A DNA stretch of 64,000 bases from Anthoceros angustus (GCA_010909165.1 MU008213.1:1-64000), one strand, 5' to 3'; counted from the stretch's first letter, positions 1 through 64,000 are shown. Program-made: numbers and translations. The notes: a model not told the origin generated them from the letters alone.

Positions 1-138
1 GGTCGTGGAAGAGGAATTGGTGTCCAGCAGCAAGGAGGAGGAGCACTTCTCCGAGCACGACCTACCTTTCGCAGCCGTTGCGGAGCTTCCACGACGTTTT
101 GCTTCTCGAAGCGGTGAGACCACCCCAACTTCCGATTA

Positions 139-1320
139 ATGACGGCGACGCAGGTCGTCGAGTGGGAATTTCGCCGGGAGGACTTGGCGGAACGTCTCGA
201 TCGAATCTCTGATCAACTCGACTTGTTGGGACGAACCACAAGGGAGGTCGCTACTCCTCCGTTGGTCGAAGATTTCCGCATTCAAAGGTCTCGATCTGTT
301 TTCTGTTATCCCGAAGGAAGAAGAAGCGTTGGGGCAGCGGCGACGATCGGGGCGAGCAATATGAGTGGAGTCGGTGGAGGAGGAGGGCCGCCACAGCTCC
401 ACAGTCGCCAGCAATATGTCAAATTCGGCGAGAAAAAGAAGGGAGATGACGCGGAGGCGTTTGTAAGAACTTTCGAGCACGTCTCCCACGCTAACTTGGA
501 GGATGGAGTCGCCAATCGACTACGCATCTTCCCGGGACTGCTGAGAGGGCATGCACAACAGTGGTATGGTCGCACCTATAATTCGGTGGCGCCAGCGGAT
601 TGGGAAACTCTCAAAGCAGCCTTCTTGAATCGGTTCCGAGGGCTCAGCTCACGCACCACACCTTGGCGAGGTTGAGAACCCTTCAGAGGAAGAAGAAGCG
701 AGAATCTCCTCGATGTGGAGAGGTTTTATGGGTATCTGGATCGAGTTCCGAAATGTGCACCCGAGAGGCCGGGGGATCCACCCACCTCCGGATACTCACA
801 AGAGCAAGCATTGGATTGGTTCGTGAGTGGCTTGTCGCGAAAATGGAGGTACACTGCAGGCGTGGAACAAAGACGTTGGCAGGAGCCCTCCGCTTGGCTG
901 AGGAATGGGAGTCCGCCGAGTTGGGGAGGAGAAGAAAGAAGAGGCGAAGTCATAAGAAGAGGAAAGGGTCGAGGAGATCAAGCTCCTCGTCTTCCTCTAC
1001 CTCCTCCAGCTCGTCGCCCTCATCCTCATCAGAGAGCGAGGACAGCGGAACTCACGAAAGCTCCACATCGGATGAAGAATCAGAGAAGGCCTATGAACGA
1101 CGAATGAAGAAGGACCTGGAGAAGGTCAAAAGGCGGCAAAAAGAAGCGGAACGCGCACTGGAGAAGGAGAGGAAGGGGAAGACGGTCCGTTGGGTGGAGA
1201 AGGGAGAAACGTCTGCAGCAGGAGGTGGAATTGCGGGACAAGTGGAGGCTTTAACCAAGAGACTGACCGAGCTAGAGGTCAAAGCTGTGAAGAATCAAGC
1301 TTCGTCCTTGCTTGTGATTC
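139..1320 (+). mobile_element. Ty3/Gypsy gag fragment (frameshifted, no pol in window)
   Basis: ORF 139-675 has a retrotransposon-gag pattern (FVRTFE...LRGHAQQWY...WETLKAAFLNRF). It continues in other frames into an Arg/Ser/Glu-rich spacer resembling the gag at 48095-48679. Confidence 0.7.
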
Positions 1321-1349
1321 GTCCGCATTGGATGACGAGCCACTTGCCT

Positions 1350-1613
1350 TTCTTTTTATTGAGCTTGATCAAGTCAAGACTCAATTTGCCTTCCTTAGCG
1401 GCAGCGGTTCCATACATATGGTGACCGCCACCGTGTCCTTTGCCTTAAGCTTGATCAAGTCATGCTTATTCTTTTTATTGAGCTTGATCAAGTCATCAAG
1501 ACTCAATTTGCCTTCCTTAGCGGCGGTTTCATGCATGTGGTGACCGCCCGTGGCCTTAAGCTTGATCAAGTCATCCACATTCTTTTTATTGAGCTTGATC
1601 AAGTCATCAAGAC
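1350..1613. repeat. Tandem repeat, ~110-120 bp unit x ~2.3
   Basis: TTCTTTTTATTGAGCTTGATCAAGTC recurs at ~1350, ~1469 and ~1580; each unit contains the palindrome CTTGATCAAG. Confidence 0.9.
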
Positions 1614-1833
1614 TTAGATGACCACAACGTTGTCTTAGGTCCTCGAGCAACTCATAATTATTGCTTGGTCGAGGAATTCATTATTGCTTGGATGTTTGTG
1701 CTCTATAATGTATTTAAAATTGGTCAATATGGATTATTTTTGTGAAAATATATTCAACCGTGGTGGTTGCTCTCAATATCCTAGGCAAATCAATTGTTAA
1801 GTTCTCGTGGAACCGTTGCAAGGATGAGCAACC

Positions 1834-2167
1834 GACCACTTATTGTTTGATAGATGTTCAATTTTACCGACCACTTATTGTTTGATAGATGTTCAATTTT
1901 ATAGACCACTTATTGTTTGATAGATGTTCAATTTTATGGACCACTTATTGTTTGATAGATGTTCAATTTTATAGACCACTTATTGTTTGATAGATGTTCA
2001 ATTTTCACTTATTGTTTGATAGATGTTCAATTTTAGACCACTTATTGTTTGATAGATGTTCAATTTTATAGACCACTTATTGTTTGATAGATGTTCAATT
2101 TTACCGAGCACTTATTGTTTGATAGATGTTCAATTTTATACACCACTTATTGTTTGATAGATGTTCA
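1834..2167. repeat. Minisatellite, ~35 bp unit x ~10
   Basis: GACCACTTATTGTTTGATAGATGTTCAATTTTA(TA/CC) repeated head-to-tail with no unique spacers. Confidence 0.95.
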
Positions 2168-2315
2168 CGAGGTGGAGCGTGGCGAGGATGAGCAACTTAA
2201 CAAACCACTTCTTGTTAGGCTTTCCTAAGGTGCAGCGTTGCGAAGGTGGGCAACTCAACCAACCACTTAGATGATGGCTCCTTTATAGATGACCTTGAAT
2301 ACTAGATACTATCAG

Positions 2316-2520
2316 GATATTTGATATTTCCTTTCTAGCATCTTCAAATTGTTTTTCTTGTGATAGGTACTATAAATGGATATTTGATATTTCCTTTATG
2401 GCACGTTCAAGTTGTTTTTCTTGTAATACATACTATTAATGGATATATGATATTTCCTTTCCAGCATGTTCTAATTGTTTTCTTGTGGTAGCGATATTAT
2501 ATTTATATTTGGTATTTTCT
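2316..2520. repeat. Degenerate tandem repeat, ~63 bp unit x ~3
   Basis: GGATATTTGATATTTCCTTT...TTGTTTTTCTTGT recurs at ~2316, ~2379 and ~2441. Confidence 0.8.
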
Positions 2521-3574
2521 TTTGTGGTATCTTTGAATTTCTTTCACTGCTGTATTGGTCCATCTTAGTAACAAAATGGCATGGTTGTGCAACTTAATAA
2601 TTAAGTCTCCTCACTTGCCTTCTTAATGTACAACATGTCAATTGGAGAACTAAACTACACCAAATCTTTGTAGGAATAGAAGTTGATGTGGGAAATAGTT
2701 ACCACGTGATTAGACAAAGGCATTTGTTTCGTTCCTTGATGAACTTTGTGGCGTGAACTAAGCAATGTCATGCCTAACACTTCAGCCCAAATGTGGTAAC
2801 ATGGTCATAGTTTTAACCTTATTAATGTTATGAATTGCGTGCTAAACTTACGTCAACTTAAGGCTGGCCTTGATTGCCACGAACCTTTTATGTTGAAGCT
2901 CACGATGGCCTCCCAAAGCGCTTCTTACTAAGGGCTGTCCATGGCATTCAAACCTTCATCAAAAGGAGCCATTCGTATATCTAGTTTGTGACGAAATCTT
3001 TATCAAGGTGCCCAATATTGCAAGGTAAGCGGCAATTAGGAGACCCCAATACTTTAGTGTAGATGAGACCATCCAATTTGTACACCTTTGACATAAAGAA
3101 CTACTCATCATATTATGATTTCAAGGATGATTTCAAGGACTATCAAACTACGTAGGGCAGAAAACAAACCTAGACTTGTAGGATAGAGGTTAGTCGTAGA
3201 GACTTTGCGTTGTGGAATAGCGAGGTTTGACCTACTTTGGGCTTTTCTTGTGAATACATAAGCATTGGGATTCTCATCTTATCTCCATTTTCAAATTTCA
3301 TGGCCAAACGGAAAAAAACATTACTACAATAATATAAATTAAACCACTAGCACAACAAAAATTAAGGCATAATAAAGAAAAAAAAGAATAAAGCATAAAA
3401 CATAAAACAAAACAAAACCTCAAACAACAGCGGCAAAACAATAGAGAGAACCTTGTGCATCTTTTGAATCTTTAGACAGACTAAAGGCAGCCCCGTAGGA
3501 CGTTTTACAACAGGCAGTCCAGTAGGGCTTTTCCAAGCACTGTAGAAACACTAAAGAAACCTAACCCTAACAAA

Positions 3575-3775
3575 ACTATATCCTTGATTTCTTTGCAACT
3601 TTCATAATTTAACTCGTTTTTAAGCGATTGTTCCTCCTAGTTTTCTTTTGCATGATATTTGTAGGGTTCTACAGCTTTTCTTGCATATGTCCACTTTGAC
3701 TGTAAAGTTATTGCTCTACAGCCTTCTTTCAAGCAGCTTTCCAGCTTTTCTAAGCAATCATACATCACTCGTGAA
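3575..3775. repeat. Dispersed repeat, related copy at ~32795-32995
   Basis: Shared segments such as TTTCTxTGCAACTTTxATAATTTAACTC and TTTCTTGCATATxTCCACT, colinear over ~200 bp. Confidence 0.7.
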
Positions 3776-3954
3776 CGACCCTAGAAGTCATGAATAACAA
3801 GAGAGATGAGATCGACTTACCATCTACCATATGATACTAGAAGAACACAATAAAGGTTAGATGAAGTCAACAACAAATGACAGCTATGTTTTGATACCTA
3901 TTGTGGAATATGAGCTCTTCTATTCTACATGTCATATCATATAACTAGGAAATA

Positions 3955-4045
3955 TAATACCATTGAAATATCCAAACATACTAGAATTATGATACCATTG
4001 AAATATCCAAACATACTAGAACTATAATACCATTGAAATATCCAA
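3955..4045. repeat. Tandem repeat, ~32 bp unit x 3
   Basis: ATACCATTGAAATATCCAAA occurs three times in tandem. Confidence 0.9.
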
Positions 4046-4977
4046 ATATGGAGATGGTAGGGAGCTGAATTGCCGCAAAGGTGGTCCCTCTGAACAACGT
4101 AATCCCTCAATCTTCCCCTTTCAACCCTTTTCTTATTAGGCAACCCTTCAAAGGTTGCCTTGGGTAATCTATCTCAACCCCACACGCATGCCTGTAGTTA
4201 GCTAGCCTACCACAACTAGGCTTGTTGCAACTCTTAAGTGTTAGAATATCAAGATTTACCTAGAATTAGGGTATTCTGATATTATACTATAAAGATATTA
4301 TACATGACACCTACAAACACTAGCAAAGCTACCTATAAGCTATCTAGCTGCGTCTGTGTCATAAGCACAATAGAGTCTATCTTATATAGTCTGGTAGTGA
4401 GACTATTCATCTAATCTAGGAGGCCATTGGCCTTCTGCCCGAGAGCTTTCTATCCACTAGAGTAGCAAATGCTTGAATCTCTTACATTGAGGAAGAGTTC
4501 TATAGGAGAAAAAAGGGCATACAACAAGTAACAAGAAGTTCCCTACATTACCAGTAATATCATATTAGGCAAAAAATCAAAATGTCAATATAATACGACT
4601 AACGTCTTCTTCTATATTGTTTCATATAATATCGAGATAATTACAAAATATAAGGGTAGATATCGATAAAAAGAGTCACTTTGGATCTATATATCTCTGC
4701 ATTGCTGGGCAGAAAATATGTTTGGGAAGTTTGGGAACGATGACTTCACACCAAGAGTGAGTACTTCCATATATAATTTATTTAGAATATATTTTATGTA
4801 ATTTCTCCATTTTTGCTTTTCTGTTTCATGTATACAGTACAGTTTGGGTACATGTGAGTACTTCCATATGTATTTGAATTCATTCATATTAGTTTTCTAT
4901 GATATTCTTCTTTTCTGTCTTCTTTATGTAATCAAGTACTTACAAATAAAATCTTTTGAATGTCTAGACTTGCAAGC

Positions 4978-5386
4978 ATGAGAGCTACCAAGAGAAGAGT
5001 GACATTGCAAATGCAACAAAAAAAAAGACATTTTAGCCCACACAGAGGCTAACAAGCCAATCACTCACAAGGCGCTAAGTGAATGGGCCACTGGCCATTT
5101 TCGAGTGAAGGTCTCAGTGGCAACCATCAAGCGAGTCACGATCCAAAGTGTCAAACAACACAACTTGCAACGCAGACACTTGCGACCTTGTGCATCTCAT
5201 GAAGTTGAAAAACTGTTGTGTGATTGGTTTGTGGTAAAGAAGGGAGGAGCCACAAAAGATGCTGAAATATGTAAACATGCGAAAATTTTCTATGAGCAAT
5301 TACCCGAAGAAGTGCGGAACATACGGGCTCTCATATTTTCAAATGGGTGGGCCTTAGGATTCAAGCGTAGACATGGTATAGCATGA
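4978..5386 (+). pseudogene. pogo/Tc5-type (CENP-B-like) transposase N-terminal DNA-binding fragment
   Basis: ATG at 4978, one frameshift in an A9 run, then KKDILAHTEANKPITHKALSEWATGHFRVKVSVATIKRV...EVEKLLCDWF...FSNGWALGFKRRHGI, matching the CENP-B/Tc5 double-HTH pattern. No DDE domain follows. Confidence 0.8.
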
Positions 5387-6258
5387 CATGTAAAGCGTAG
5401 AAAACCTCGGGCTTAACCATGCACTTAAGTTCAAAGAGCTCAAATTGAGACTTCTTAGATACATATAGAAGATTATCTCTTTTTTCTCTCATGAGATTCT
5501 TTTAAAATGTTTTGGGCAGTTTTGTGCATATGGTCTAATTTTTTATTTATTTAAAAATTGGAAAAAAACAAAGCAACCCTACTATGCTGTACCTATTTTG
5601 ATACTAGCTGTAGACAATTCAAATGATCCTTTGTGTTCTTTCTGGGCGAAGCCGGAGCTCCGATTGGCATGCACCAAGCTAAGGCTCCGCCGGTCAGAAA
5701 CTAGCTCCCGTCAATGTCTGCACGATCATATCACGCTCAGGTTTGGCCAATTTCAGGCTGGCAAGTCGCAAGGTAGATTGCGGCTTAGTCATATGCATGA
5801 CTAAGCCTGTAGGTTTGGCTTGCAATTGGTCTGCCATAATCCTATTCGATCGAGCTAGTCCATAATTGATGATTTTGTGCCCGACGGTTGCTAGGCGGAG
5901 CTAAAGCATAAAAAAGAAAAAAAAGCAAAAATTTCAAGGTGTTTAAATTGATATACTAGACTGTACAGTATTATGGTGTTATTTCACAGTCCATCTGAGA
6001 GGTTCCCTTGAGCGAGAGCAGGGGAGCGAGGGAGAGGTTAAGGAGGAGGGGCTCGAATCTGGGAGGCTAGGGGAGAAGTGAAGGAGGATGGAGCTCCTCC
6101 TACCCTTGTAGGATTGAGCTAGGGCAAGAGTGTCGCCAGCAGCGGATGCGCCACAACGCGTTTTTCCTCACCGCCATATCGAGATTTTTCAGACGAACCA
6201 CAAACCAGTCCACATCCACAACTCTACAACAACTGTGTGAACTTCATGAACTAGGGAC

Positions 6259-6496
6259 TATTGGAATATGTTAAGTTAGGAACTGCCCAGCAGTTATCTA
6301 CCTATCTAGTGGTAGTTTTATATTTTCAGTTATAGCGGTTCAATAACCGAGTAGCCTTTTGGCTATATAACACTCTTTACTTTTCTAATACAAGTAACAG
6401 TACTTTTCCATATGCTCGTGCACTTGCTCCCCACCGTCTTGTGTTTGACCACCGCCTAGCTTGGATCCTGGGATGGCACACACTTGCCTCCTTTTA
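6259..6496 (+). repeat. Copia-A 5' LTR (TA..TA termini)
   Basis: Matches 30848-31085; immediately followed by TGGTATCATAGCC. Confidence 0.93.
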
Positions 6497-6509
6497 TGGT
6501 ATCATAGCC
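6497..6509 (+). promoter_or_regulatory. Primer binding site (tRNA-iMet type) of Copia-A
   Basis: TGGTATCATAGCC, one mismatch to the canonical TGGTATCAGAGC, abutting the LTR. Confidence 0.85.
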
Positions 6510-6847
6510 TAAGATCATAGGCAATAGCGAAGGGCGCTCGTGCACACCATTTTCCCATGTTGTGGTTACCCAAATTGTATAGTGCCGAGACGTAGATTTC
6601 AGCCTTCTCTTGTCAGATCCTCTCGTAGGAATCTGCCCAACAGGTAGCCTAGGCAATCCCTTCTTTGTGAGGATTGCACGTCTGAAGGAAGGCGTGAGAC
6701 TACTCCGGCAATCCGAAACCGTTTCGTGCGCGCATCTCAGTCGGTGCGCGACCAACTCCGACGGCAAGTGCAGACACCACCATCAGCGCAAGTTGTGAGG
6801 ACTTCCCATCTTCCCCGGACAACCGCCAAACAAGAATCATCGACAAG

Positions 6848-7111
6848 TGATGAGAATCTGTAGCTCTTAGATTAGAAGAAGAAAAACAAATGTAAGTAAG
6901 TAATGAGTAAAGTACAAGCCTTTAAATAGGCTGGGTAGTTGGGTGGTTACAACCATAAGTGGTTGCAACCATAAGTAGTTCTGTAACCGTAAGTTGTTGT
7001 AACCAATATAACTAATATAACTACTAACTACCTAAATAACCCTAGGTAAATAATAATGTTTAAGTTATGAGGCCCTAATGAATAGTGCCCTAATCTAGAC
7101 CTATTTCATCA
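6848..7111 (-). repeat. Copia-B 3' LTR
   Basis: Near-identical to 22664-22928; purine tract (rc GAGTGGGAG) adjacent at 7112-7120. Confidence 0.92.
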
Positions 7112-7466
7112 CTCCCACTCACTATGAATATAGGGGTGAAGTCTAGCCTTTAAAATGAGGCCTAAATGTTAAATAGGCTCCCACTAAACCTAAAGTTATT
7201 TGCTTAAGAAAAAAGGTCTTAAAAAACTTAAGCATCTAACATATAATCAAGTCATAAATAAGGACTTAATATAGGCATAAAGAAAATGAAAAACAAAATA
7301 GACGGCCACAAAGCGCCTATAAATAAAGCCAAAAGCAAGGATAGGCCCATTTCGGCCTATAACATAAAACGGCCTTCCGCGCCTGTGAGCAGGTAGGGGC
7401 GATTCTTGACCGTTAAGCCGCGCCCGGTTTACGAAACGGGAGACAAAACCGTCTCTCCACCGCTGG

Positions 7467-8024
7467 TGTGATGCTAATCTGCACTTGGGTTTAGTGTTTG
7501 ATTAGCATTAATTAATCTAATTACTTATCTTTAAGTAAGTAATTAGTGTTAATTAATCTAAAGTGCTTATGTTAATTAAGCATTGATTAGTGTTAATTAA
7601 TCTAATGTGCTTATGTTAATTAAGCATTGATTAGTGTTAATTAAACATGGTTAGCAATAGCTAAGTGGATAAGCTCAAGTAATATGCTTTGGCATGGCAT
7701 ATTATAGTGTATTCTTAGGATACAATAGCTAAGTGGATAAGCTCAAGTAATATGCTTTGGCATATTCCTTGCATATTATAGTGTATTCTTAGGATATTTC
7801 CGGTATGCTTGCCAATAGGATATCTTAGGAATATCGATGCCAGTCTAGTATATAGACCCTTCCATTGAGGACAAGCTCGGATCATAGCTTGTCCTCTAGA
7901 TGCTCTAAGAGGCGTTGTGAGGAGGCCAAAGCTATGACTCAGAGCGATGTGTGAGGAATTTGCGTGTTGTTCGTGGGGAGGTGTGTTTGTGCCACGACGC
8001 GAGCTACTCCCTCCTGTTGTTACA
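7467..8024 (+). repeat. Gypsy-DNMT 5' LTR
   Basis: TGT...ACA termini; colinear with 15481-16062; TATA-like TATATAG at 7849; internal AT-rich tandem repeats. Confidence 0.85.
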
Positions 8025-8029
8025 AGCTA

Positions 8030-8500
8030 TGATCTAGGCGTGCTAGGCGTGCTGGGCGTGCTAGGCGATGCTAGGCGGCTGGGCGATGCTAGGCGATGCT
8101 AGGCGTGCTAGGCGTGCTAGGCGATGCTAGGTGATGCTAGCGACCCTAGGCGTGCTAGGCCGTGCTAGGCGAGGCTACGAGGCACGCTCTTTAAGCAAGT
8201 AGGCAAGGGACTCTCAAGTGTGCCCAAGGCTTAAGGCCAAGGCCAGAGAGGCGAAGAAGCAAGTCAAGGCCAAGGAGGAGGAGAAGAAGCCCAAGGCCAA
8301 GGAGGAGAGGAGGCGAAGAAGCCCAAGGAGGAGGCGAAGAGTAAGGCCAAGGCCAGAGGAGAGGAGAAGAAGCCCAAGCCCAAGGCCAAGGAGGAGGCGA
8401 AGAAGCCCAAGTCCAAGGCCAAGGAGAGGAGGCGAAGAAGCCCAAGTCCAAGGCCAAGGCCAAGGAGGCGAAGCCCAAGGAGGAATGAGGCCTCCACAGG
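8030..8500. repeat. Low-complexity tandem repeats in the Gypsy leader
   Basis: (CTAGGCGTG/CTAGGCGATG)n at ~8030-8175, then GAAGAAGCCCAAGGCCAAGGAGGAGGC-type repeats at ~8230-8490. Confidence 0.85.
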
Positions 8501-8647
8501 GGCTGGCCTTTAAGGCCAACCAACCAAGGGAGAAACAAGAGTATTTTACTCTTGGGCCCCGGATTCAAGGGATAAGGGGAAGCGGATAGACATGGGTATG
8601 TCATCAGTCCATTTGATTTCACTTTCTGTCCAAAAGTCCTAGTTGTC

Positions 8648-8699
8648 GGCACCCCATCCAGGTACTGATCCACCCACGGTGCTTAACTCTGGAGTTCCT
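8648..8699 (-). repeat. 5S rRNA-like internal-control-region fragment
   Basis: rc AGGAACTCCAGAGTTAAGCACCGTGGGTGGATCAGTACCTGGATGGGGTGCC resembles the box A to box C part of 5S rRNA; 5S 5' and 3' ends are absent. Confidence 0.6.
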
Positions 8700-9099
8700 A
8701 TGCCTTTGCTATCCAACTCACCCAGCTCACATTTTTGACATATAGCCTGCAGAGTATTTCTATGCGATTTTAACATGCATAGATACTTAGAGGTTTCACT
8801 AATCACGATCTAAGATAGCGGGGTGTGTTAACCTTGATTAAGGGTTTGATCTAGCCACTAACCGCCTGGAGTGCATGCCTGGACACACTCGATCCGGACG
8901 GAGCTACCAACCAGCAAGTCCATCAGAGCGAATTCGAAGTCCCGACCAAGAGGGAGAAGTGCGAACAGCTCGATTTTGGTACCACCGAAGGACGCGGAGG
9001 AACCCAGCGACACAATCAACAATCTTTGAAGGATGTGGTGGCAACACACAAGACACGTTAGTCTTCGGGACAACTCGGTGAGCGGCAATGAGGAGGACT

Positions 9100-10830
9100 T
9101 GTCTCTTGGAGTCGTCAAGATGGGAGGAGACAAGGATCGAATGGAGTTGTTCACAGGACGGCGGGCACCTTGCCACGGAGGACTTCATCGAGAATGCAGT
9201 GCGGTGTGTGCGGAGATGGAATTGAAGACCGGATACACGAGCGGCTTCATCCAAATGCCAAGTACTTGGGGATGAAGCATTGGCGTGCTATCGCGAGCAC
9301 AAGGCGAGGTTGAGCGCACTGGAGGACCAGTGAGTAGCAGTTCAAGCTCCGAAGGAACCAGTATAGAGAGGCAGTGGCACCGAGTGGGCACGATCCCATC
9401 GAAGAGATGTTTGACATCTTCTGGAGTTTCCAAGCACGGATGAGAAGATCTCCGAGCTGACACACTTCAAGATGAAGTCAAGGGAGACTGCGAAGATGGC
9501 TTACCGAAGAATCGACCAGTTGGTACGTGACACCAAGATCATGAGTGACCGACTGGCTGCAGAGAAGTACTTGCAGGCATTGCCATATGCGCTGCGCATG
9601 AAGGTGCAACAAGCGGTGCACACGAAGGCAACACTACACCCTCAAGGAAGTGTACGAGATGGCGACAAGATAGGGCCCGACACTTTCTCTCGTCTTTGTT
9701 GCAAGTGATTACTCCGGCACAAGTAGGAGTGGTGGACGACATGACGCGGAGGTCAGTGGAGGAGCTCGGCGAGACAAGCCAGCCCCACACCAAGTGACGA
9801 GCCCTGCGTGAGGTGCCGAGGACGGACCATTCCCCTCATGAGTGCGAGCATGCATTCGGAGGAGTCAAGGGTGAGGAGCCATGCCCTAGGTGTGGGATGC
9901 AGGCACAATGAAGCGGCATGTTGGGAGAAGCATCCGAATTGCGGCCTACGGGTTATCGAGGCAACCCGGCCAATGCATCTGCGTCAACCTCATCCACAAA
10001 ATCGTGAGCAAAGGCGCCGTGGAGGAGGCACGGCGAAGTCCCGTGGACAAAAGAAACGGGAAGCATCAAAGAAGGCGATGGACATACGTGGCACGCCTTG
10101 CAAAGCTAGAGAAGTTGGTGCGGAAGGCGAAGATCAAGGAGAGCAGCAGTTCATCATCGGAGGACGAAGAAGATGAGCACAAGCTTGGATACATGGCGTG
10201 ACCGGATCCAAGGGCAGGAAGAAACCTCGGCTACGAGAGAAGATAGCTCGGAGGAAGAAGAGGATGTCTTGACACCGGTCACGGAAGACACGGAAGGAAG
10301 CTTGGGGATCCTCTTCCGAACCTATGCCAAGATGCCAAAGTCGTTTGAGCCATTGCCAAGAGCAACTGTGGGAGCAACATCAAAGTCCAGTGGGCGATGT
10401 GGAGAAACCCATGCAGATTCTTGTGAGACGATGGCACAAAAGCTTCGGAGATGCCATGTTTCACCTACAAGACATGGGGTTGAGCGTGAAGGAAGTCGGG
10501 GTTTGACTCGGCGGATGTTGACAACCCTTGAAGACGAAGCAAGTGTCGACAATGTGCCACAGTGGCAATGATGTCATTCGACCTCGGAGCCAAGCATCTC
10601 GTGGAGAAGCGGAATCTTGCAGTGGGAGTGGCTTTGGTCAACAATCGGAGAGGCACATTGAAATCAATGGATTCGCACCAAGGAGGGTGTTGATTGACAC
10701 CGAGCACGGTGATCGTTGGAAGAAGAGTGAAGGAAGCGTTGGGTCTCCACCAAGAAAGGTTGAAGGAAACCAAGTGGAAGATCCGGACAGTGGGACCGAG
10801 CATGTGTTGGGGTGACAAGGTACAAGCTGA
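9100..10830 (+). pseudogene. Gypsy-DNMT gag and aspartic protease (frameshifted)
   Basis: Gag-like EKYLQALPYALRMKV; zinc knuckle CPRCGM-(G)HNEAAC at ~9880-9925; protease RVLIDT at ~10685-10705 followed by VIVGRRVKEALGL. Confidence 0.75.
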
Positions 10831-11392
10831 AGGTTTCATTCAAACCAAGAAGCAGACTTCACCTTTGTCGAGGTACACCGCAGTCAATCAGACACTTTTG
10901 ATGTCTTCTTTGGGAGCGGACGCTTTGTACAAACACAGTCATGGTGGATTTGTGGACGGAGGCAGTCTACTATCGACCAGTGGAGAAGCTGGAGCAAAAC
11001 CGATGAACGGATTGCCCGCATCCCTCTTACTGCATGGCAAGGATCATGAGAACCTCATTGCCAACAGCGTCTACCCAGTGTTTGGCGCCGTAGTGAAGGA
11101 CACGCCATACGTGCTTGAACCTCTTGGCGTGTGTCTAACAACCGCAACTGACCTGATGGAGGATTTCGACGAGGAGGAAAACAAGCTAGGGTTGCAACCA
11201 CCCTCGGAGGAGGTTCTTCAAGTCACTCGGACGGAGCTGGTGACTGCAGCAATGAGCCGTGCAAAAGCTGTGGAGGATGGTGCAAGAGGACCAGTGCCCT
11301 ATGAGCCGGAGAACTACTGTAAGTTCTTGCCTAGGGTTGAGCCTGTTTGTGACCTAAACACCCAGGTCATCACATGGCGACCTCGGGAAGAC

Positions 11393-12315
11393 GGCATAGT
11401 GCTCGTGGAACTCTTTGGAGGCATCGGCACGGCTTGGGCGGTGCTAAAGTGTGGCATCAAAGTGCGAAGATACGTGCATTGTGACCCGGATCCAAAAGCA
11501 AGGATTGTGTCACGAGCGTAAGAGACTTGATGGGGAGTACCTAACCTCCGTGGGAGTCGGTGAAGGGTTACCGGAAGGCGCGATGGATGTTCGCATGATA
11601 GGGTTGTCCCATTTGAGTTGTCTTGGGCAACCGGTGGACCTTGTCATCGCAGGTTGGGAGTGTCAAGGACTATCCTCTGCAGGCAAGGGTCAAGGTCTGA
11701 AGGATCCACGAACAGCATTGTTCTATGACCTGATGAGGATCTTGCGCTTGATCCAGAAAGGGCAAGAAAGGCCTTGTGGATACATGTTGGAGAATGTGCC
11801 AGCATGCATGAGCGTGAAGAAGCAAGTCCAGGAGGACTTTGCCACGATCCGAGGAGTGTTGGGTCAGGAGCTTCTATTGGATGCAGCTCAATTTGGTTCG
11901 AGGGCTCATAGGTTGAGGTCCATGTGGACTAACCTTGCTCCCTTGGAACATTTGAAGTGTGCGAGGTCGTTCACCAAGCGACCTAATCATGTTGTCAAGG
12001 ATGTGCTAGCATCGGAAGGCATGCCCAACAAGTCATCAAGGTGACAAGCCGCGCACTGTGAACACGCCTGGACACCCCATGGCGGCTTGGCCAACCTTTG
12101 TGTCCAAGTCCAAGTCTTACGCCTTCAGGAACCATGGCCCCGGCGTTGTGGTGGACAGACATGGCGAGGCCTTGGGAGAGCCAACAGCCACAGAGAGGGA
12201 GTTGGCCATGGGATTTGATGCCGGAGCCACGAAGACACCGGGAGTGACCGAGAAGGAACGGTGTCGATTGCTTGGGCAAGCATTTGACGTGAACATGATG
12301 ACCTGGTTGTTTAGC
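11393..12315 (+). CDS. DNMT3-like C5 cytosine methyltransferase domain within pol (frameshifted in this sequence)
   Basis: Motif I ELFGGIG (11408-11428); motif IV GWECQGLS (Cys codon 11661); motif VI ENV (11790); motif VIII DAAQFGSRAHRLRSMWTNL; motif IX ERELAMGF; motif X RCRLLGQAFDVNMMTWLF. All are in canonical order. Confidence 0.92.
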
Positions 12316-12479
12316 GCTGGAGTCGCTTACCAACTTCGAAACCAGAAGAAGGCGGGGTTGAAGCAGCGGGTTCGGTGGGTGAAGGACATTCCGGCACTCG
12401 CATCTCAACAGGAGAAGGCGAGTTTGGAGGGCAAGGAGAGCGAGCACGTGAGGCGTGCAAGCCATCGAGCCACATGAGT

Positions 12480-15100
12480 GGTTAACAGGGCGAGTTGAAG
12501 AGCAATCAAGCGCGTCTAAAGGAGTTGTTGGAGGCATCGCGACATGTGTTTGCTTTCACGCTTGCGGAGATGGGGAAGTACACCAAAGGGAAGTTCCACA
12601 TAGAACGACCACGGATGAACCAAGTGTTCCGCAGAGGCTGGCTCGCAAGGGTGAGTGGGATTTGGTTGAGAATCGATGCCAAGAGCTTCTCAAGCTAGGG
12701 CTGATTCGACGATCTAACTCGCGTGCAGCAGGCGCTTCGAAAAGAAGGATGAGAATGGATTGTGGACGGAGAGGAGAATGTGTGGTGACTATCGGCCGTT
12801 GAACGAGCGAATCCCACATGACCACTATCCCATGCCGACGGTGAAGAGATCTTCGACACCATTGGGTGCAAGTTCTTCTCAACATTGGACTTGAGGCTAG
12901 GGTTTCACCAAGTAGAGATCGCCAAGAAGACAAGAAGAAAACGCTCGGGCGTAGATTGCTTGTACGAGTGGAATTACATGCCATTTGGGTTGAAGACATC
13001 GCCAACGCAGTTCAAAGGTACATGGACAATGAGCTCAAGGACTTGCATTTCGCCAAGTGCTACATTGATGACGTCATCATCTTCAGCAATACCTTTGAGG
13101 AGCATCTACAACATCTTGAGCGTCTTTGCTAGGCTGCTTGTGGGTTGAAGGCCCATCCAGAAGTGTCGATTTGGAGAGGATAAGGTGTTGTACTTGGGTC
13201 ATTGGATCACGCGACGGATCTCGCCGCATGCCACCAAGGTGGAGGCAATCGCGCATTCCGTGCCAAACGACATCTCAAGTTGAGGGCATTCTTGGGTTTT
13301 GTTACTACGAAGTTCATTCCGCGGATGAGCGAGGATTGCGCCATTGAATGACTTGTTGAAGAAGTTGGTGACTTGGCGTTGGACTCAAGAGGAGGAGTCG
13401 CTTTCATGGAGTTGAAGGGTAGACTCATGAGCTCGCCAATTCTTGGTCATCCAAACTTGATGGCTGTTCGTACTTTACACGATTGGAGCAAGTACGGCAT
13501 AGGGGTCTTGGCAGATCAATGACAAGGAAGAGGAACATGTCATTGCCTATGCGGAGCAACAACCAGTGAGTCCAACTACTCGCCTATGAAGGAGAATGTC
13601 TTGCGGCATGTGGGCGTCGGACACTTTCGTCCGTACTTGTTTGGACATCAATTTCGACTAATCACCACCATCAACCCTTGCATTGGTTGATGACGAACGC
13701 CAAGCTTACGGAAAGGCGGCGGTGGGCTCTCATTCTCCGGGGAGTATGACTTTGTCATCGAACACCGAGCGGTAGAGTTCACTCTAATCTGATGGGTTGT
13801 CAAGGAATCCTCTACCTCGTGAAGACACTACAGGCCGCAAGATTCGGATGACGAGCAACCGGGAGAGTAGTCCAGATACCATGTTGGCCATGCGCATGAG
13901 GATCAAGACGCCTCCACTCATCGCTTTGTATGCGAGTCCGTCAGGACATGGGCGGATGCAATAGCGGTGACCTTCCTAAGGTCGGGAATTGCCACAAGGG
14001 CTTTCATCTCGAGCGGGCCAAGCTACGCGAGAAGGTGGCTCGGTACTATTGGAAGGAGGACATAATGTATGTCCGTGATTCTCGGAGATAGAATTGTACC
14101 CAAGCCGGAGGATCGGGTGAGACTCATCACCAGTGCATGAAGGCTTAGGGCATTTTGGTGCTAAGCGCACCTCTACAAAGGCCCACACACTTTTGGGCAA
14201 GGATGTATGGAGATGTGGAAAGGCTGGTCGCAGAATGTCGAGTGTGCGATCGAGTGAAGGCAAGGTTCACGACCAATGATGTTGTGCTTCACTCTCTGAT
14301 CCGAGGACTCTTCTGTGGAGTGTGGATCTCATGCCGGACATGCAGAGGCAGCGAAACAAGCATGTCATGCTAATGGTGGAGCATTTCAGCAAGTGGTGCG
14401 AGGTTGCCATCTTACCCAAGCGTGACTCTCGGCTTACCAAGAAGGCGTTCTTGGCTTGGTTCTTAGTCGATATGGAGCATGTGCGAGGTTCTCACCAGGC
14501 AAAGAATTCGTGGGGAATTTCAAGACTTGCTTGACAGAGCTTGATTGATCATCGACGTCGTCGAGATCATCCTCAAGCCGATGGACTTGCTGACGCTTGG
14601 TGCACCTTCAAGCGGCCTTGCGCAAATATTGTCTCACAAATGACCAAGACATGGGATGAAGGGATGCCATACCTAGTGCTAGGGGAGTGCAGGTGAGCAA
14701 TCAAGCGCCTTGAGCAATTTTTCACCATACTACTTGTTGTATGGGCGACAACCATTTTGCCAAACGTGAGGCAAGCAAGGCTACAAGCACCGTGGATTGG
14801 CGCAATGCGGATGATTGCCTACGAGACCGGAAAGGCGGGCGAGCTTTTCAACGGATCATGCCCATGGCAATGGAGAACCTTGCCATAGCGCAACACAGGA
14901 TCAATGCGCTATGCTTACACACGAGGAGGGACATGGAAACCCAAGGTGCGCAAGTTCGAAGTTGGAGATTATGTCTACACGCCGGGCAAGCCAGCAACAC
15001 CTTGGAGGTATCCACCAGAGTCATCTTGCGGGTCGTGCGAGTAGGCAAAGATGGAGTGCTTGAGCTCGAAGGATCCGATGGTCAAGATGGAAGGATCACC
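12480..15100 (+). pseudogene. Gypsy RT - RNase H - integrase (heavily frameshifted)
   Basis: DYRPLN, YMPFGLK, CYIDDVIIFS; RNase H DWSKYGIG/EGECLA-like; integrase HF...CRVCDRVK and VEHFSKWCEV. Confidence 0.88.
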
Positions 15101-15174
15101 TCAAGAACTGCGCACCATGCCACTTACCCAATTTGGACCCTCAACTACGGCCTACAATGTGGCGTCCACCCAAA

Positions 15175-15323
15175 GACTTGGAGTGTCGTTTGTGGACGTC
15201 GATGATGATGATGTAATGCTTCTTTGTGATCGGTGCAATAGGGGATACCACATGTTTTGTGTTCAACCACCTCTTGACGACATTCCCGAGGAAGATTGGT
15301 TTTGTGCACAATGCACTACATGA
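15175..15323 (+). CDS. PHD finger at the C-terminus of the Gypsy pol/integrase
   Basis: LLCDRCNRGYHMFCVQPPLDDIPEEDWFCAQC-stop; the first Cys pair lies across a frameshift at ~15185-15200. Confidence 0.92.
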
Positions 15324-15480
15324 GGTGCGTCGTGTGTAGTCTACTAATGATAATGTTGACTTGGAGTCTCACATTATCGGGGGATTGGTTTGCACCTATA
15401 TACTGCGTATTAGATTTGTTTGCTTGGTTGTTGGAAGTGCTTATATGAATTCAAGTGCTTACCTCGTGATGTCGTCTTAG

Positions 15481-16062
15481 TGTGATACTAATCTCGCACT
15501 TGGGTTTAGTGTTTGATTAGCATTAATTAATCTAATTACTTATCTTTAAGTAAGTAATTAGTGTTAATTAATCTAAAGTGCTTATGTTAATTAAGCGTTG
15601 ATTAGTGTTAATTAATCTAATGTGCTTATGTTAATTAAGCATTGATTAGTGTTAATTAAACATGGTTAGCAATAGCTAAGTGGATAAGCTCAAGTAATAT
15701 GCTTTGGCATATTCCTTGCATATTATAGTGTATTCTTAGGATACAATAGCTAAGTGGATAAGCTCAAGTAATATGCTTTGGCATATTCCTTGCATATTAT
15801 AGTGTATTCTTAGGATATTTCTGGCATATGCTGATGCCAATAGGATATCTTAGGAATATGCCGATGCTAGGGTCTAGTATATATAGACCCTTCCATTGAG
15901 GACAAGCTCAGATCATAGCTTGTCCTCTAGATATGCAATGCAAGAGCGTTGTGAGGAGGCCAAAGCTATGACTCCGAGAGCGATGTGTGAGGAATTTGCG
16001 TGTTGTTCTCGTGGGGAGAGTGTGTTTGTGCCAATGACGCGTAGCTACTCCCTCCGTTGTTA
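15481..16062 (+). repeat. Gypsy-DNMT 3' LTR, flanked on both sides by an ~85 bp direct repeat
   Basis: Colinear with 7467-8022; segment TTGGTTTGCACC...ACCTCGTGA at ~15386-15469 and ~16063-16153. Confidence 0.85.
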
Positions 16063-17688
16063 TTGGTTTGCACCTATATACTGCGTATTAGATTTGTTTG
16101 CTTGGTTGTTGGTCGAGGAAGTGCTTATATGAATTCAAGTGCTTACCTCGTGACACCCCGCATCGGCCCGCGACCTCGGGTGCCTCAATCCTCGGGATGC
16201 ACCTCGATCTCACGATCGGCGGCGCCATCCGACCTCGCGCCATCCAGCCTCGCGCCTTCCAGCCTCGCGCCATCCAGCCTCGCATCCGATCTGGCAGAAG
16301 ATCCATCACTCCAGCAAAAATTTCTGCTTGCTTTAGCCAGCCATCCTGTCATGATCCGCGATCAAGTCTTGCGGCGCTTCTTGCCAAGATCGGTGAGAAA
16401 AATCGCAAAAATTTGGCCAGGAATCCAGCCGTGCCGTCGCGCATAAAAAGGTGCTCGCCGAATCAAATTTTGAAATATTTGCTGGATTTATATGCTGGAA
16501 ATAGCTGAAAAATTGCTAATAAATTGGAGTTGCTTGATAAAATCTGCAGCTGACGCCGAGTGGAGGGTCCGCCCCACCGTGAGGGGTGAAACATGGGTGC
16601 TTGATAAAATCAAACAAGCACTTGGTGGCGGAAGGAGGATACTTGCGGAAGAAAGAAAGAAGGAAAACGTGCAGCCCGTGCACACCACTTGTGGTACCGG
16701 ATGAAGTTGTACCGACATTATCGGATCTTGGGAGGAACCGGATGACCCAAACTTCAAGATCGAATTTCTTGCAGTGCCAACCTATTGCAAAGAGTGAAGA
16801 CATACCGATGAAGAGGATGATATCCGGTGGTGCGACGCTCATGGAAAAATCCAAGGTCGTTGTGAGAGAAGTCAAAGTTACTGGTAAGTCAATAAATTGC
16901 AAAATAAATTGCATAAAAATTTTGAGTGCATAAAATGCTAATAAATGTGGATGTAGATAATCCGATAAAGCCAACATCACCAACTGAGGCCGAATATGAT
17001 GACTTCAAAATGAATGAAGATTCGGAAGAGTCAGAGGACTCTATAAAACCAGAAGAGACCCCTCAGCAGGCTATTTGTGAGGGTAGCCCAAGCTGGAGAT
17101 CACATCCTTGTGTAAATAACCGCATAGAGGATGTAATAGCAATAGAAGAGCCAAGGAGTGAGTAGGAAAGATGATACCAAAAACCGTAAACTAAACTAAC
17201 ATTTTCCTAATAATATCTCGCTATTTTGCGGTGTAGATAAGAGTGTGGGCACAAGCCATGTGAGATTTGCCCTACCTCTCGACCTACTCAAGAGAGAGCA
17301 AGTGCAAAAGGAAAATTCCTAGTTCCTACACCTGAAACTTATGCAAGGCAACCTACTTGGTTCTTCCGGAGGAAAGGATGACCATGAAGTTCCCATGGAG
17401 TATGTATGTGAAAAGAGAGGATTAAGATGATGTGGTTAAGTGCTTCCCATGTGAAAATATGAAGGACACACCAAACACTTGTACAGTAAGTAACCTAACG
17501 ACTTAAGTACTATCTTTTCATCATTTTCACTTTATAACCCATGGTGTGTATTGTAGGATCCTTCTGGGTATTAGAAAGAGAGGATAAGCAGTACAGTGAG
17601 GACTACATAGAGTTAGGAGAGGAAATTTCTATGCTAGACAAGATGTGTGGACTATAGAAAATACATTGACACATACTAGCTAGCTGAC

Positions 17689-20600
17689 TTAAACCTCTTG
17701 AATACCTAACATTTTCATGTGTCTTAAATGCAAATCTCTCCCTAATGACTTAGTTAACAAATCAGCTGGATTGTTTTGTGTTGGTATATAAGTGATATCT
17801 ATAGTGTTATCTTCCAACTTCTCTACGATATAGTGATACTCAACTATGTGTTTGGTTGGAATGGAAAATGTGGTTTCTAGCAAGTGCTATGGCTACGACT
17901 ATCACTAAAAGAGATGTTGGGTTTCTTGAGGGTGATTAAGTTCACTCAAAATTAGCCTAGACCATACTATATCCTTGGAAATAGATGTTAGTACTCTATA
18001 TTGATTCAAGACTAGACAAGGCAATGGTAGGTGTTTCTTACTCGACCATGATATTGGAGCTCCTCCAAGAAGTAAAACATAACGATACGGATTTTGAGTA
18101 TCGTGATCACCAGATAATCAAGATCGGCATATGCCGTAAGTGTTAATGTTTTGATTGCTGGTGTATGCTTAAATGTCACTTTGCATAGTCCCTTTAAGGT
18201 ATCGAAAAATACGCTTAATCGACATCCGGTTGATGTCGTGGTTCTCCAAAAGCGTGAGCGAGGCCGACTTCAAAAGAAATATCGTGTCTAGTAAAATTGC
18301 TTAAATATATGAGAGTGCCGACAAGATGTCGATATGGGACGGATGCCATCTCCATTTTCTCTTGAGCACTCTTAGGACTCATATCAAGTAAGCTGATGCC
18401 ACTAGCAAAAGGTGTGGGTGCAGCTTTGCATCTTCCATTCCAATTTTGCTAAACTCTCCTTTATATACTTGGTTTGAACTATGCTCACTTTTATTACTCC
18501 TATCGCGGATAATATTTACACCAAGTGCATAATTCATTTCTCCTGTGTCGGTCATTTCATATAATGTCCAAGCCATGCTTTATCTCATTAGGAGAATAAG
18601 AGAGTTTGTTGCCATAAGACGTCATCGACGTATAATAGAAGGTAAAATATATCATTTCCTTAAGGTAAATATATAAGCAAGCATCGCCTTTACTTTGCTT
18701 AAATCCCTTATTCGAGAGTTGTATATGGATGGTCAAGTTCCAATTTTGCCGGATTGCTTGAGTCCATATAGACCCTTGATCAATTTACATACTAAATGCT
18801 CCTTGCCTTTACTTCATAACCCTCGTGTTGCTTCATGTATATTTCTTCTTTCAAGCGCCCATACAAATATGATGTCTTCACATCCATCATATGAAGTTCA
18901 AGATCGTCTGGGCACATATAGCGAAGATCATGCGAAGAGTGGCAAACTTGGCTACAGGAGCATAAGTGGCCCAAGGTATATAGTCTAGTCCGAGGATTTG
19001 GGTAAAACCTCTAGCAACTAGGCGTGCTTTATACCTTTCCACGGATCCATCTCCTTTTCTCTTTATCTTAAATACCCATTTGCTGGTTACTATTTTTCTA
19101 CCCTTAGGAGGTTCAACTAATTCCCATGTAGAATTACTAATGAGGGAATTATACTCGAATCTGACTTCCTTCCATAGATGTTTGGAGGAGAAGAGAAGGC
19201 TTGTTTTAGGGTAAGAGGCTCTTCTAAGTCTCGTACGCATACACTTTTGATTATAAAGGGACTCGGAGAATTAGAATCGGGAAAAATAGCAAGGTATCCC
19301 AAAGGGGTTCTTTCCAACCAGCGGGGCGAGATGAGTGGACGTGATCTAAGGTTGTACCTTGGTGCGTGTGTCTTCCAGGAACTGGTTCATCTTCTTGTTC
19401 TAAGGGATCCATTTTCTTGATTATCCCAACCGATCATTATCATCTTGAACAGGAGGTATAGCATCTTGAAATGGCCTCAAGGGGATCGGATGAAGGTGGA
19501 AGAGGCTCCTCCTCCTCCGCAGCATGGGGTCAACGGAAGGAACACGAGGAGTAGGGACAAGGAAAGGAAGGGATTAGGATCATCAAATGTAGAAAATCAT
19601 TAGCATCATCGGCGAGTCAACGACTTCAACTCCCACTGTTGGAGAAAAGAGGTAAGACTCATGGAATGTAACACTCCGAGCATAAAGAAGTTGTCTTGTT
19701 GAAGGGTTATATAACTTATACCCTTTAATGCCTTCAGTATATCCTATGAAAAGATACTTGGCTGCCTTGGGATCCAACTTCTTACGTAATGCTTTAGGAA
19801 TGAAAACATATGCCGGTGATCCAAAAATACGAAGATGATCAATGGACGGTTTCTTGCCAATAAACGCTTCATAAGGCGTCATGCTGTGTACTGCTGATGT
19901 AGGTAAGCGATTGATAAGATAGGTTGCGGTAAGAAGGGCCTCATTAATAAACCTTAGGCAACTTGGCTGTGTTAATAAGCAACTGTTATCTCTTGTAAAC
20001 GCAGATTTTTATTTTCGCTATCCCATTTTGTTGAGGAGTATAGACAACGGTGAGTTGTTGAGCAATACCTTCGACAAAACTCCTCAAATCGATTAGATGT
20101 AAATTCACCTCCATTGTCGAGCGTAATGTTTTCGGTTTGCAACTGTAAGTCTCTCGCCCATTTCATATAATCTTTGAAAAATTGAAAAGCATCGGACTTG
20201 TGTTGCAAGACATAGGAGGAGACAAACGGAAAAATCATCTATAAAAGTCAAAAATACCTACTTCCACTAAAGGAAGATGTAGATAGAGGTCCACGGATGT
20301 CTGTATGCACTATCTCTAAAGGTTTCTTTGCCCTTTGTGGAGATTTGTTTTAAAAGGCTCTTGGTGACGCTTTGTGAGGACACAAGTTTCGCACTGTGAT
20401 AAATGCCCAACATTTGCAAGACATGGGTTTCGTAAAAGTTTCCTTAGACATCCGGGTGAGTTTTTGACTATTTGGGTGACCAAGGCGACAATGCCATAAC
20501 ATTGATGGAGGGGACTTTGGGAGAAGAACTGGTGACATAAGATTGTTGACCTCCTACTAGGATGACAATCTATAAAGGCCATCTTCTAAAGTACCACTAC

Positions 20601-21931
20601 AAATAATATGATTGCTATCACCTACATGAGAGAGAAAGCAACTATCGTAAAAGGGTCACCGCATGGAATGGGTTTGACAAATACTTGCAACGATAATAAA
20701 TTCTTGCACATTAATGGAACATGGAGTACTTGGTGGAGGTGAAGGACTTGTCCGAATCACATGTCAAGACAATGTACCTTCGATAGGCGTTGTGATCATC
20801 TCCCAAGAGGACGACTTGGTGCCACATGGTTGGTGAGTATGATTGAAAATAACTTTTGTTGTAACATATATGTGATGTTGCTCCACTGTCTAAATACCAT
20901 GAGGTATTAGCAGGCTTGGATGATGCCAAACATACAGTGAGCACTGTTGGAGTTGATGAAGTTTGCTTTTTAGATGCTACATTAACTCCATGTGAAGCCT
21001 CCTTGCGAGGTTCACCATTCTTCTTTTTGTGACAATCCTTTTCCATATGGTTAGGGATCCTACACCAATTGCATATAATGCCGCTCTTCTTCTTACCCTT
21101 TGAAGGTGTCGATGAAGAGCTTTCTCCAATGTTCGTACTTGGCGAAGAATATGGAGGGCGTTGGGAAGAGTAACCTCGGCCTCTGCCTCGTCCTCTTCCT
21201 CTACCCCTCTGCAAGTACATTACTTGTTGTTTATTAGGCTTGGAGTGAGAATGGCGCCTACTTGCCTCCTCCTCCGGAGAAGTGCTCCGATCGTAAACAC
21301 TTATGTCAAACCCTTTGTGCCATCATCTGCGGTTCTCCGTGAATTGCGAATAAGCTGCGTTTGAGTAGTGATGAATGGACGATAGGAGGGAGGCAATGAA
21401 GATAGAAGGGTGACATAAGCTTCCATCTCGGATATAGGTACACCGTCTGATTCAACTTGGGAACGTGCTTGTCTAAAAGCATTAATATGATGTTCGATAG
21501 TATCGGATTCTTTCATAAATAAAATTACGAAGTTACGAAGTCGCCACAATGCTCATTACATCTTGTGATGAATATAATTGAGTAAGGTGAGACCACATTT
21601 CATGAGATGTTTTGCGTGTGCAACATGCGACCATTTGTTGAGAGAGTCCACTTATTAATAAATCTTGTGCCTTCTCATCCCTGGCGTCCCAGGAAATCTG
21701 AAGTTCTCGTTCATCATCGGACCTCGGTCTCGTTATGGATCCATCAACAATACCCCATAATGCTCTTTGTCTCAATGCTCCTCGCATACGTAATGCCCAA
21801 ATATCATAATCTTTCCCGTTGAATCTATCTTTCTCTTTGAAACCATCACCAAAATGATAATGTGTGGGAGGATGGACATTATCATTACCCATAGGCGAGT
21901 TTTGGGTAGCTTCAAATTCTTCTTCAATCAC
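17689..21931 (-). pseudogene. Copia-B gag-pol (frameshifts and stops)
   Basis: KDRFNGKDYDIW; CNWCRIPNHMEKDC; WYLDSGATSHI; LWHCRLGH; LDNGGEF; KWVFKIK...[10 protein letters not shown]; IPTQNNPADLLTK. Integrase precedes RT (Copia order). Confidence 0.92.
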
Positions 21932-22663
21932 TCCGCCATAGCTAATCGTCCTTAAAGGACAAAGTCATGTAAGGCTTATGCTCAATTTTATTGCACATAT
22001 AGAATTCATCCATCGCTGTTTTCGTGGAGATGATGACATACTCTCTAATCCTTGATTAGTATTAAACTCGAAAGCAAAGAAAATTTTGATTTCAAATCAA
22101 ATAATTCAGTTTGAAGATTAGAGACCGAATTTTAAGAGATGAAAATTGATTATAAAAATCATGAAGAGATGGAGTTTGAATTCTATTTTTATTTGTCAAA
22201 ACAGAGTACGGAAGAACTTAATCCAATTATTAAATTTGGAATATGGTTAAGGGCCAATTCCAAAGCTTTAATATGAATAGGGCTGAAGTATTCAAGTAAA
22301 TGACATCTTGATAACTTGATAAGCTTCCCTTGATCCGGTTTTGGAAATAAAATTGATGCAATGAAATTTGCTATAGATGAAGAGATTTGTTCTATTTCAC
22401 TCTCAATAGCTTGTTGCCTAATGAGATTCTCTTTCCTTTTAACCTTCTGTTTTCTCCTTCTAATAGAATTGAAGTCCATGGAGAAATTATAGAAGATTGA
22501 AACATATAAGCATGTTAAAGGAAGAGATGAAGAATTGGTGAAATAGAGAATGTAGAACAATAGCACTCCATCTAGACGAATGCTAGATTTAAGAGTGCCT
22601 TGTAAATAATCTCCTCATATATAAGAAACATAAGCATGCAGAGAGCAACGATGCTCGATACCA

Positions 22664-22928
22664 TGATGAGAATCAGAGCTCTTAGATTAGAAGAAGAAGA
22701 AACAATGTAAGTAAGTAATTAATGAGTAAAGTACAAGCCTTTAAATAGGCTGGGTAGTTGGGTGGTTACAACCATAAATGGTTGCAACCATAAGTAGTTG
22801 CAACCGTAAGTTGTTGTAACCAATATAACTAATATAACTACTAACTACCTAAATAACCCTAGGTAAATAATAATGTTTAAGTTATGAGGCCCTAATGAAT
22901 AGTGCCCTAATCTAGACCTATTTCATCA
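22664..22928 (-). repeat. Copia-B 5' LTR with adjacent iMet PBS (22651-22663)
   Basis: Matches 6848-7111; rc TGGTATCGAGCAT directly follows the LTR. Confidence 0.92.
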
Positions 22929-25163
22929 ACAAGGCAGGAAAGCGTCATCTTGCGACAGCTTGCAGAGCTTCGAGCACGCACCAGGAAGCAGGACGACTTC
23001 ATCGACCGACTCGCTGAAAGCATCAAAGAGCTCCACCTGTTGTGCGAAGGCCACTCAGTAGTGGAGAACATGTCCAACCGAGTCGGCCGCGTTCGTCCAT
23101 TGGTGTCCAGCACCCTCCTGTAAATTTTGTCCTTGTTTATGTCTGATAGATCAGAGTGGTTTGATGATGTTGTGGATGACATCGCTTTTCTCTTTGCTGA
23201 TGCCACCACTTATGCTTATTGGGATTTCTCACCACGCAATCTCTTAGAGCTTGAGAGCGAAGCGTCTGATCATCAAGGATGCCTTGTCATTCACCACAGT
23301 GATGGCAGGAGCCAATCCTCCTGCAGCTGCACCCCCTGCACCCTTAAAGATAGAGTTCAAGGACAAGGATAGGTTCAATGGAACTGATTATAGCATCTGG
23401 GTCATGAGACTAACACAAATATTTGAGGAGCATGAACTGTTCTCCATTGTTGATGGAACAGATCTCAAGGTCACTGTACCACCTAGGTCTGCAATGAAAT
23501 CCTAGCTTGGGAGCGGAAGGATAGGCGTGCTAGATCTATTCTCATAGCTGCCTTGGATAAGAACATGATGCCCCACACCATCAACGCTAAAACAGCTCAT
23601 GATGTGTGGAAAGTGTTCGAGTCTATATATCATGACAAGAGTTCAGCGTCTCTAGAGCACGCTCACAGAGACTTATACAACCTCAGGATGCGTAACAATG
23701 AGCCTGTTGAGGCATACATTAATAAGTTCCGAACCCTCAGAGCTAACCTTACTTTCTGTGGCTCCGTCTTGACAGAAGTTCAGGCTGCCACTTGCCTGTT
23801 GGCAACTCTTCCAGAAAGCTATCAACACTTTGTGGGCAGCCAAAATGCCACAACTCATGCTGCTATTCAAGCTACAGCTGCTGGACAGCAACCCAAGGTT
23901 ACTCTTGAAGAAGTTATTGGTGCTCTCATATCGGAGGAGCGTCAGGAGTCTCCACAAGTCAAAGAGTTCCACCTCGTGAACACACGAGTGCTGTTCTCAG
24001 GACGTGGACGTGGAGGTTTCCGTGGCAGAGGTCGAGGACGTGGTGCTTACCAACCATCTCAGCGAGATGCAACTGCCAAGAAGACTTTTGTTTGCAACTG
24101 GTGCAAGATCCCCGGCCACTATGAGCGTGACTGCCGGAAGAAGAAGAATGGAGAACCGAAGCGTGACCACCCTCCAGAGAGTAATGTCACCGTCAGCAAG
24201 GCTAAGCAGCCCTCTATCCTAGCAGTCTGCCTGTCATCTACACAAGTTCAGTCAGATGCTTGGTTCTTAGACTCTGGAGCCACGAGTCATATCTGTTTTC
24301 ACCAAAATGCCTTTTCTGTTTTCACTCCTGCTAGTGATTCTCAATAGTTTGTGCTTTTGGGTGATGATAGTGGACTTTCAATCAAGGGATCAGGCTCCGT
24401 AGTTATAGCCTTGCCAAACTCTTCACAACTCACCCTTACAGACGTCCTTTTTGTCCCTTCCATGACCAAGAATCTCATGTCTGTTTTAAAAGTTGACGCA
24501 GGAACACAAATGCCGAGTGAACTTTGATCATCAAGGATGCCTTGTCATTCACCACAGGTCAGGTCACACCTTGTTTTCTGGTTCACCTCACCATGATCTT
24601 TATCTGCTCAATGTTCAGACAGTCGTTTCTTTTCCTCATACCGTCAATGCCACACAAACCTCATCTACTCAACTCGGCATTGTCGTCTCGGACATGTTAA
24701 TTTTCAACGTCTTAGTTCCCTCTTGAAAGGTGAGACTTATCGTGAACCTCTTTCCTTCTCCTTTGATAAGGATGCTTTCTGAAGCATGTCAGTTTAGTAA
24801 GGCACATTCCCTACCTTTCAAGGATAAGGCCCTTAGCCGTGCTGATGGCCTGCTACATACTGTGCATAGTGACATCTGCGGACCCATGTCAACTGCTTCT
24901 TTTGGTGGAGGTAACTATTTTATCACCTTTATCGATGAGTGGAGCAGATAGTGTGTTGTCTATCCTCTTCGCCACAAGAGTGAAGCTTTCGACTGTTTCA
25001 AGCAATATGTGGCATTTGCACAGAGGTAGACTTCAACTAAGGTTCGCATTCTCAGGACAGACAATGGTGGTGAGTACACCAGTACTGCTTTTTCTTCATT
25101 CTGTCTTGAAGAGGGCATCCTTCACCAGCTCACAGTACCCTACACACCTGAGAAGAATGCCTT

Positions 25164-27278
25164 CAACAGCGTCTCTCAGCATAGGGGTTATTCTCCATTA
25201 AAGGGGTTTGGGTCCCTAAAGACCAAAAATGACCCAGCAGGCCAAAATGCATCATCTTTAGCAAAACCACTCTTTAGACATGTCTTGAAAGACATTGACC
25301 ATGTTATTTTCTCGTGAATACTTACGCTATGTGGTTGTCAAGAAGGTTCATGGATTTCACCTTCACAAGGAAGGGATTTCAAGGATTTTTAACGGTGCTA
25401 GGAATCCTAAACACCTCTTTCGCAGCGATAGTACTTCCTAGGTGAGAAGAGGCAAACCAAACAAAATTAGTCCAGAAAGTTAAACCATACGGACGTCCGA
25501 ACCAACACGAAAAGTAGCAATTGCGAAAAGAAACGGACGTCCGGCGCAATTGTGAGAGAACATTAACCGATAGCTTGATCATGGCCATCTCGAGAGGACC
25601 AAACTACGACTCTAAAAGTAGCCGACGTTGCACCGTGAGTACACAACCGGATCTCCATTGTTAGAGTGAAAACATAGAAGGAATTGGAACAATGCGCGGA
25701 CGCTCGCACATTGGCGCGAGTCTGAAGCTCCGGACGTCCGGCGCATTTTTAAGACCCCAATCTTGTGGGCGTCCGAGATGGAAATGGTGGAGTGGATGGA
25801 CGTCCGAAATGTATATATATTGTTTGTCTTCTTGCATCTCGGATAGGTGGATAGACTCAATGGCATAAGAACTCCAAGGTTAAGCACCCTTGGGTCGGAT
25901 CGATAGGATGGGGTGCTTGACTTTGGTGCTTTAGAATTCCTATGCACTCTTGGGTCGATTAGTACTAGGATGGTTTGCTTGTTTTGGCGCTTTGAAAACT
26001 TTGTAACAACTCCACTGTTAAGCAACCTAGAGGCGTATCAATACTAGGATGGAGTGTTGATTTTAGTGGTTTGAAAAATTTGTAAATCATCCGGTATCTA
26101 GGCGTAAAGTCATGAATATTATTTTGAAAATCATTTGTTGGTTGATGTTATATTCCCACATTCGCTTTGTATACAACATGTAAAACCTTTTGGCCTTACT
26201 CTATGTGCCCACCGATGACTTGCATGGATCTCTTTGATTGGTGCGCCAAATGTCCGCTCATTCGAGTTTGATGCACGATAGATGCATAGGCCTTGGTTTC
26301 TAGATGAGCTACATTTTCCAAAATTCGACATGTATGATGGTGGTTTCTAATGGCCAACCTTTTGAAGACGACAATGTTTCACAATGTTTTGCAGAGAAGC
26401 AAGAAAATAAATAGAATAGATGATTTGTCCTTGAGTAATGAAAGCCCGTCGGATGCAGTCGAACACAAGTATAAGAGAGCATCTGCGCCACTGCGAGCCC
26501 TAGTGAGAGCCAGTATCTCGAAGAAAGAGGGCTGCCCGAGTGGGGTTTTGACCAAATGGTGAGTATTTTAGTGAGGCTCAAGGAGGACTCTCTATACCCA
26601 CCGTGACGCCCACTATGTGGTGGCGCAGCTAGGTGTTCGAGACGAACTATAGCCAAGCTTCGCCAGAGATTTTGAATTTAAGATCGACTTGCTCCATGTG
26701 CCACCCATGGATAGATTAAGGTTGAAAGCATGCGGACTTGACAAGAAGAAATGTAAGCTCAAGAGTTTGATCAAGAACGGTTGAGGAGGCCTCACCATCC
26801 TTTACCTTGTCCAATCACCTGGGGCCTAATCTGCAGATCTAAGTGCGGCTTATCTCCGACACGGAGGGGCCAGTCGACAGGTATGCCGTGCAGGATTGCT
26901 CAATCACGGGGTTTGAAAAGAGAATTGATGTGAGTGTTGGTGCGGTGGCAAGTGTGCACAAGCAACTTGAACGAAAGTGATTGCCTACACAAGTATTGAC
27001 GCAACCCTCTCCAAACCCGGTGTATTGCACCTCTTTGGAGTATAAGTGCGCGGACGTCCGCACTCTTTGGAGCATAAGTGCGCTACCATCCGCCCACTTG
27101 GTACAAAGGTGTGTCCGCATTTGTGCGGACGGTGGGCACATTAGGTCTTCTTTGGGCTCGGATGCATGGGGTCAGGTTCGCAAATCACTAAAAATGTTGA
27201 AATGAGACATGTGCATTTACGGATGGTTAATAAAATGGGGTTCGAGACAAACCCTATCTTTGTGAAAACATGCTCTTC
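25164..27278. mobile_element. Unclassified ~2.1 kb insertion in the Copia-A integrase
   Basis: Integrase reads YTPEKNA at ~25141-25162 and resumes ERRMWTLQEA at ~27281. The insert has repeated GGACGTCC palindromes and 5S-like boxes. Boundaries are approximate. Confidence 0.75.
25867..25916 (+). repeat. 5S rRNA-like fragment (same family as 8648-8699)
   Basis: AAGAACTCCAAGGTTAAGCACCCTTGGGTCGGATCGATAGGATGGGGTGC; extra TACTAGGATGG (box C-like) at ~25962 and ~26043. Confidence 0.6.
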
Positions 27279-28935
27279 TCGAGCGAAGAATGTGGACTTT
27301 GCAAGAAGCTACTCTTGCTTCACTTTCCTTTGCTGGACTTACTCGTGGGTATTGGGCTGAGGCTTTGATGGCAGCTAATTATGTTCAGAACCGCCTTCCC
27401 ACCAAGGAGCTTGGCCTTGTCACTCCTTTGAATGCTGGACAGGCAAGAGACCTCGGGTCAACCATCTTCGAATTTTTGGTTCACCTGCATATGCCCTTGT
27501 TCCTCCAGCACAGCGGACCAAGTTAGATCCTAAGGCTATCAAGCACATCTTTGTTGGCTACTCATAAGAGGTTAAAGGATATAAACTCTTCAACCCTACT
27601 ACTCGTCAACTCATTTTATCACGTAGTGTGACCTTCCACGAGGCTGCCTTACTTCGTCGTCATTCTGCTTCTTTATCTTCGGATGCTCTTTCCTCTCCTG
27701 CACTTATTTTTGGTATTGACGGTTCCAATCTTGCTGCGGATGATGAAGTTAGTTTCTATGACGATGAGGACTCTCCTACTTCGGATCAAGGGGGGGCTGC
27801 TGTACAACAACAACCTGTGCAACAACAACAACAGCCTGCTGTACAACAACAACATGTGCAACAACAATAACAGCCTGCCCCAGATCAGCAACAAGCGAAT
27901 GTTGATCATGATGAAACAGTCACGACTGACACCAGCCATGATGATGAAGAGGCTAGTACAGGTACTCCTGATGTTGAGGAGACTGTTGTCATTGACAATT
28001 TAGATTTTGATCCTGAAGAGGAGTGTCCTGCTTTACGTCGTTCTACACGTATCCGTAAGCCTAGGTCAGAATGGAAGGAACCTCCACCGCCTGTGTAGTT
28101 ACATCCATGAAGCGCCAAGAGTCATTTCTCTAGGAGAGCCTGCTACCTACAAGGAAGCCTTAGAAGGTCCAGAGGCACCCTTTTGGCAAGCTGCCATTGA
28201 CTCTGAGTACAAATCACTCATCAAGAATCAAACTTGGAAGCTTGTCGACCTTCCTAAAGGTAGAAAGCCTGTAGCATGCAAGTGGGTGTTTAAAAATAAA
28301 CTAAACATAGATGGAACTGTAGGGAGGTACAAGGCACGTCTAGTGGCAAAAGGATATAGTCAAGTTCCTGGCCTTGATTACAATGAGACGTTTGCACCTG
28401 TAGTCAAGTCCACATCTGTTAGGATCCTCCTGGCTATAGCAGCTCATTACAACCTTCTAGTCCATCAACTTGATGTCAAAACTGCCTTTCTGAATGGCTT
28501 GCTCGAGGAGGACATCTATATGAGTCAGCCAGAGGGTTTTGTCATTGATGAGGACAAGGTTTGTAAGCTTCTCAAGACACTTTATGGACTCAAGCAGGCG
28601 TCAAGAGCCTGGTACGAGGTATTTCATAAGCTTCTGATTGAACTGGGCTTCACCTGTTTGGACTCGAACACCAGTGTGTATATTTTGCGTAATGGAGGAT
28701 TTCCTTATACTTACTGTTTATGTGGATGACAACTTCCTGTTTAGTAATTCTGCTAGCCTGATGGCCCGCATGAAGCATATCCTCCTTTCACAGTTTGAGA
28801 TGACAGATCTCGGTGAGTTGACCTTTTCCTTGGGTGTTCAGTTCCATATGAACAAGACAGATGGCACCATCGATATTTACCAGGAGCACTTTGTCACTCA
28901 ACTGTTGGAACGTTTTCACATGGTCGATGCTAAGC

Positions 28936-29145
28936 CTGTTGCTACCCCCATGGCACTTGGCGAGAAGCTTTCCTTGGAGCAATGCCCGACTACTGAGGAA
29001 GAGAAGTTGGCCATGAGCGAGGTACCCTATAGACAAGCTGTTGCTACCCCCATGGCACTTGGCGAGAAGCTTTCCTTGGAGCAATGCCCGACTACTGAGG
29101 AAGAGAAGTTGGCCATGAGCGAGGTACCCTATAGACAAGCTGTTG
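28936..29145 (+). repeat. Perfect in-frame 102 bp tandem duplication in Copia-A RT
   Basis: VATPMALGEKLSLEQCPTTEEEKLAMSEVPYRQA twice; CTGTTG microhomology at 28936, 29038 and 29140. Confidence 0.95.
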
Positions 29146-29884
29146 GGTCCTTGATTTATCTCTCTGGATGGACCCGTATGGATATTACTCGAGCAGTTGG
29201 GGCTGTGAGCCAGTTTTTGGAGAATCCAGGCCAGCCTCATTGGACAGCGGTAAAACGCATTTTTAGATACCTCAAAGGTACCCCCAGGGCAGGCTTGCGT
29301 TTTGGGCGATCCAAGGACAGTTTATCCCTCACAGCTTATTACGATGCGGATTGGGCGGGGGATTCAGACACTAGGCGTAGTGTGGCAGCTTATTGTACCT
29401 TCATGGGCAACACAGCAGTCTCATGGAGCAGCAAGAAATTATCTAACATCTGTTTATCTTCGACAGAAGCTGAGTACGGTGCCATGACTCATGCTGCCAA
29501 GGAAATTATATGGATTCGAAGTTTTTTGAAGGGCCTTGGACAGCTTCAACCTGGACCCACACCACTTTGGGGAGACAACCAATCTGCCATCGCACTTTCA
29601 AGTAACCCTGTATTTCACGCTCGTTCTAAACATATCGAGATAAGTCACCATTTCATCCGTCAGGCAGCTGAACAAGGAGAGGTAATCGTGTCTTATGTTC
29701 CTACTGAAGACAATGTTTCAGATCTCCTTACAAAAGCACTCTCTAAGCCAGTACATGAAAAGCATACTTTTGCTGCTGGCATTTGTCCTATACCTGCTGT
29801 ATCAACCAAGGGCTCTGCCCATTAGCTAGGTCTTTCGGTTCTAATCCTCCGATTGGAGTTTGCCTTGTGTTTTTAGCAGTTTGA

Positions 29885-30679
29885 TCAGATCTTCACGTGC
29901 CTTATCAGACTTCGCAAACTCTTCCTTGAGGGCTGTCCAACCACAGGAGTGTTAGCAACCATCCTAGCAAGGCAGGCAGTCATACCAGTAGTGCTTTCAG
30001 TTAGGTACTTACAGCCATAGTCCACGAGAACTCCAGACTCTGTCATATGTGAGACAGGCTTGCTTTTCTCCTTTGCTGTTTTTGCCTTCTCCTTTCTTGC
30101 CACAGTCTGTTTCTTCTTTCCAGCCTTCACTCCCCATTCTCTCTCCATGTATTCCTCGTCGTCTGAATCCAGAGGCAAAGGAACCTTCATACAAGCCAAG
30201 AGTTCCTCCTTTGCTGCCTCCACAGCAACAGTCCCTACTCCTCTTTTGCCCTGTTGTTCAGTCTCCTTGCAGATCACCTTGTGGAACTCCACACTGGGGG
30301 CAGCGAACACTTGGCGTGGAGTGCCCTTATCATCGAAGTTTTGATCGCGCCTGGCAGTTTTGGCCTTCGAGCTCTCAGCTGGAAGTGGAGCTCCAGTGGG
30401 AGCATTGAAGGACACAATGCAGGAGTCAAGGCAGAACATATTGGGAAGGAAGGACTGGCGCTCAGAGAATTTCCTCATTGGAATCCAGGTCCTCTCACAG
30501 CTCATACACCTGAGGCCCTGCACCGAGTCCGACATGCTGAAGACTACAAGATTCTGGTGGAAGCAGCGGGAAGGACGCGAGCGAGAGAGGAAGATGGCAA
30601 GGATTGCCACCGAGAGTAAGAGGAGGAGCAGTTCTGTGATGCTCAGTGTCGCCATAGCTCTAGATATAGGCGGTAGCAA
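29885..30679 (-). CDS. Uncharacterised 264 aa antisense ORF inside the Copia-A 3' region
   Basis: Open ORF between the RNase H stop (29825) and the 3' LTR (30848); hydrophobic N-terminus (LLLLLLSVAILAIFL), CxxC, charged middle. No family recognised. Confidence 0.45.
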   Translation of the reverse strand: MLPPISRAMATLSITELLLLLLSVAILAIFLSRSRPSRCFHQNLVVFSMSDSVQGLRCMSCERTWIPMRKFSERQSFLPNMFCLDSCIVSFNAPTGAPLPAESSKAKTARRDQNFDDKGTPRQVFAAPSVEFHKVICKETEQQGKRGVGTVAVEAAKEELLACMKVPLPLDSDDEEYMEREWGVKAGKKKQTVARKEKAKTAKEKSKPVSHMTESGVLVDYGCKYLTESTTGMTACLARMVANTPVVGQPSRKSLRSLIRHVKI

Positions 30680-30847
30680 GCGTAAGCGAGGAGCGTAGGC
30701 GCAAGGAGTAATAGCAAGTTTGTTTTTGTTGGCTGCATGCCAGCCTCATGGGTGTGAGTACACTCATTTGCTCAGACACTTAAAGAACATTTCATCTAGT
30801 CCTCTAGCTTATATTCCCGTTTTGAAAATATTTCAACTAAGTGGGAG

Positions 30848-31085
30848 TATTGGAATATGTTAAGTTAGGAACTGCCCAGCAGTTATCTACCTATCTAGTG
30901 GTAGTTTTATATTTTCAGTTATAGCGGTTTAATAACCGAGTAGCCTTTTGGCTATATAACACTCTTTACTTTTCTAATACAAGTAGCAGTACTTTTCCAT
31001 ATGCTTGTGCACTTGCTCCCCGCCGTCTTGTGTTTGACCACGGCCTAGCTTGGATCCTGGGATGGCACACACTTGCCTCCTTTTA
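30848..31085 (+). repeat. Copia-A 3' LTR
   Basis: 238 bp, 5 substitutions versus the 5' LTR; followed by TSD GGGAC. Confidence 0.93.
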
Positions 31086-31199
31086 GGGACCAGTCCACAC
31101 ACACAGCCCTAAGGCAACCGTATAAACTTTATGAAGTAGAGACAAGTCCACACCCACATTCCTATGGCAACCGTATGAACCTCACGAACCAAAGACCAG

Positions 31200-32690
31200 T
31201 CTACACCCACAGCCCTACGGACAATTAAAGGGAGAGGATTTTATACAAACATATAAAATCTCATACGATGTTATTGATTTATTTAATAAAAAATAATGTA
31301 TATCTATTATGTATCACCAATAAGTAACAAGCACCGCCTTAAAACTGAAGTTAGGGTTTGGTCCGCGGGATGAAGTGCTTGGCTTTGGATGAGCGGGGCT
31401 GAGCACTTGGATGGGAGAGAGCTAGCAATGATTTTGTGTGGAGTCTTGATGCCGTGGCCAGCGGGCGTGATAGCTAAGATTCCAGCTTGTACTCTTTTGT
31501 AAATAACGAGCAGCATCTCGTGTGAGGTGGCCTGCAAGTCGTCAAGGATGGTGGGCTGCTTGGAGTTTGGAGCCTAGTATGTATTGAGAGGAAGATACCA
31601 TTGTGAGGTTCCACTTCCCTTGCACTTAGGAGTGAGTCGGCAAGAGCCAAGGCCACGTGCTGCTTCCACCTGTTCCCTTGATCATGATTTTGTCTCACGC
31701 AAATGCCTCTCAACAAGGAGCATCAGTGTCAAATTGCAAGAAGGGTCCATGAGAGGTGGGACGTCCTTTAGCTCTGGGCCTTCCTCATGCAGGCGCTCCC
31801 TCCCTCTCACCAAAGAATCCTCTCCCCGAATTTAGACTATCTCGAAGCAAGTGCCGCTCATCGCCATGTCGGCACATTGGAGGTTCCTCACCAACATGCA
31901 TGTAGTTAGGCCTACCACATCCAGGCATGGTACTTTGAGTCCTCAGGAAAAGTTTTGTAGGAGAAGAAAGGGCAACATGTAACAAGAACAACTCTACTAC
32001 GCGATGCTTGACGTGCAAGTGTAGGTGGAGGAGTTTGTGACAAAGCTGAGGCGCCAATACATTTTTGTTGTGTCCAAGCAGCTGCAGTAGCATGAGCATG
32101 GATTTTTTGCATTTTAGAACGAGAGACGAGTCCACACCATACAAAGAACTGTATGAACTTCAAGGAACGAGACCAATCCACACCCATAGCCCCACAAATG
32201 ATTAAAGGAGGATTTTATACAAATGTATAAAATCTGATACGATGTTATTGATTTATTAAATAAAATAATAAGGTATATCTATTGTGTACTACCAAAGTGA
32301 TAGCACCGCATAAGGTTTCGTCTCCTGGATGAAGCGCTTCGCTTTGGAGCTTGGGGTGGAAGTTTTACAAGCAGGTCTTAGCGCTTGGATGGGAGAGCTA
32401 GAAATGGTTTTGTGTGGAGTGTTGTTGCCATAGCCAATCATGGATGGCTAGCATCTGCTTCTACCCGTCAGAATAAAGAGTACCATCTCGTCTAAGGTGG
32501 CCTGCGAGTTGTCAAGGACGGCGGGCTGCTTGGAGCCTAGCACGGTGTTGAGAGGAAGAGATCGTTATCATGCTCTACGAGTAAATTGACAAGACCAAAG
32601 AGCGTGTTGAGAAAAATAGAGCATTGCGAGGTTCCACTTCCCTAGAGCTTAGGAGTGAAATGGCAAGACCCAAGGCGTTGTGCTGCTTCC
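31200..32690. repeat. Diverged tandem duplication, period ~980 bp
   Basis: GGATTTTATACAAAxxTATAAAATCTxATACGATGTTATTGATTTATT at ~31236 and ~32210; colinear similarity continues to GAGGTTCCACTTCCCT at ~31605 and ~32628. Confidence 0.8.
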
Positions 32691-32999
32691 ACCCGTCACA
32701 ATCATAGTGGTTGCGCAGTAGAGGGTGTCATTCATATGATATTTTGTTTCTTGAAGAAGAAGAAGAAGATTAGAAAGGTACAGAAAGAAGGCAACTATAT
32801 ACCTAATTTCTCTGCAACTTTTATAATTTAACTCATTCTTGACTGTCTCTTTGTCCTAGTTTCTTTCGCACGATGTTGGTAGGATTCTACAACGTTTCTT
32901 GCATATTTCCACTCTGCCAGTAAAGGTATAGCTTTACAACCATCTTGCAGGCAGCTTCCCAGTTTTTCTGAGAACCCGAACATCGCTCTTGAATATTAT

Positions 33000-34005
33000 C
33001 CTGGGCATCAAGACTTCGTTTTCGTTTCACATTGATCCGGTACATTGTTCACCATGAGGTTTCACAAAGCAGCTTCGGAGCCACTTTGAAGATGCCTGCT
33101 GAATTCGCCGGAAATATTTCTTCTTGTTGAAGACACCTGGAAGAACTTGATAAAGCAATTCCACCATCTGTTTCTTCCAATCTTCCGACTTCTCTCCAGA
33201 TGGGCTTGCTGTGTTCTCAGGCAGCGCTCTCACTTCCTCTTGTTCTGACGATGATGAATCTTCAAGTGGTTGAGGTAAATGATCGGCGGGAGATTGCTGC
33301 TTCTTCAGCCTCTCCTTACGCTTTTGATTGACCATCTTGTGCACTCTCTAGTCACTCAGAGGAATGGACCATGCTCCGATACCACTAAGTAACACCCCTC
33401 ACTGCGCAGCCAGTAAGGAAGCGACAAGTGCTGGCTTCCCAGCAGTCTAGGACCTCGCCAATTCACTCCACAAGAGACTTGCACAATTCTCAGCGCTCTC
33501 AACCTCACGACATAGCACTAGGCTCCAAGTAGCCCGCCATCCACTGACGACTCGCAGGCCAGCTCCTCGAGTTGTTGCTCTTTATTGCAAGAATACAACG
33601 ATGGAATCTGGCTATCTACGCCCAACTGGCTACTGCCCTTGACTCTACGACAAGCTCACTAGCTAGCTCTCTGACTCTCTCAACATGGCAAAACAAGACA
33701 CTTGCTCGCTCTCCAAGAATGAGTCTAACTTGTTACTTAAAGCCCTTGCTCTAGCTCTTATATATCCCGCAGCCTGACCTCAACTAGGCAGCTGTTAAAT
33801 CTAGGGGTTCTTACAGACCACCGATCACTAAGAATCCTCTCTAAGCAGCTCTTCATTTGTGGCTGTAACAATTCCTGTAACAGGAGACTGCATGAAGCAT
33901 GCATGCAACACATGCATCTTTTTAGCAGGGCATCTACTAACTTAATTTTTTACCTTTCAACTTTTCACTTTTCTATCTTATTTCACTAGTGCTGTTATTT
34001 CAACA
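33000..34005 (-). mobile_element. Truncated LTR element: 5' LTR (~33386-34005), iMet PBS, start of internal region
   Basis: rc TGGTATCGGAGC at 33373-33384 next to an LTR related to 37451-38192; gag-like ORF 33027-33344. Confidence 0.75.
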
Positions 34006-34054
34006 CTACTTTATATGCGCGTCCAAATGGCTTAGGCCAAATGGACACACATTT

Positions 34055-34135
34055 ATAAGAACCTCGTAATTAAGCATCCTGAGCTTAGATTGGTATTTAG
34101 ATGGGGTCGGGTGCCTCAAGGGAGTGGATGCCCTT
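34055..34135 (+). repeat. Degenerate 5S rRNA-like fragment
   Basis: AAGAACCTCGTAATTAAGCATCCTGAGCTTAGATTGGTATTTAGATGGGGT, same layout as the other two copies. Confidence 0.45.
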
Positions 34136-34375
34136 GGTACAAGTAGCTTAGGCTAGTACAAGTTGCTCAGTACCAAGTCCCATGACGGAAATCCGTCCTT
34201 AGTGGACTTAAATATTCTTCTTCTTCTTCTGCTTTCGTATTGTATTAAAAAAATTGAAAATCAAACCATCGGCCACGCACATCGCATAACAATAGCATGT
34301 CATACGCACGCCTTTAGGAAAATATATGGAAACGTCAAGAGATCTCCGGATAACCATTTCTGAACAAGATAAAGA

Positions 34376-36516
34376 CTACTCACACATCTGAGAAACCAGA
34401 CCACATGACAAAGCCATCAGTAGCGCAGCGCCCTCTTCTTCATCGTCAGCCAAGCGTCGATGAAAACGCGGAAGACTCTCCTCATTGCCACCTTCAGCCT
34501 CATAATCAGAACTGGGTACACAGACAGAAGGCATACTGATAACAGACACCAAAGGTGCTGGTGGCCTGATTGAGCAAAGATTCGACATGGGAAGTTGTTG
34601 CCATTTCAGGCAACCTCTAGCCCATCTCCTTCTTGAACTGTCATCCACAGTACCAGGACTGGAGGCATCAAGTGGTAAAGATGACGTATTGATTCGCTTA
34701 CGAGCATGCAGGTCAAGGCTCGAACCTGCAATCTGCATACTCGCCGTAGCTTCTGCCCAAGCCTGTTCAGGTTCAAAAGCTGCTATGTTCTGCTTACGTT
34801 TTGACACTTTAGCAGACACTGGACTCCGTTGAGCAGATAAGGGGCATTGGTAACATGAATCCACATTCCCACTGGCTGCAGTACGCCGTCCGGCCTTCTT
34901 GTATCGTATGCCACATGCATTGCAAAGCGACTGCATTCCAGAATCAAGCAAGCAAGTTATAGATGGACTGATCTAGCTAAAAACTTCATCAGGACTGATC
35001 TAGCAACCAGCATCACACAGGACTGATCTAGCTACTAGCTTCACCATTAAGAAACAACAAATTCCAGAAGCACACCACAAAGCCATCTCAAAGACAGCTA
35101 AACCCGACGGCACTTCCCTAGATCACCTTTGGGCCTCCAGGACCATTTCTCCACAGAGGAGTTTTGACTGTCCCGCAGTGGGCACATGTCCTTTCCATGA
35201 TCCGACAACCAATTGCATCGACAGCTTGATGACGAGCATCAGGAAGTGACATTGGACTGCCAGTCACCATACCGATGCCTTTTGTTATCAAGGTTCCAGA
35301 TGGATCTCCTCTGACATTTCTGTTGCCAAAACCTGAAACAATTACAGGAGGTAACCACGGTTTCCTTGAGGCCCTGAGAGTGCTCCGGGCAGAGCGCTCC
35401 AGCAAGCTGCTACCAGCGAAAGAGTCAGATGCGTCCGAGCTCTCAGACGATTCCAGTTCCTCGGGGTAACTCTTTTGTTGAACAAAGCTCCAGCATGATC
35501 CCGTACTATTTCTGTTGGACGCCCCATCAGTAGAAAATTGGGATACTACAGCCTTAGATGCCTTATTCATAACTGAATTGTGACGCTGTCCCTCTCCTGT
35601 ACCTGTTGACTGGAAACAGATTCGTAGCCATCAGCTGCTTACACACTGATAAGTGCAGGGGTCAGAACCTTTTCCCCGATCAGTTCCACAGACAGCAGAC
35701 TTCTTCCACACACCACACCAGCCATGCCACATGCTTGACGACCAAAGCAACAGGCATGTCATAAAGAACAAAAGGTATACACAAATTGGTTACGCCCAGA
35801 TTTTGGAACCATATTGATCTCTCTTGACTAACCTGGAGGAGACAGCGGTCTTTGCAGCTTGTGATTGTCCATGGTGCCACCCCGTTGCTCCCTATCTGGC
35901 TTTCACCCCTTCCTTTTGAAGGTGCTGGGCTCACTGTTAGGACTGGATAACCTTCTATGACCCCAGACTTATTGTCACTGAAGGTCTTGGGTGTGTGGCC
36001 ACAGCCAGTGTCCTCCTCATCTATGCCTACAAGCTGGGGTTGAGTTGATTCAGGAGTGAAGACGACAAGATTGTTCAGCGGCTTCATATCACTATGGTCA
36101 TGGGCACATCCCACTCCTCCAGGCAGATCCTGTGACGCATCCGCGAAACTGTTCAAAATATAGGGGCCTGTGCAAGACAGTTGCAGAGAGATATCTAGAT
36201 CATTCTGTTGGGGGGTTCGAAGTGAGAGTGTACAATCCACCTGCCCCAATGTCACATCCCCACGACCCATATCCGGCTCACTGTACAAGTTGCAGAGAAT
36301 ATGTGTCCCAGAAGAAGCAAAGGAATTTGCACACACTGCAAGACTTGCATTATGGAGGGACGGAGGAGTTATTGTGGCCCCTCCATATTCCATGTTAGTC
36401 AGACCTCTCTGGCAGCCTACAGAGGTCCCTACAGGACCTCCATTATTGTTACATGACAAGCTTCCCCCAGAGTATGCAGGCAACTCAGCGCACGAACGAC
36501 CCTCAGAGTGCTGCAT
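34376..36516 (-). CDS. B-GATA: B-class GATA transcription factor with HAN and LLM motifs; predicted exons 36516-35833, 35609-35127, 34930-34376 (573 aa if this ATG is used)
   Basis: Zinc finger CAHCGTVKTPLWRNGPGGPK|SLCNACGIRYKK split by a phase-0 GT-AG intron (35126-34931). A second phase-0 GT-AG intron at 35832-35610 keeps the frame. HAN motif VDCTLSLRTP (~36240-36211); LLM motif EEEGAALLMALSCG near the stop. The start codon is inferred; an upstream exon is possible. Confidence 0.92.
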
Positions 36517-37450
36517 CTCATCCTCTGTCTGAATCTGCCTGAGCCAGAATTTTTTGAGGGGGATCTGCCCGTGCACCGTTGGAAAAAAGCAGTGGGACTG
36601 TATCATCACTAGCACCTGGGCAAAGCTTGAAATGTCTCCAAGAATTCCAGACCACATCGAGTAGCCTATGTCACCCAGTGCTTTGAAACATTTGCGCAAT
36701 CCCCAGCGCACTATTAAGTATGTCCATGAGGTGCGCCCGCCTGAAAGGTAGCAACAGAAACATGCATGTGTACTTCTCGCTTCCTCCTTACAATCCCAAA
36801 GCTTGCACGGAGGGTGATTCTGACCTCTGTCAAGGCAGGCCCCAACTGTATCACTGATACAAAATTTGAAGGTCTTGAAACACGCTGATTCAAGACCATA
36901 ACACACACTTAAGACGGTGAGATGGACTTTCAGCCCTGATGTCCGAAACTGCTGGCATTCAAAAGCCTGCTATTCAACAGCATATAGGAAGGAGTCAAGA
37001 AATGATCCAAAGGTAGAAACTAGCGAAACACAGTTTACGGCTAAATGCGATGGCACGATACCAACTAGGTTAGCGATGCGTGACCAAAAACTTGGAATCG
37101 AGGGGGCATTCCGGATAATTCACAGGCTGCTGTCCCAACCCCATCGCTCTCAGGATACCTTGTACCACTAGCAAACTCCCACCGCCATTCCAGACGTAGA
37201 CTCGCCACAAGCTTGGCATCCACTACCATCAGCCCTTCCCCAAAGCTCGGGAAGGAAAACCTTATCCCGAGACATACGGGCAGCTGAGTAGCTACCGTAG
37301 GATGTGACGTTCTCTTCCCGGACAGCGTCAAATACACTCATTGATTTATAAAGTCTCCGAAATTGCTACAAAAAGTAAAATCGCCTCATTCTTAGCGGTA
37401 AGTCTATATTTTCACCCATGTTACCGCTAAAAAAACTATTTCTACCTATA

Positions 37451-38192
37451 TAATAACGTCCGTCACTACGCAGCCAATAAGGAAGCTACCAGTGCTGCCT
37501 TCCCAGCGATCTAGGACCTCGCCAATTCACTCCACAAGAGACTTGCATGATTCTCAACGCTTTCAACCTCACAACGTAGCACTAGGCTCCAAGTAGCTCG
37601 TTGTCCACAGACGACTTGCAGGTCACCTCCTAGAGGTGCTGCTCTTTATTGATAGACTACACACTTGAATCTGGCTATCTACGCCTAACTAGCTACTGCC
37701 CTTCAGTTAAGGGCAAGCTCACTAGTTAAGCTCTCCACAGCTCTCTCAACACAAGGCTTGCAACGCATCATAAACTGAATGATGATGATGAAGATGATTA
37801 CTTAAAGCCCTTGCTTTCGCCCTTATATATCGCGCAGGCTTGCCTTAACTAGGCAGCTCCTAACTCAGGGGATTCTTACAAACCACCGCTTGCAACGCAT
37901 CATAAACTGAATGATGATGATGAACATGATTCCTTAAAGCCCTTGCTCTCGCCCTTATATATCCCACGGGCTCCTTAACTAGGCAGCTACTAAATCAGAG
38001 GATTCTTACAAACAACCGGTCACTAAGAGTCCTCTCTAGACAGCTCTTCAGTAGTGGCTGTAGCAACTCCTCTCTAATAGGAGATTGCCTGAAGCATGCA
38101 ACACATGCATATTCTTAACATGGCAGCTACTAATTAGCTTTTTACCTCTTTTAACTTTTCATCTTTCTACCTCATTTTACCAATGTCGTTAC
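37451..38192 (-). repeat. 3' LTR of a chromovirus-type Gypsy, with an internal 132 bp duplication
   Basis: Related to 33386-34005; purine tract (rc GGGGGAGAGAG) at ~38192-38202; duplicated unit starts at 37756 and 37888, each with a minus-strand TATATAAG. Confidence 0.8.
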
Positions 38193-38199
38193 TCTCTCC

Positions 38200-38765
38200 C
38201 CCACTGGGAAGATGTCATTGTCCTCAATGACCTCCAATGTAACGTGAGATGATCCATGATCCTTGTTGCACATCTTCAAGTGAAACCCAAACAGGATCTG
38301 CATAACCACGAAGCCTTACCATATACTCTGGTACATAACCACAAACAGCAGGCACTTCTCTCTCTGCTAGGAATTCAACAATCTCCCACAATCCATGAGG
38401 TCTGTGTTGAACCAGGATGACATAATTCTTCCCGTTCATATCTTCATTCTCTTTTGAAATCACAAATGGTTTTAGCAGAGAGACATTATGAGGGAAGATC
38501 CATTGTGAAAGAAGATCTATTCAGGTAGTTGTAGTTTGAAAGCCACATTCCCAATGCACTTCAAAAGTACGAAAGATCCTTCATACTTGGACCTGAACTT
38601 TGAAGTCAGCCCTTATGGTAGTGGGAAATCCTTCAATTTCACCCACACCTTGTCACCTACTTGAAACTCTGCCTTTGTCTTGTGCCTGTCAACAAACTTC
38701 TTTTGCCTTTCTTGAGCTTCGGCCAAAATCTTCTTAGCAACTTCTTGCGTAGCCTTAGGTGGAGG
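38200..38765 (-). pseudogene. Gypsy integrase C-terminus with chromodomain (chromovirus fragment)
   Basis: FQVGDKVWVKL...KFRSKYEGSF...AFKLQLP, then WEIVEFLAERE...EYMVRLRGY..PVWVSLEDV. Confidence 0.8.
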
Positions 38766-38978
38766 CACCTCTGCGAGAGGGAAGAAGAAGAGAAGAAGGT
38801 GGCGGGGAGTGAGCTAGAGCTAACTTCCTGATTATGTGGTTGTTTTCCCCACTAGGAGAGCCTTAGGGTGAGACCCCAAGAGGCCGAGAGGAGGCTTGGA
38901 ATTGGGAAGTAGCTTCCTCCTTTGACAGCACTTGGGAAGTAATTCACTCCCCTAGTAGCATTTGGGAAGAAGAGCACC

Positions 38979-40200
38979 ATGCCTCGGCGGGAAAGGGTGA
39001 GGGAAGGACACGCTGTGAGGATTCCTCCTCATGAGGAGGAAAAGGAAAGAAAGCGCTGACGGTAAGGCGCCGGGAAGAGGTGAGTCGAGATGCTTCACAT
39101 TTTTCAGGCGACTCAATCCCGTGATTTGGTAGATTTCAAGCGATTGGGAGAGGAGAACATCCAATTGGGATGGGTGTATGGCCAATGGGCCTACACCAAT
39201 TGGGAATAATTAGTGCTATATCAACCTCCATCAATCGGGCAGCCCTTGCCGCTCTGGAAGGAATGCTCGGCCCGGCCCATGGTCTTTGGGCGGTTCGGGC
39301 ATTCAACAGTGTATAGGAGGCCGGAGGAGGAGGCTCAAAATTGCTACTCTCCTCGAGAGGACAAATGGAGAAGAGGATTGCCCTCTCAAAGATTCGCGAA
39401 GTCTGGACATGATGGATGGGCCGGAGGTGAAGGCTTACAAATGGTGGAAGGCGGACAACATCAAGGAGGCCAAGTAGGCGGCTCTTTGCTAAGATTGTGT
39501 TAGGGTTGAATGCAAGCGGACTTCTTATTTCGGCACCAATTTCCTTCAATTTTTGTGCAAGATTTCGCGAGGAGCCAAGCCAGATTGGGGCACCATCATG
39601 TATGAGGCCTATATCCATCACAAGGAGAAGCTCCTTCGGCCAAATTCGGTAGATGAAGAAGGGCCAAGGCCATGTCCTCAGCACCTATTTGGTGCATTTG
39701 TGGGAAACAGAGGGACTCCTCACCAGCAAGGAGCTGGAGGATGCTTGGCATCCTTCGGAGATAATCCACCTTCAGCCAAGCTTAGAGCGACCTTTGCCTT
39801 TTGCTCTGAGGAAGACCATGGGAGGCCAGACCTCCACAAGCACACCAGGACCAAGGGCGGAGGAAGTAGAGGCAACGAGGTTGCCGGAGTGAAAGGCCTT
39901 CCCCCCACAAGAGCAAGGGGAAGGAGAGGAGCAAGGTTCGGCCGAGGAGGGCCAGATGGTAGTCTATGAGAGGAGGACTACCATAGGAGGGGTGACAGCC
40001 CCAAGGGTGGGAGGAGTCCCCACCATTTCGTGGGTGCCTAGGAAGAGCACCCGGCGTCTACCGGTGGTGGCGGTTACCGTGGTGGCGGTCGACTACCACG
40101 GTAGATAAGCCGAACTACGCGCTTAGGGGCGACCTACCGCGGTAGACAAGCACCCTACGCCGGTAGGCAAGCAGCCTACGGCGGTAGGAAGAAGGAAGAA
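38979..40200 (+). pseudogene. Gypsy-associated accessory ORF, copy 1 (frameshifted)
   Basis: Homologous to 55231 onward: MPR.GK, NPRDLVDF, NIQLGWVYG, DWGTIMYEAYIH, LSTYLVHLW. Confidence 0.65.
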
Positions 40201-40569
40201 GGCGATGCGGCGCTTTACCGAGCCGCCGCCATCACCGTCTTTGGCGGGAGGCGAGATGGGGCGGTGCGAGGCGGCAACAGCTACCTTTCCACCGCTCTGG
40301 GAAGCACCATCGCCTCTGGTGGCCCGTGGGTCTTCTCGCCGTCCGCGAGACCCCAAGCATACCGTCCATGGCGGTTGCCAATACCATGCGTTCCTCCACG
40401 GCCTTGAGAGAACACCCATTGGGAAATCGGTGGGTGCGGGCATCTCAGTCCATCCAAGGACCGCCCTCTGCAGTCAGGAGAAGTCAGGTGGGCTCTCTCG
40501 GACTGATCAGGACCCTTAGGTCTGAGCGGCACCCTCGTCCAGTCCTTCCACCTCCTTGGCCATTTGCCG

Positions 40570-41950
40570 CTAACTCCTTCTCATGCCGTCTTTGTTTGGG
40601 GCTCGGAGGTGGTGAGGGGTCTGGGCTAGCCCGTTTCCCCCTTCCTGCCGGAGACATGGTGGCCTCGAGTGGGGTTCGCCGGTGGCCCCTGCGCCTTGGG
40701 CGGCATCACCGCCTTCTTCGGCTTCCTCGCCTCCACGCCACTCCGTAGGTAGGGAGGCGGAGGAGCCGTCTTGGCTCCTTGGCGCCTCGTTGGTGGGGCG
40801 TCTTAGCCTCTTGGCGACTCTCCTCGTCCGTGGGCTCAGATTCTTGGGGCGTGAGTGGGGTTTGCTAGGCGTGCGCGCCGGCCTCAGTTCTCTCCACAGC
40901 GGTGCTCCGTCGGCGCAGGGAGCTCCCGGGACTAAGAAGGGGAGGCGGGAATATCCTTCCATACCTCTCGGGGTGGGGGTCCGTTCAATCGGATGGAATG
41001 GAATCCCTTCCCAATCGTCGTCCTCCGGCCTGCGTTTGGCCTTGGAGGTGGGACCTCGCCTCTGGCGCCTTTGCTCCTTCACGCTCACCTCGCGAGCCGC
41101 CCGGCCCTTTCACGGCGCTCCTCCTCTCCCTCCTTGGGAGGTTGAGGTGTCCCCATACATGGATGAGGAAGGCGATGGTGTGATGCGTGACTTCTTGCTC
41201 CTTAGCTTCACTGGCCTCTGGTTGGCTTCGGGTGAAGATGATCCGCCTCACCTTTCCCCGCTGAGAGCGTGCAGGGCAGAACACCAAAGATTGTCACCAA
41301 GGTGAGTCCACCTTGGTGAGCATGTCGATAATGACCTTGGCCTCGCCTTCTCCCACTTTGTCTGGCGGTCCAGGCATCAACCACCGGTAGTTGGACAATT
41401 GTTGGCCCCCGCTTGGCTTCTTGCCTCTACCTTCCCCTCACTTGAGTTCGGACCCCTTTAATTTCTTCCACCGGGCGGTTGTAACCGCGCCAGGGACTTC
41501 CACGGTCCACCCCAGGGTCCTCCGTCGAGGGCTCTTGGGCGCACCTCCTTGTTGGCGACCGCCAACATCTTAAGCGTACTCTCGGACGAGGAATGTTGTC
41601 GAGCAATCGAACTTGGCGAAGATGTCTAGGTGCCATTGCTCTGCTCTCCGCTTCCCTCCGGCCGGGCACGAAGTTGGGGTATCTCTTGGTAGCGATGTTG
41701 CGCTCCAAGCGCCGAGCTCCCCACACGCCGCGCCTTCTTGGGTCCCATCGCCGCGCGCTCTTCCGCTCTTTGGCCCAGGAATTATGCTTCAACCTCCTCT
41801 CTGCAGCCGCATTGGCGCTCCAACCCGCGAGGTGAGCCATGTGCAAGAGTGCAGGCGCTCAAAAGACAACGCCGGTGGGTGTCGGCAGTGCAGCCGTCAG
41901 CGAGGTCACGGGGAGGAATGACCTTCGCTCCCGTGGCCGCGTCGCGAGTA
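40570..41950 (-). pseudogene. GC-rich ORF remnants of probable retroelement accessory region
   Basis: Frameshifted coding-like stretches (PFHPIERTPTPRGMEGYSRLPFL; LKHNSWAKERK); no family recognised. Confidence 0.3.
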
Positions 41951-42599
41951 GGCCAGCTAGGAGGAGGCGCCTCTTTGCCGTAATTGTCGGTGGCCCGCGC
42001 TTACTCTAGCCTCTACGCCCGCGGCGTACTCACGGCCTTCTGTTGTGTTGTGCCGGAGGCGTGAATACACTATAACGTGCAGCAACCCTAGGTCCTGGTC
42101 TGCATGCCGTCCACCAGCCGGGTGGCCACGTGGCCTCGTGCTGAAATACGCTCCGACTCCTAAGTTACTTTGCCCGGCGTGCTTATCCCGTCTGCTCGGG
42201 AGTGTAGTCGGGACTTACCGCATGCGCTCGGTCAGGTCCCCATACCCACTCCGGGGTGTGGTCACAGTGAACACTCCAGTGCGGTCAGGGCCCGCCGCCT
42301 ACTCGGTGTAGTCCGGAGTGCCTCGACCCTTATTTCTCCTTTTCCGCCTTATTCCCTACTCCACGCCTACGAAAAAAACAAAACCTAGCTCATTTCCTAC
42401 CCAAGGGAAGAGTCCGTGGCCCACAGTCCCTTCCCTCAATGTTGCTCTCCTCTCTTCTCCATTTTAGAGAAGGCTTCCTGGGTCAAGATCTTCGTTGCTC
42501 TTTTGCCTGCTGTTTGATTTGTCCATACCTACCATAGAGCATTTTCAAAGATCCTTCCTCCCCATTCACCGTTCGATGATGCCTTCTCCTTACTGATTT

Positions 42600-43540
42600 T
42601 TCCGGGCCTTCTTGCGTTGGACTCCTCTCCAGGTCCCGGTTCCTCCCTTGACCGTGGGGTGAGGGAATTTCTCACCCCTTCTCCTATCATCGGGTAGGTA
42701 CCGTCCTTGGTTTTCCTCCGGCCCGCTCAGTCGGCCGCATATCATCCCTTCCAGGGGGCATGCTACTGGATCCCCCTGCTCTTCCATCCTCAGTAGGGCC
42801 CCCATGGCCCCTTCCTCGGACCCTCTTAGTAGGTCCACACATCCCCAGTGGGTTGCCTACCTATCATGGTAGGGTGATCACCTACCGTGGTAGGCTGATC
42901 ACCTACAAGCGTAGGCTGATCTCCTACCTTGCCTCTGGTGCCCTCTTCTTCCCGTGGCACCGCGATCCCTTCTCCTTCCACTCCTTCTCCTGACTCCTCG
43001 GAGTCCATATCACTTGTGGCCTCATCAAAGTCTAAGGCCCCCAGCCTCACTTGTAGGAGAGCCTCCTGGTCATCATCATGAGGCCCCAAAGTCCTCCTTT
43101 TTGAGAGGCGCAGCACCTCGTTGTTGGCCTTCAGAATTCGATTTTGGAGATGGGCTCCCATCAAGATCTGCAGGCCACTCTCCATCTTCACACCTACCCT
43201 TGTAGGCGTCTCTTGCCATCGTTAATTCTCCTACCCTCACATGAAGGGCGACATTCTCTTCCTTGGCTTCCTTGAGTTGGTTGGTCAATTTCGATTGAAG
43301 GGCATAATCCGCCCGAAACCGTCTCTTCCTAACTACAAGCATTTTGTGCACCACCTTCTTGTGGCGCTCCTCCTCCTGGACTCTTCTTTGCTCCAGGTCA
43401 GCCACTTGCTTAGCAAACTTCTCCCGCTCCTCTTGCCAAGCATCTTTCTCACGCTCCAGCCCTTGCACTTGGAGATCTAGCCTGATCAACTCCATGCTCC
43501 TTACTTCCAGGCTTAACCGGGTTTTTCGTAGCTCCCCCTA
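42600..43540 (-). pseudogene. Coiled-coil accessory ORF tail, homologous to ~56900-57360
   Basis: EERHKKVVHKMLVVRKRRFRADYAL...KEENVALHVRVGELT versus EEYHKKVVHRMLVVRKRRFLGSYAL...KEENVTLHVKVGELT. Confidence 0.7.
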
Positions 43541-43759
43541 CTAGAAATGGCAGCCCATGTTACACTTTATGTTAAGATTTGGACCCCTGGATGTAACACT
43601 TATGTTGCAATTTTGGGGTCATGTAACACTTTTTGGGCTTCTTATTACAATTTGGCTTGGAAACCAAAGCAGGCGTTGTTACTAACCATGTTGCCATGGT
43701 GTTACATTATGTTGAGATGAAGTGAGAGGTGCTTTTGTCCTCTCTCAAGATTTGCTTGT

Positions 43760-46700
43760 CCGGGTCATGTACCACACTAGTTGATTACGCACCACCGCAT
43801 CCTCTGAGCCTCCTCTCGTCCTCATTGTCTTGTACAAACCCTAGCAGCCGTTCCAATTGGCTTTCCTCCTCGGTTAGACGCCCCTCCATCATGATTAAAT
43901 AGCATTAGGTACCTCAAATTCGATTGGCATAACTGGAGAATGCCCATAGGTTGGAAGTAGTGTACAGATTAGTTGGTGGTTACCTTCTCCGTCACCCGAA
44001 GGCCCATAGCTCGATGGTAACTTGGTATCGATCGTGCGCATAACTTAATGAGCTTATTAGGGATCTCGGCGAATAAGTCCGTTGGTCTTCTCCGTTAACC
44101 CATTGGCCTTGGGTTGTATGGTCGCATCTTTGCGATGAGTTATCTGAAATAGTCAGTCATTGCATTGAGGAAATGAGTTCCCCCTATAAACACCAAGCTA
44201 CAGCGGACACCCATACCATGTTATGATGTTTTTGTAGAGGAACTTTGCCACAGTGCTTGCAGAGTCCGTCCTTGTTGCCATCGCTTCTACCACACAGTGC
44301 GGTGGTCGTTGCCAGTATCTCTTCATGTGTGCTTTGTCGTGGTGCATAGGTCCGGCCGAGTGATACCTATTTTTCGAGAAGGCGTGGTGCTAGTATGGGC
44401 TGTTGACCATTGAGTTGTTGGGGTCGGCTTCCCGATCCGCTGACAAGCATCACATCGCTTCACGAACTGGTGCGTTTCCCTATACATGGTGGGCCACCAG
44501 TACCCAGCCTCCAAGATCTTTTTGGTGGTGACCTACGCCGCATAATGTCCACCACCCAGTCCCTCATGCATCCCTTTTATTACTACCTCCGTTTCCGCCT
44601 GTTGGAGGTATCTCCGTTCAACTCCGTCCGGCCTCACCTTGAAGACGCATCCGTTATACATCCGAAAAGGGCGGGCATAGTGCACAAAGGCTTGTTGTTG
44701 GCTACGAGTCAATCCGCGTGGCATCTCCATCTCCACAGTCGCTCCGGCTCATGGTTACTGGCTCCCTCGGCGACTCCTTCTCGTTTACTGGCTTCTCGGT
44801 TCTTACGACTCGCTCCTCACTTTCCGCCTCCCATGGCCACCGGGTTCCTCGTGCGGGAAGGCGTCCTCACGATGCGGGGCGCTCGGTCTTGATCTCGGCA
44901 GTCGGTGTTTGGTGTTGCAGTCTGTCTCCACCTCAAAGGTGAACTCTTGGAGTGTGAATCCACCTACAATTAAATCACAGCAGTGCCTTATTCACGAGAT
45001 GCTTGAGCGCAAAGTGGTCCACATAGAACACAAACTCGTTGGGTAGGAGGTAGTGCCTGAATTTCTTGATCGCGTACACCATGCCCAGTGCCTCCCGCTC
45101 CGTGGTAGTGTACCTTCGTTCCGCATGCGTGAGCTGCCTTCCAGCGTAGTAGATCGGATGATCCCTCCGCTGATCGTCCTTTTGGCTGAGCACAACTCTC
45201 GGAGATGGCGAAAACACATCCACATATCACGATGAAACCGCTACCCCGGTCCGGACCTTTCAATGCTGGAGCACTTATCAGGTGATGCCCAGATCCTTGA
45301 GCAGTCTCTCTCTCCGGTGTCCAAGTCCTCTTCCTTCCGAAGCAACTCTGTCAGCTTGGCGGCGCGCTTGGCAAAGTCCTTAATGAACCGTCTGTAGTAA
45401 CCCACCATGCCCGGGGAATCCTCGCCCAGCTCCTTGATTTGTGGGTTGCAAGGCAGATGGCCGGACTTTATCTTGGTCCAACTCTATCCCTCGTGCCGAT
45501 ACCCGATGCCCAAGCAGGATTCCCTCCGTCATGCCGAAGTAGCATTTCTCCGGATGTAGGTACAGCTGAGTTTCCCTATAGCACTCCAAGCACTTCCGCA
45601 GGTGGCCAACATCCTTGTCCTCCTCGCCGTGCACACAAAAGTCGTCCAAGAATACCTCCATGAAGTCCCTCAAGAAATCCCGGAAGACATTGGTCACCAT
45701 CCGCATGAATGACCCTGGCGCTCCCGTCATCCCGAAGGCGCTTCTCTTGTAGGCGAACGTCCCCCACTCCGTCGTGAACGTGGTCTTGTCCCGGTCAGAG
45801 CTCCCTCGAGTCTGCGTTAGTTGGTTGTACGAGTAGCCATCTAGGAAGTAAATTGGGCACGCCACCTTGTCAGAGTATATGTCATCTCGAAGGCATGGGA
45901 AAGTGATCCTTCGGTGGCGGCATTAGTTCCTCCAATCTGGCGGGGCGGATTTGCAGATTTCTTGGGCACCACAACAATGGGTGCCACCCATTCGTTGTTT
46001 ACAATCGGGAAGATGATGTCCACCTCCAAATATTTGTCCAGGACCTCCTTGACCTTCAGCGAGTGTTTGGGATTTAGTTTATATTGGCCGAATTGACGGG
46101 CACACGCGAGTCTATCAGGTGTTCTCCCCTTTGTTTGGGATGCCCTTCATGTCAAGTGACCTTGAAAGCAAATACCTCATTTGAACTCCCCTACGGTGTG
46201 TGAGGTCTCGCTTACTCCGTTGGCATGCCCTTCCGGAACTTTAAGGACTTGCCGGGTCGTACCTCCACGTCTTCCACATCGTCCGGATTGACTGTCTCCC
46301 TTTCCCTCGCAGCTTCGCTACGTCCAAACCCTTCATCCTCCATCCGAGGTTCATCCTCACGCATTCCCCACTCCCGGAAGAGCTCGTCCGAGGTGAAACA
46401 GGTCACTTCTTCAGGCTCCACCACCTCGTCATTCGAAGGGCCCTCTCCCTTGCTATCGTCCTCCTGGCTTGGCGCGGCATCCACCCGGAAATAGTTGACG
46501 ACCTCCGCTCCAAAGGCGTCCCTCCGGTAGTCCATTTCCTCTTCAGACCACGAGATCTTCGGGAAGGGGTAGGCATCATCCGTATCCTCCCGTTTGTCGT
46601 TTCCACTGTCCTCGGCAGTGTACCCTTAGTCGTGCTTCTGATTTCCATGATGTGTCCTTGCTCCAGGTGATCGCTACTCGCCCTTCCCTTACCTTCGGAT

Positions 46701-48975
46701 CCCAGTCGACTAGTTTGAAATGGATCTCCTTCCTCCCGAAGTGTAGTTTGTAAGGCGAGTCAGGCCGAGGGTGTCCCCAGCGGTGACCTCGTACCCCAAG
46801 GTCCGTGGGGCAGTGACCACAAAAGTCCAGCGTGTAGGGTGCCCTTCATTTGGTGGACTCCGGACAACTCTCCGTAGCGTCTCGACATGTCCGCCATCCT
46901 GAGAGTTTTGGTGGATGGCACGAATGTCGTGAACCCCAAACATCTTGCCGTGGCTCCCGTGATGAGGTTGACTCCCGAGCCCGTGTCCAGTGCACGTTTT
47001 GATTCGCACCCATGATTTCCACGAACCACGGCGCTCCACAGATCGTGTGGGATACCCACCCTTACCTCCACCGGTTTGGTCTTACGACCTGGAGTGCTTC
47101 GGCGTGGTTGTGTCTCCTTGATGGCCCGTCGAACTTCCTGCCGGTACTTCGGATTATCTCTCAATAGCTGTCGAAACAACGCCAGGTGCTGTTGGTTCAT
47201 CATCAGGTCGGCCACCTTGAATGGCGTGGGAAGCTCCTTAATTGTGCCATGTGTCCGCTGCGGTTCTCCTAGCTCTCCACCACTGCCCCGTTGTGGCTTG
47301 ACCACCTCCGGATCCTGTCGGATCTCCTCCTGAAGCATCTCCGTCACTTCTCGAACCACATCCGGCGGAAACTGGGGTGTTGCCTTGGGTGGGTCCGTGC
47401 TTTCTCTCGCTACCTCAGGGAGTTTCTCCTCGGGTGATTCCTTTGGCAGAGCTGCCCGATCCAACTCTCCTTCCTTGGCTAGTTCCCCCCCTTTGCGGGA
47501 GTACCCTCCTCCGTATCCGTGGTACTCTCTCCATTCTTCTTCCTTTTCAGCTGCCTTCTCTCCTTTCACTCCTTTCTGCGACTTCGAGTTGACACCTCCA
47601 GCACCTCCAGGGCCACCTCTTCTTCCTTAGTAGTACCCCCTTCACGCCACACCGTCCCAAGTCCCCTCGGTGTCTCCTCCCATTCCTTGATTTGTCGTCT
47701 TCAATCTGCTGCGGCGCGGCGGGAATGGTGTGGGCGGTTCAAGGTTCTCCCCGGGGTGGCATAGCGTACCGTCTTTGAGCGAGGGTTCGGGCTGAAGTCT
47801 GCCGCCTCCTTTTATCCCACAGGCGTTCAAAATCTCCATTACCTTGCCTGGTGGGGTACGGGCAAGTGTTGGAGTAGTGCCCGGGGTTTCCACAGTTCCA
47901 ACAGACCACCGCCGCCCAGAGAATCCCCGATGGTCCCCCCATGCGGTGTTGCATCGGCGGTCGGGGCATGGACGCACCCCCCGCCGCAGGATACATCGTC
48001 TTTGGGTATCGCGGCCTCGGAGGGGCTTCCTGCACTTGGTAAGCGTCCTCCCATTATTCCTCTGACTCTTCCTTGTAGTCGTACTCCACTTGGTTCACCC
48101 GTGCGGAAGGCGGTTAGCCTTGATGCCCATCTTTGGTGGCACACCGCGCACCATAAATGGGTCCGAACCGTAGTGGCCGCCTTCCGCCACTCGATCCTTT
48201 ACCTGATTGATCGTTAACTCCTCCACCTTCTTCATTACCTGCTCCAGGTCCTCCCTCAAACCCACTACTTCCTTTAAGGGAGCCGGATCAAGTGGAGCCT
48301 CTCGCCCCGGGGCAAGCATCACGACCTCCTTTTTTTCACCCCTCCGTTTCACTACGGCCTTCTTCTTCTTATTTTTGCGGCGGGGTTCTTCCTCCTCCGC
48401 AGAGACTTCGGACTCTACCTCGGAGATCTCCTCCTCCTCCTCCAAAGAAACCTTCGTCTCTTCATCTTCCTCTTCCGAGGGCTCCTCATCTTCAGACTCC
48501 GAGCTCCGTCTCTTCTTCTTCTTCTTCTTCTTCCCTCCCTGGGTCATCCTCGTTCTTCGTTGGTGCATCGACTCCTCGTAGTTCTCGGCCGCCCGGACCG
48601 CTTTACTCACATCTTTCTCGGCCAGCACATGGCAGCCATTGGTTTGGGTTGGGCCGACGCAAACCATCCACCTTTGCATGGTGGTGTGGTGAGTGCCAGT
48701 CTGGGGCGTAGAACAGCTCGATATCTGATCGGCTTCTCACCACCTCGCTTGATTCTCGAGCTTGGGCGTAGACTTCTGATCGATTCCTCGGAATCTCTCG
48801 AGAGAGCATCCTTGACTTCAAAGGTTGCGAGGCGTTAGGGTGCAGTACTTCCTCCGTACCATTGAGCCGCCATTCCCAGGACCCACAGGCAGTTGAATGG
48901 TAACGCATCAGGAGCCTTCTCCGTTAAGTTGCAGGACACAAAATCCTCCACAAGGTTTGCATCCCTTCCTTGGCT
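43760..48975 (-). mobile_element. Athila-like (non-chromovirus) Gypsy gag-pol, frameshifted
   Basis: CWNCGNPGHYSNTCP; LDTGSGVNLI; WVAPIVVVPKK; FMEVFLDDF; YTTTEREALGMVYAIKKFRHYLL; integrase HEGLGGGHY and CDACQR. The 5' end is cut by the bacterial-like segment. Confidence 0.85.
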
Positions 48976-49507
48976 TCGGCGCGCGCGGCCGGTCGGCCCT
49001 GTCCGGTGGGATCGAGTTCGCCCGGTTTGGTCTGGGCGTACGCGCTGGATGCGAGAAAAGGCGGCGATCAGGAGGCAGAGAGGCTTGTTCATGGCGAGGC
49101 TCATGGAAGGTTCATGGAGGAGGAGAGGCGGAGGGCGCTGCGGCTGCGCGAGGCCCGCCGCCGTCGCGCCGATGCGGCGCGCAGGCGCCGCACCTGCAGG
49201 CAACCACGACCAGCACCGCGAAGCAGGCGCCCACGGTCTTCTGCAGCGCCGGATCCTCGGGCTGCTGAACAGCATGGGGCGCCCACGGGCAGCGCGCGTG
49301 AAGGTCTCGGTCAGGCCCGGGATCAGGTGAAAGAAGAAGGTGGTCGAATACGCGATGGTTTCCACGTAGCGGGAGGCGCGGCCGAAGGCGTTCGTCCGGC
49401 CGGCCGCCGCCGCGACGAGCAGCACCGCCAGCGTCAGGATGCCCAGCACGTGGGTGCGCCGAAGCCGCCGCGCTGGAAGATCCCAGCCCGTGAGGCAGGT
49501 GAGCACC
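48976..49507 (-). other. Bacterial-like high-GC segment (probable contaminant or chimera) ending at the N at 49508
   Basis: Abrupt GC jump. Encodes the C-terminal half of a membrane protein (HVLGILTLAVLLVAAAAGRTNAFGRASRYVETIAYSTTFFFHLIPGLTET) followed by a Sec-signal-like start (MNKPLCLLIAAF..SSAYAQT). Confidence 0.75.
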
Positions 49508-50900
49508 NTCGTTCCTTCAATTGCGGGACTCATTTGTGCTCATCTCCTTGTTGGTGTTCCTCTTCTTTGATAGGTGAAGAAGAGGACCTCGAATGACAAC
49601 ACTTACAGGAGATCACATGTGATGCAATACGACAAATTATCTCTCTTCTTAGGTTATGACCGAAGCGAAAGTCGCAGGCTGCCTTGTTGGACATGGGCAT
49701 TTCCGGAACAATCACTTGGGAGTCAGGTGTGAATCAACGCCATCTGATTTGCACTATTGGCACAAGGTACAAGCATCATTACTCTTCATGTGGATTTGTT
49801 GTGAACCTTGGAAGGGACGAGGGTATGACGAGAATAGGTGTTGACATTAGGTCTCAATAATATTAGCATTTATAGTGTGTGTGTGTGTACATAGATATTA
49901 TTATTCTACTTACCCCTTCATTAGAGTTACGTCCTTTAGTGAAAGGTTGTGGGAGGCAGATCCCGGGGCTTCCGAGATGCACCCTCTAGCGGCCACACTT
50001 ATCCCACTGTCGTTTCGTACGTTGGGTTTCGTCCCATGAGACTTGTGGTACGGTTGGATCTTGAGAAATCGCTACTGCACTACACACTACCTCGACCTTC
50101 TAAACAAGACGCCCTCTCACGCTCCCTCTCTACACAATCACCAGATCGCTTCTTAAATTCACCAAGCCTCAACCTAACGACACCACACAATTGTGTCACG
50201 TCTTAATAGCAAGGTCATCACGGGCCCCAGGGACCCGACCCACACCGCAACCGTCCCTACTCCTAAGACCACTCTTCTCCACTGTGAGCGCCCTCTTACT
50301 TGCATTTGGGATTCGTCCCTTAGGCTGCCTGTGGCCTTCCGTTTTTCCTGCACTCTAATCCTCCTCACAACTCTCTCAATCAACAACGCCCTCTCCTTCT
50401 CTACTCATCTAACCTTCCTTTCTCCACAATCTCCTACTCTAACACCGATTGTTGGCTCATTAATACCAACTCGCCCTTACGGCACAACTGCCTGGGGTCC
50501 GTCTGGAAATTAACAAGTTCTTCCTTGGGCCGGTTGCTATGTGGTGTGTACCAGACAGCGAGAACCTCCAGGGAGTCTTTCCCTGCAGTCTACCCTCAAG
50601 CCGAGAGTTCCTTGAGCATCGCCACACTCAAAGTAAAACAATTCACACGAACCATTCACAAGGGAGCGCAGGGCGCTGCAAAGAGCAAGCCCTCCCCAAA
50701 GACCGCGCGTTCTTCTCTACTCTAATCGTTAGAATTGTATGGTTTAATATATCGTACATTACGTTATACCAAGTAGGTTATCTAGTTTACTTAAGAGGGC
50801 TTATGAAGTAACCGCTTTACGTGTTACTCTTGTGTCTTTCCAACATTATCAATGTATGCTTGCGTGAGTGTGTGTGTCTCGTAATCCACAAACATTTTCA

Positions 50901-53900
50901 TGGTATCAGAGCGGGATGATCCGCATCCCTGCTCATCGCTTCTACCTTCCCATTTTTCTTTAATCTCATAATGGAATTAATTAAGTGGCAGCGCGATTTC
51001 TTTTAAAGACTGGACGGTGGCTAATGAAGCAGCAGGATGCCTCGCAAGGAATTTTGCAGGCATTCATTTCTGGACAACCTGAGTGGCAAGCGTGATAAGG
51101 TGAAGACTCCACCCCGAGGACGTGGATTTGTGGAGGCTTTTGAGCGCCTCTACTTCAAGCAGAAGATTCCACAAGTCAAATTGAGAGGGTTCGCTTTTTA
51201 CAACAATTCATTGATTCCTTTCCCCAGTTCTATCACCGAGACTCCACCGCGTCAAGTAGCTTCAGCAGAAATGGTTACTAGTTCGTCCAAGAGCGATGTA
51301 GGTCATATCCTACCCGTTGTGCTCGAGATTCGTTCTTCTTTGCCTTCAATAGCCAGAATGCCAAGTTGGTCGAACTGTCCAGTAAGATAGACAACGCCAT
51401 TGTCAGACTTGATAGGCTAGAGAAAACCGGAGAGTTGGGAAAATTCTCATCCGTTTCTCAAGAGCTAGAGGTCAAGAGACATACCAAGGAAATTAGAGAG
51501 ATTCGACAGCAGCTCGGGTCTGATGTCCCTGTTCCACAATAATCACTTTGATTTCCAGCAGTAATGGCTGGAACAGGGTCAGATGGGTCTGACCGACTCC
51601 AGGAGAAGGATCGCCTGACTCCTTCCAATTATGACAACTGGAGTTTTCGTATACGCTGTATCCTCGAAGAGAAGTCACTCATGGATGTGGTTGATGGCAC
51701 CAATCCACAGAGAATTGCTGGTCAACCGTCAGGGCCAGCAACACCAGGAGGATCGGTACCCATCTGGACAGCAAAGCAAGCTGAGGAGTGGCAGTCGAAG
51801 GACAGGAAGGCACGCTCAATTCTCGTGTCTTCAGTGTCCCAAGACATGATTCCTCACATCAAGCTGACAAGTACATCAAATGAAGCATGGACATTGTTAG
51901 GTGACACTTATGAATCTAAGGATATGATGACGGAAGTTGCAGCAACCTTACATTTCCAGACACTTAGCATGAAGGAGGCGATTCCGTTGAGAGCCATGTC
52001 TCGAGGTTTCGATGCGACGAGCCAAGCATCTTGTGGAGTTTTTGTGCTGACGGCATGACAATTCAACTCCTCGCGTCACTGCCGCCAAGTTATGAGCAGT
52101 TTAGCGCCAGTCAGCAAGCAATTGCCATCAAAGTCCCAGCAACCTCTACAACACCTGCTACATCCAACCTGACTGTACAGAAGTTGGTTGGTGCATTGCT
52201 TGTGAAGCCAGCGAGCATCTGAAGCCGAGGTTAAATCTCAAAATAAAGGAGACCGCCCTCTTGATTGGAGGCGGCGTCGTGGCGAGGGAGGACGTGGCCG
52301 TGGAGGTGCTGGTAGGGGCAGAGGGCAAACGTCCTCTTCATCACCTGATCCGAACTCCACAAAGAAACCAGGTGTGTGTAATTATTGTGGCAGACCTAAC
52401 CATTGGGTTAAGGATTGTAGGAAGAAGAAGGCTGATGATGCAGCTAAAGGAAAACACTCATCTGAGACACATGTTGCCAGAGCGTCCACTCCAAGTCTGC
52501 TGGTAATGTGTCTTGCATCTTCCTCACGTGATTCCTGTCACTGGTTTCTTGACAGTGGTGCATCCAATCACATGTGTTCTATGAGGAAGGCCTTCATTTC
52601 CTACAAACCAACTCCACCTGGTCATGACCATGCTGTTGTCTTAGGTGATAACTCAGCTTTGCCAATTAGAGGGTTTGGAACAGTCCGTGTTACTCTGCAG
52701 AATGGTACACCTTTTGAGTTAGAAAATACTCTTCATGTTCCTCTCCTGACTAAGAATTTAGTTAGTACAATGGCCTTGGAAAACAGGTTGCATTACATTT
52801 GAGGGCATAAGTGTACCATTTCTCTCACGGTCTCCATCCAGTTCTAGCTCGTGGTCGCCCCTTGTATGATCTCTATTTGCTGGATTTCTTTGTTGATGTT
52901 CCCGCTCCTGCAGCCCACGTTGCTGATGCAAAGGCTCCTGTTAGTACAGCTTATCTATGGCATTGCAGGCTTGGTCATCCTAATATACAAGCCATGAGAC
53001 GTCTTCTCAAAGAGACGATGGTAACTGGATTTGTGGAATCGGAGTTACCTGATCTGGAGCTGTGTGTAGCTTGTATCCATGGCAAGTAGTTTAAATCCCA
53101 CTTTGGGAGTGGTAAACCTCGCAAGGTTACAGAACCTCTGGATCTAATCCACACAGATATCTGTGGCCCTATGTCTACTCCATCCTGGGGAGGCTCACGA
53201 TATTTTGTGGTATTTGAGGATGACAGGACTCACTTCACTGTTACATCCCTCCTTCAGCATAAGAGTGAGGTATTTTCCTGCTTTAAGAAGTATCTGGCTT
53301 ATGCAGAACGCCAGACTGGGCATAAGTTGAAATGCCTCAGATCTGACAATGCCAAAGAGTATTTGTCAGCTGCCTTTCAAGAATTTTGCGAAGAAAGAGG
53401 AATCACCAGACAGCTCACTATACCTTATCATTCCGATATGAATGGTCGGGCTGAACGTCGCCATCGTACCATTCAGGATGCAGCCAGGTCCCTTATGTTT
53501 CAGGGGAGGTTGCCTGTACGATTTTGGGGTGAAGCAGTTCAAGTTGCCACATATCTTCAGAACAGGATTGTTGTCTCATCCCTTCATGGCCAGACACCCT
53601 TTGAGGCTTGGACGGGGGTCAAGCCCGATTTATCACATCTTCGAGTTTTTGGGAGCATTGCCTATGCACATATTATTCGGACAAAGCTGTAAGTTCTCTT
53701 ACAAATCACAACATATTTTATCGGCTACACTGTTGGCATCCATGGGTACAAATTGTTTGATCCTATCTCTCATAAGGTACTCCATGCTCGAACAGTGGTC
53801 TTTGATGAGAGATCATTCTTGAGACTACTTCTTTGGATGATTCAGTTCATTCCTTTTGATGCTCAAGGACATTTTGATCGATGACTCGACCATGAGTTGA

Positions 53901-53950
53901 CAATACTTTTCCACGGTTTGATGCCTCTTTTCCGGTGGATGTTCTGAAAC
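50901..53950 (+). mobile_element. Ty1/Copia element C, 3'-truncated (PBS, gag, protease, integrase; no RT)
   Basis: TGGTATCAGAGC at 50901-50912 after ..TTCA; KDRLTPSNYDNW; CNYCGRPNHWVKDC; WFLDSGASNHM; LWHCRLGH; RSDNAKEY. The upstream LTR start was not resolved. Confidence 0.88.
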
Positions 53951-55230
53951 GATCTAATCCATTTGTTCGCTGGTGTTGCTCCTCTGGTAGGTCTGTTCAC
54001 AGTGCTATAGCTTACCGTCTTCCGATTCGATGTTGATTCCGATTACATGCCCCGGTCCTCGGTCCCATTGCTGGCTTTGTTCCTCCGAAGGTTGGTAGAG
54101 GACTCTGTGGGCACACCTCGCCCGGTGTGAGAAAAAGCGGACTACCGGCGGTGGCTGGCGGACTACCGTGAGGTCGAATCTCGGCTAAAAAGGGAAATGA
54201 GAATAGGGGGAGGATATCCACTATATATGCTCATCAATAGGGAAATAAATATACAAGGTAATTAGAAAGCGATTAATTAGAGATAGTAGGCAAAATAGGA
54301 AATAGGCAGCATAGGTAGGATTAGGATTTTGGAATGATAAACCAGATCTAGGGTTGTACAGCCTCCAGGTGGCAGTCATCCAAAGAGGGCAAAGTAGAGC
54401 TGGAGCTGAAATTGGAGCGTAAGCGCAAAAGGAAGGAAGGCTACCATCGCTGCGAGAAGAGGAGCTGCCATCACCGCGAAAGCGGTGGGAGGCGAGGCGT
54501 GCGCTTCGAGGAGGGACCCGGACCCGTGAGCAGCGAGGTGAAAAGCGCAGAGCGTGAAGAGGAGAGCTCTCCACACGCCTCAGGCTACTGAAGAAGGAGG
54601 TGTGGAGCGAGAGCTGAAGCGCGGCCTCAAAGTGCCGTGGGCAGAATTGAGGCGGAGGCCGTGAACAATTGGTGGCGGCGCCCTGCCTTGGAGGAAGGAC
54701 CACGGAGAGGAGATTGGCAGCAGCTGGAGAACTTAGGCCAGGGCTAACGTGTATTGCAGGGTGAGTGTTGTTGCCACAGCAAGGAAGGGGTGTGTTTAGG
54801 TGTGGAGTTTTGAAGCTCCCAAATTGGAAAGTAATTCCCTTCCTTGAAGCACTTGGAGAAGAGGAAAGCGCCAAGCATTCTGAGGCATTGCGGAGACCTC
54901 CAAGCCCTGACCTTGGGAGGAGCGCCAGGAGTCACGAGCTGGAGTCATCAAGGCGAGGCCCTGAGGGCAAGGCGGGCGCAAAGTCAAGGAAATTGAGAGC
55001 GAAGGGAGGAGCACCGCGACCACCTGCCGGCGGCGCCGTGCCCTGGAAGAAATCGCGAGGAAAATTTGCAACAGCTGGGAAGCATCACCAAGCCTAACGT
55101 TGAAATTGGGTGTTAAGAGAGGTTTTGCTGCCGGACTTGAAAAGAAGGAGCGTTTGAGAGCAAAGTCTTGAGGTTGCCAATTGGGAGGTAGTTCACTCCC
55201 CTAGCAGCGTTTGGAAAGGAAGGCGCCGCC

Positions 55231-57360
55231 ATGCCTCGAGCGGGAAAAGGCAAGAAGAAGGAGCCACCTGCCAAAGGTTCCTCCTCAAGAGGAGAAAAGG
55301 GCAAACAGCCGGCAGCAGGGACTGCGCCGCCAGGAGGAGGCAAACTTTTAATGCCTCAATTTACGTGCTTTGCAAGGCAGCTTAACCCCAGGGATCTAGT
55401 GGATTTTTGGCAGTGGGCAGAAGAAGACAACATCCAATTGGGATGGGTGTATGGCCGCCAATGGGCCTACACCAATTTGGAATTGATTGAGGATTGTTTC
55501 ATCAACCTCCATCAATCGGAGCCTGCCGCTGCGGAGAGGAATGCTCGGATCTCCCATTGGACGGTCCGAGCATTAGGACAGTGTATGGGAGGCCGGAGGA
55601 GAGCTCGGGTGCTCTCCTCGAAAGGTCGAATGGAGGAAGAGACGGCCTCTCGAAATCCCAAGAATTCCTTGACATGATGGATGGAGGGTGAAGGCCCACG
55701 CCAAGAATGGCTGGAAAAGCGAGCATCAAGGAGCTGAAGTGGAGGCTCTTTGCAAAGATTGTCTGGGGTTGGTGAATTACCACGAACTTATTTCAACTTC
55801 CTCCGCTTTTTGTGGAAGATTTCCATGAGCCAAGCGGATTGGGGAACAATTATGTATGAAGCATACATCCACCAGAGAAGCTCCTCAAGCCGAATTCGGT
55901 GGATGAGGAAGGGCCCCTACCTTAGCACCTATTTGGTGCATTTGTGGAAAGCAGAGGGGCTTCTCACAAGCAAGGAGTTGGAAGATGCTTGGCATCCTTG
56001 GAGTAATTCATCTCCAGCCAAGTTTGGAAAGGCCTTTGCCTTTTGCATTGAGAAAAGGCAGGAGGTCGGACCTCCACAAGCATGCTAGGGGCCAAGGGCG
56101 GAAGAAGAGGCAACAAGGTTGCCGAATGGGAAGCCTTTCCTCCACAAGAGCAAGGAGGAGAGGCAAGATCCCACCAAGGAGGCCAATGGTAGTCTATGAG
56201 AGGAGAACTACGCTCAAGGTGGGGAGTCCCACCATTGCGTGTGTCAGGGAAGAGGCACCCGGTAGGCGGCCTGCAGGGGTGGGCGGACTACCCGTGGTAG
56301 GCGGTCGACCCTGCAGTAGGTAGGCGGACTACCCGGTAGAAGCGCCTACGCGTGAGCACCCCGTGGCGGCACCTGGTGAGGAAGGGAAGGAAGCAGAGGC
56401 GCGCCCAGGCCGCCATCACCCACCACCAGGTGGGAGGCGGATGGGGGCGGCAGTGAAGGACCCTCGCCGCGATATGAGTGCAAGGGAGCTGGAGGTTTCC
56501 AGCAAGAAGGCCAGGGTGGTGGGACCCCTAGAGGAATTGCTGAGTGCTTGTGAAGCACTCAGCCGTGTGGATTTGAAGGGGGCTAGGGAACTAGCAGCCT
56601 TCTTGTGGGCCTGTCATGAGGAAGTCAAGGCCCAAGAAATGACAGAAAGGAGAGCAGGGACCAAGTGGCAATTGGAGGCCATGGAGTCCGACGAGAGGGC
56701 AGCCAAGTTAGAGAAGGCTGTGGAGAAAATCCAGCGGGATCTTGTGGATCAACGGCGCGCAGAAAAGGTCCTAGAGGGGAGGTTGTCACAAACCGAGGAG
56801 AGAGCTATTCGAGCGACAACTCAGCGAGACTCTTGGAGGCAAAAGGCGGAAGAGCATTTTGCCCAATTGGAGCAAGAGAGAAAGAGCAAAACAGAGGCCC
56901 TAGGAAGGGAGAAGGTGGCGACCCAACAAATGGACGCACAAGAGCAGGTGATGGCTACCCAAGCCATCAAGATCCGGGACATGGAAGAGGAATTGCGAAG
57001 AACCCGGTACCATTTGGAGGAGAAGCGCGCGGAGTTGGGGGTGCAAGATCAGCAATTGCAGGAGCTGGAGCATGAGAAGAGTTCGTGGCAAGCGGAAAGG
57101 GAAGGACTTGCTCAGCAACTAAGAGACTCGGAGGGGAGGAGGTCTCAGGAGGAGGAATACCACAAGAAGGTGGTACATAGGATGCTGGTGGTAAGGAAGA
57201 GGCGATTTTTGGGCAGTTATGCCCTTTAGGCAATTAGAACCAATGAAAGAAGCAAGGAGGAGAATGTGACCCTCCATGTCAAGGTGGGAGAATTGACCAC
57301 CTGAGGGCGCCTACAAGGTAGGTGTGAGGATGGAGAGTGGCCGCGAGTTGATGATCTCCA
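55231..57360 (+). pseudogene. Gypsy-associated accessory ORF, copy 2 (conserved N-terminal domain plus long coiled coil)
   Basis: ORFs 55231-55677, 55750-56088 and 56363-57229 join across frameshifts; homologous to 38979-40200 and 42600-43540. Confidence 0.65.
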
Positions 57361-59714
57361 AATGCAATATCATAGCTTGGGGGCTCACCTCCACTAGCAG
57401 ATTTTGAGCCAACAACGAAGTCGGCGTGGTTGGCGCCAAGAGGAGGACAATAGGCCAGGCTGCCTTGCCGGCGCTCTTGGCAGAACATATGGCGTTCACA
57501 CACCGGACAAACTATGTAAAAAGTAAAGCACGTTCACAATAACCCGCACCCAAACAAACCTACACACGCAATGCGCGCATCTGTAAGACCTTATTCAAAA
57601 GCTGCCAGTACGGCAAAATGGTCAATTTCAATACGGATGTGAGTCTCAACCGGCTACAATACCGCATTTCCCAAAACTGCTCGGCTATGCAAGGAACCTC
57701 ATATGCTACGTTTGGGATCGTAGTATGGGCTGGCTTAGAACAAACATCGACCCAATCGCAATCCGCCTAACTCCAAATTGTTGGCCATCTTATACTGGAG
57801 TGCTCGTGCTGCCTTCCCTCGCCACGGGCGCCCGGCGGCGCTGCCAGCACCCTCCACACGGGGCCAGATGCATCCCGTGGCGGTTCCCGGTATTACTGCC
57901 GTATTACAGGTGATCACATGTTGACACCCACATCCACGCGCGTTTGTGGCCATCCTCACAACCTCTGAGGCATGTCATTGCATCCATCATGCATGCCCAT
58001 CGTGCATGTCCATAGCGGGCATACATGCCATATTCATGCACATACATGCACCCATATGCCCTTCACATGTCATTTCATCGAGGGTGGCATGGCGGTGTCG
58101 GTGCATAAGCGTTCAAGACACACGGACAAACTATGTGGAGCGTTCGTAACCCGCACCCAAACAAACCTACATTCGCGCATCTTAGGACTATTCAAAAGCG
58201 TTTGGCCCCCTGCCAAAGTAGCTGCCATTTACTGTGAAATAGCACTTGGGCGTATCATAAAACCTTCTATAGAAACGCCGAAACATACTATCTTGAAGTT
58301 GGGGCTGAGAAGGGCACTCATACTCTGTGCGTCCTGTGGCCAATAAAGCTGCCACCCGCCTCTCTTCGGGGTCGAAGTATTCGTCCACTTGTGCCTTCCC
58401 CAGCCGCTGCCGTTCTCTGGCTCGATGGCGAGCCAAAAGTTCTTCTTCCTCATCACTGTCAAGCTCCGTTTTAACTCTGGCCATCTGTGGCCCATTCAAG
58501 CCATTTACATAGTACTGCTTTTCGATGCACTGGGTGCGTAAATAATCACCGACGTTGTGGTTGAGTACGGCCTCGGTTACTCATCCATTCTAGAATTCAC
58601 ATGCTAAGCAAGCAAGCGGTAAAAGCTGCAGGGGTAGCCTATGGCGTGTCGTCACCTTTCTCCCGATGTAAATGAAGCCACACTAATTGCACAAATCTGC
58701 GGGTTTCTCCTGTGCTATACATCAAAACCCTTCCTTGGGCGCGGTGATCAAACACACGATGCATAAAAGGTGATGCTCCAATTTGCGAAATGCCCTTCAC
58801 AATAGCTAGTCCACGTGCGTTTGCCTATTCATTCCTCTCCACGCAAGTTCAAACAAATCCTTGTGGTCATATGGAAAATTTTGACCTTGCAAGTCTCATG
58901 ATGAGACTCCACATACAAAAATTCGGGAATGTCTGCAGATTCTGGTTTGCCGGTGATATTCGAACAGTCGCCACTTATCTTCCCATGGCTCGGAAATTGG
59001 GGCACACTATGATGCATCCTGCAGTCTTACATGTGATGCTTCCGATCCATTGTCAAACCTCTACACCACAGTCTCCCGGTTAGTCACGATGTCACAATTC
59101 TCACCCGCTCTGCCAGCATGCAGGTGAAGACTTGTTAGTGGCTTTTTCTCGGCCCGCGGTGTCGGCCAACCTCAGTCACCCGTGAACAACAAGGAGCTCA
59201 AGGCGCGGTTGTGATTGTGCTCTCAATCTACCAGGGTTGTGAGCTTGCCTTCCCTCGAATCAGCGCGACCTCAATCCACAGATGACCAACAAATCACCTT
59301 GATGCAGGATGCCACGCTTGCGATCCGTTCCTCACGATGCCCGGATGCTCCAATCGTGTTGTTGTGCCACGGGCCTCGACCTCCACCATGTGCCGCCCAC
59401 CTTGTCTTTGGCCCCAATTTTGATGATGCTTAGTTTGCTTGTCCCTCATGTGCCTCACGGTGCCTTAGTGCGGAACCTCTCATATTTACACCGATAACCT
59501 AACCCTTTGCGAACAAGTATGACCCGTTTGCGGTAGGGCTTCAAACACTCATCTCTTGTACTGCCATCATCCAAAACACTTTGTTACTACCCACTCATGC
59601 TCCTTGCTTGCGCGGCAGGCTCTTTGCAGATAGACCCTATTGGGTCGTGGTTGGAACTTGCGACATTCATGAGGCACCCACCGCCCCCTGACCACTTGAT
59701 TTGCTTGTGGATGA

Positions 59715-59845
59715 GCACGGTGGCGAACCATTCACCTCTGGAATTGTTACGAGTGGCGGTCAAGCAAAACGTGATACCCTCCGTTGCATTTGTCACAAAG
59801 CAACATCGGCTCGAGGATCGATGCGTGACCAGAACTCACAAGGCG
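59715..59845 (-). pseudogene. PHD finger of Gypsy element 2
   Basis: LLCDKCNGGYHV.CL...TIPEGEWF across small frameshifts. Confidence 0.8.
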
Positions 59846-62569
59846 AGATCAATCGGTGGTTTCCATGCCCGCGGTTGCGTTCTTGTGTCGAGATTGGGCA
59901 AGTGGCACGGTGCCGGTGCCATGCTCCAACGCCCATCTTGCCCTTCCAACTCAATCACCCTTGCTCACCGCGTGGACTACCGCAGATCAAGCGTCGGTGC
60001 TCACATCTAAAGTAGTTGAGGGTCGATCACGCAGTAAACTCACGCCTCAAACTTCCTTGCTTTGGGTTTCCAGATCCTCCACAGTGAATGCATATCGTTG
60101 GTCCCGATGTTGGGCTATAGCAAGATTATCCATGGCCATTGGCATCACACGTTAAACAGCTTGCTCTTGCTTGCAATTCGACAAACATCCCATAGGATCC
60201 ACATGTCCGATCCACGGGCTTGGAGTAAGTGTACGCTACTATGTTGGCATGATTGCATTTCGGCCAAACATGATGTAGTAGGGGCGAAGTTACCAAGCGG
60301 CTTGTACCGATTCGATATCCTAGAGCTACATAGGCAATAGCTCGTCCCGAATCGGGTTCTATCTCCATACAATATTTGCAGAGAGTCCTTGAAGGTGCGG
60401 ACTAAACGCCCGCCAACACTGCGGGTGATCCGGGAGGTTCGCTGATCTATCGGACTTGATCCGATGCTTGAAACTCTCCTCGAAACTCATTGCCTTGGTC
60501 ATCAACACCTCGCACTGCCGTACGAGAACACATTGCAAAAGCCTGCGCGGTATATTGCGAACCGGTGGCGAAGGCCAACTCCACCCGCCATGTTCGATCA
60601 TCAACATACAATGTCATGTTGCCGACACGTGGTAGTTCGCATTAGATCAACGAGACCATCGAAGAAAAGTCCCGATGGGTAGCAGATGCAACACCATATC
60701 TTGGGTGGAGAATCGGCCTTTCTTGCATCACAGCGGCATTGGCCACCACCTTTTCAGCATACATGCCCACCAAAGTACGCATTTTCAACATATGATGAGT
60801 CCTTCACTCCAAAGTGGCCAAGCGTGACATGTACCTTAGTCACCAATTGCTTCCTTTCTCCTATGGGTGGTACTTCCTTGAGCACTCCACGATCCGTGAC
60901 CCACACCTTACCGTTTTCATAAGTGTGCGATTTTCCGTTGTAGTTTTTGCAGCTGAGGCATCCATACGGGACACTCCATCCGTGGTGTATAGCTTGCTCA
61001 TTCTTCCATATGTCTCTTCCTCCCTCGGCCCATTGCCTTCCATCTTCACTGTTACAGACATCGAGGCCATGTAATAGCGGGCATGCTTTGAGTGAGTTTA
61101 AAGTCCTGCCTTGCTCCAATCACATCTCCTTTATCGCACATTGGGTTTCTCACGAGGGCCGTCGGCATTGAGATGCACTTTACCCTTCGGACTGTCACGC
61201 ATGTCATATTCGGCGATGGCGCCCATCGGGCAAGTTTTCCTCATTTCATTTGTCATCAGCCGGTGAAGGGCTGATGATGTTGACAAGTTAAGCTCACCAA
61301 ACAAATACACGAAATGTAAAACCGCCCAAAGCGCAGGCATTCCCTTCATCGATGAGTAGTTTGCTTCCGCGGCATTGTTGGACCTACTTGCATATCGACA
61401 ACTCGCTCCTTTCCTTCTTCATACATGCAGGCGGCGGCTCAAGACCAGCACTCCGGTCAAGTATATAAGACAAATGGCTTATCAAAATCGGGCCTTTTGA
61501 GCATTGGCCTTTTCAGGGTTCTTCAACTCACCTTAAGCCTCTTCTGCTTGTCCCCATCGCCAAGGCACTCCTTCTTGAGCAATTCATACGATTCTTGCAT
61601 ATCTTTGCTCATGTTTCGGACAAACCGGCGGTAATAATGACAAGTCCCGAAATGCCCTTAAAGGCAATGTCTCTAGGCGGGCATGAGATCAATTGCCCGC
61701 ACCTTGGTGAGGCAACACCCCACAGAACTATCTTATGCCCCAAGTACTCTATCTCCTTGTAAGCAAACTTGCATTTCTTTGGGTGTGCCTTCAACCCTGA
61801 TTTGGCCAATCTTCCAAAATCTCAAGGTGTTGGAGATGTTCTTCCAGTACATCGAACACTAAGATGTCATCGATGTAACATCTTACAAACGATCCACAGA
61901 ACTCCAAATCGACCACCAGCTGAAAATAAATGGATGCGTTTTCAAACCAAATGGCATTGTTTCCCACTCCACTGGTCCTTACCCCAAAAGCGGTCTTGCA
62001 CTTGTCTCTTTCTTGATGACTATTTGATTGAATCGACCGAAATCAATGTAGTGAAATACTTGGCCAAATGGCATCAAAGATTTCATCCGGCGTTGGCATG
62101 GGATATCGCTCCATGGGTGTCACCTCATTCAAAGCACGATAGTCTCCACATCCTTCTGTCGTTCCATTCGCCATTCTCGTCCTTTTTCGAACCACAGGTT
62201 GCGCATTGAGGTAGACTTCGATTAGTCCATTCGACTCCTTACATCTCCTATCCACAATGTCCCACTCCATGGGACTCAACCTGCCCCTTCGAAACACGGC
62301 TCATTGGTGGTAGTGGTGATCTTGAACTTGATACGATCATACCGCTCAGCCAGCTAGCGAAGGTGTGCGATTCACAGATATCCCGAATCTTACATTGATC
62401 GGACTTCTTCTAACTCTTCGCATATCGCCACTCATGTGTTGAGTTTCTGTGTTCTCTCTTGTGTCACGGTCCTGCGGTTCGCGTATGACCTCCTTTGTGT
62501 ATTGTATTGGAAACTCGCCTTCTTCAAGCGATGTGATGCGCATCACCTCGCCACATGCACATATCTATT

Positions 62570-63450
62570 GTGTGGCAGACCCACGTTCAACCCATTGCAG
62601 GCGGATCAAACGCTTGACCCCTTGCATCGATATGTTTGAAATGCCCCGTGATGGTCCGTCGCATCAAACCCCATGGCCCTTTCGCTCCATCAGTGGGCTC
62701 ACCTACCTCATTTCCAACGAGATCCACCACGGTGCCGTCCGCCTCTCGAAGGCATAAGATTGGGGTCCTTACGAGTGTGGGCGGGCCCCTTCGGCTTCCC
62801 AACCTTATTCTGAAATCGTGGAGGTTTGTCCATCTTCCGCATGGTGTGATCGTCCGCCTTTTCTAAGATATCATCCACATATTGTTTCTCTGGTTTGGTC
62901 AACTCACGGTGTTGCAGAACCTCTACAGTCACGTTTGTCCAAAACTTGCACCGGTGGGCATATGAGCGTTTGCATCAATAATGAATTCCTCTCCTATCCA
63001 ACCGGGCTGCTCGTAGCCTCCTCCCATGTTCACGCTTATCGAATGCTCCGCACATTTCCAGACGTCAGCCAAGTGGGATTGATTGGCTGTACTTCCTTGA
63101 ATCCCGTTACTTACTGCCCACTTCCACCGTCACCCTTTCCACAACCGCCGGAAAACGTCTTGCATTCCCATCTGAAGCTGACATATCGTGGCACTGGCCG
63201 CTTCGGTATCGTTCCCTGTCGACATCATGGGGTAACGCCTCGACATCCCTTCACGCCTCCATGCTTAATAGTCCGGGATACGCCTTTGCATCCCGATGAT
63301 CCTAGATTTAGCGGCACGCGTGCCTTCTCGCACTTCACACACGTGTATTTCCTCACCCATTCCACTCTTCAATCTGCTTCAAGCCCATCGATCCCGACTC
63401 CATGAGGTGTATACCTCGCTCGTCGGTTGCCACCGAATCACATCCGTATT
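62570..63450 (-). pseudogene. DNMT3-like methyltransferase domain of Gypsy element 2 (heavily frameshifted)
   Basis: NTDVIRWQP (cf. NTQVITWRP); WEC at ~63170-63162; ENV at ~63058-63051; AHR..FWTNV ~62960-62931; SYAF, GEPT..ER..AMGFDA, GQAFD ~62710-62606. Confidence 0.8.
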
Positions 63451-64000
63451 GATCCTTAAGCGGCTGCCCCTCTAACTGGCAAGCATTTTTCGGACACACA
63501 TCGGTGGCTGCCACCTTAGCTTTGTCGGGTGAGCTCCCGGGCCAAAGCTTTCGGCAGCGGGGGTTTTTTTACATACATACACTGCTTTGGCGCTCCTCAC
63601 CACTCCTCTTCACTTGAGTTCACGTTTCTTCCCATACCACTTGCACTGCAATGCTATCGGGTGAATGCAATCATGCTGTCGATCTCGGCATGTCGCCTCA
63701 TATCAAGCGGAATCACACTTGTGAAGTCCCCATCCCGCCATCGCTATATAAAATGCTTCAGTGTAACGGATCTACCCCATTCTTTGGGCGTGCATGGCAT
63801 CCCATTAGCGACACATCGTAATTCCTTGCGTTAGACGACACCAAGCAATGAACTTGATGAGGCATCCTTTGTGCACGGCTTGAACTCTATGCGTCTTGGC
63901 TCACAGTCATTCCCATCACCGTTCCTTGGTTCCTGGATGTGGTAATGTGCACTTCACATGGCTTAAGCTTATCCCGTGTCTGGAGGCCTTACATGCCCCG

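Follow-up and report, generated by a model that had tools for sequence, protein, structure and literature searches.

The interval 7467-16155 on the plus strand is a single copy of a Ty3/Gypsy-type retrotransposon that carries its own DNMT3-like C5 cytosine methyltransferase (DNMT) and a PHD finger. It lies in the window, the whole 64,000-nucleotide stretch of DNA that was analysed. Judged from sequence likeness, this identity together with membership in the Gypsy-DNMT3 (KnitGypsy-Dnmt3) family is highly probable. The copy is bounded by TG (at 7467) and CA (at 16155), and its domains follow one another in the order protease relic, DNMT, reverse transcriptase (RT), RNase H, DDE integrase and C-terminal PHD finger (Table 1). 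A preliminary description had read six C5-methyltransferase motifs, of which VIII-X resemble DNMT3, in order between protease and RT, and a PHD finger capping the integrase; Pfam matches and comparison with relatives bear this arrangement out, the protease being a relic.

Table 1. Coordinates of the element and of a second copy in the window
Feature	Position	Strand	Basis or remark
5' repeat A1; begins TG, AT-rich, internal sub-repeats of ~40 nt	7467-8022	+	aligns to A2
TATA-like box (7849-7856), followed ~30 nt on by a 13-nt stretch (7880-7892)	7849-7892	+	read from sequence
Primer-binding-site-like 13-mer	8022-8034	+	exact reverse complement of 7880-7892
gag-like segment	9415-9705	+	tblastn vs Logan contig L005, E 2.6e-11; blastp vs P0043, E 1.9e-4
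Aspartic protease relic, spanning a frame break; LIDT at 10687-10701	10639-10792	+	profile of relatives' pre-DNMT region
DNMT3-like C5 cytosine methyltransferase, motifs I-X in order	11354-12354	+	Pfam PF00145, E 1.2e-10 (match 11448-12041)
DNMT motif I	11405-11434	+	
DNMT motif IV	11649-11684	+	
DNMT motif VI	11781-11798	+	
DNMT motif VIII	11880-11936	+	
DNMT motif IX	12082-12108	+	
DNMT motif X	12259-12291	+	
RT, at least 4 frames; YIDD at 13061-13087	12473-13129	+	Pfam RVT_1, 1.8e-6 and 1.2e-3
RNase H	13400-13746	+	Pfam RT_RNaseH_2 0.002, RT_RNaseH 0.014; blastp and tblastn vs relatives
Integrase (zinc-binding region, rve core, C-terminal region)	14133-15100	+	Pfam rve, 1.3e-3
PHD finger, C-terminus of pol	15201-15314	+	Pfam PHD, E 1.3e-12, model positions 8-47
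Repeat B1, directly upstream of A2	15384-15469	+	93% identical to 16062-16153
3' repeat A2	15481-16062	+	aligns to A1
Repeat B2, element end, terminal CA	16062-16155	+	matches B1
Second copy, strongly diverged, same layout	57492-63224	-	5' end beyond window
Second copy, DNMT relic	63224-62609	-	
Second copy, RT/RNase H	62291-61245	-	
Second copy, integrase-like	60187-59996	-	
Second copy, B1	58199-58109	-	607 nt from B2
Second copy, B2	57602-57492	-	607 nt from B1

Pol domains and terminal repeats

The Gypsy pol order PR-RT-RNase H-integrase is present (RVT_1, RT_RNaseH, rve), with weak support for the protease, which was recognized from a pair of directly adjoining matches (E 0.01 and 5e-4) to a profile of the relatives' pre-DNMT region. 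The Pfam rve and RT_RNaseH matches are weak in the window copy but become clear when it is set against its relatives, in which RVT_1, RT_RNaseH(_2), Integrase_H2C2 and rve domains are found. The integrase, which contains in-frame stops and frame changes, was also recovered by tblastn with relatives P0005, P0045 and P0031 and by blastp of its pieces. The RT is closest to those of Closterium P0039 (55%) and P0065. A Pfam scan of the window copy returned no gag, protease or zinc knuckle.

The termini depart from a plain two-LTR Gypsy layout: the TG/CA ends are kept, but the repeats are split, giving the arrangement A1 ... B1-A2-B2 (split direct repeats) in both copies in the window. Neither a target-site duplication (at 7467/16155) nor a tRNA-type TGG primer site in the element nor a clear polypurine tract ahead of A2 was found; tRNA and Rfam scans of the window gave no matches and no tRNA gene. 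The stretch at 7880-7892, which is also present in A2, is complementary to the primer-site-like sequence that follows A1. This pairing, which involves the predicted transcript start, would constitute a Tf1-like self-priming signature. Reverse transcription of Tf1 in Schizosaccharomyces pombe is self-primed; the likeness lies in a 13-nt primer site immediately after the 5' repeat that is complementary to the predicted transcript start, and the difference is that here there is a sequence signature alone, with the transcript start predicted. The same departure from the two-LTR layout was described for KnitGypsy-Dnmt3, which has DIRS-like terminal repeats (Fig. 4c legend, PMC5890265).

Coding state and the methyltransferase domain

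No single open reading frame runs through the window copy: from the protease relic to the PHD finger the frame changes about nine times, and four or more in-frame stops interrupt it. These breaks, the divergence of the LTR pair (93% identity, gaps counted) and the loss of the PHD finger's first Cys pair could indicate that the breaks are real decay and the copy truly a dead relic. However, indels outnumber substitutions both between A1 and A2 (16 gap events, 9 substitutions) and between the window copy and contigs of the best DNA run (36 indels, 18 substitutions over 1276 nt), a ratio opposite to that of ordinary sequence decay. Further points against real decay are that the fraction of 31-mers shared with the best-sharing read set is only 0.41, and that the assembly, if the genome is that of A. 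angustus, is of the Nanopore/wtdbg type, polished with Pilon. Such a surplus of indels suggests long-read assembly noise as the source of much of the frame breakage, and noise probably accounts for a good part of it; true decay of this copy nevertheless has a likelihood not far below even.

The DNMT domain, for which a significant Pfam DNA_methylase match was obtained, is read in three frames, with two breaks near 11500-11590 and 12010-12040. Three pieces without stops, one in each frame, together cover the whole DNMT domain of P0031 in order (E 6e-12, 8e-33 and 4e-26). The best match in the PDB for a single piece is DNMT3A (1.2e-7), and a profile built from 35 relatives matched DNMT3A (1.1e-24) ahead of DRM (3.6e-14), HhaI (4.9e-11) and DNMT2 (3e-6), with no match to DNMT1. 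By these comparisons the domain is closest to DNMT3 among the characterised enzymes, with an unpermuted motif order. The likeness to DNMT3 is limited to the catalytic domain, as no Pfam match to PWWP or ADD was found in the element or its relatives. A word-indexed protein search with a DNMT piece returned no relative above 48% identity, and an atlas search returned generic DNA_methylase clusters only.

Motif IV of the window copy reads W-E-C-Q, with Glu-Cys in place of the canonical Pro-Cys, and in 89 relatives the residue before the Cys is Glu in 56 and Pro in 28. The substitution could mean that the module has lost its function as a DNA methyltransferase, and is instead a pseudo-enzyme or has another role, such as nucleic-acid binding, action on RNA, or contact with the host silencing machinery, which it could meet as a decoy or an interaction surface. 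Conservation of motif X is poor among the Klebsormidium nitens members (2018 supplement, PMC5890265), and the KnitGypsy-Dnmt3 domain produced no methylation in yeast, although its authors call that result inconclusive and human DNMT3B likewise failed in the same assay (PMC5890265). Against a loss of function, the catalytic Cys is present in 88 of the 89 relatives, and the motif VI Glu and Asn in 89 and 86; motif VIII (its R.R) and the motif I glycines likewise show little or no variation even among distant relatives. Common differences within the DNMT domain are also synonymous without exception (5 synonymous, 0 nonsynonymous; see below). The window copy itself keeps 36 of the 39 positions that are conserved at ≥90% in the family. 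A module that has ceased to be a DNA methyltransferase is considered rather unlikely.

Copy number, selection and host

The element belongs to a high-copy family present in the reads of at least two organisms, where it is represented at ≥92% identity by 1892 and 5387 short contigs, with all 30 bins covered. In organism B, the common differences (≥10% of depth) in supported segments comprise 9 synonymous and 2 nonsynonymous changes, and the DNMT figures given above come from the same comparison; this synonymous excess reflects purifying selection on the family. Transcription may be represented by four low-depth contigs, from a run that is possibly RNA.

It was also considered whether the DNMT segment came to this one locus by chance, e.g., as a fragment of a host DNMT3 or a nested insertion, and does not belong to the element. 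Nothing except the broken frames speaks for this. The second copy holds a colinear DNMT relic upstream of its RT, distant relatives carry the same order in single ORFs (P0031, Closterium P0039 and P0065), and read depth over the DNMT region equals or exceeds that over the RT region. The element also lacks introns and the PWWP and ADD domains, all of which a host DNMT3 would be expected to have. The private insertion that the preliminary description had named as a possible refutation is thus contradicted, and such an accident is exceedingly improbable.

A neighbouring gene bears on the host. It encodes a B-GATA factor in which the HAN and LLM motifs noted in the preliminary description are indeed present, together with a bryophyte-type Lys in the zinc finger; the combination of HAN and LLM in B-GATAs has been described for bryophytes (PMC12917456). 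A protein search with the N-terminal ORF of the GATA gene returned no match, and an exact-ORF look-up was likewise empty. The host is likely to be an Anthoceros-type hornwort, and hence a land plant. A streptophyte-algal host, with which the known range would not extend to embryophytes, would be in keeping with the closest named relatives of the same domain order, which are from Closterium, and the literature yielded no statement on whether algae possess HAN+LLM B-GATAs. The B-GATA with its HAN and LLM motifs and bryophyte-type zinc-finger Lys argues against an alga, and that alternative is very improbable.

No paper reporting a DNMT-carrying Gypsy element in a land plant was found in the literature. 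The earlier proposal of an embryophyte host that widens the range of these elements holds to this extent: the hornwort host is likely, and the element would be the first land-plant record of its kind. A search for DNMT3, DRM, MET1 and CMT in the supplement of the A. agrestis chromatin paper gave no matches. The window as a whole has a GC content of 48%, in keeping with the 49.6% of a hornwort genome; a protein search with a Copia RT returned matches of at most 63% identity, from angiosperms and oomycetes.

PHD finger, proposed mechanism and known systems

Six of the eight Cys4-His-Cys3 zinc ligands of the PHD finger are in frame; the first Cys pair is out of frame, and the Pfam match begins at model position 8. 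Relative L001 has the pattern complete, and the window PHD is 74% identical to that of L005. The top matches among solved PHD fingers were KMT2D/C, CHD4, ATXR5, UHRF1/2, BAZ2A, DPF3, KDM5A/B PHD1, PHF21A and AIRE, with no ING, BPTF or TAF3 among them. We take the listed fingers to be readers of the unmodified H3 tail (H3K4me0) rather than of H3K4me3. By its closest solved counterparts, the window PHD would belong to this unmodified-H3-tail class. The green-algal Chlamyvir clade of Gypsy elements was considered as a precedent for the PHD and dropped, as the literature gives it a chromodomain.

A mechanism may be proposed in which the methyltransferase, produced within Gag-Pol, has as its substrate either the newly made cDNA of the element or the copy that has just been integrated. 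The PHD finger, whose class recognizes H3 tails that lack K4 methylation, would anchor the integrase or the polyprotein in chromatin away from promoters, a role similar to that of the chromodomains of chromoviruses. The idea of cDNA self-methylation combined with chromatin reading is an already published hypothesis. As a whole, this mechanism is offered tentatively and is more probably incorrect than correct. The broadest reading is unlikely: that hornworts hold a recently active, high-copy Gypsy family of streptophyte-algal ancestry (relatives in Closterium and Klebsormidium), with split repeats and self-priming, that would write 5mC on its own copies and whose PHD would pick H3K4-unmethylated chromatin.

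If it were true, a transposon and not the host would be writing part of the methylome of a land plant. Transposon-encoded cytosine methyltransferases invert the usual picture of a host methylating its transposons, and those published so far are from dinoflagellates and one streptophyte alga (PMC5890265), together with the recent EpiLTRs. A conserved high-copy family in hornworts would carry the phenomenon into land plants. Hornworts can be cultured and transformed in the laboratory, and hornwort methylomes exist; it would therefore be possible to perform there the test of self-methylation that was left inconclusive for Klebsormidium.

The preliminary description was right that DNMT-carrying Gypsy elements had been reported from charophyte algae by de Mendoza et al. 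in 2018; the alga concerned is Klebsormidium (PMC5890265). Its view that the system is undescribed does not stand, because the kind was published in that year and hundreds of relatives are already in public green-algal and metagenome data. Three features may be new: the host, the Tf1-like self-priming site, and the pairing of a PR-DNMT-RT order with a PHD from the unmodified-H3-tail class.

An exhaustive protein search returned these hundreds of relatives, among them Closterium and Scenedesmus proteins and metagenome sequences; the survey of public data indicates a much wider distribution of the kind in green algae and environmental DNA than the literature records, with at least three domain layouts. 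Type A has the order RT-RH-DNMT-IN-PHD (the pol of Scenedesmus sp. PABB004, GCA_025491035.1, and many metagenomes), and type B the order PR-DNMT-RT-RH-IN (Closterium spp. NIES-53/54/65 and metagenomes). Both share with the window element a homologous DNMT (40-55% identity), RT and integrase, and type A also the PHD (50-62%). In a tree of DNMT domains, the window sequence falls with the PR-DNMT-RT set and outside the RT-RH-DNMT-IN-PHD clade (99% support). The window element differs from both types in joining the type-B position of the DNMT to a PHD, which was not found in the C-termini of the type-B relatives P0031, P0154, P0174 and P0039 (read or probed). Logan contig L005 is the only relative with the order of the window element and a PHD, and its DNMT segment is inverted.

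Among described elements, SymbioDIRS-Dnmt3 of Symbiodiniaceae likewise has a domain of DNMT3 type within the polyprotein of a retrotransposon, and this domain methylated CG de novo in yeast (PMC5890265); it differs in being a DIRS element with a tyrosine recombinase, independently captured, in a dinoflagellate host. KnitGypsy-Dnmt3 of K. nitens is similar in its unrearranged, intron-free DNMT3-type catalytic domain within a Gypsy polyprotein, its DIRS-like terminal repeats, the signs of purifying selection on its DNMT and its streptophyte host (PMC5890265). Compared by its published description, it is distinguished from the window element by the PHD after the integrase and the probable hornwort host of the latter; a PHD is not mentioned in the KnitGypsy-Dnmt3 paper or its supplements (PMC5890265), and of the 150 matches listed, none of the 30 whose source was checked was recognised as a K. 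nitens protein. The chromoviruses may offer a parallel for the other end of the polyprotein, as they also carry a histone-reader module at the integrase C-terminus, presumably for chromatin-guided integration; their reader is a chromodomain for H3K9me, whereas that of the window element is a PHD finger of the putative unmodified-H3-tail class.

Domain content and type of methyltransferase

A single retroelement, beginning with TG and ending with CA, occupies 7467-16155 (+). It holds no long ORF, and its coding content was read from stop-free pieces in changing frames (see table). The three methyltransferase pieces align in succession along the domain of a single relative (E 6e-12, 8e-33 and 4e-26), no motif of the series I, IV, VI, VIII, IX and X is missing or out of order, and 36 of the 39 positions conserved at ≥90% among 35 relatives are kept. 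The preliminary description, in which a cytosine methyltransferase lies inside a Gypsy pol and a PHD finger follows the integrase, is therefore confirmed in domain order and motifs; its protease is weakly supported, and the PHD finger is imperfect in frame.

Features of the element and of the second family copy
Feature	Position	Strand	Remark
Repeat A1	7467-8022 (556 nt)	+	second occurrence is A2
Gag-like segment	9415-9705	+	stop-free piece
Protease relic	10639-10792	+	weak, around LIDT motif; Pfam negative
C5-methyltransferase domain	11354-12354	+	complete; split over three frames
RT	12473-13129	+	with YIDD
RNase H	13400-13746	+	
Integrase	14133-15100	+	
PHD finger	15201-15314	+	first Cys pair out of frame
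Repeat B1	15384-15469 (~90 nt)	+	directly before A2
Repeat A2	15481-16062	+	recurrence of A1
Repeat B2	16062-16155 (~90 nt)	+	directly after A2
Second copy	57492-64000	-	strongly diverged; DNMT relic, RT/RNase H, integrase-like piece, B1/B2 pair; 5' end beyond window

The proposed resemblance to DNMT3 was borne out by comparison with solved structures. A single methyltransferase piece ranked DNMT3A, 3B and 3C above bacterial enzymes, and a profile of the 35 relatives matched DNMT3A best (1.1e-24), followed by plant DRM (3.6e-14), HhaI (4.9e-11) and DNMT2 (3e-6), with no match to DNMT1. The profile result is clear-cut, and judged by sequence the catalytic domain is DNMT3-like. The likeness is confined to that domain, as the element lacks the PWWP and ADD domains of host DNMT3; unlike in plant DRM, the methyltransferase motifs are not permuted. 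Motif IV reads G-W-E-C-Q, with Glu where the canonical Pro stands. The residue before the Cys is Glu in 56 of 89 relatives and Pro in 28, and 88 of the 89, distant ones included, retain the catalytic Cys; on this comparison the Glu is a family polymorphism and not damage to the element copy.

Terminal repeats and priming

The positions of the repeats give the order A1 ... B1-A2-B2, which differs from two plain LTRs and is the split-direct-repeat layout of DIRS/Ngaro-type elements. Because the diverged second copy also has a ~100-nt repeat pair (58199-58109 and 57602-57492, 607 nt apart) directly after pol, the split-repeat layout is a family trait. De Mendoza et al. note a DIRS-like arrangement of terminal repeats for KnitGypsy-Dnmt3 as well (PMC5890265, Fig. 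4c legend). The 13-mer at 8022-8034, immediately after A1, is the exact reverse complement of 7880-7892, and a TATA-like box at 7849 precedes the latter stretch by ~30 nt. This complementarity resembles the signature of Tf1 and would be compatible with self-priming of the Tf1 kind. No tRNA-type primer site, clear polypurine tract before A2 or target-site duplication was found for the element. Between the primer site and gag, GCTAGGCG-type units form a tandem array (8031-8177), and a repeat region at 8220-8485 is rich in Lys, Glu and Ala.

Frame breaks, further copies and signs of selection

The reading frame changes about nine times from the protease relic to the PHD finger, and in-frame stops number at least four. 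A1 and A2 differ by 16 gap events against 9 substitutions, and the longest contigs of the best-matching DNA run, X1, differ from the window by 36 gaps and 18 substitutions over 1276 nt; only 0.41 of the sampled 31-mers were found in that run. The excess of gaps and the low recovery of 31-mers suggest that much of the frame breakage is not real decay. Long-read assembly noise that polishing leaves behind in repeats typically produces an indel excess of this order, and for A. angustus Nanopore reads were assembled with wtdbg and polished with Pilon (PMC7027989). Apparent frameshifts in the repeats of this assembly should not be counted as decay.

Four public runs were sampled by mapping on window positions 9400-15399. 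Short contigs of ≥92% identity numbered 1892 and 5387 in two differently coded organisms (A and B), with every bin covered, and small shares of the sampled words were found in two further coded organisms. In the second copy the DNMT relic lies colinearly upstream of RT (motif VIII region E 4.9e-6, with weaker matches flanking it in the right order). The methyltransferase segment is thus not private to the copy at 7467-16155. Differences common in organism B (≥10% of depth) comprised 9 synonymous and 2 nonsynonymous changes in homology-supported segments, and 5 and 0, respectively, inside the methyltransferase domain, both counts coming from a small, filtered sample. This synonymous bias points to purifying selection on pol, methyltransferase included.

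Contig depth in organism B was even across 9400-15399. In organism A (run X1), summed contig depth, which is not copy number, was ~600-2000 over gag, protease and methyltransferase versus ~120-500 over RT to integrase; truncated or non-autonomous derivatives may account for the contrast. Further Gypsy-like fragments (RT/RNase H and integrase) at 44437-45910 (-) and 53090-53497 (+) are 25-34% identical to DNMT-Gypsy relatives, with no DNMT detected; they probably belong to separate Gypsy families within one transposon nest. A Ty1/Copia element at 23553-30700 (+) carries gag and RVT_2 (E 6.5e-58), its RT being at most ~63% identical to entries of the protein database.

Relatives, host range and proposed role

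An exhaustive HMMER search with a 198-aa methyltransferase piece returned 2122 proteins at E<1e-3, of which 301 reached E<1e-10; identity was 55% at best among the matches listed. Many were Gypsy polyproteins, which local probe comparison divided into two layouts. Type A (RT-RH-DNMT-IN-PHD) includes the "pol" protein of Scenedesmus sp. PABB004, a chlorophyte, and sequence from an NCBI assembly that lacks annotation; type B (PR-DNMT-RT-RH-IN) includes proteins from three strains of Closterium (Zygnematophyceae) as well as metagenome contigs. In the methyltransferase tree type A forms one clade (SH-aLRT 99), with the window copy outside it among type-B rows. The element shares the position of its methyltransferase with type B but has a PHD finger, none being present in the type-B proteins whose C-terminal stretches were read or probed; its integrase C-terminal pieces and PHD finger resemble those of type A (PHD 50-62% identical). 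The element's combination recurs in a Logan contig of SRR33208241 (L005, 777-6427), with gag, DNMT, RT-RH-IN-PHD and a 74% identical PHD, its DNMT segment lying on the strand opposite to the rest, an orientation due either to inversion within that copy or to an artefact of the contig. The Gypsy-DNMT kind is thus spread widely through the green lineage, with at least three layouts, and none of the papers searched describes this. In Closterium sp. NIES-54 (L003, 11616-12781) a type-B integrase is directly followed by two direct repeats of 248 nt, spaced 918 nt from start to start; their arrangement recalls B1-A2-B2, with no matching upstream A copy seen in the stretch examined.

The element had been put forward as an undescribed system, a claim that falls, as Gypsy-DNMT3 was published in 2018 for a streptophyte alga (de Mendoza et al., PMC5890265) and is so cited in 2026. 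No report of the kind from land plants, hornworts included, was found in the literature, most subscription journals lying outside the search, and the A. angustus genome paper (PMC7027989) mentions neither Gypsy nor methylation. The element is likely a Gypsy-DNMT3 member in a new host range, land plants. What appears not to have been described before is the combination of a PHD finger of the H3K4me0-reader class with the PR-DNMT-RT order, and the putative self-priming signature.

The neighbouring GATA gene, ~18 kb downstream at 34379-36969 (-), does carry both motifs ascribed to it: it is a B-class gene of bryophyte type with a HAN motif (VDCTLSL), an intron-split zinc finger and an LLM motif. 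Unlike vascular plants, Marchantia and Physcomitrium are described as combining HAN and LLM in one protein and as having a Lys within TxKTPLWR (PMC12917456); no statement on HAN plus LLM in algae was found in the literature. The 408-aa N-terminal ORF of the gene had no match among 5.8 billion protein sequences. The GC content of the window, 48%, agrees with the 49.6% of the 119-Mb A. angustus genome (PMC7027989). A land-plant host, a hornwort, is very probable. K. nitens is improbable as the host, since its 33 annotated DNMT proteins (de Mendoza et al. 2018 supplement, PMC5890265) would be expected to yield matches well above 55% identity.

The nearest solved relatives of the PHD finger are those of KMT2D/C, CHD4 (PHD2), ATXR5, UHRF1/2, BAZ2A, DPF3, KDM5A/B (PHD1), PHF21A and AIRE. 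All of these are known to bind H3 tails that lack methylation at K4, a state that the ADD domain of host DNMT3 recognises too. If translated within Gag-Pol, the methyltransferase would be present at the site of cDNA synthesis and integration, and its natural substrate would therefore be the element's own new DNA, a self-methylation hypothesis that is that of de Mendoza et al. (PMC5890265). In their work DIRS-borne enzymes produced CG methylation whereas the Klebsormidium Gypsy domain produced none, a result that they termed inconclusive because human DNMT3B failed too (PMC5890265). A DNMT module that is non-catalytic or otherwise diverted would fit that null result, and fits less readily with the conserved catalytic residues; we consider it rather unlikely. 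Self-methylation combined with PHD tethering is itself put forward tentatively, as less likely than not. By tethering, the PHD finger could plausibly keep the integrase, and possibly the methyltransferase too, off active promoters, and would then act much as the chromodomains of chromoviruses do.
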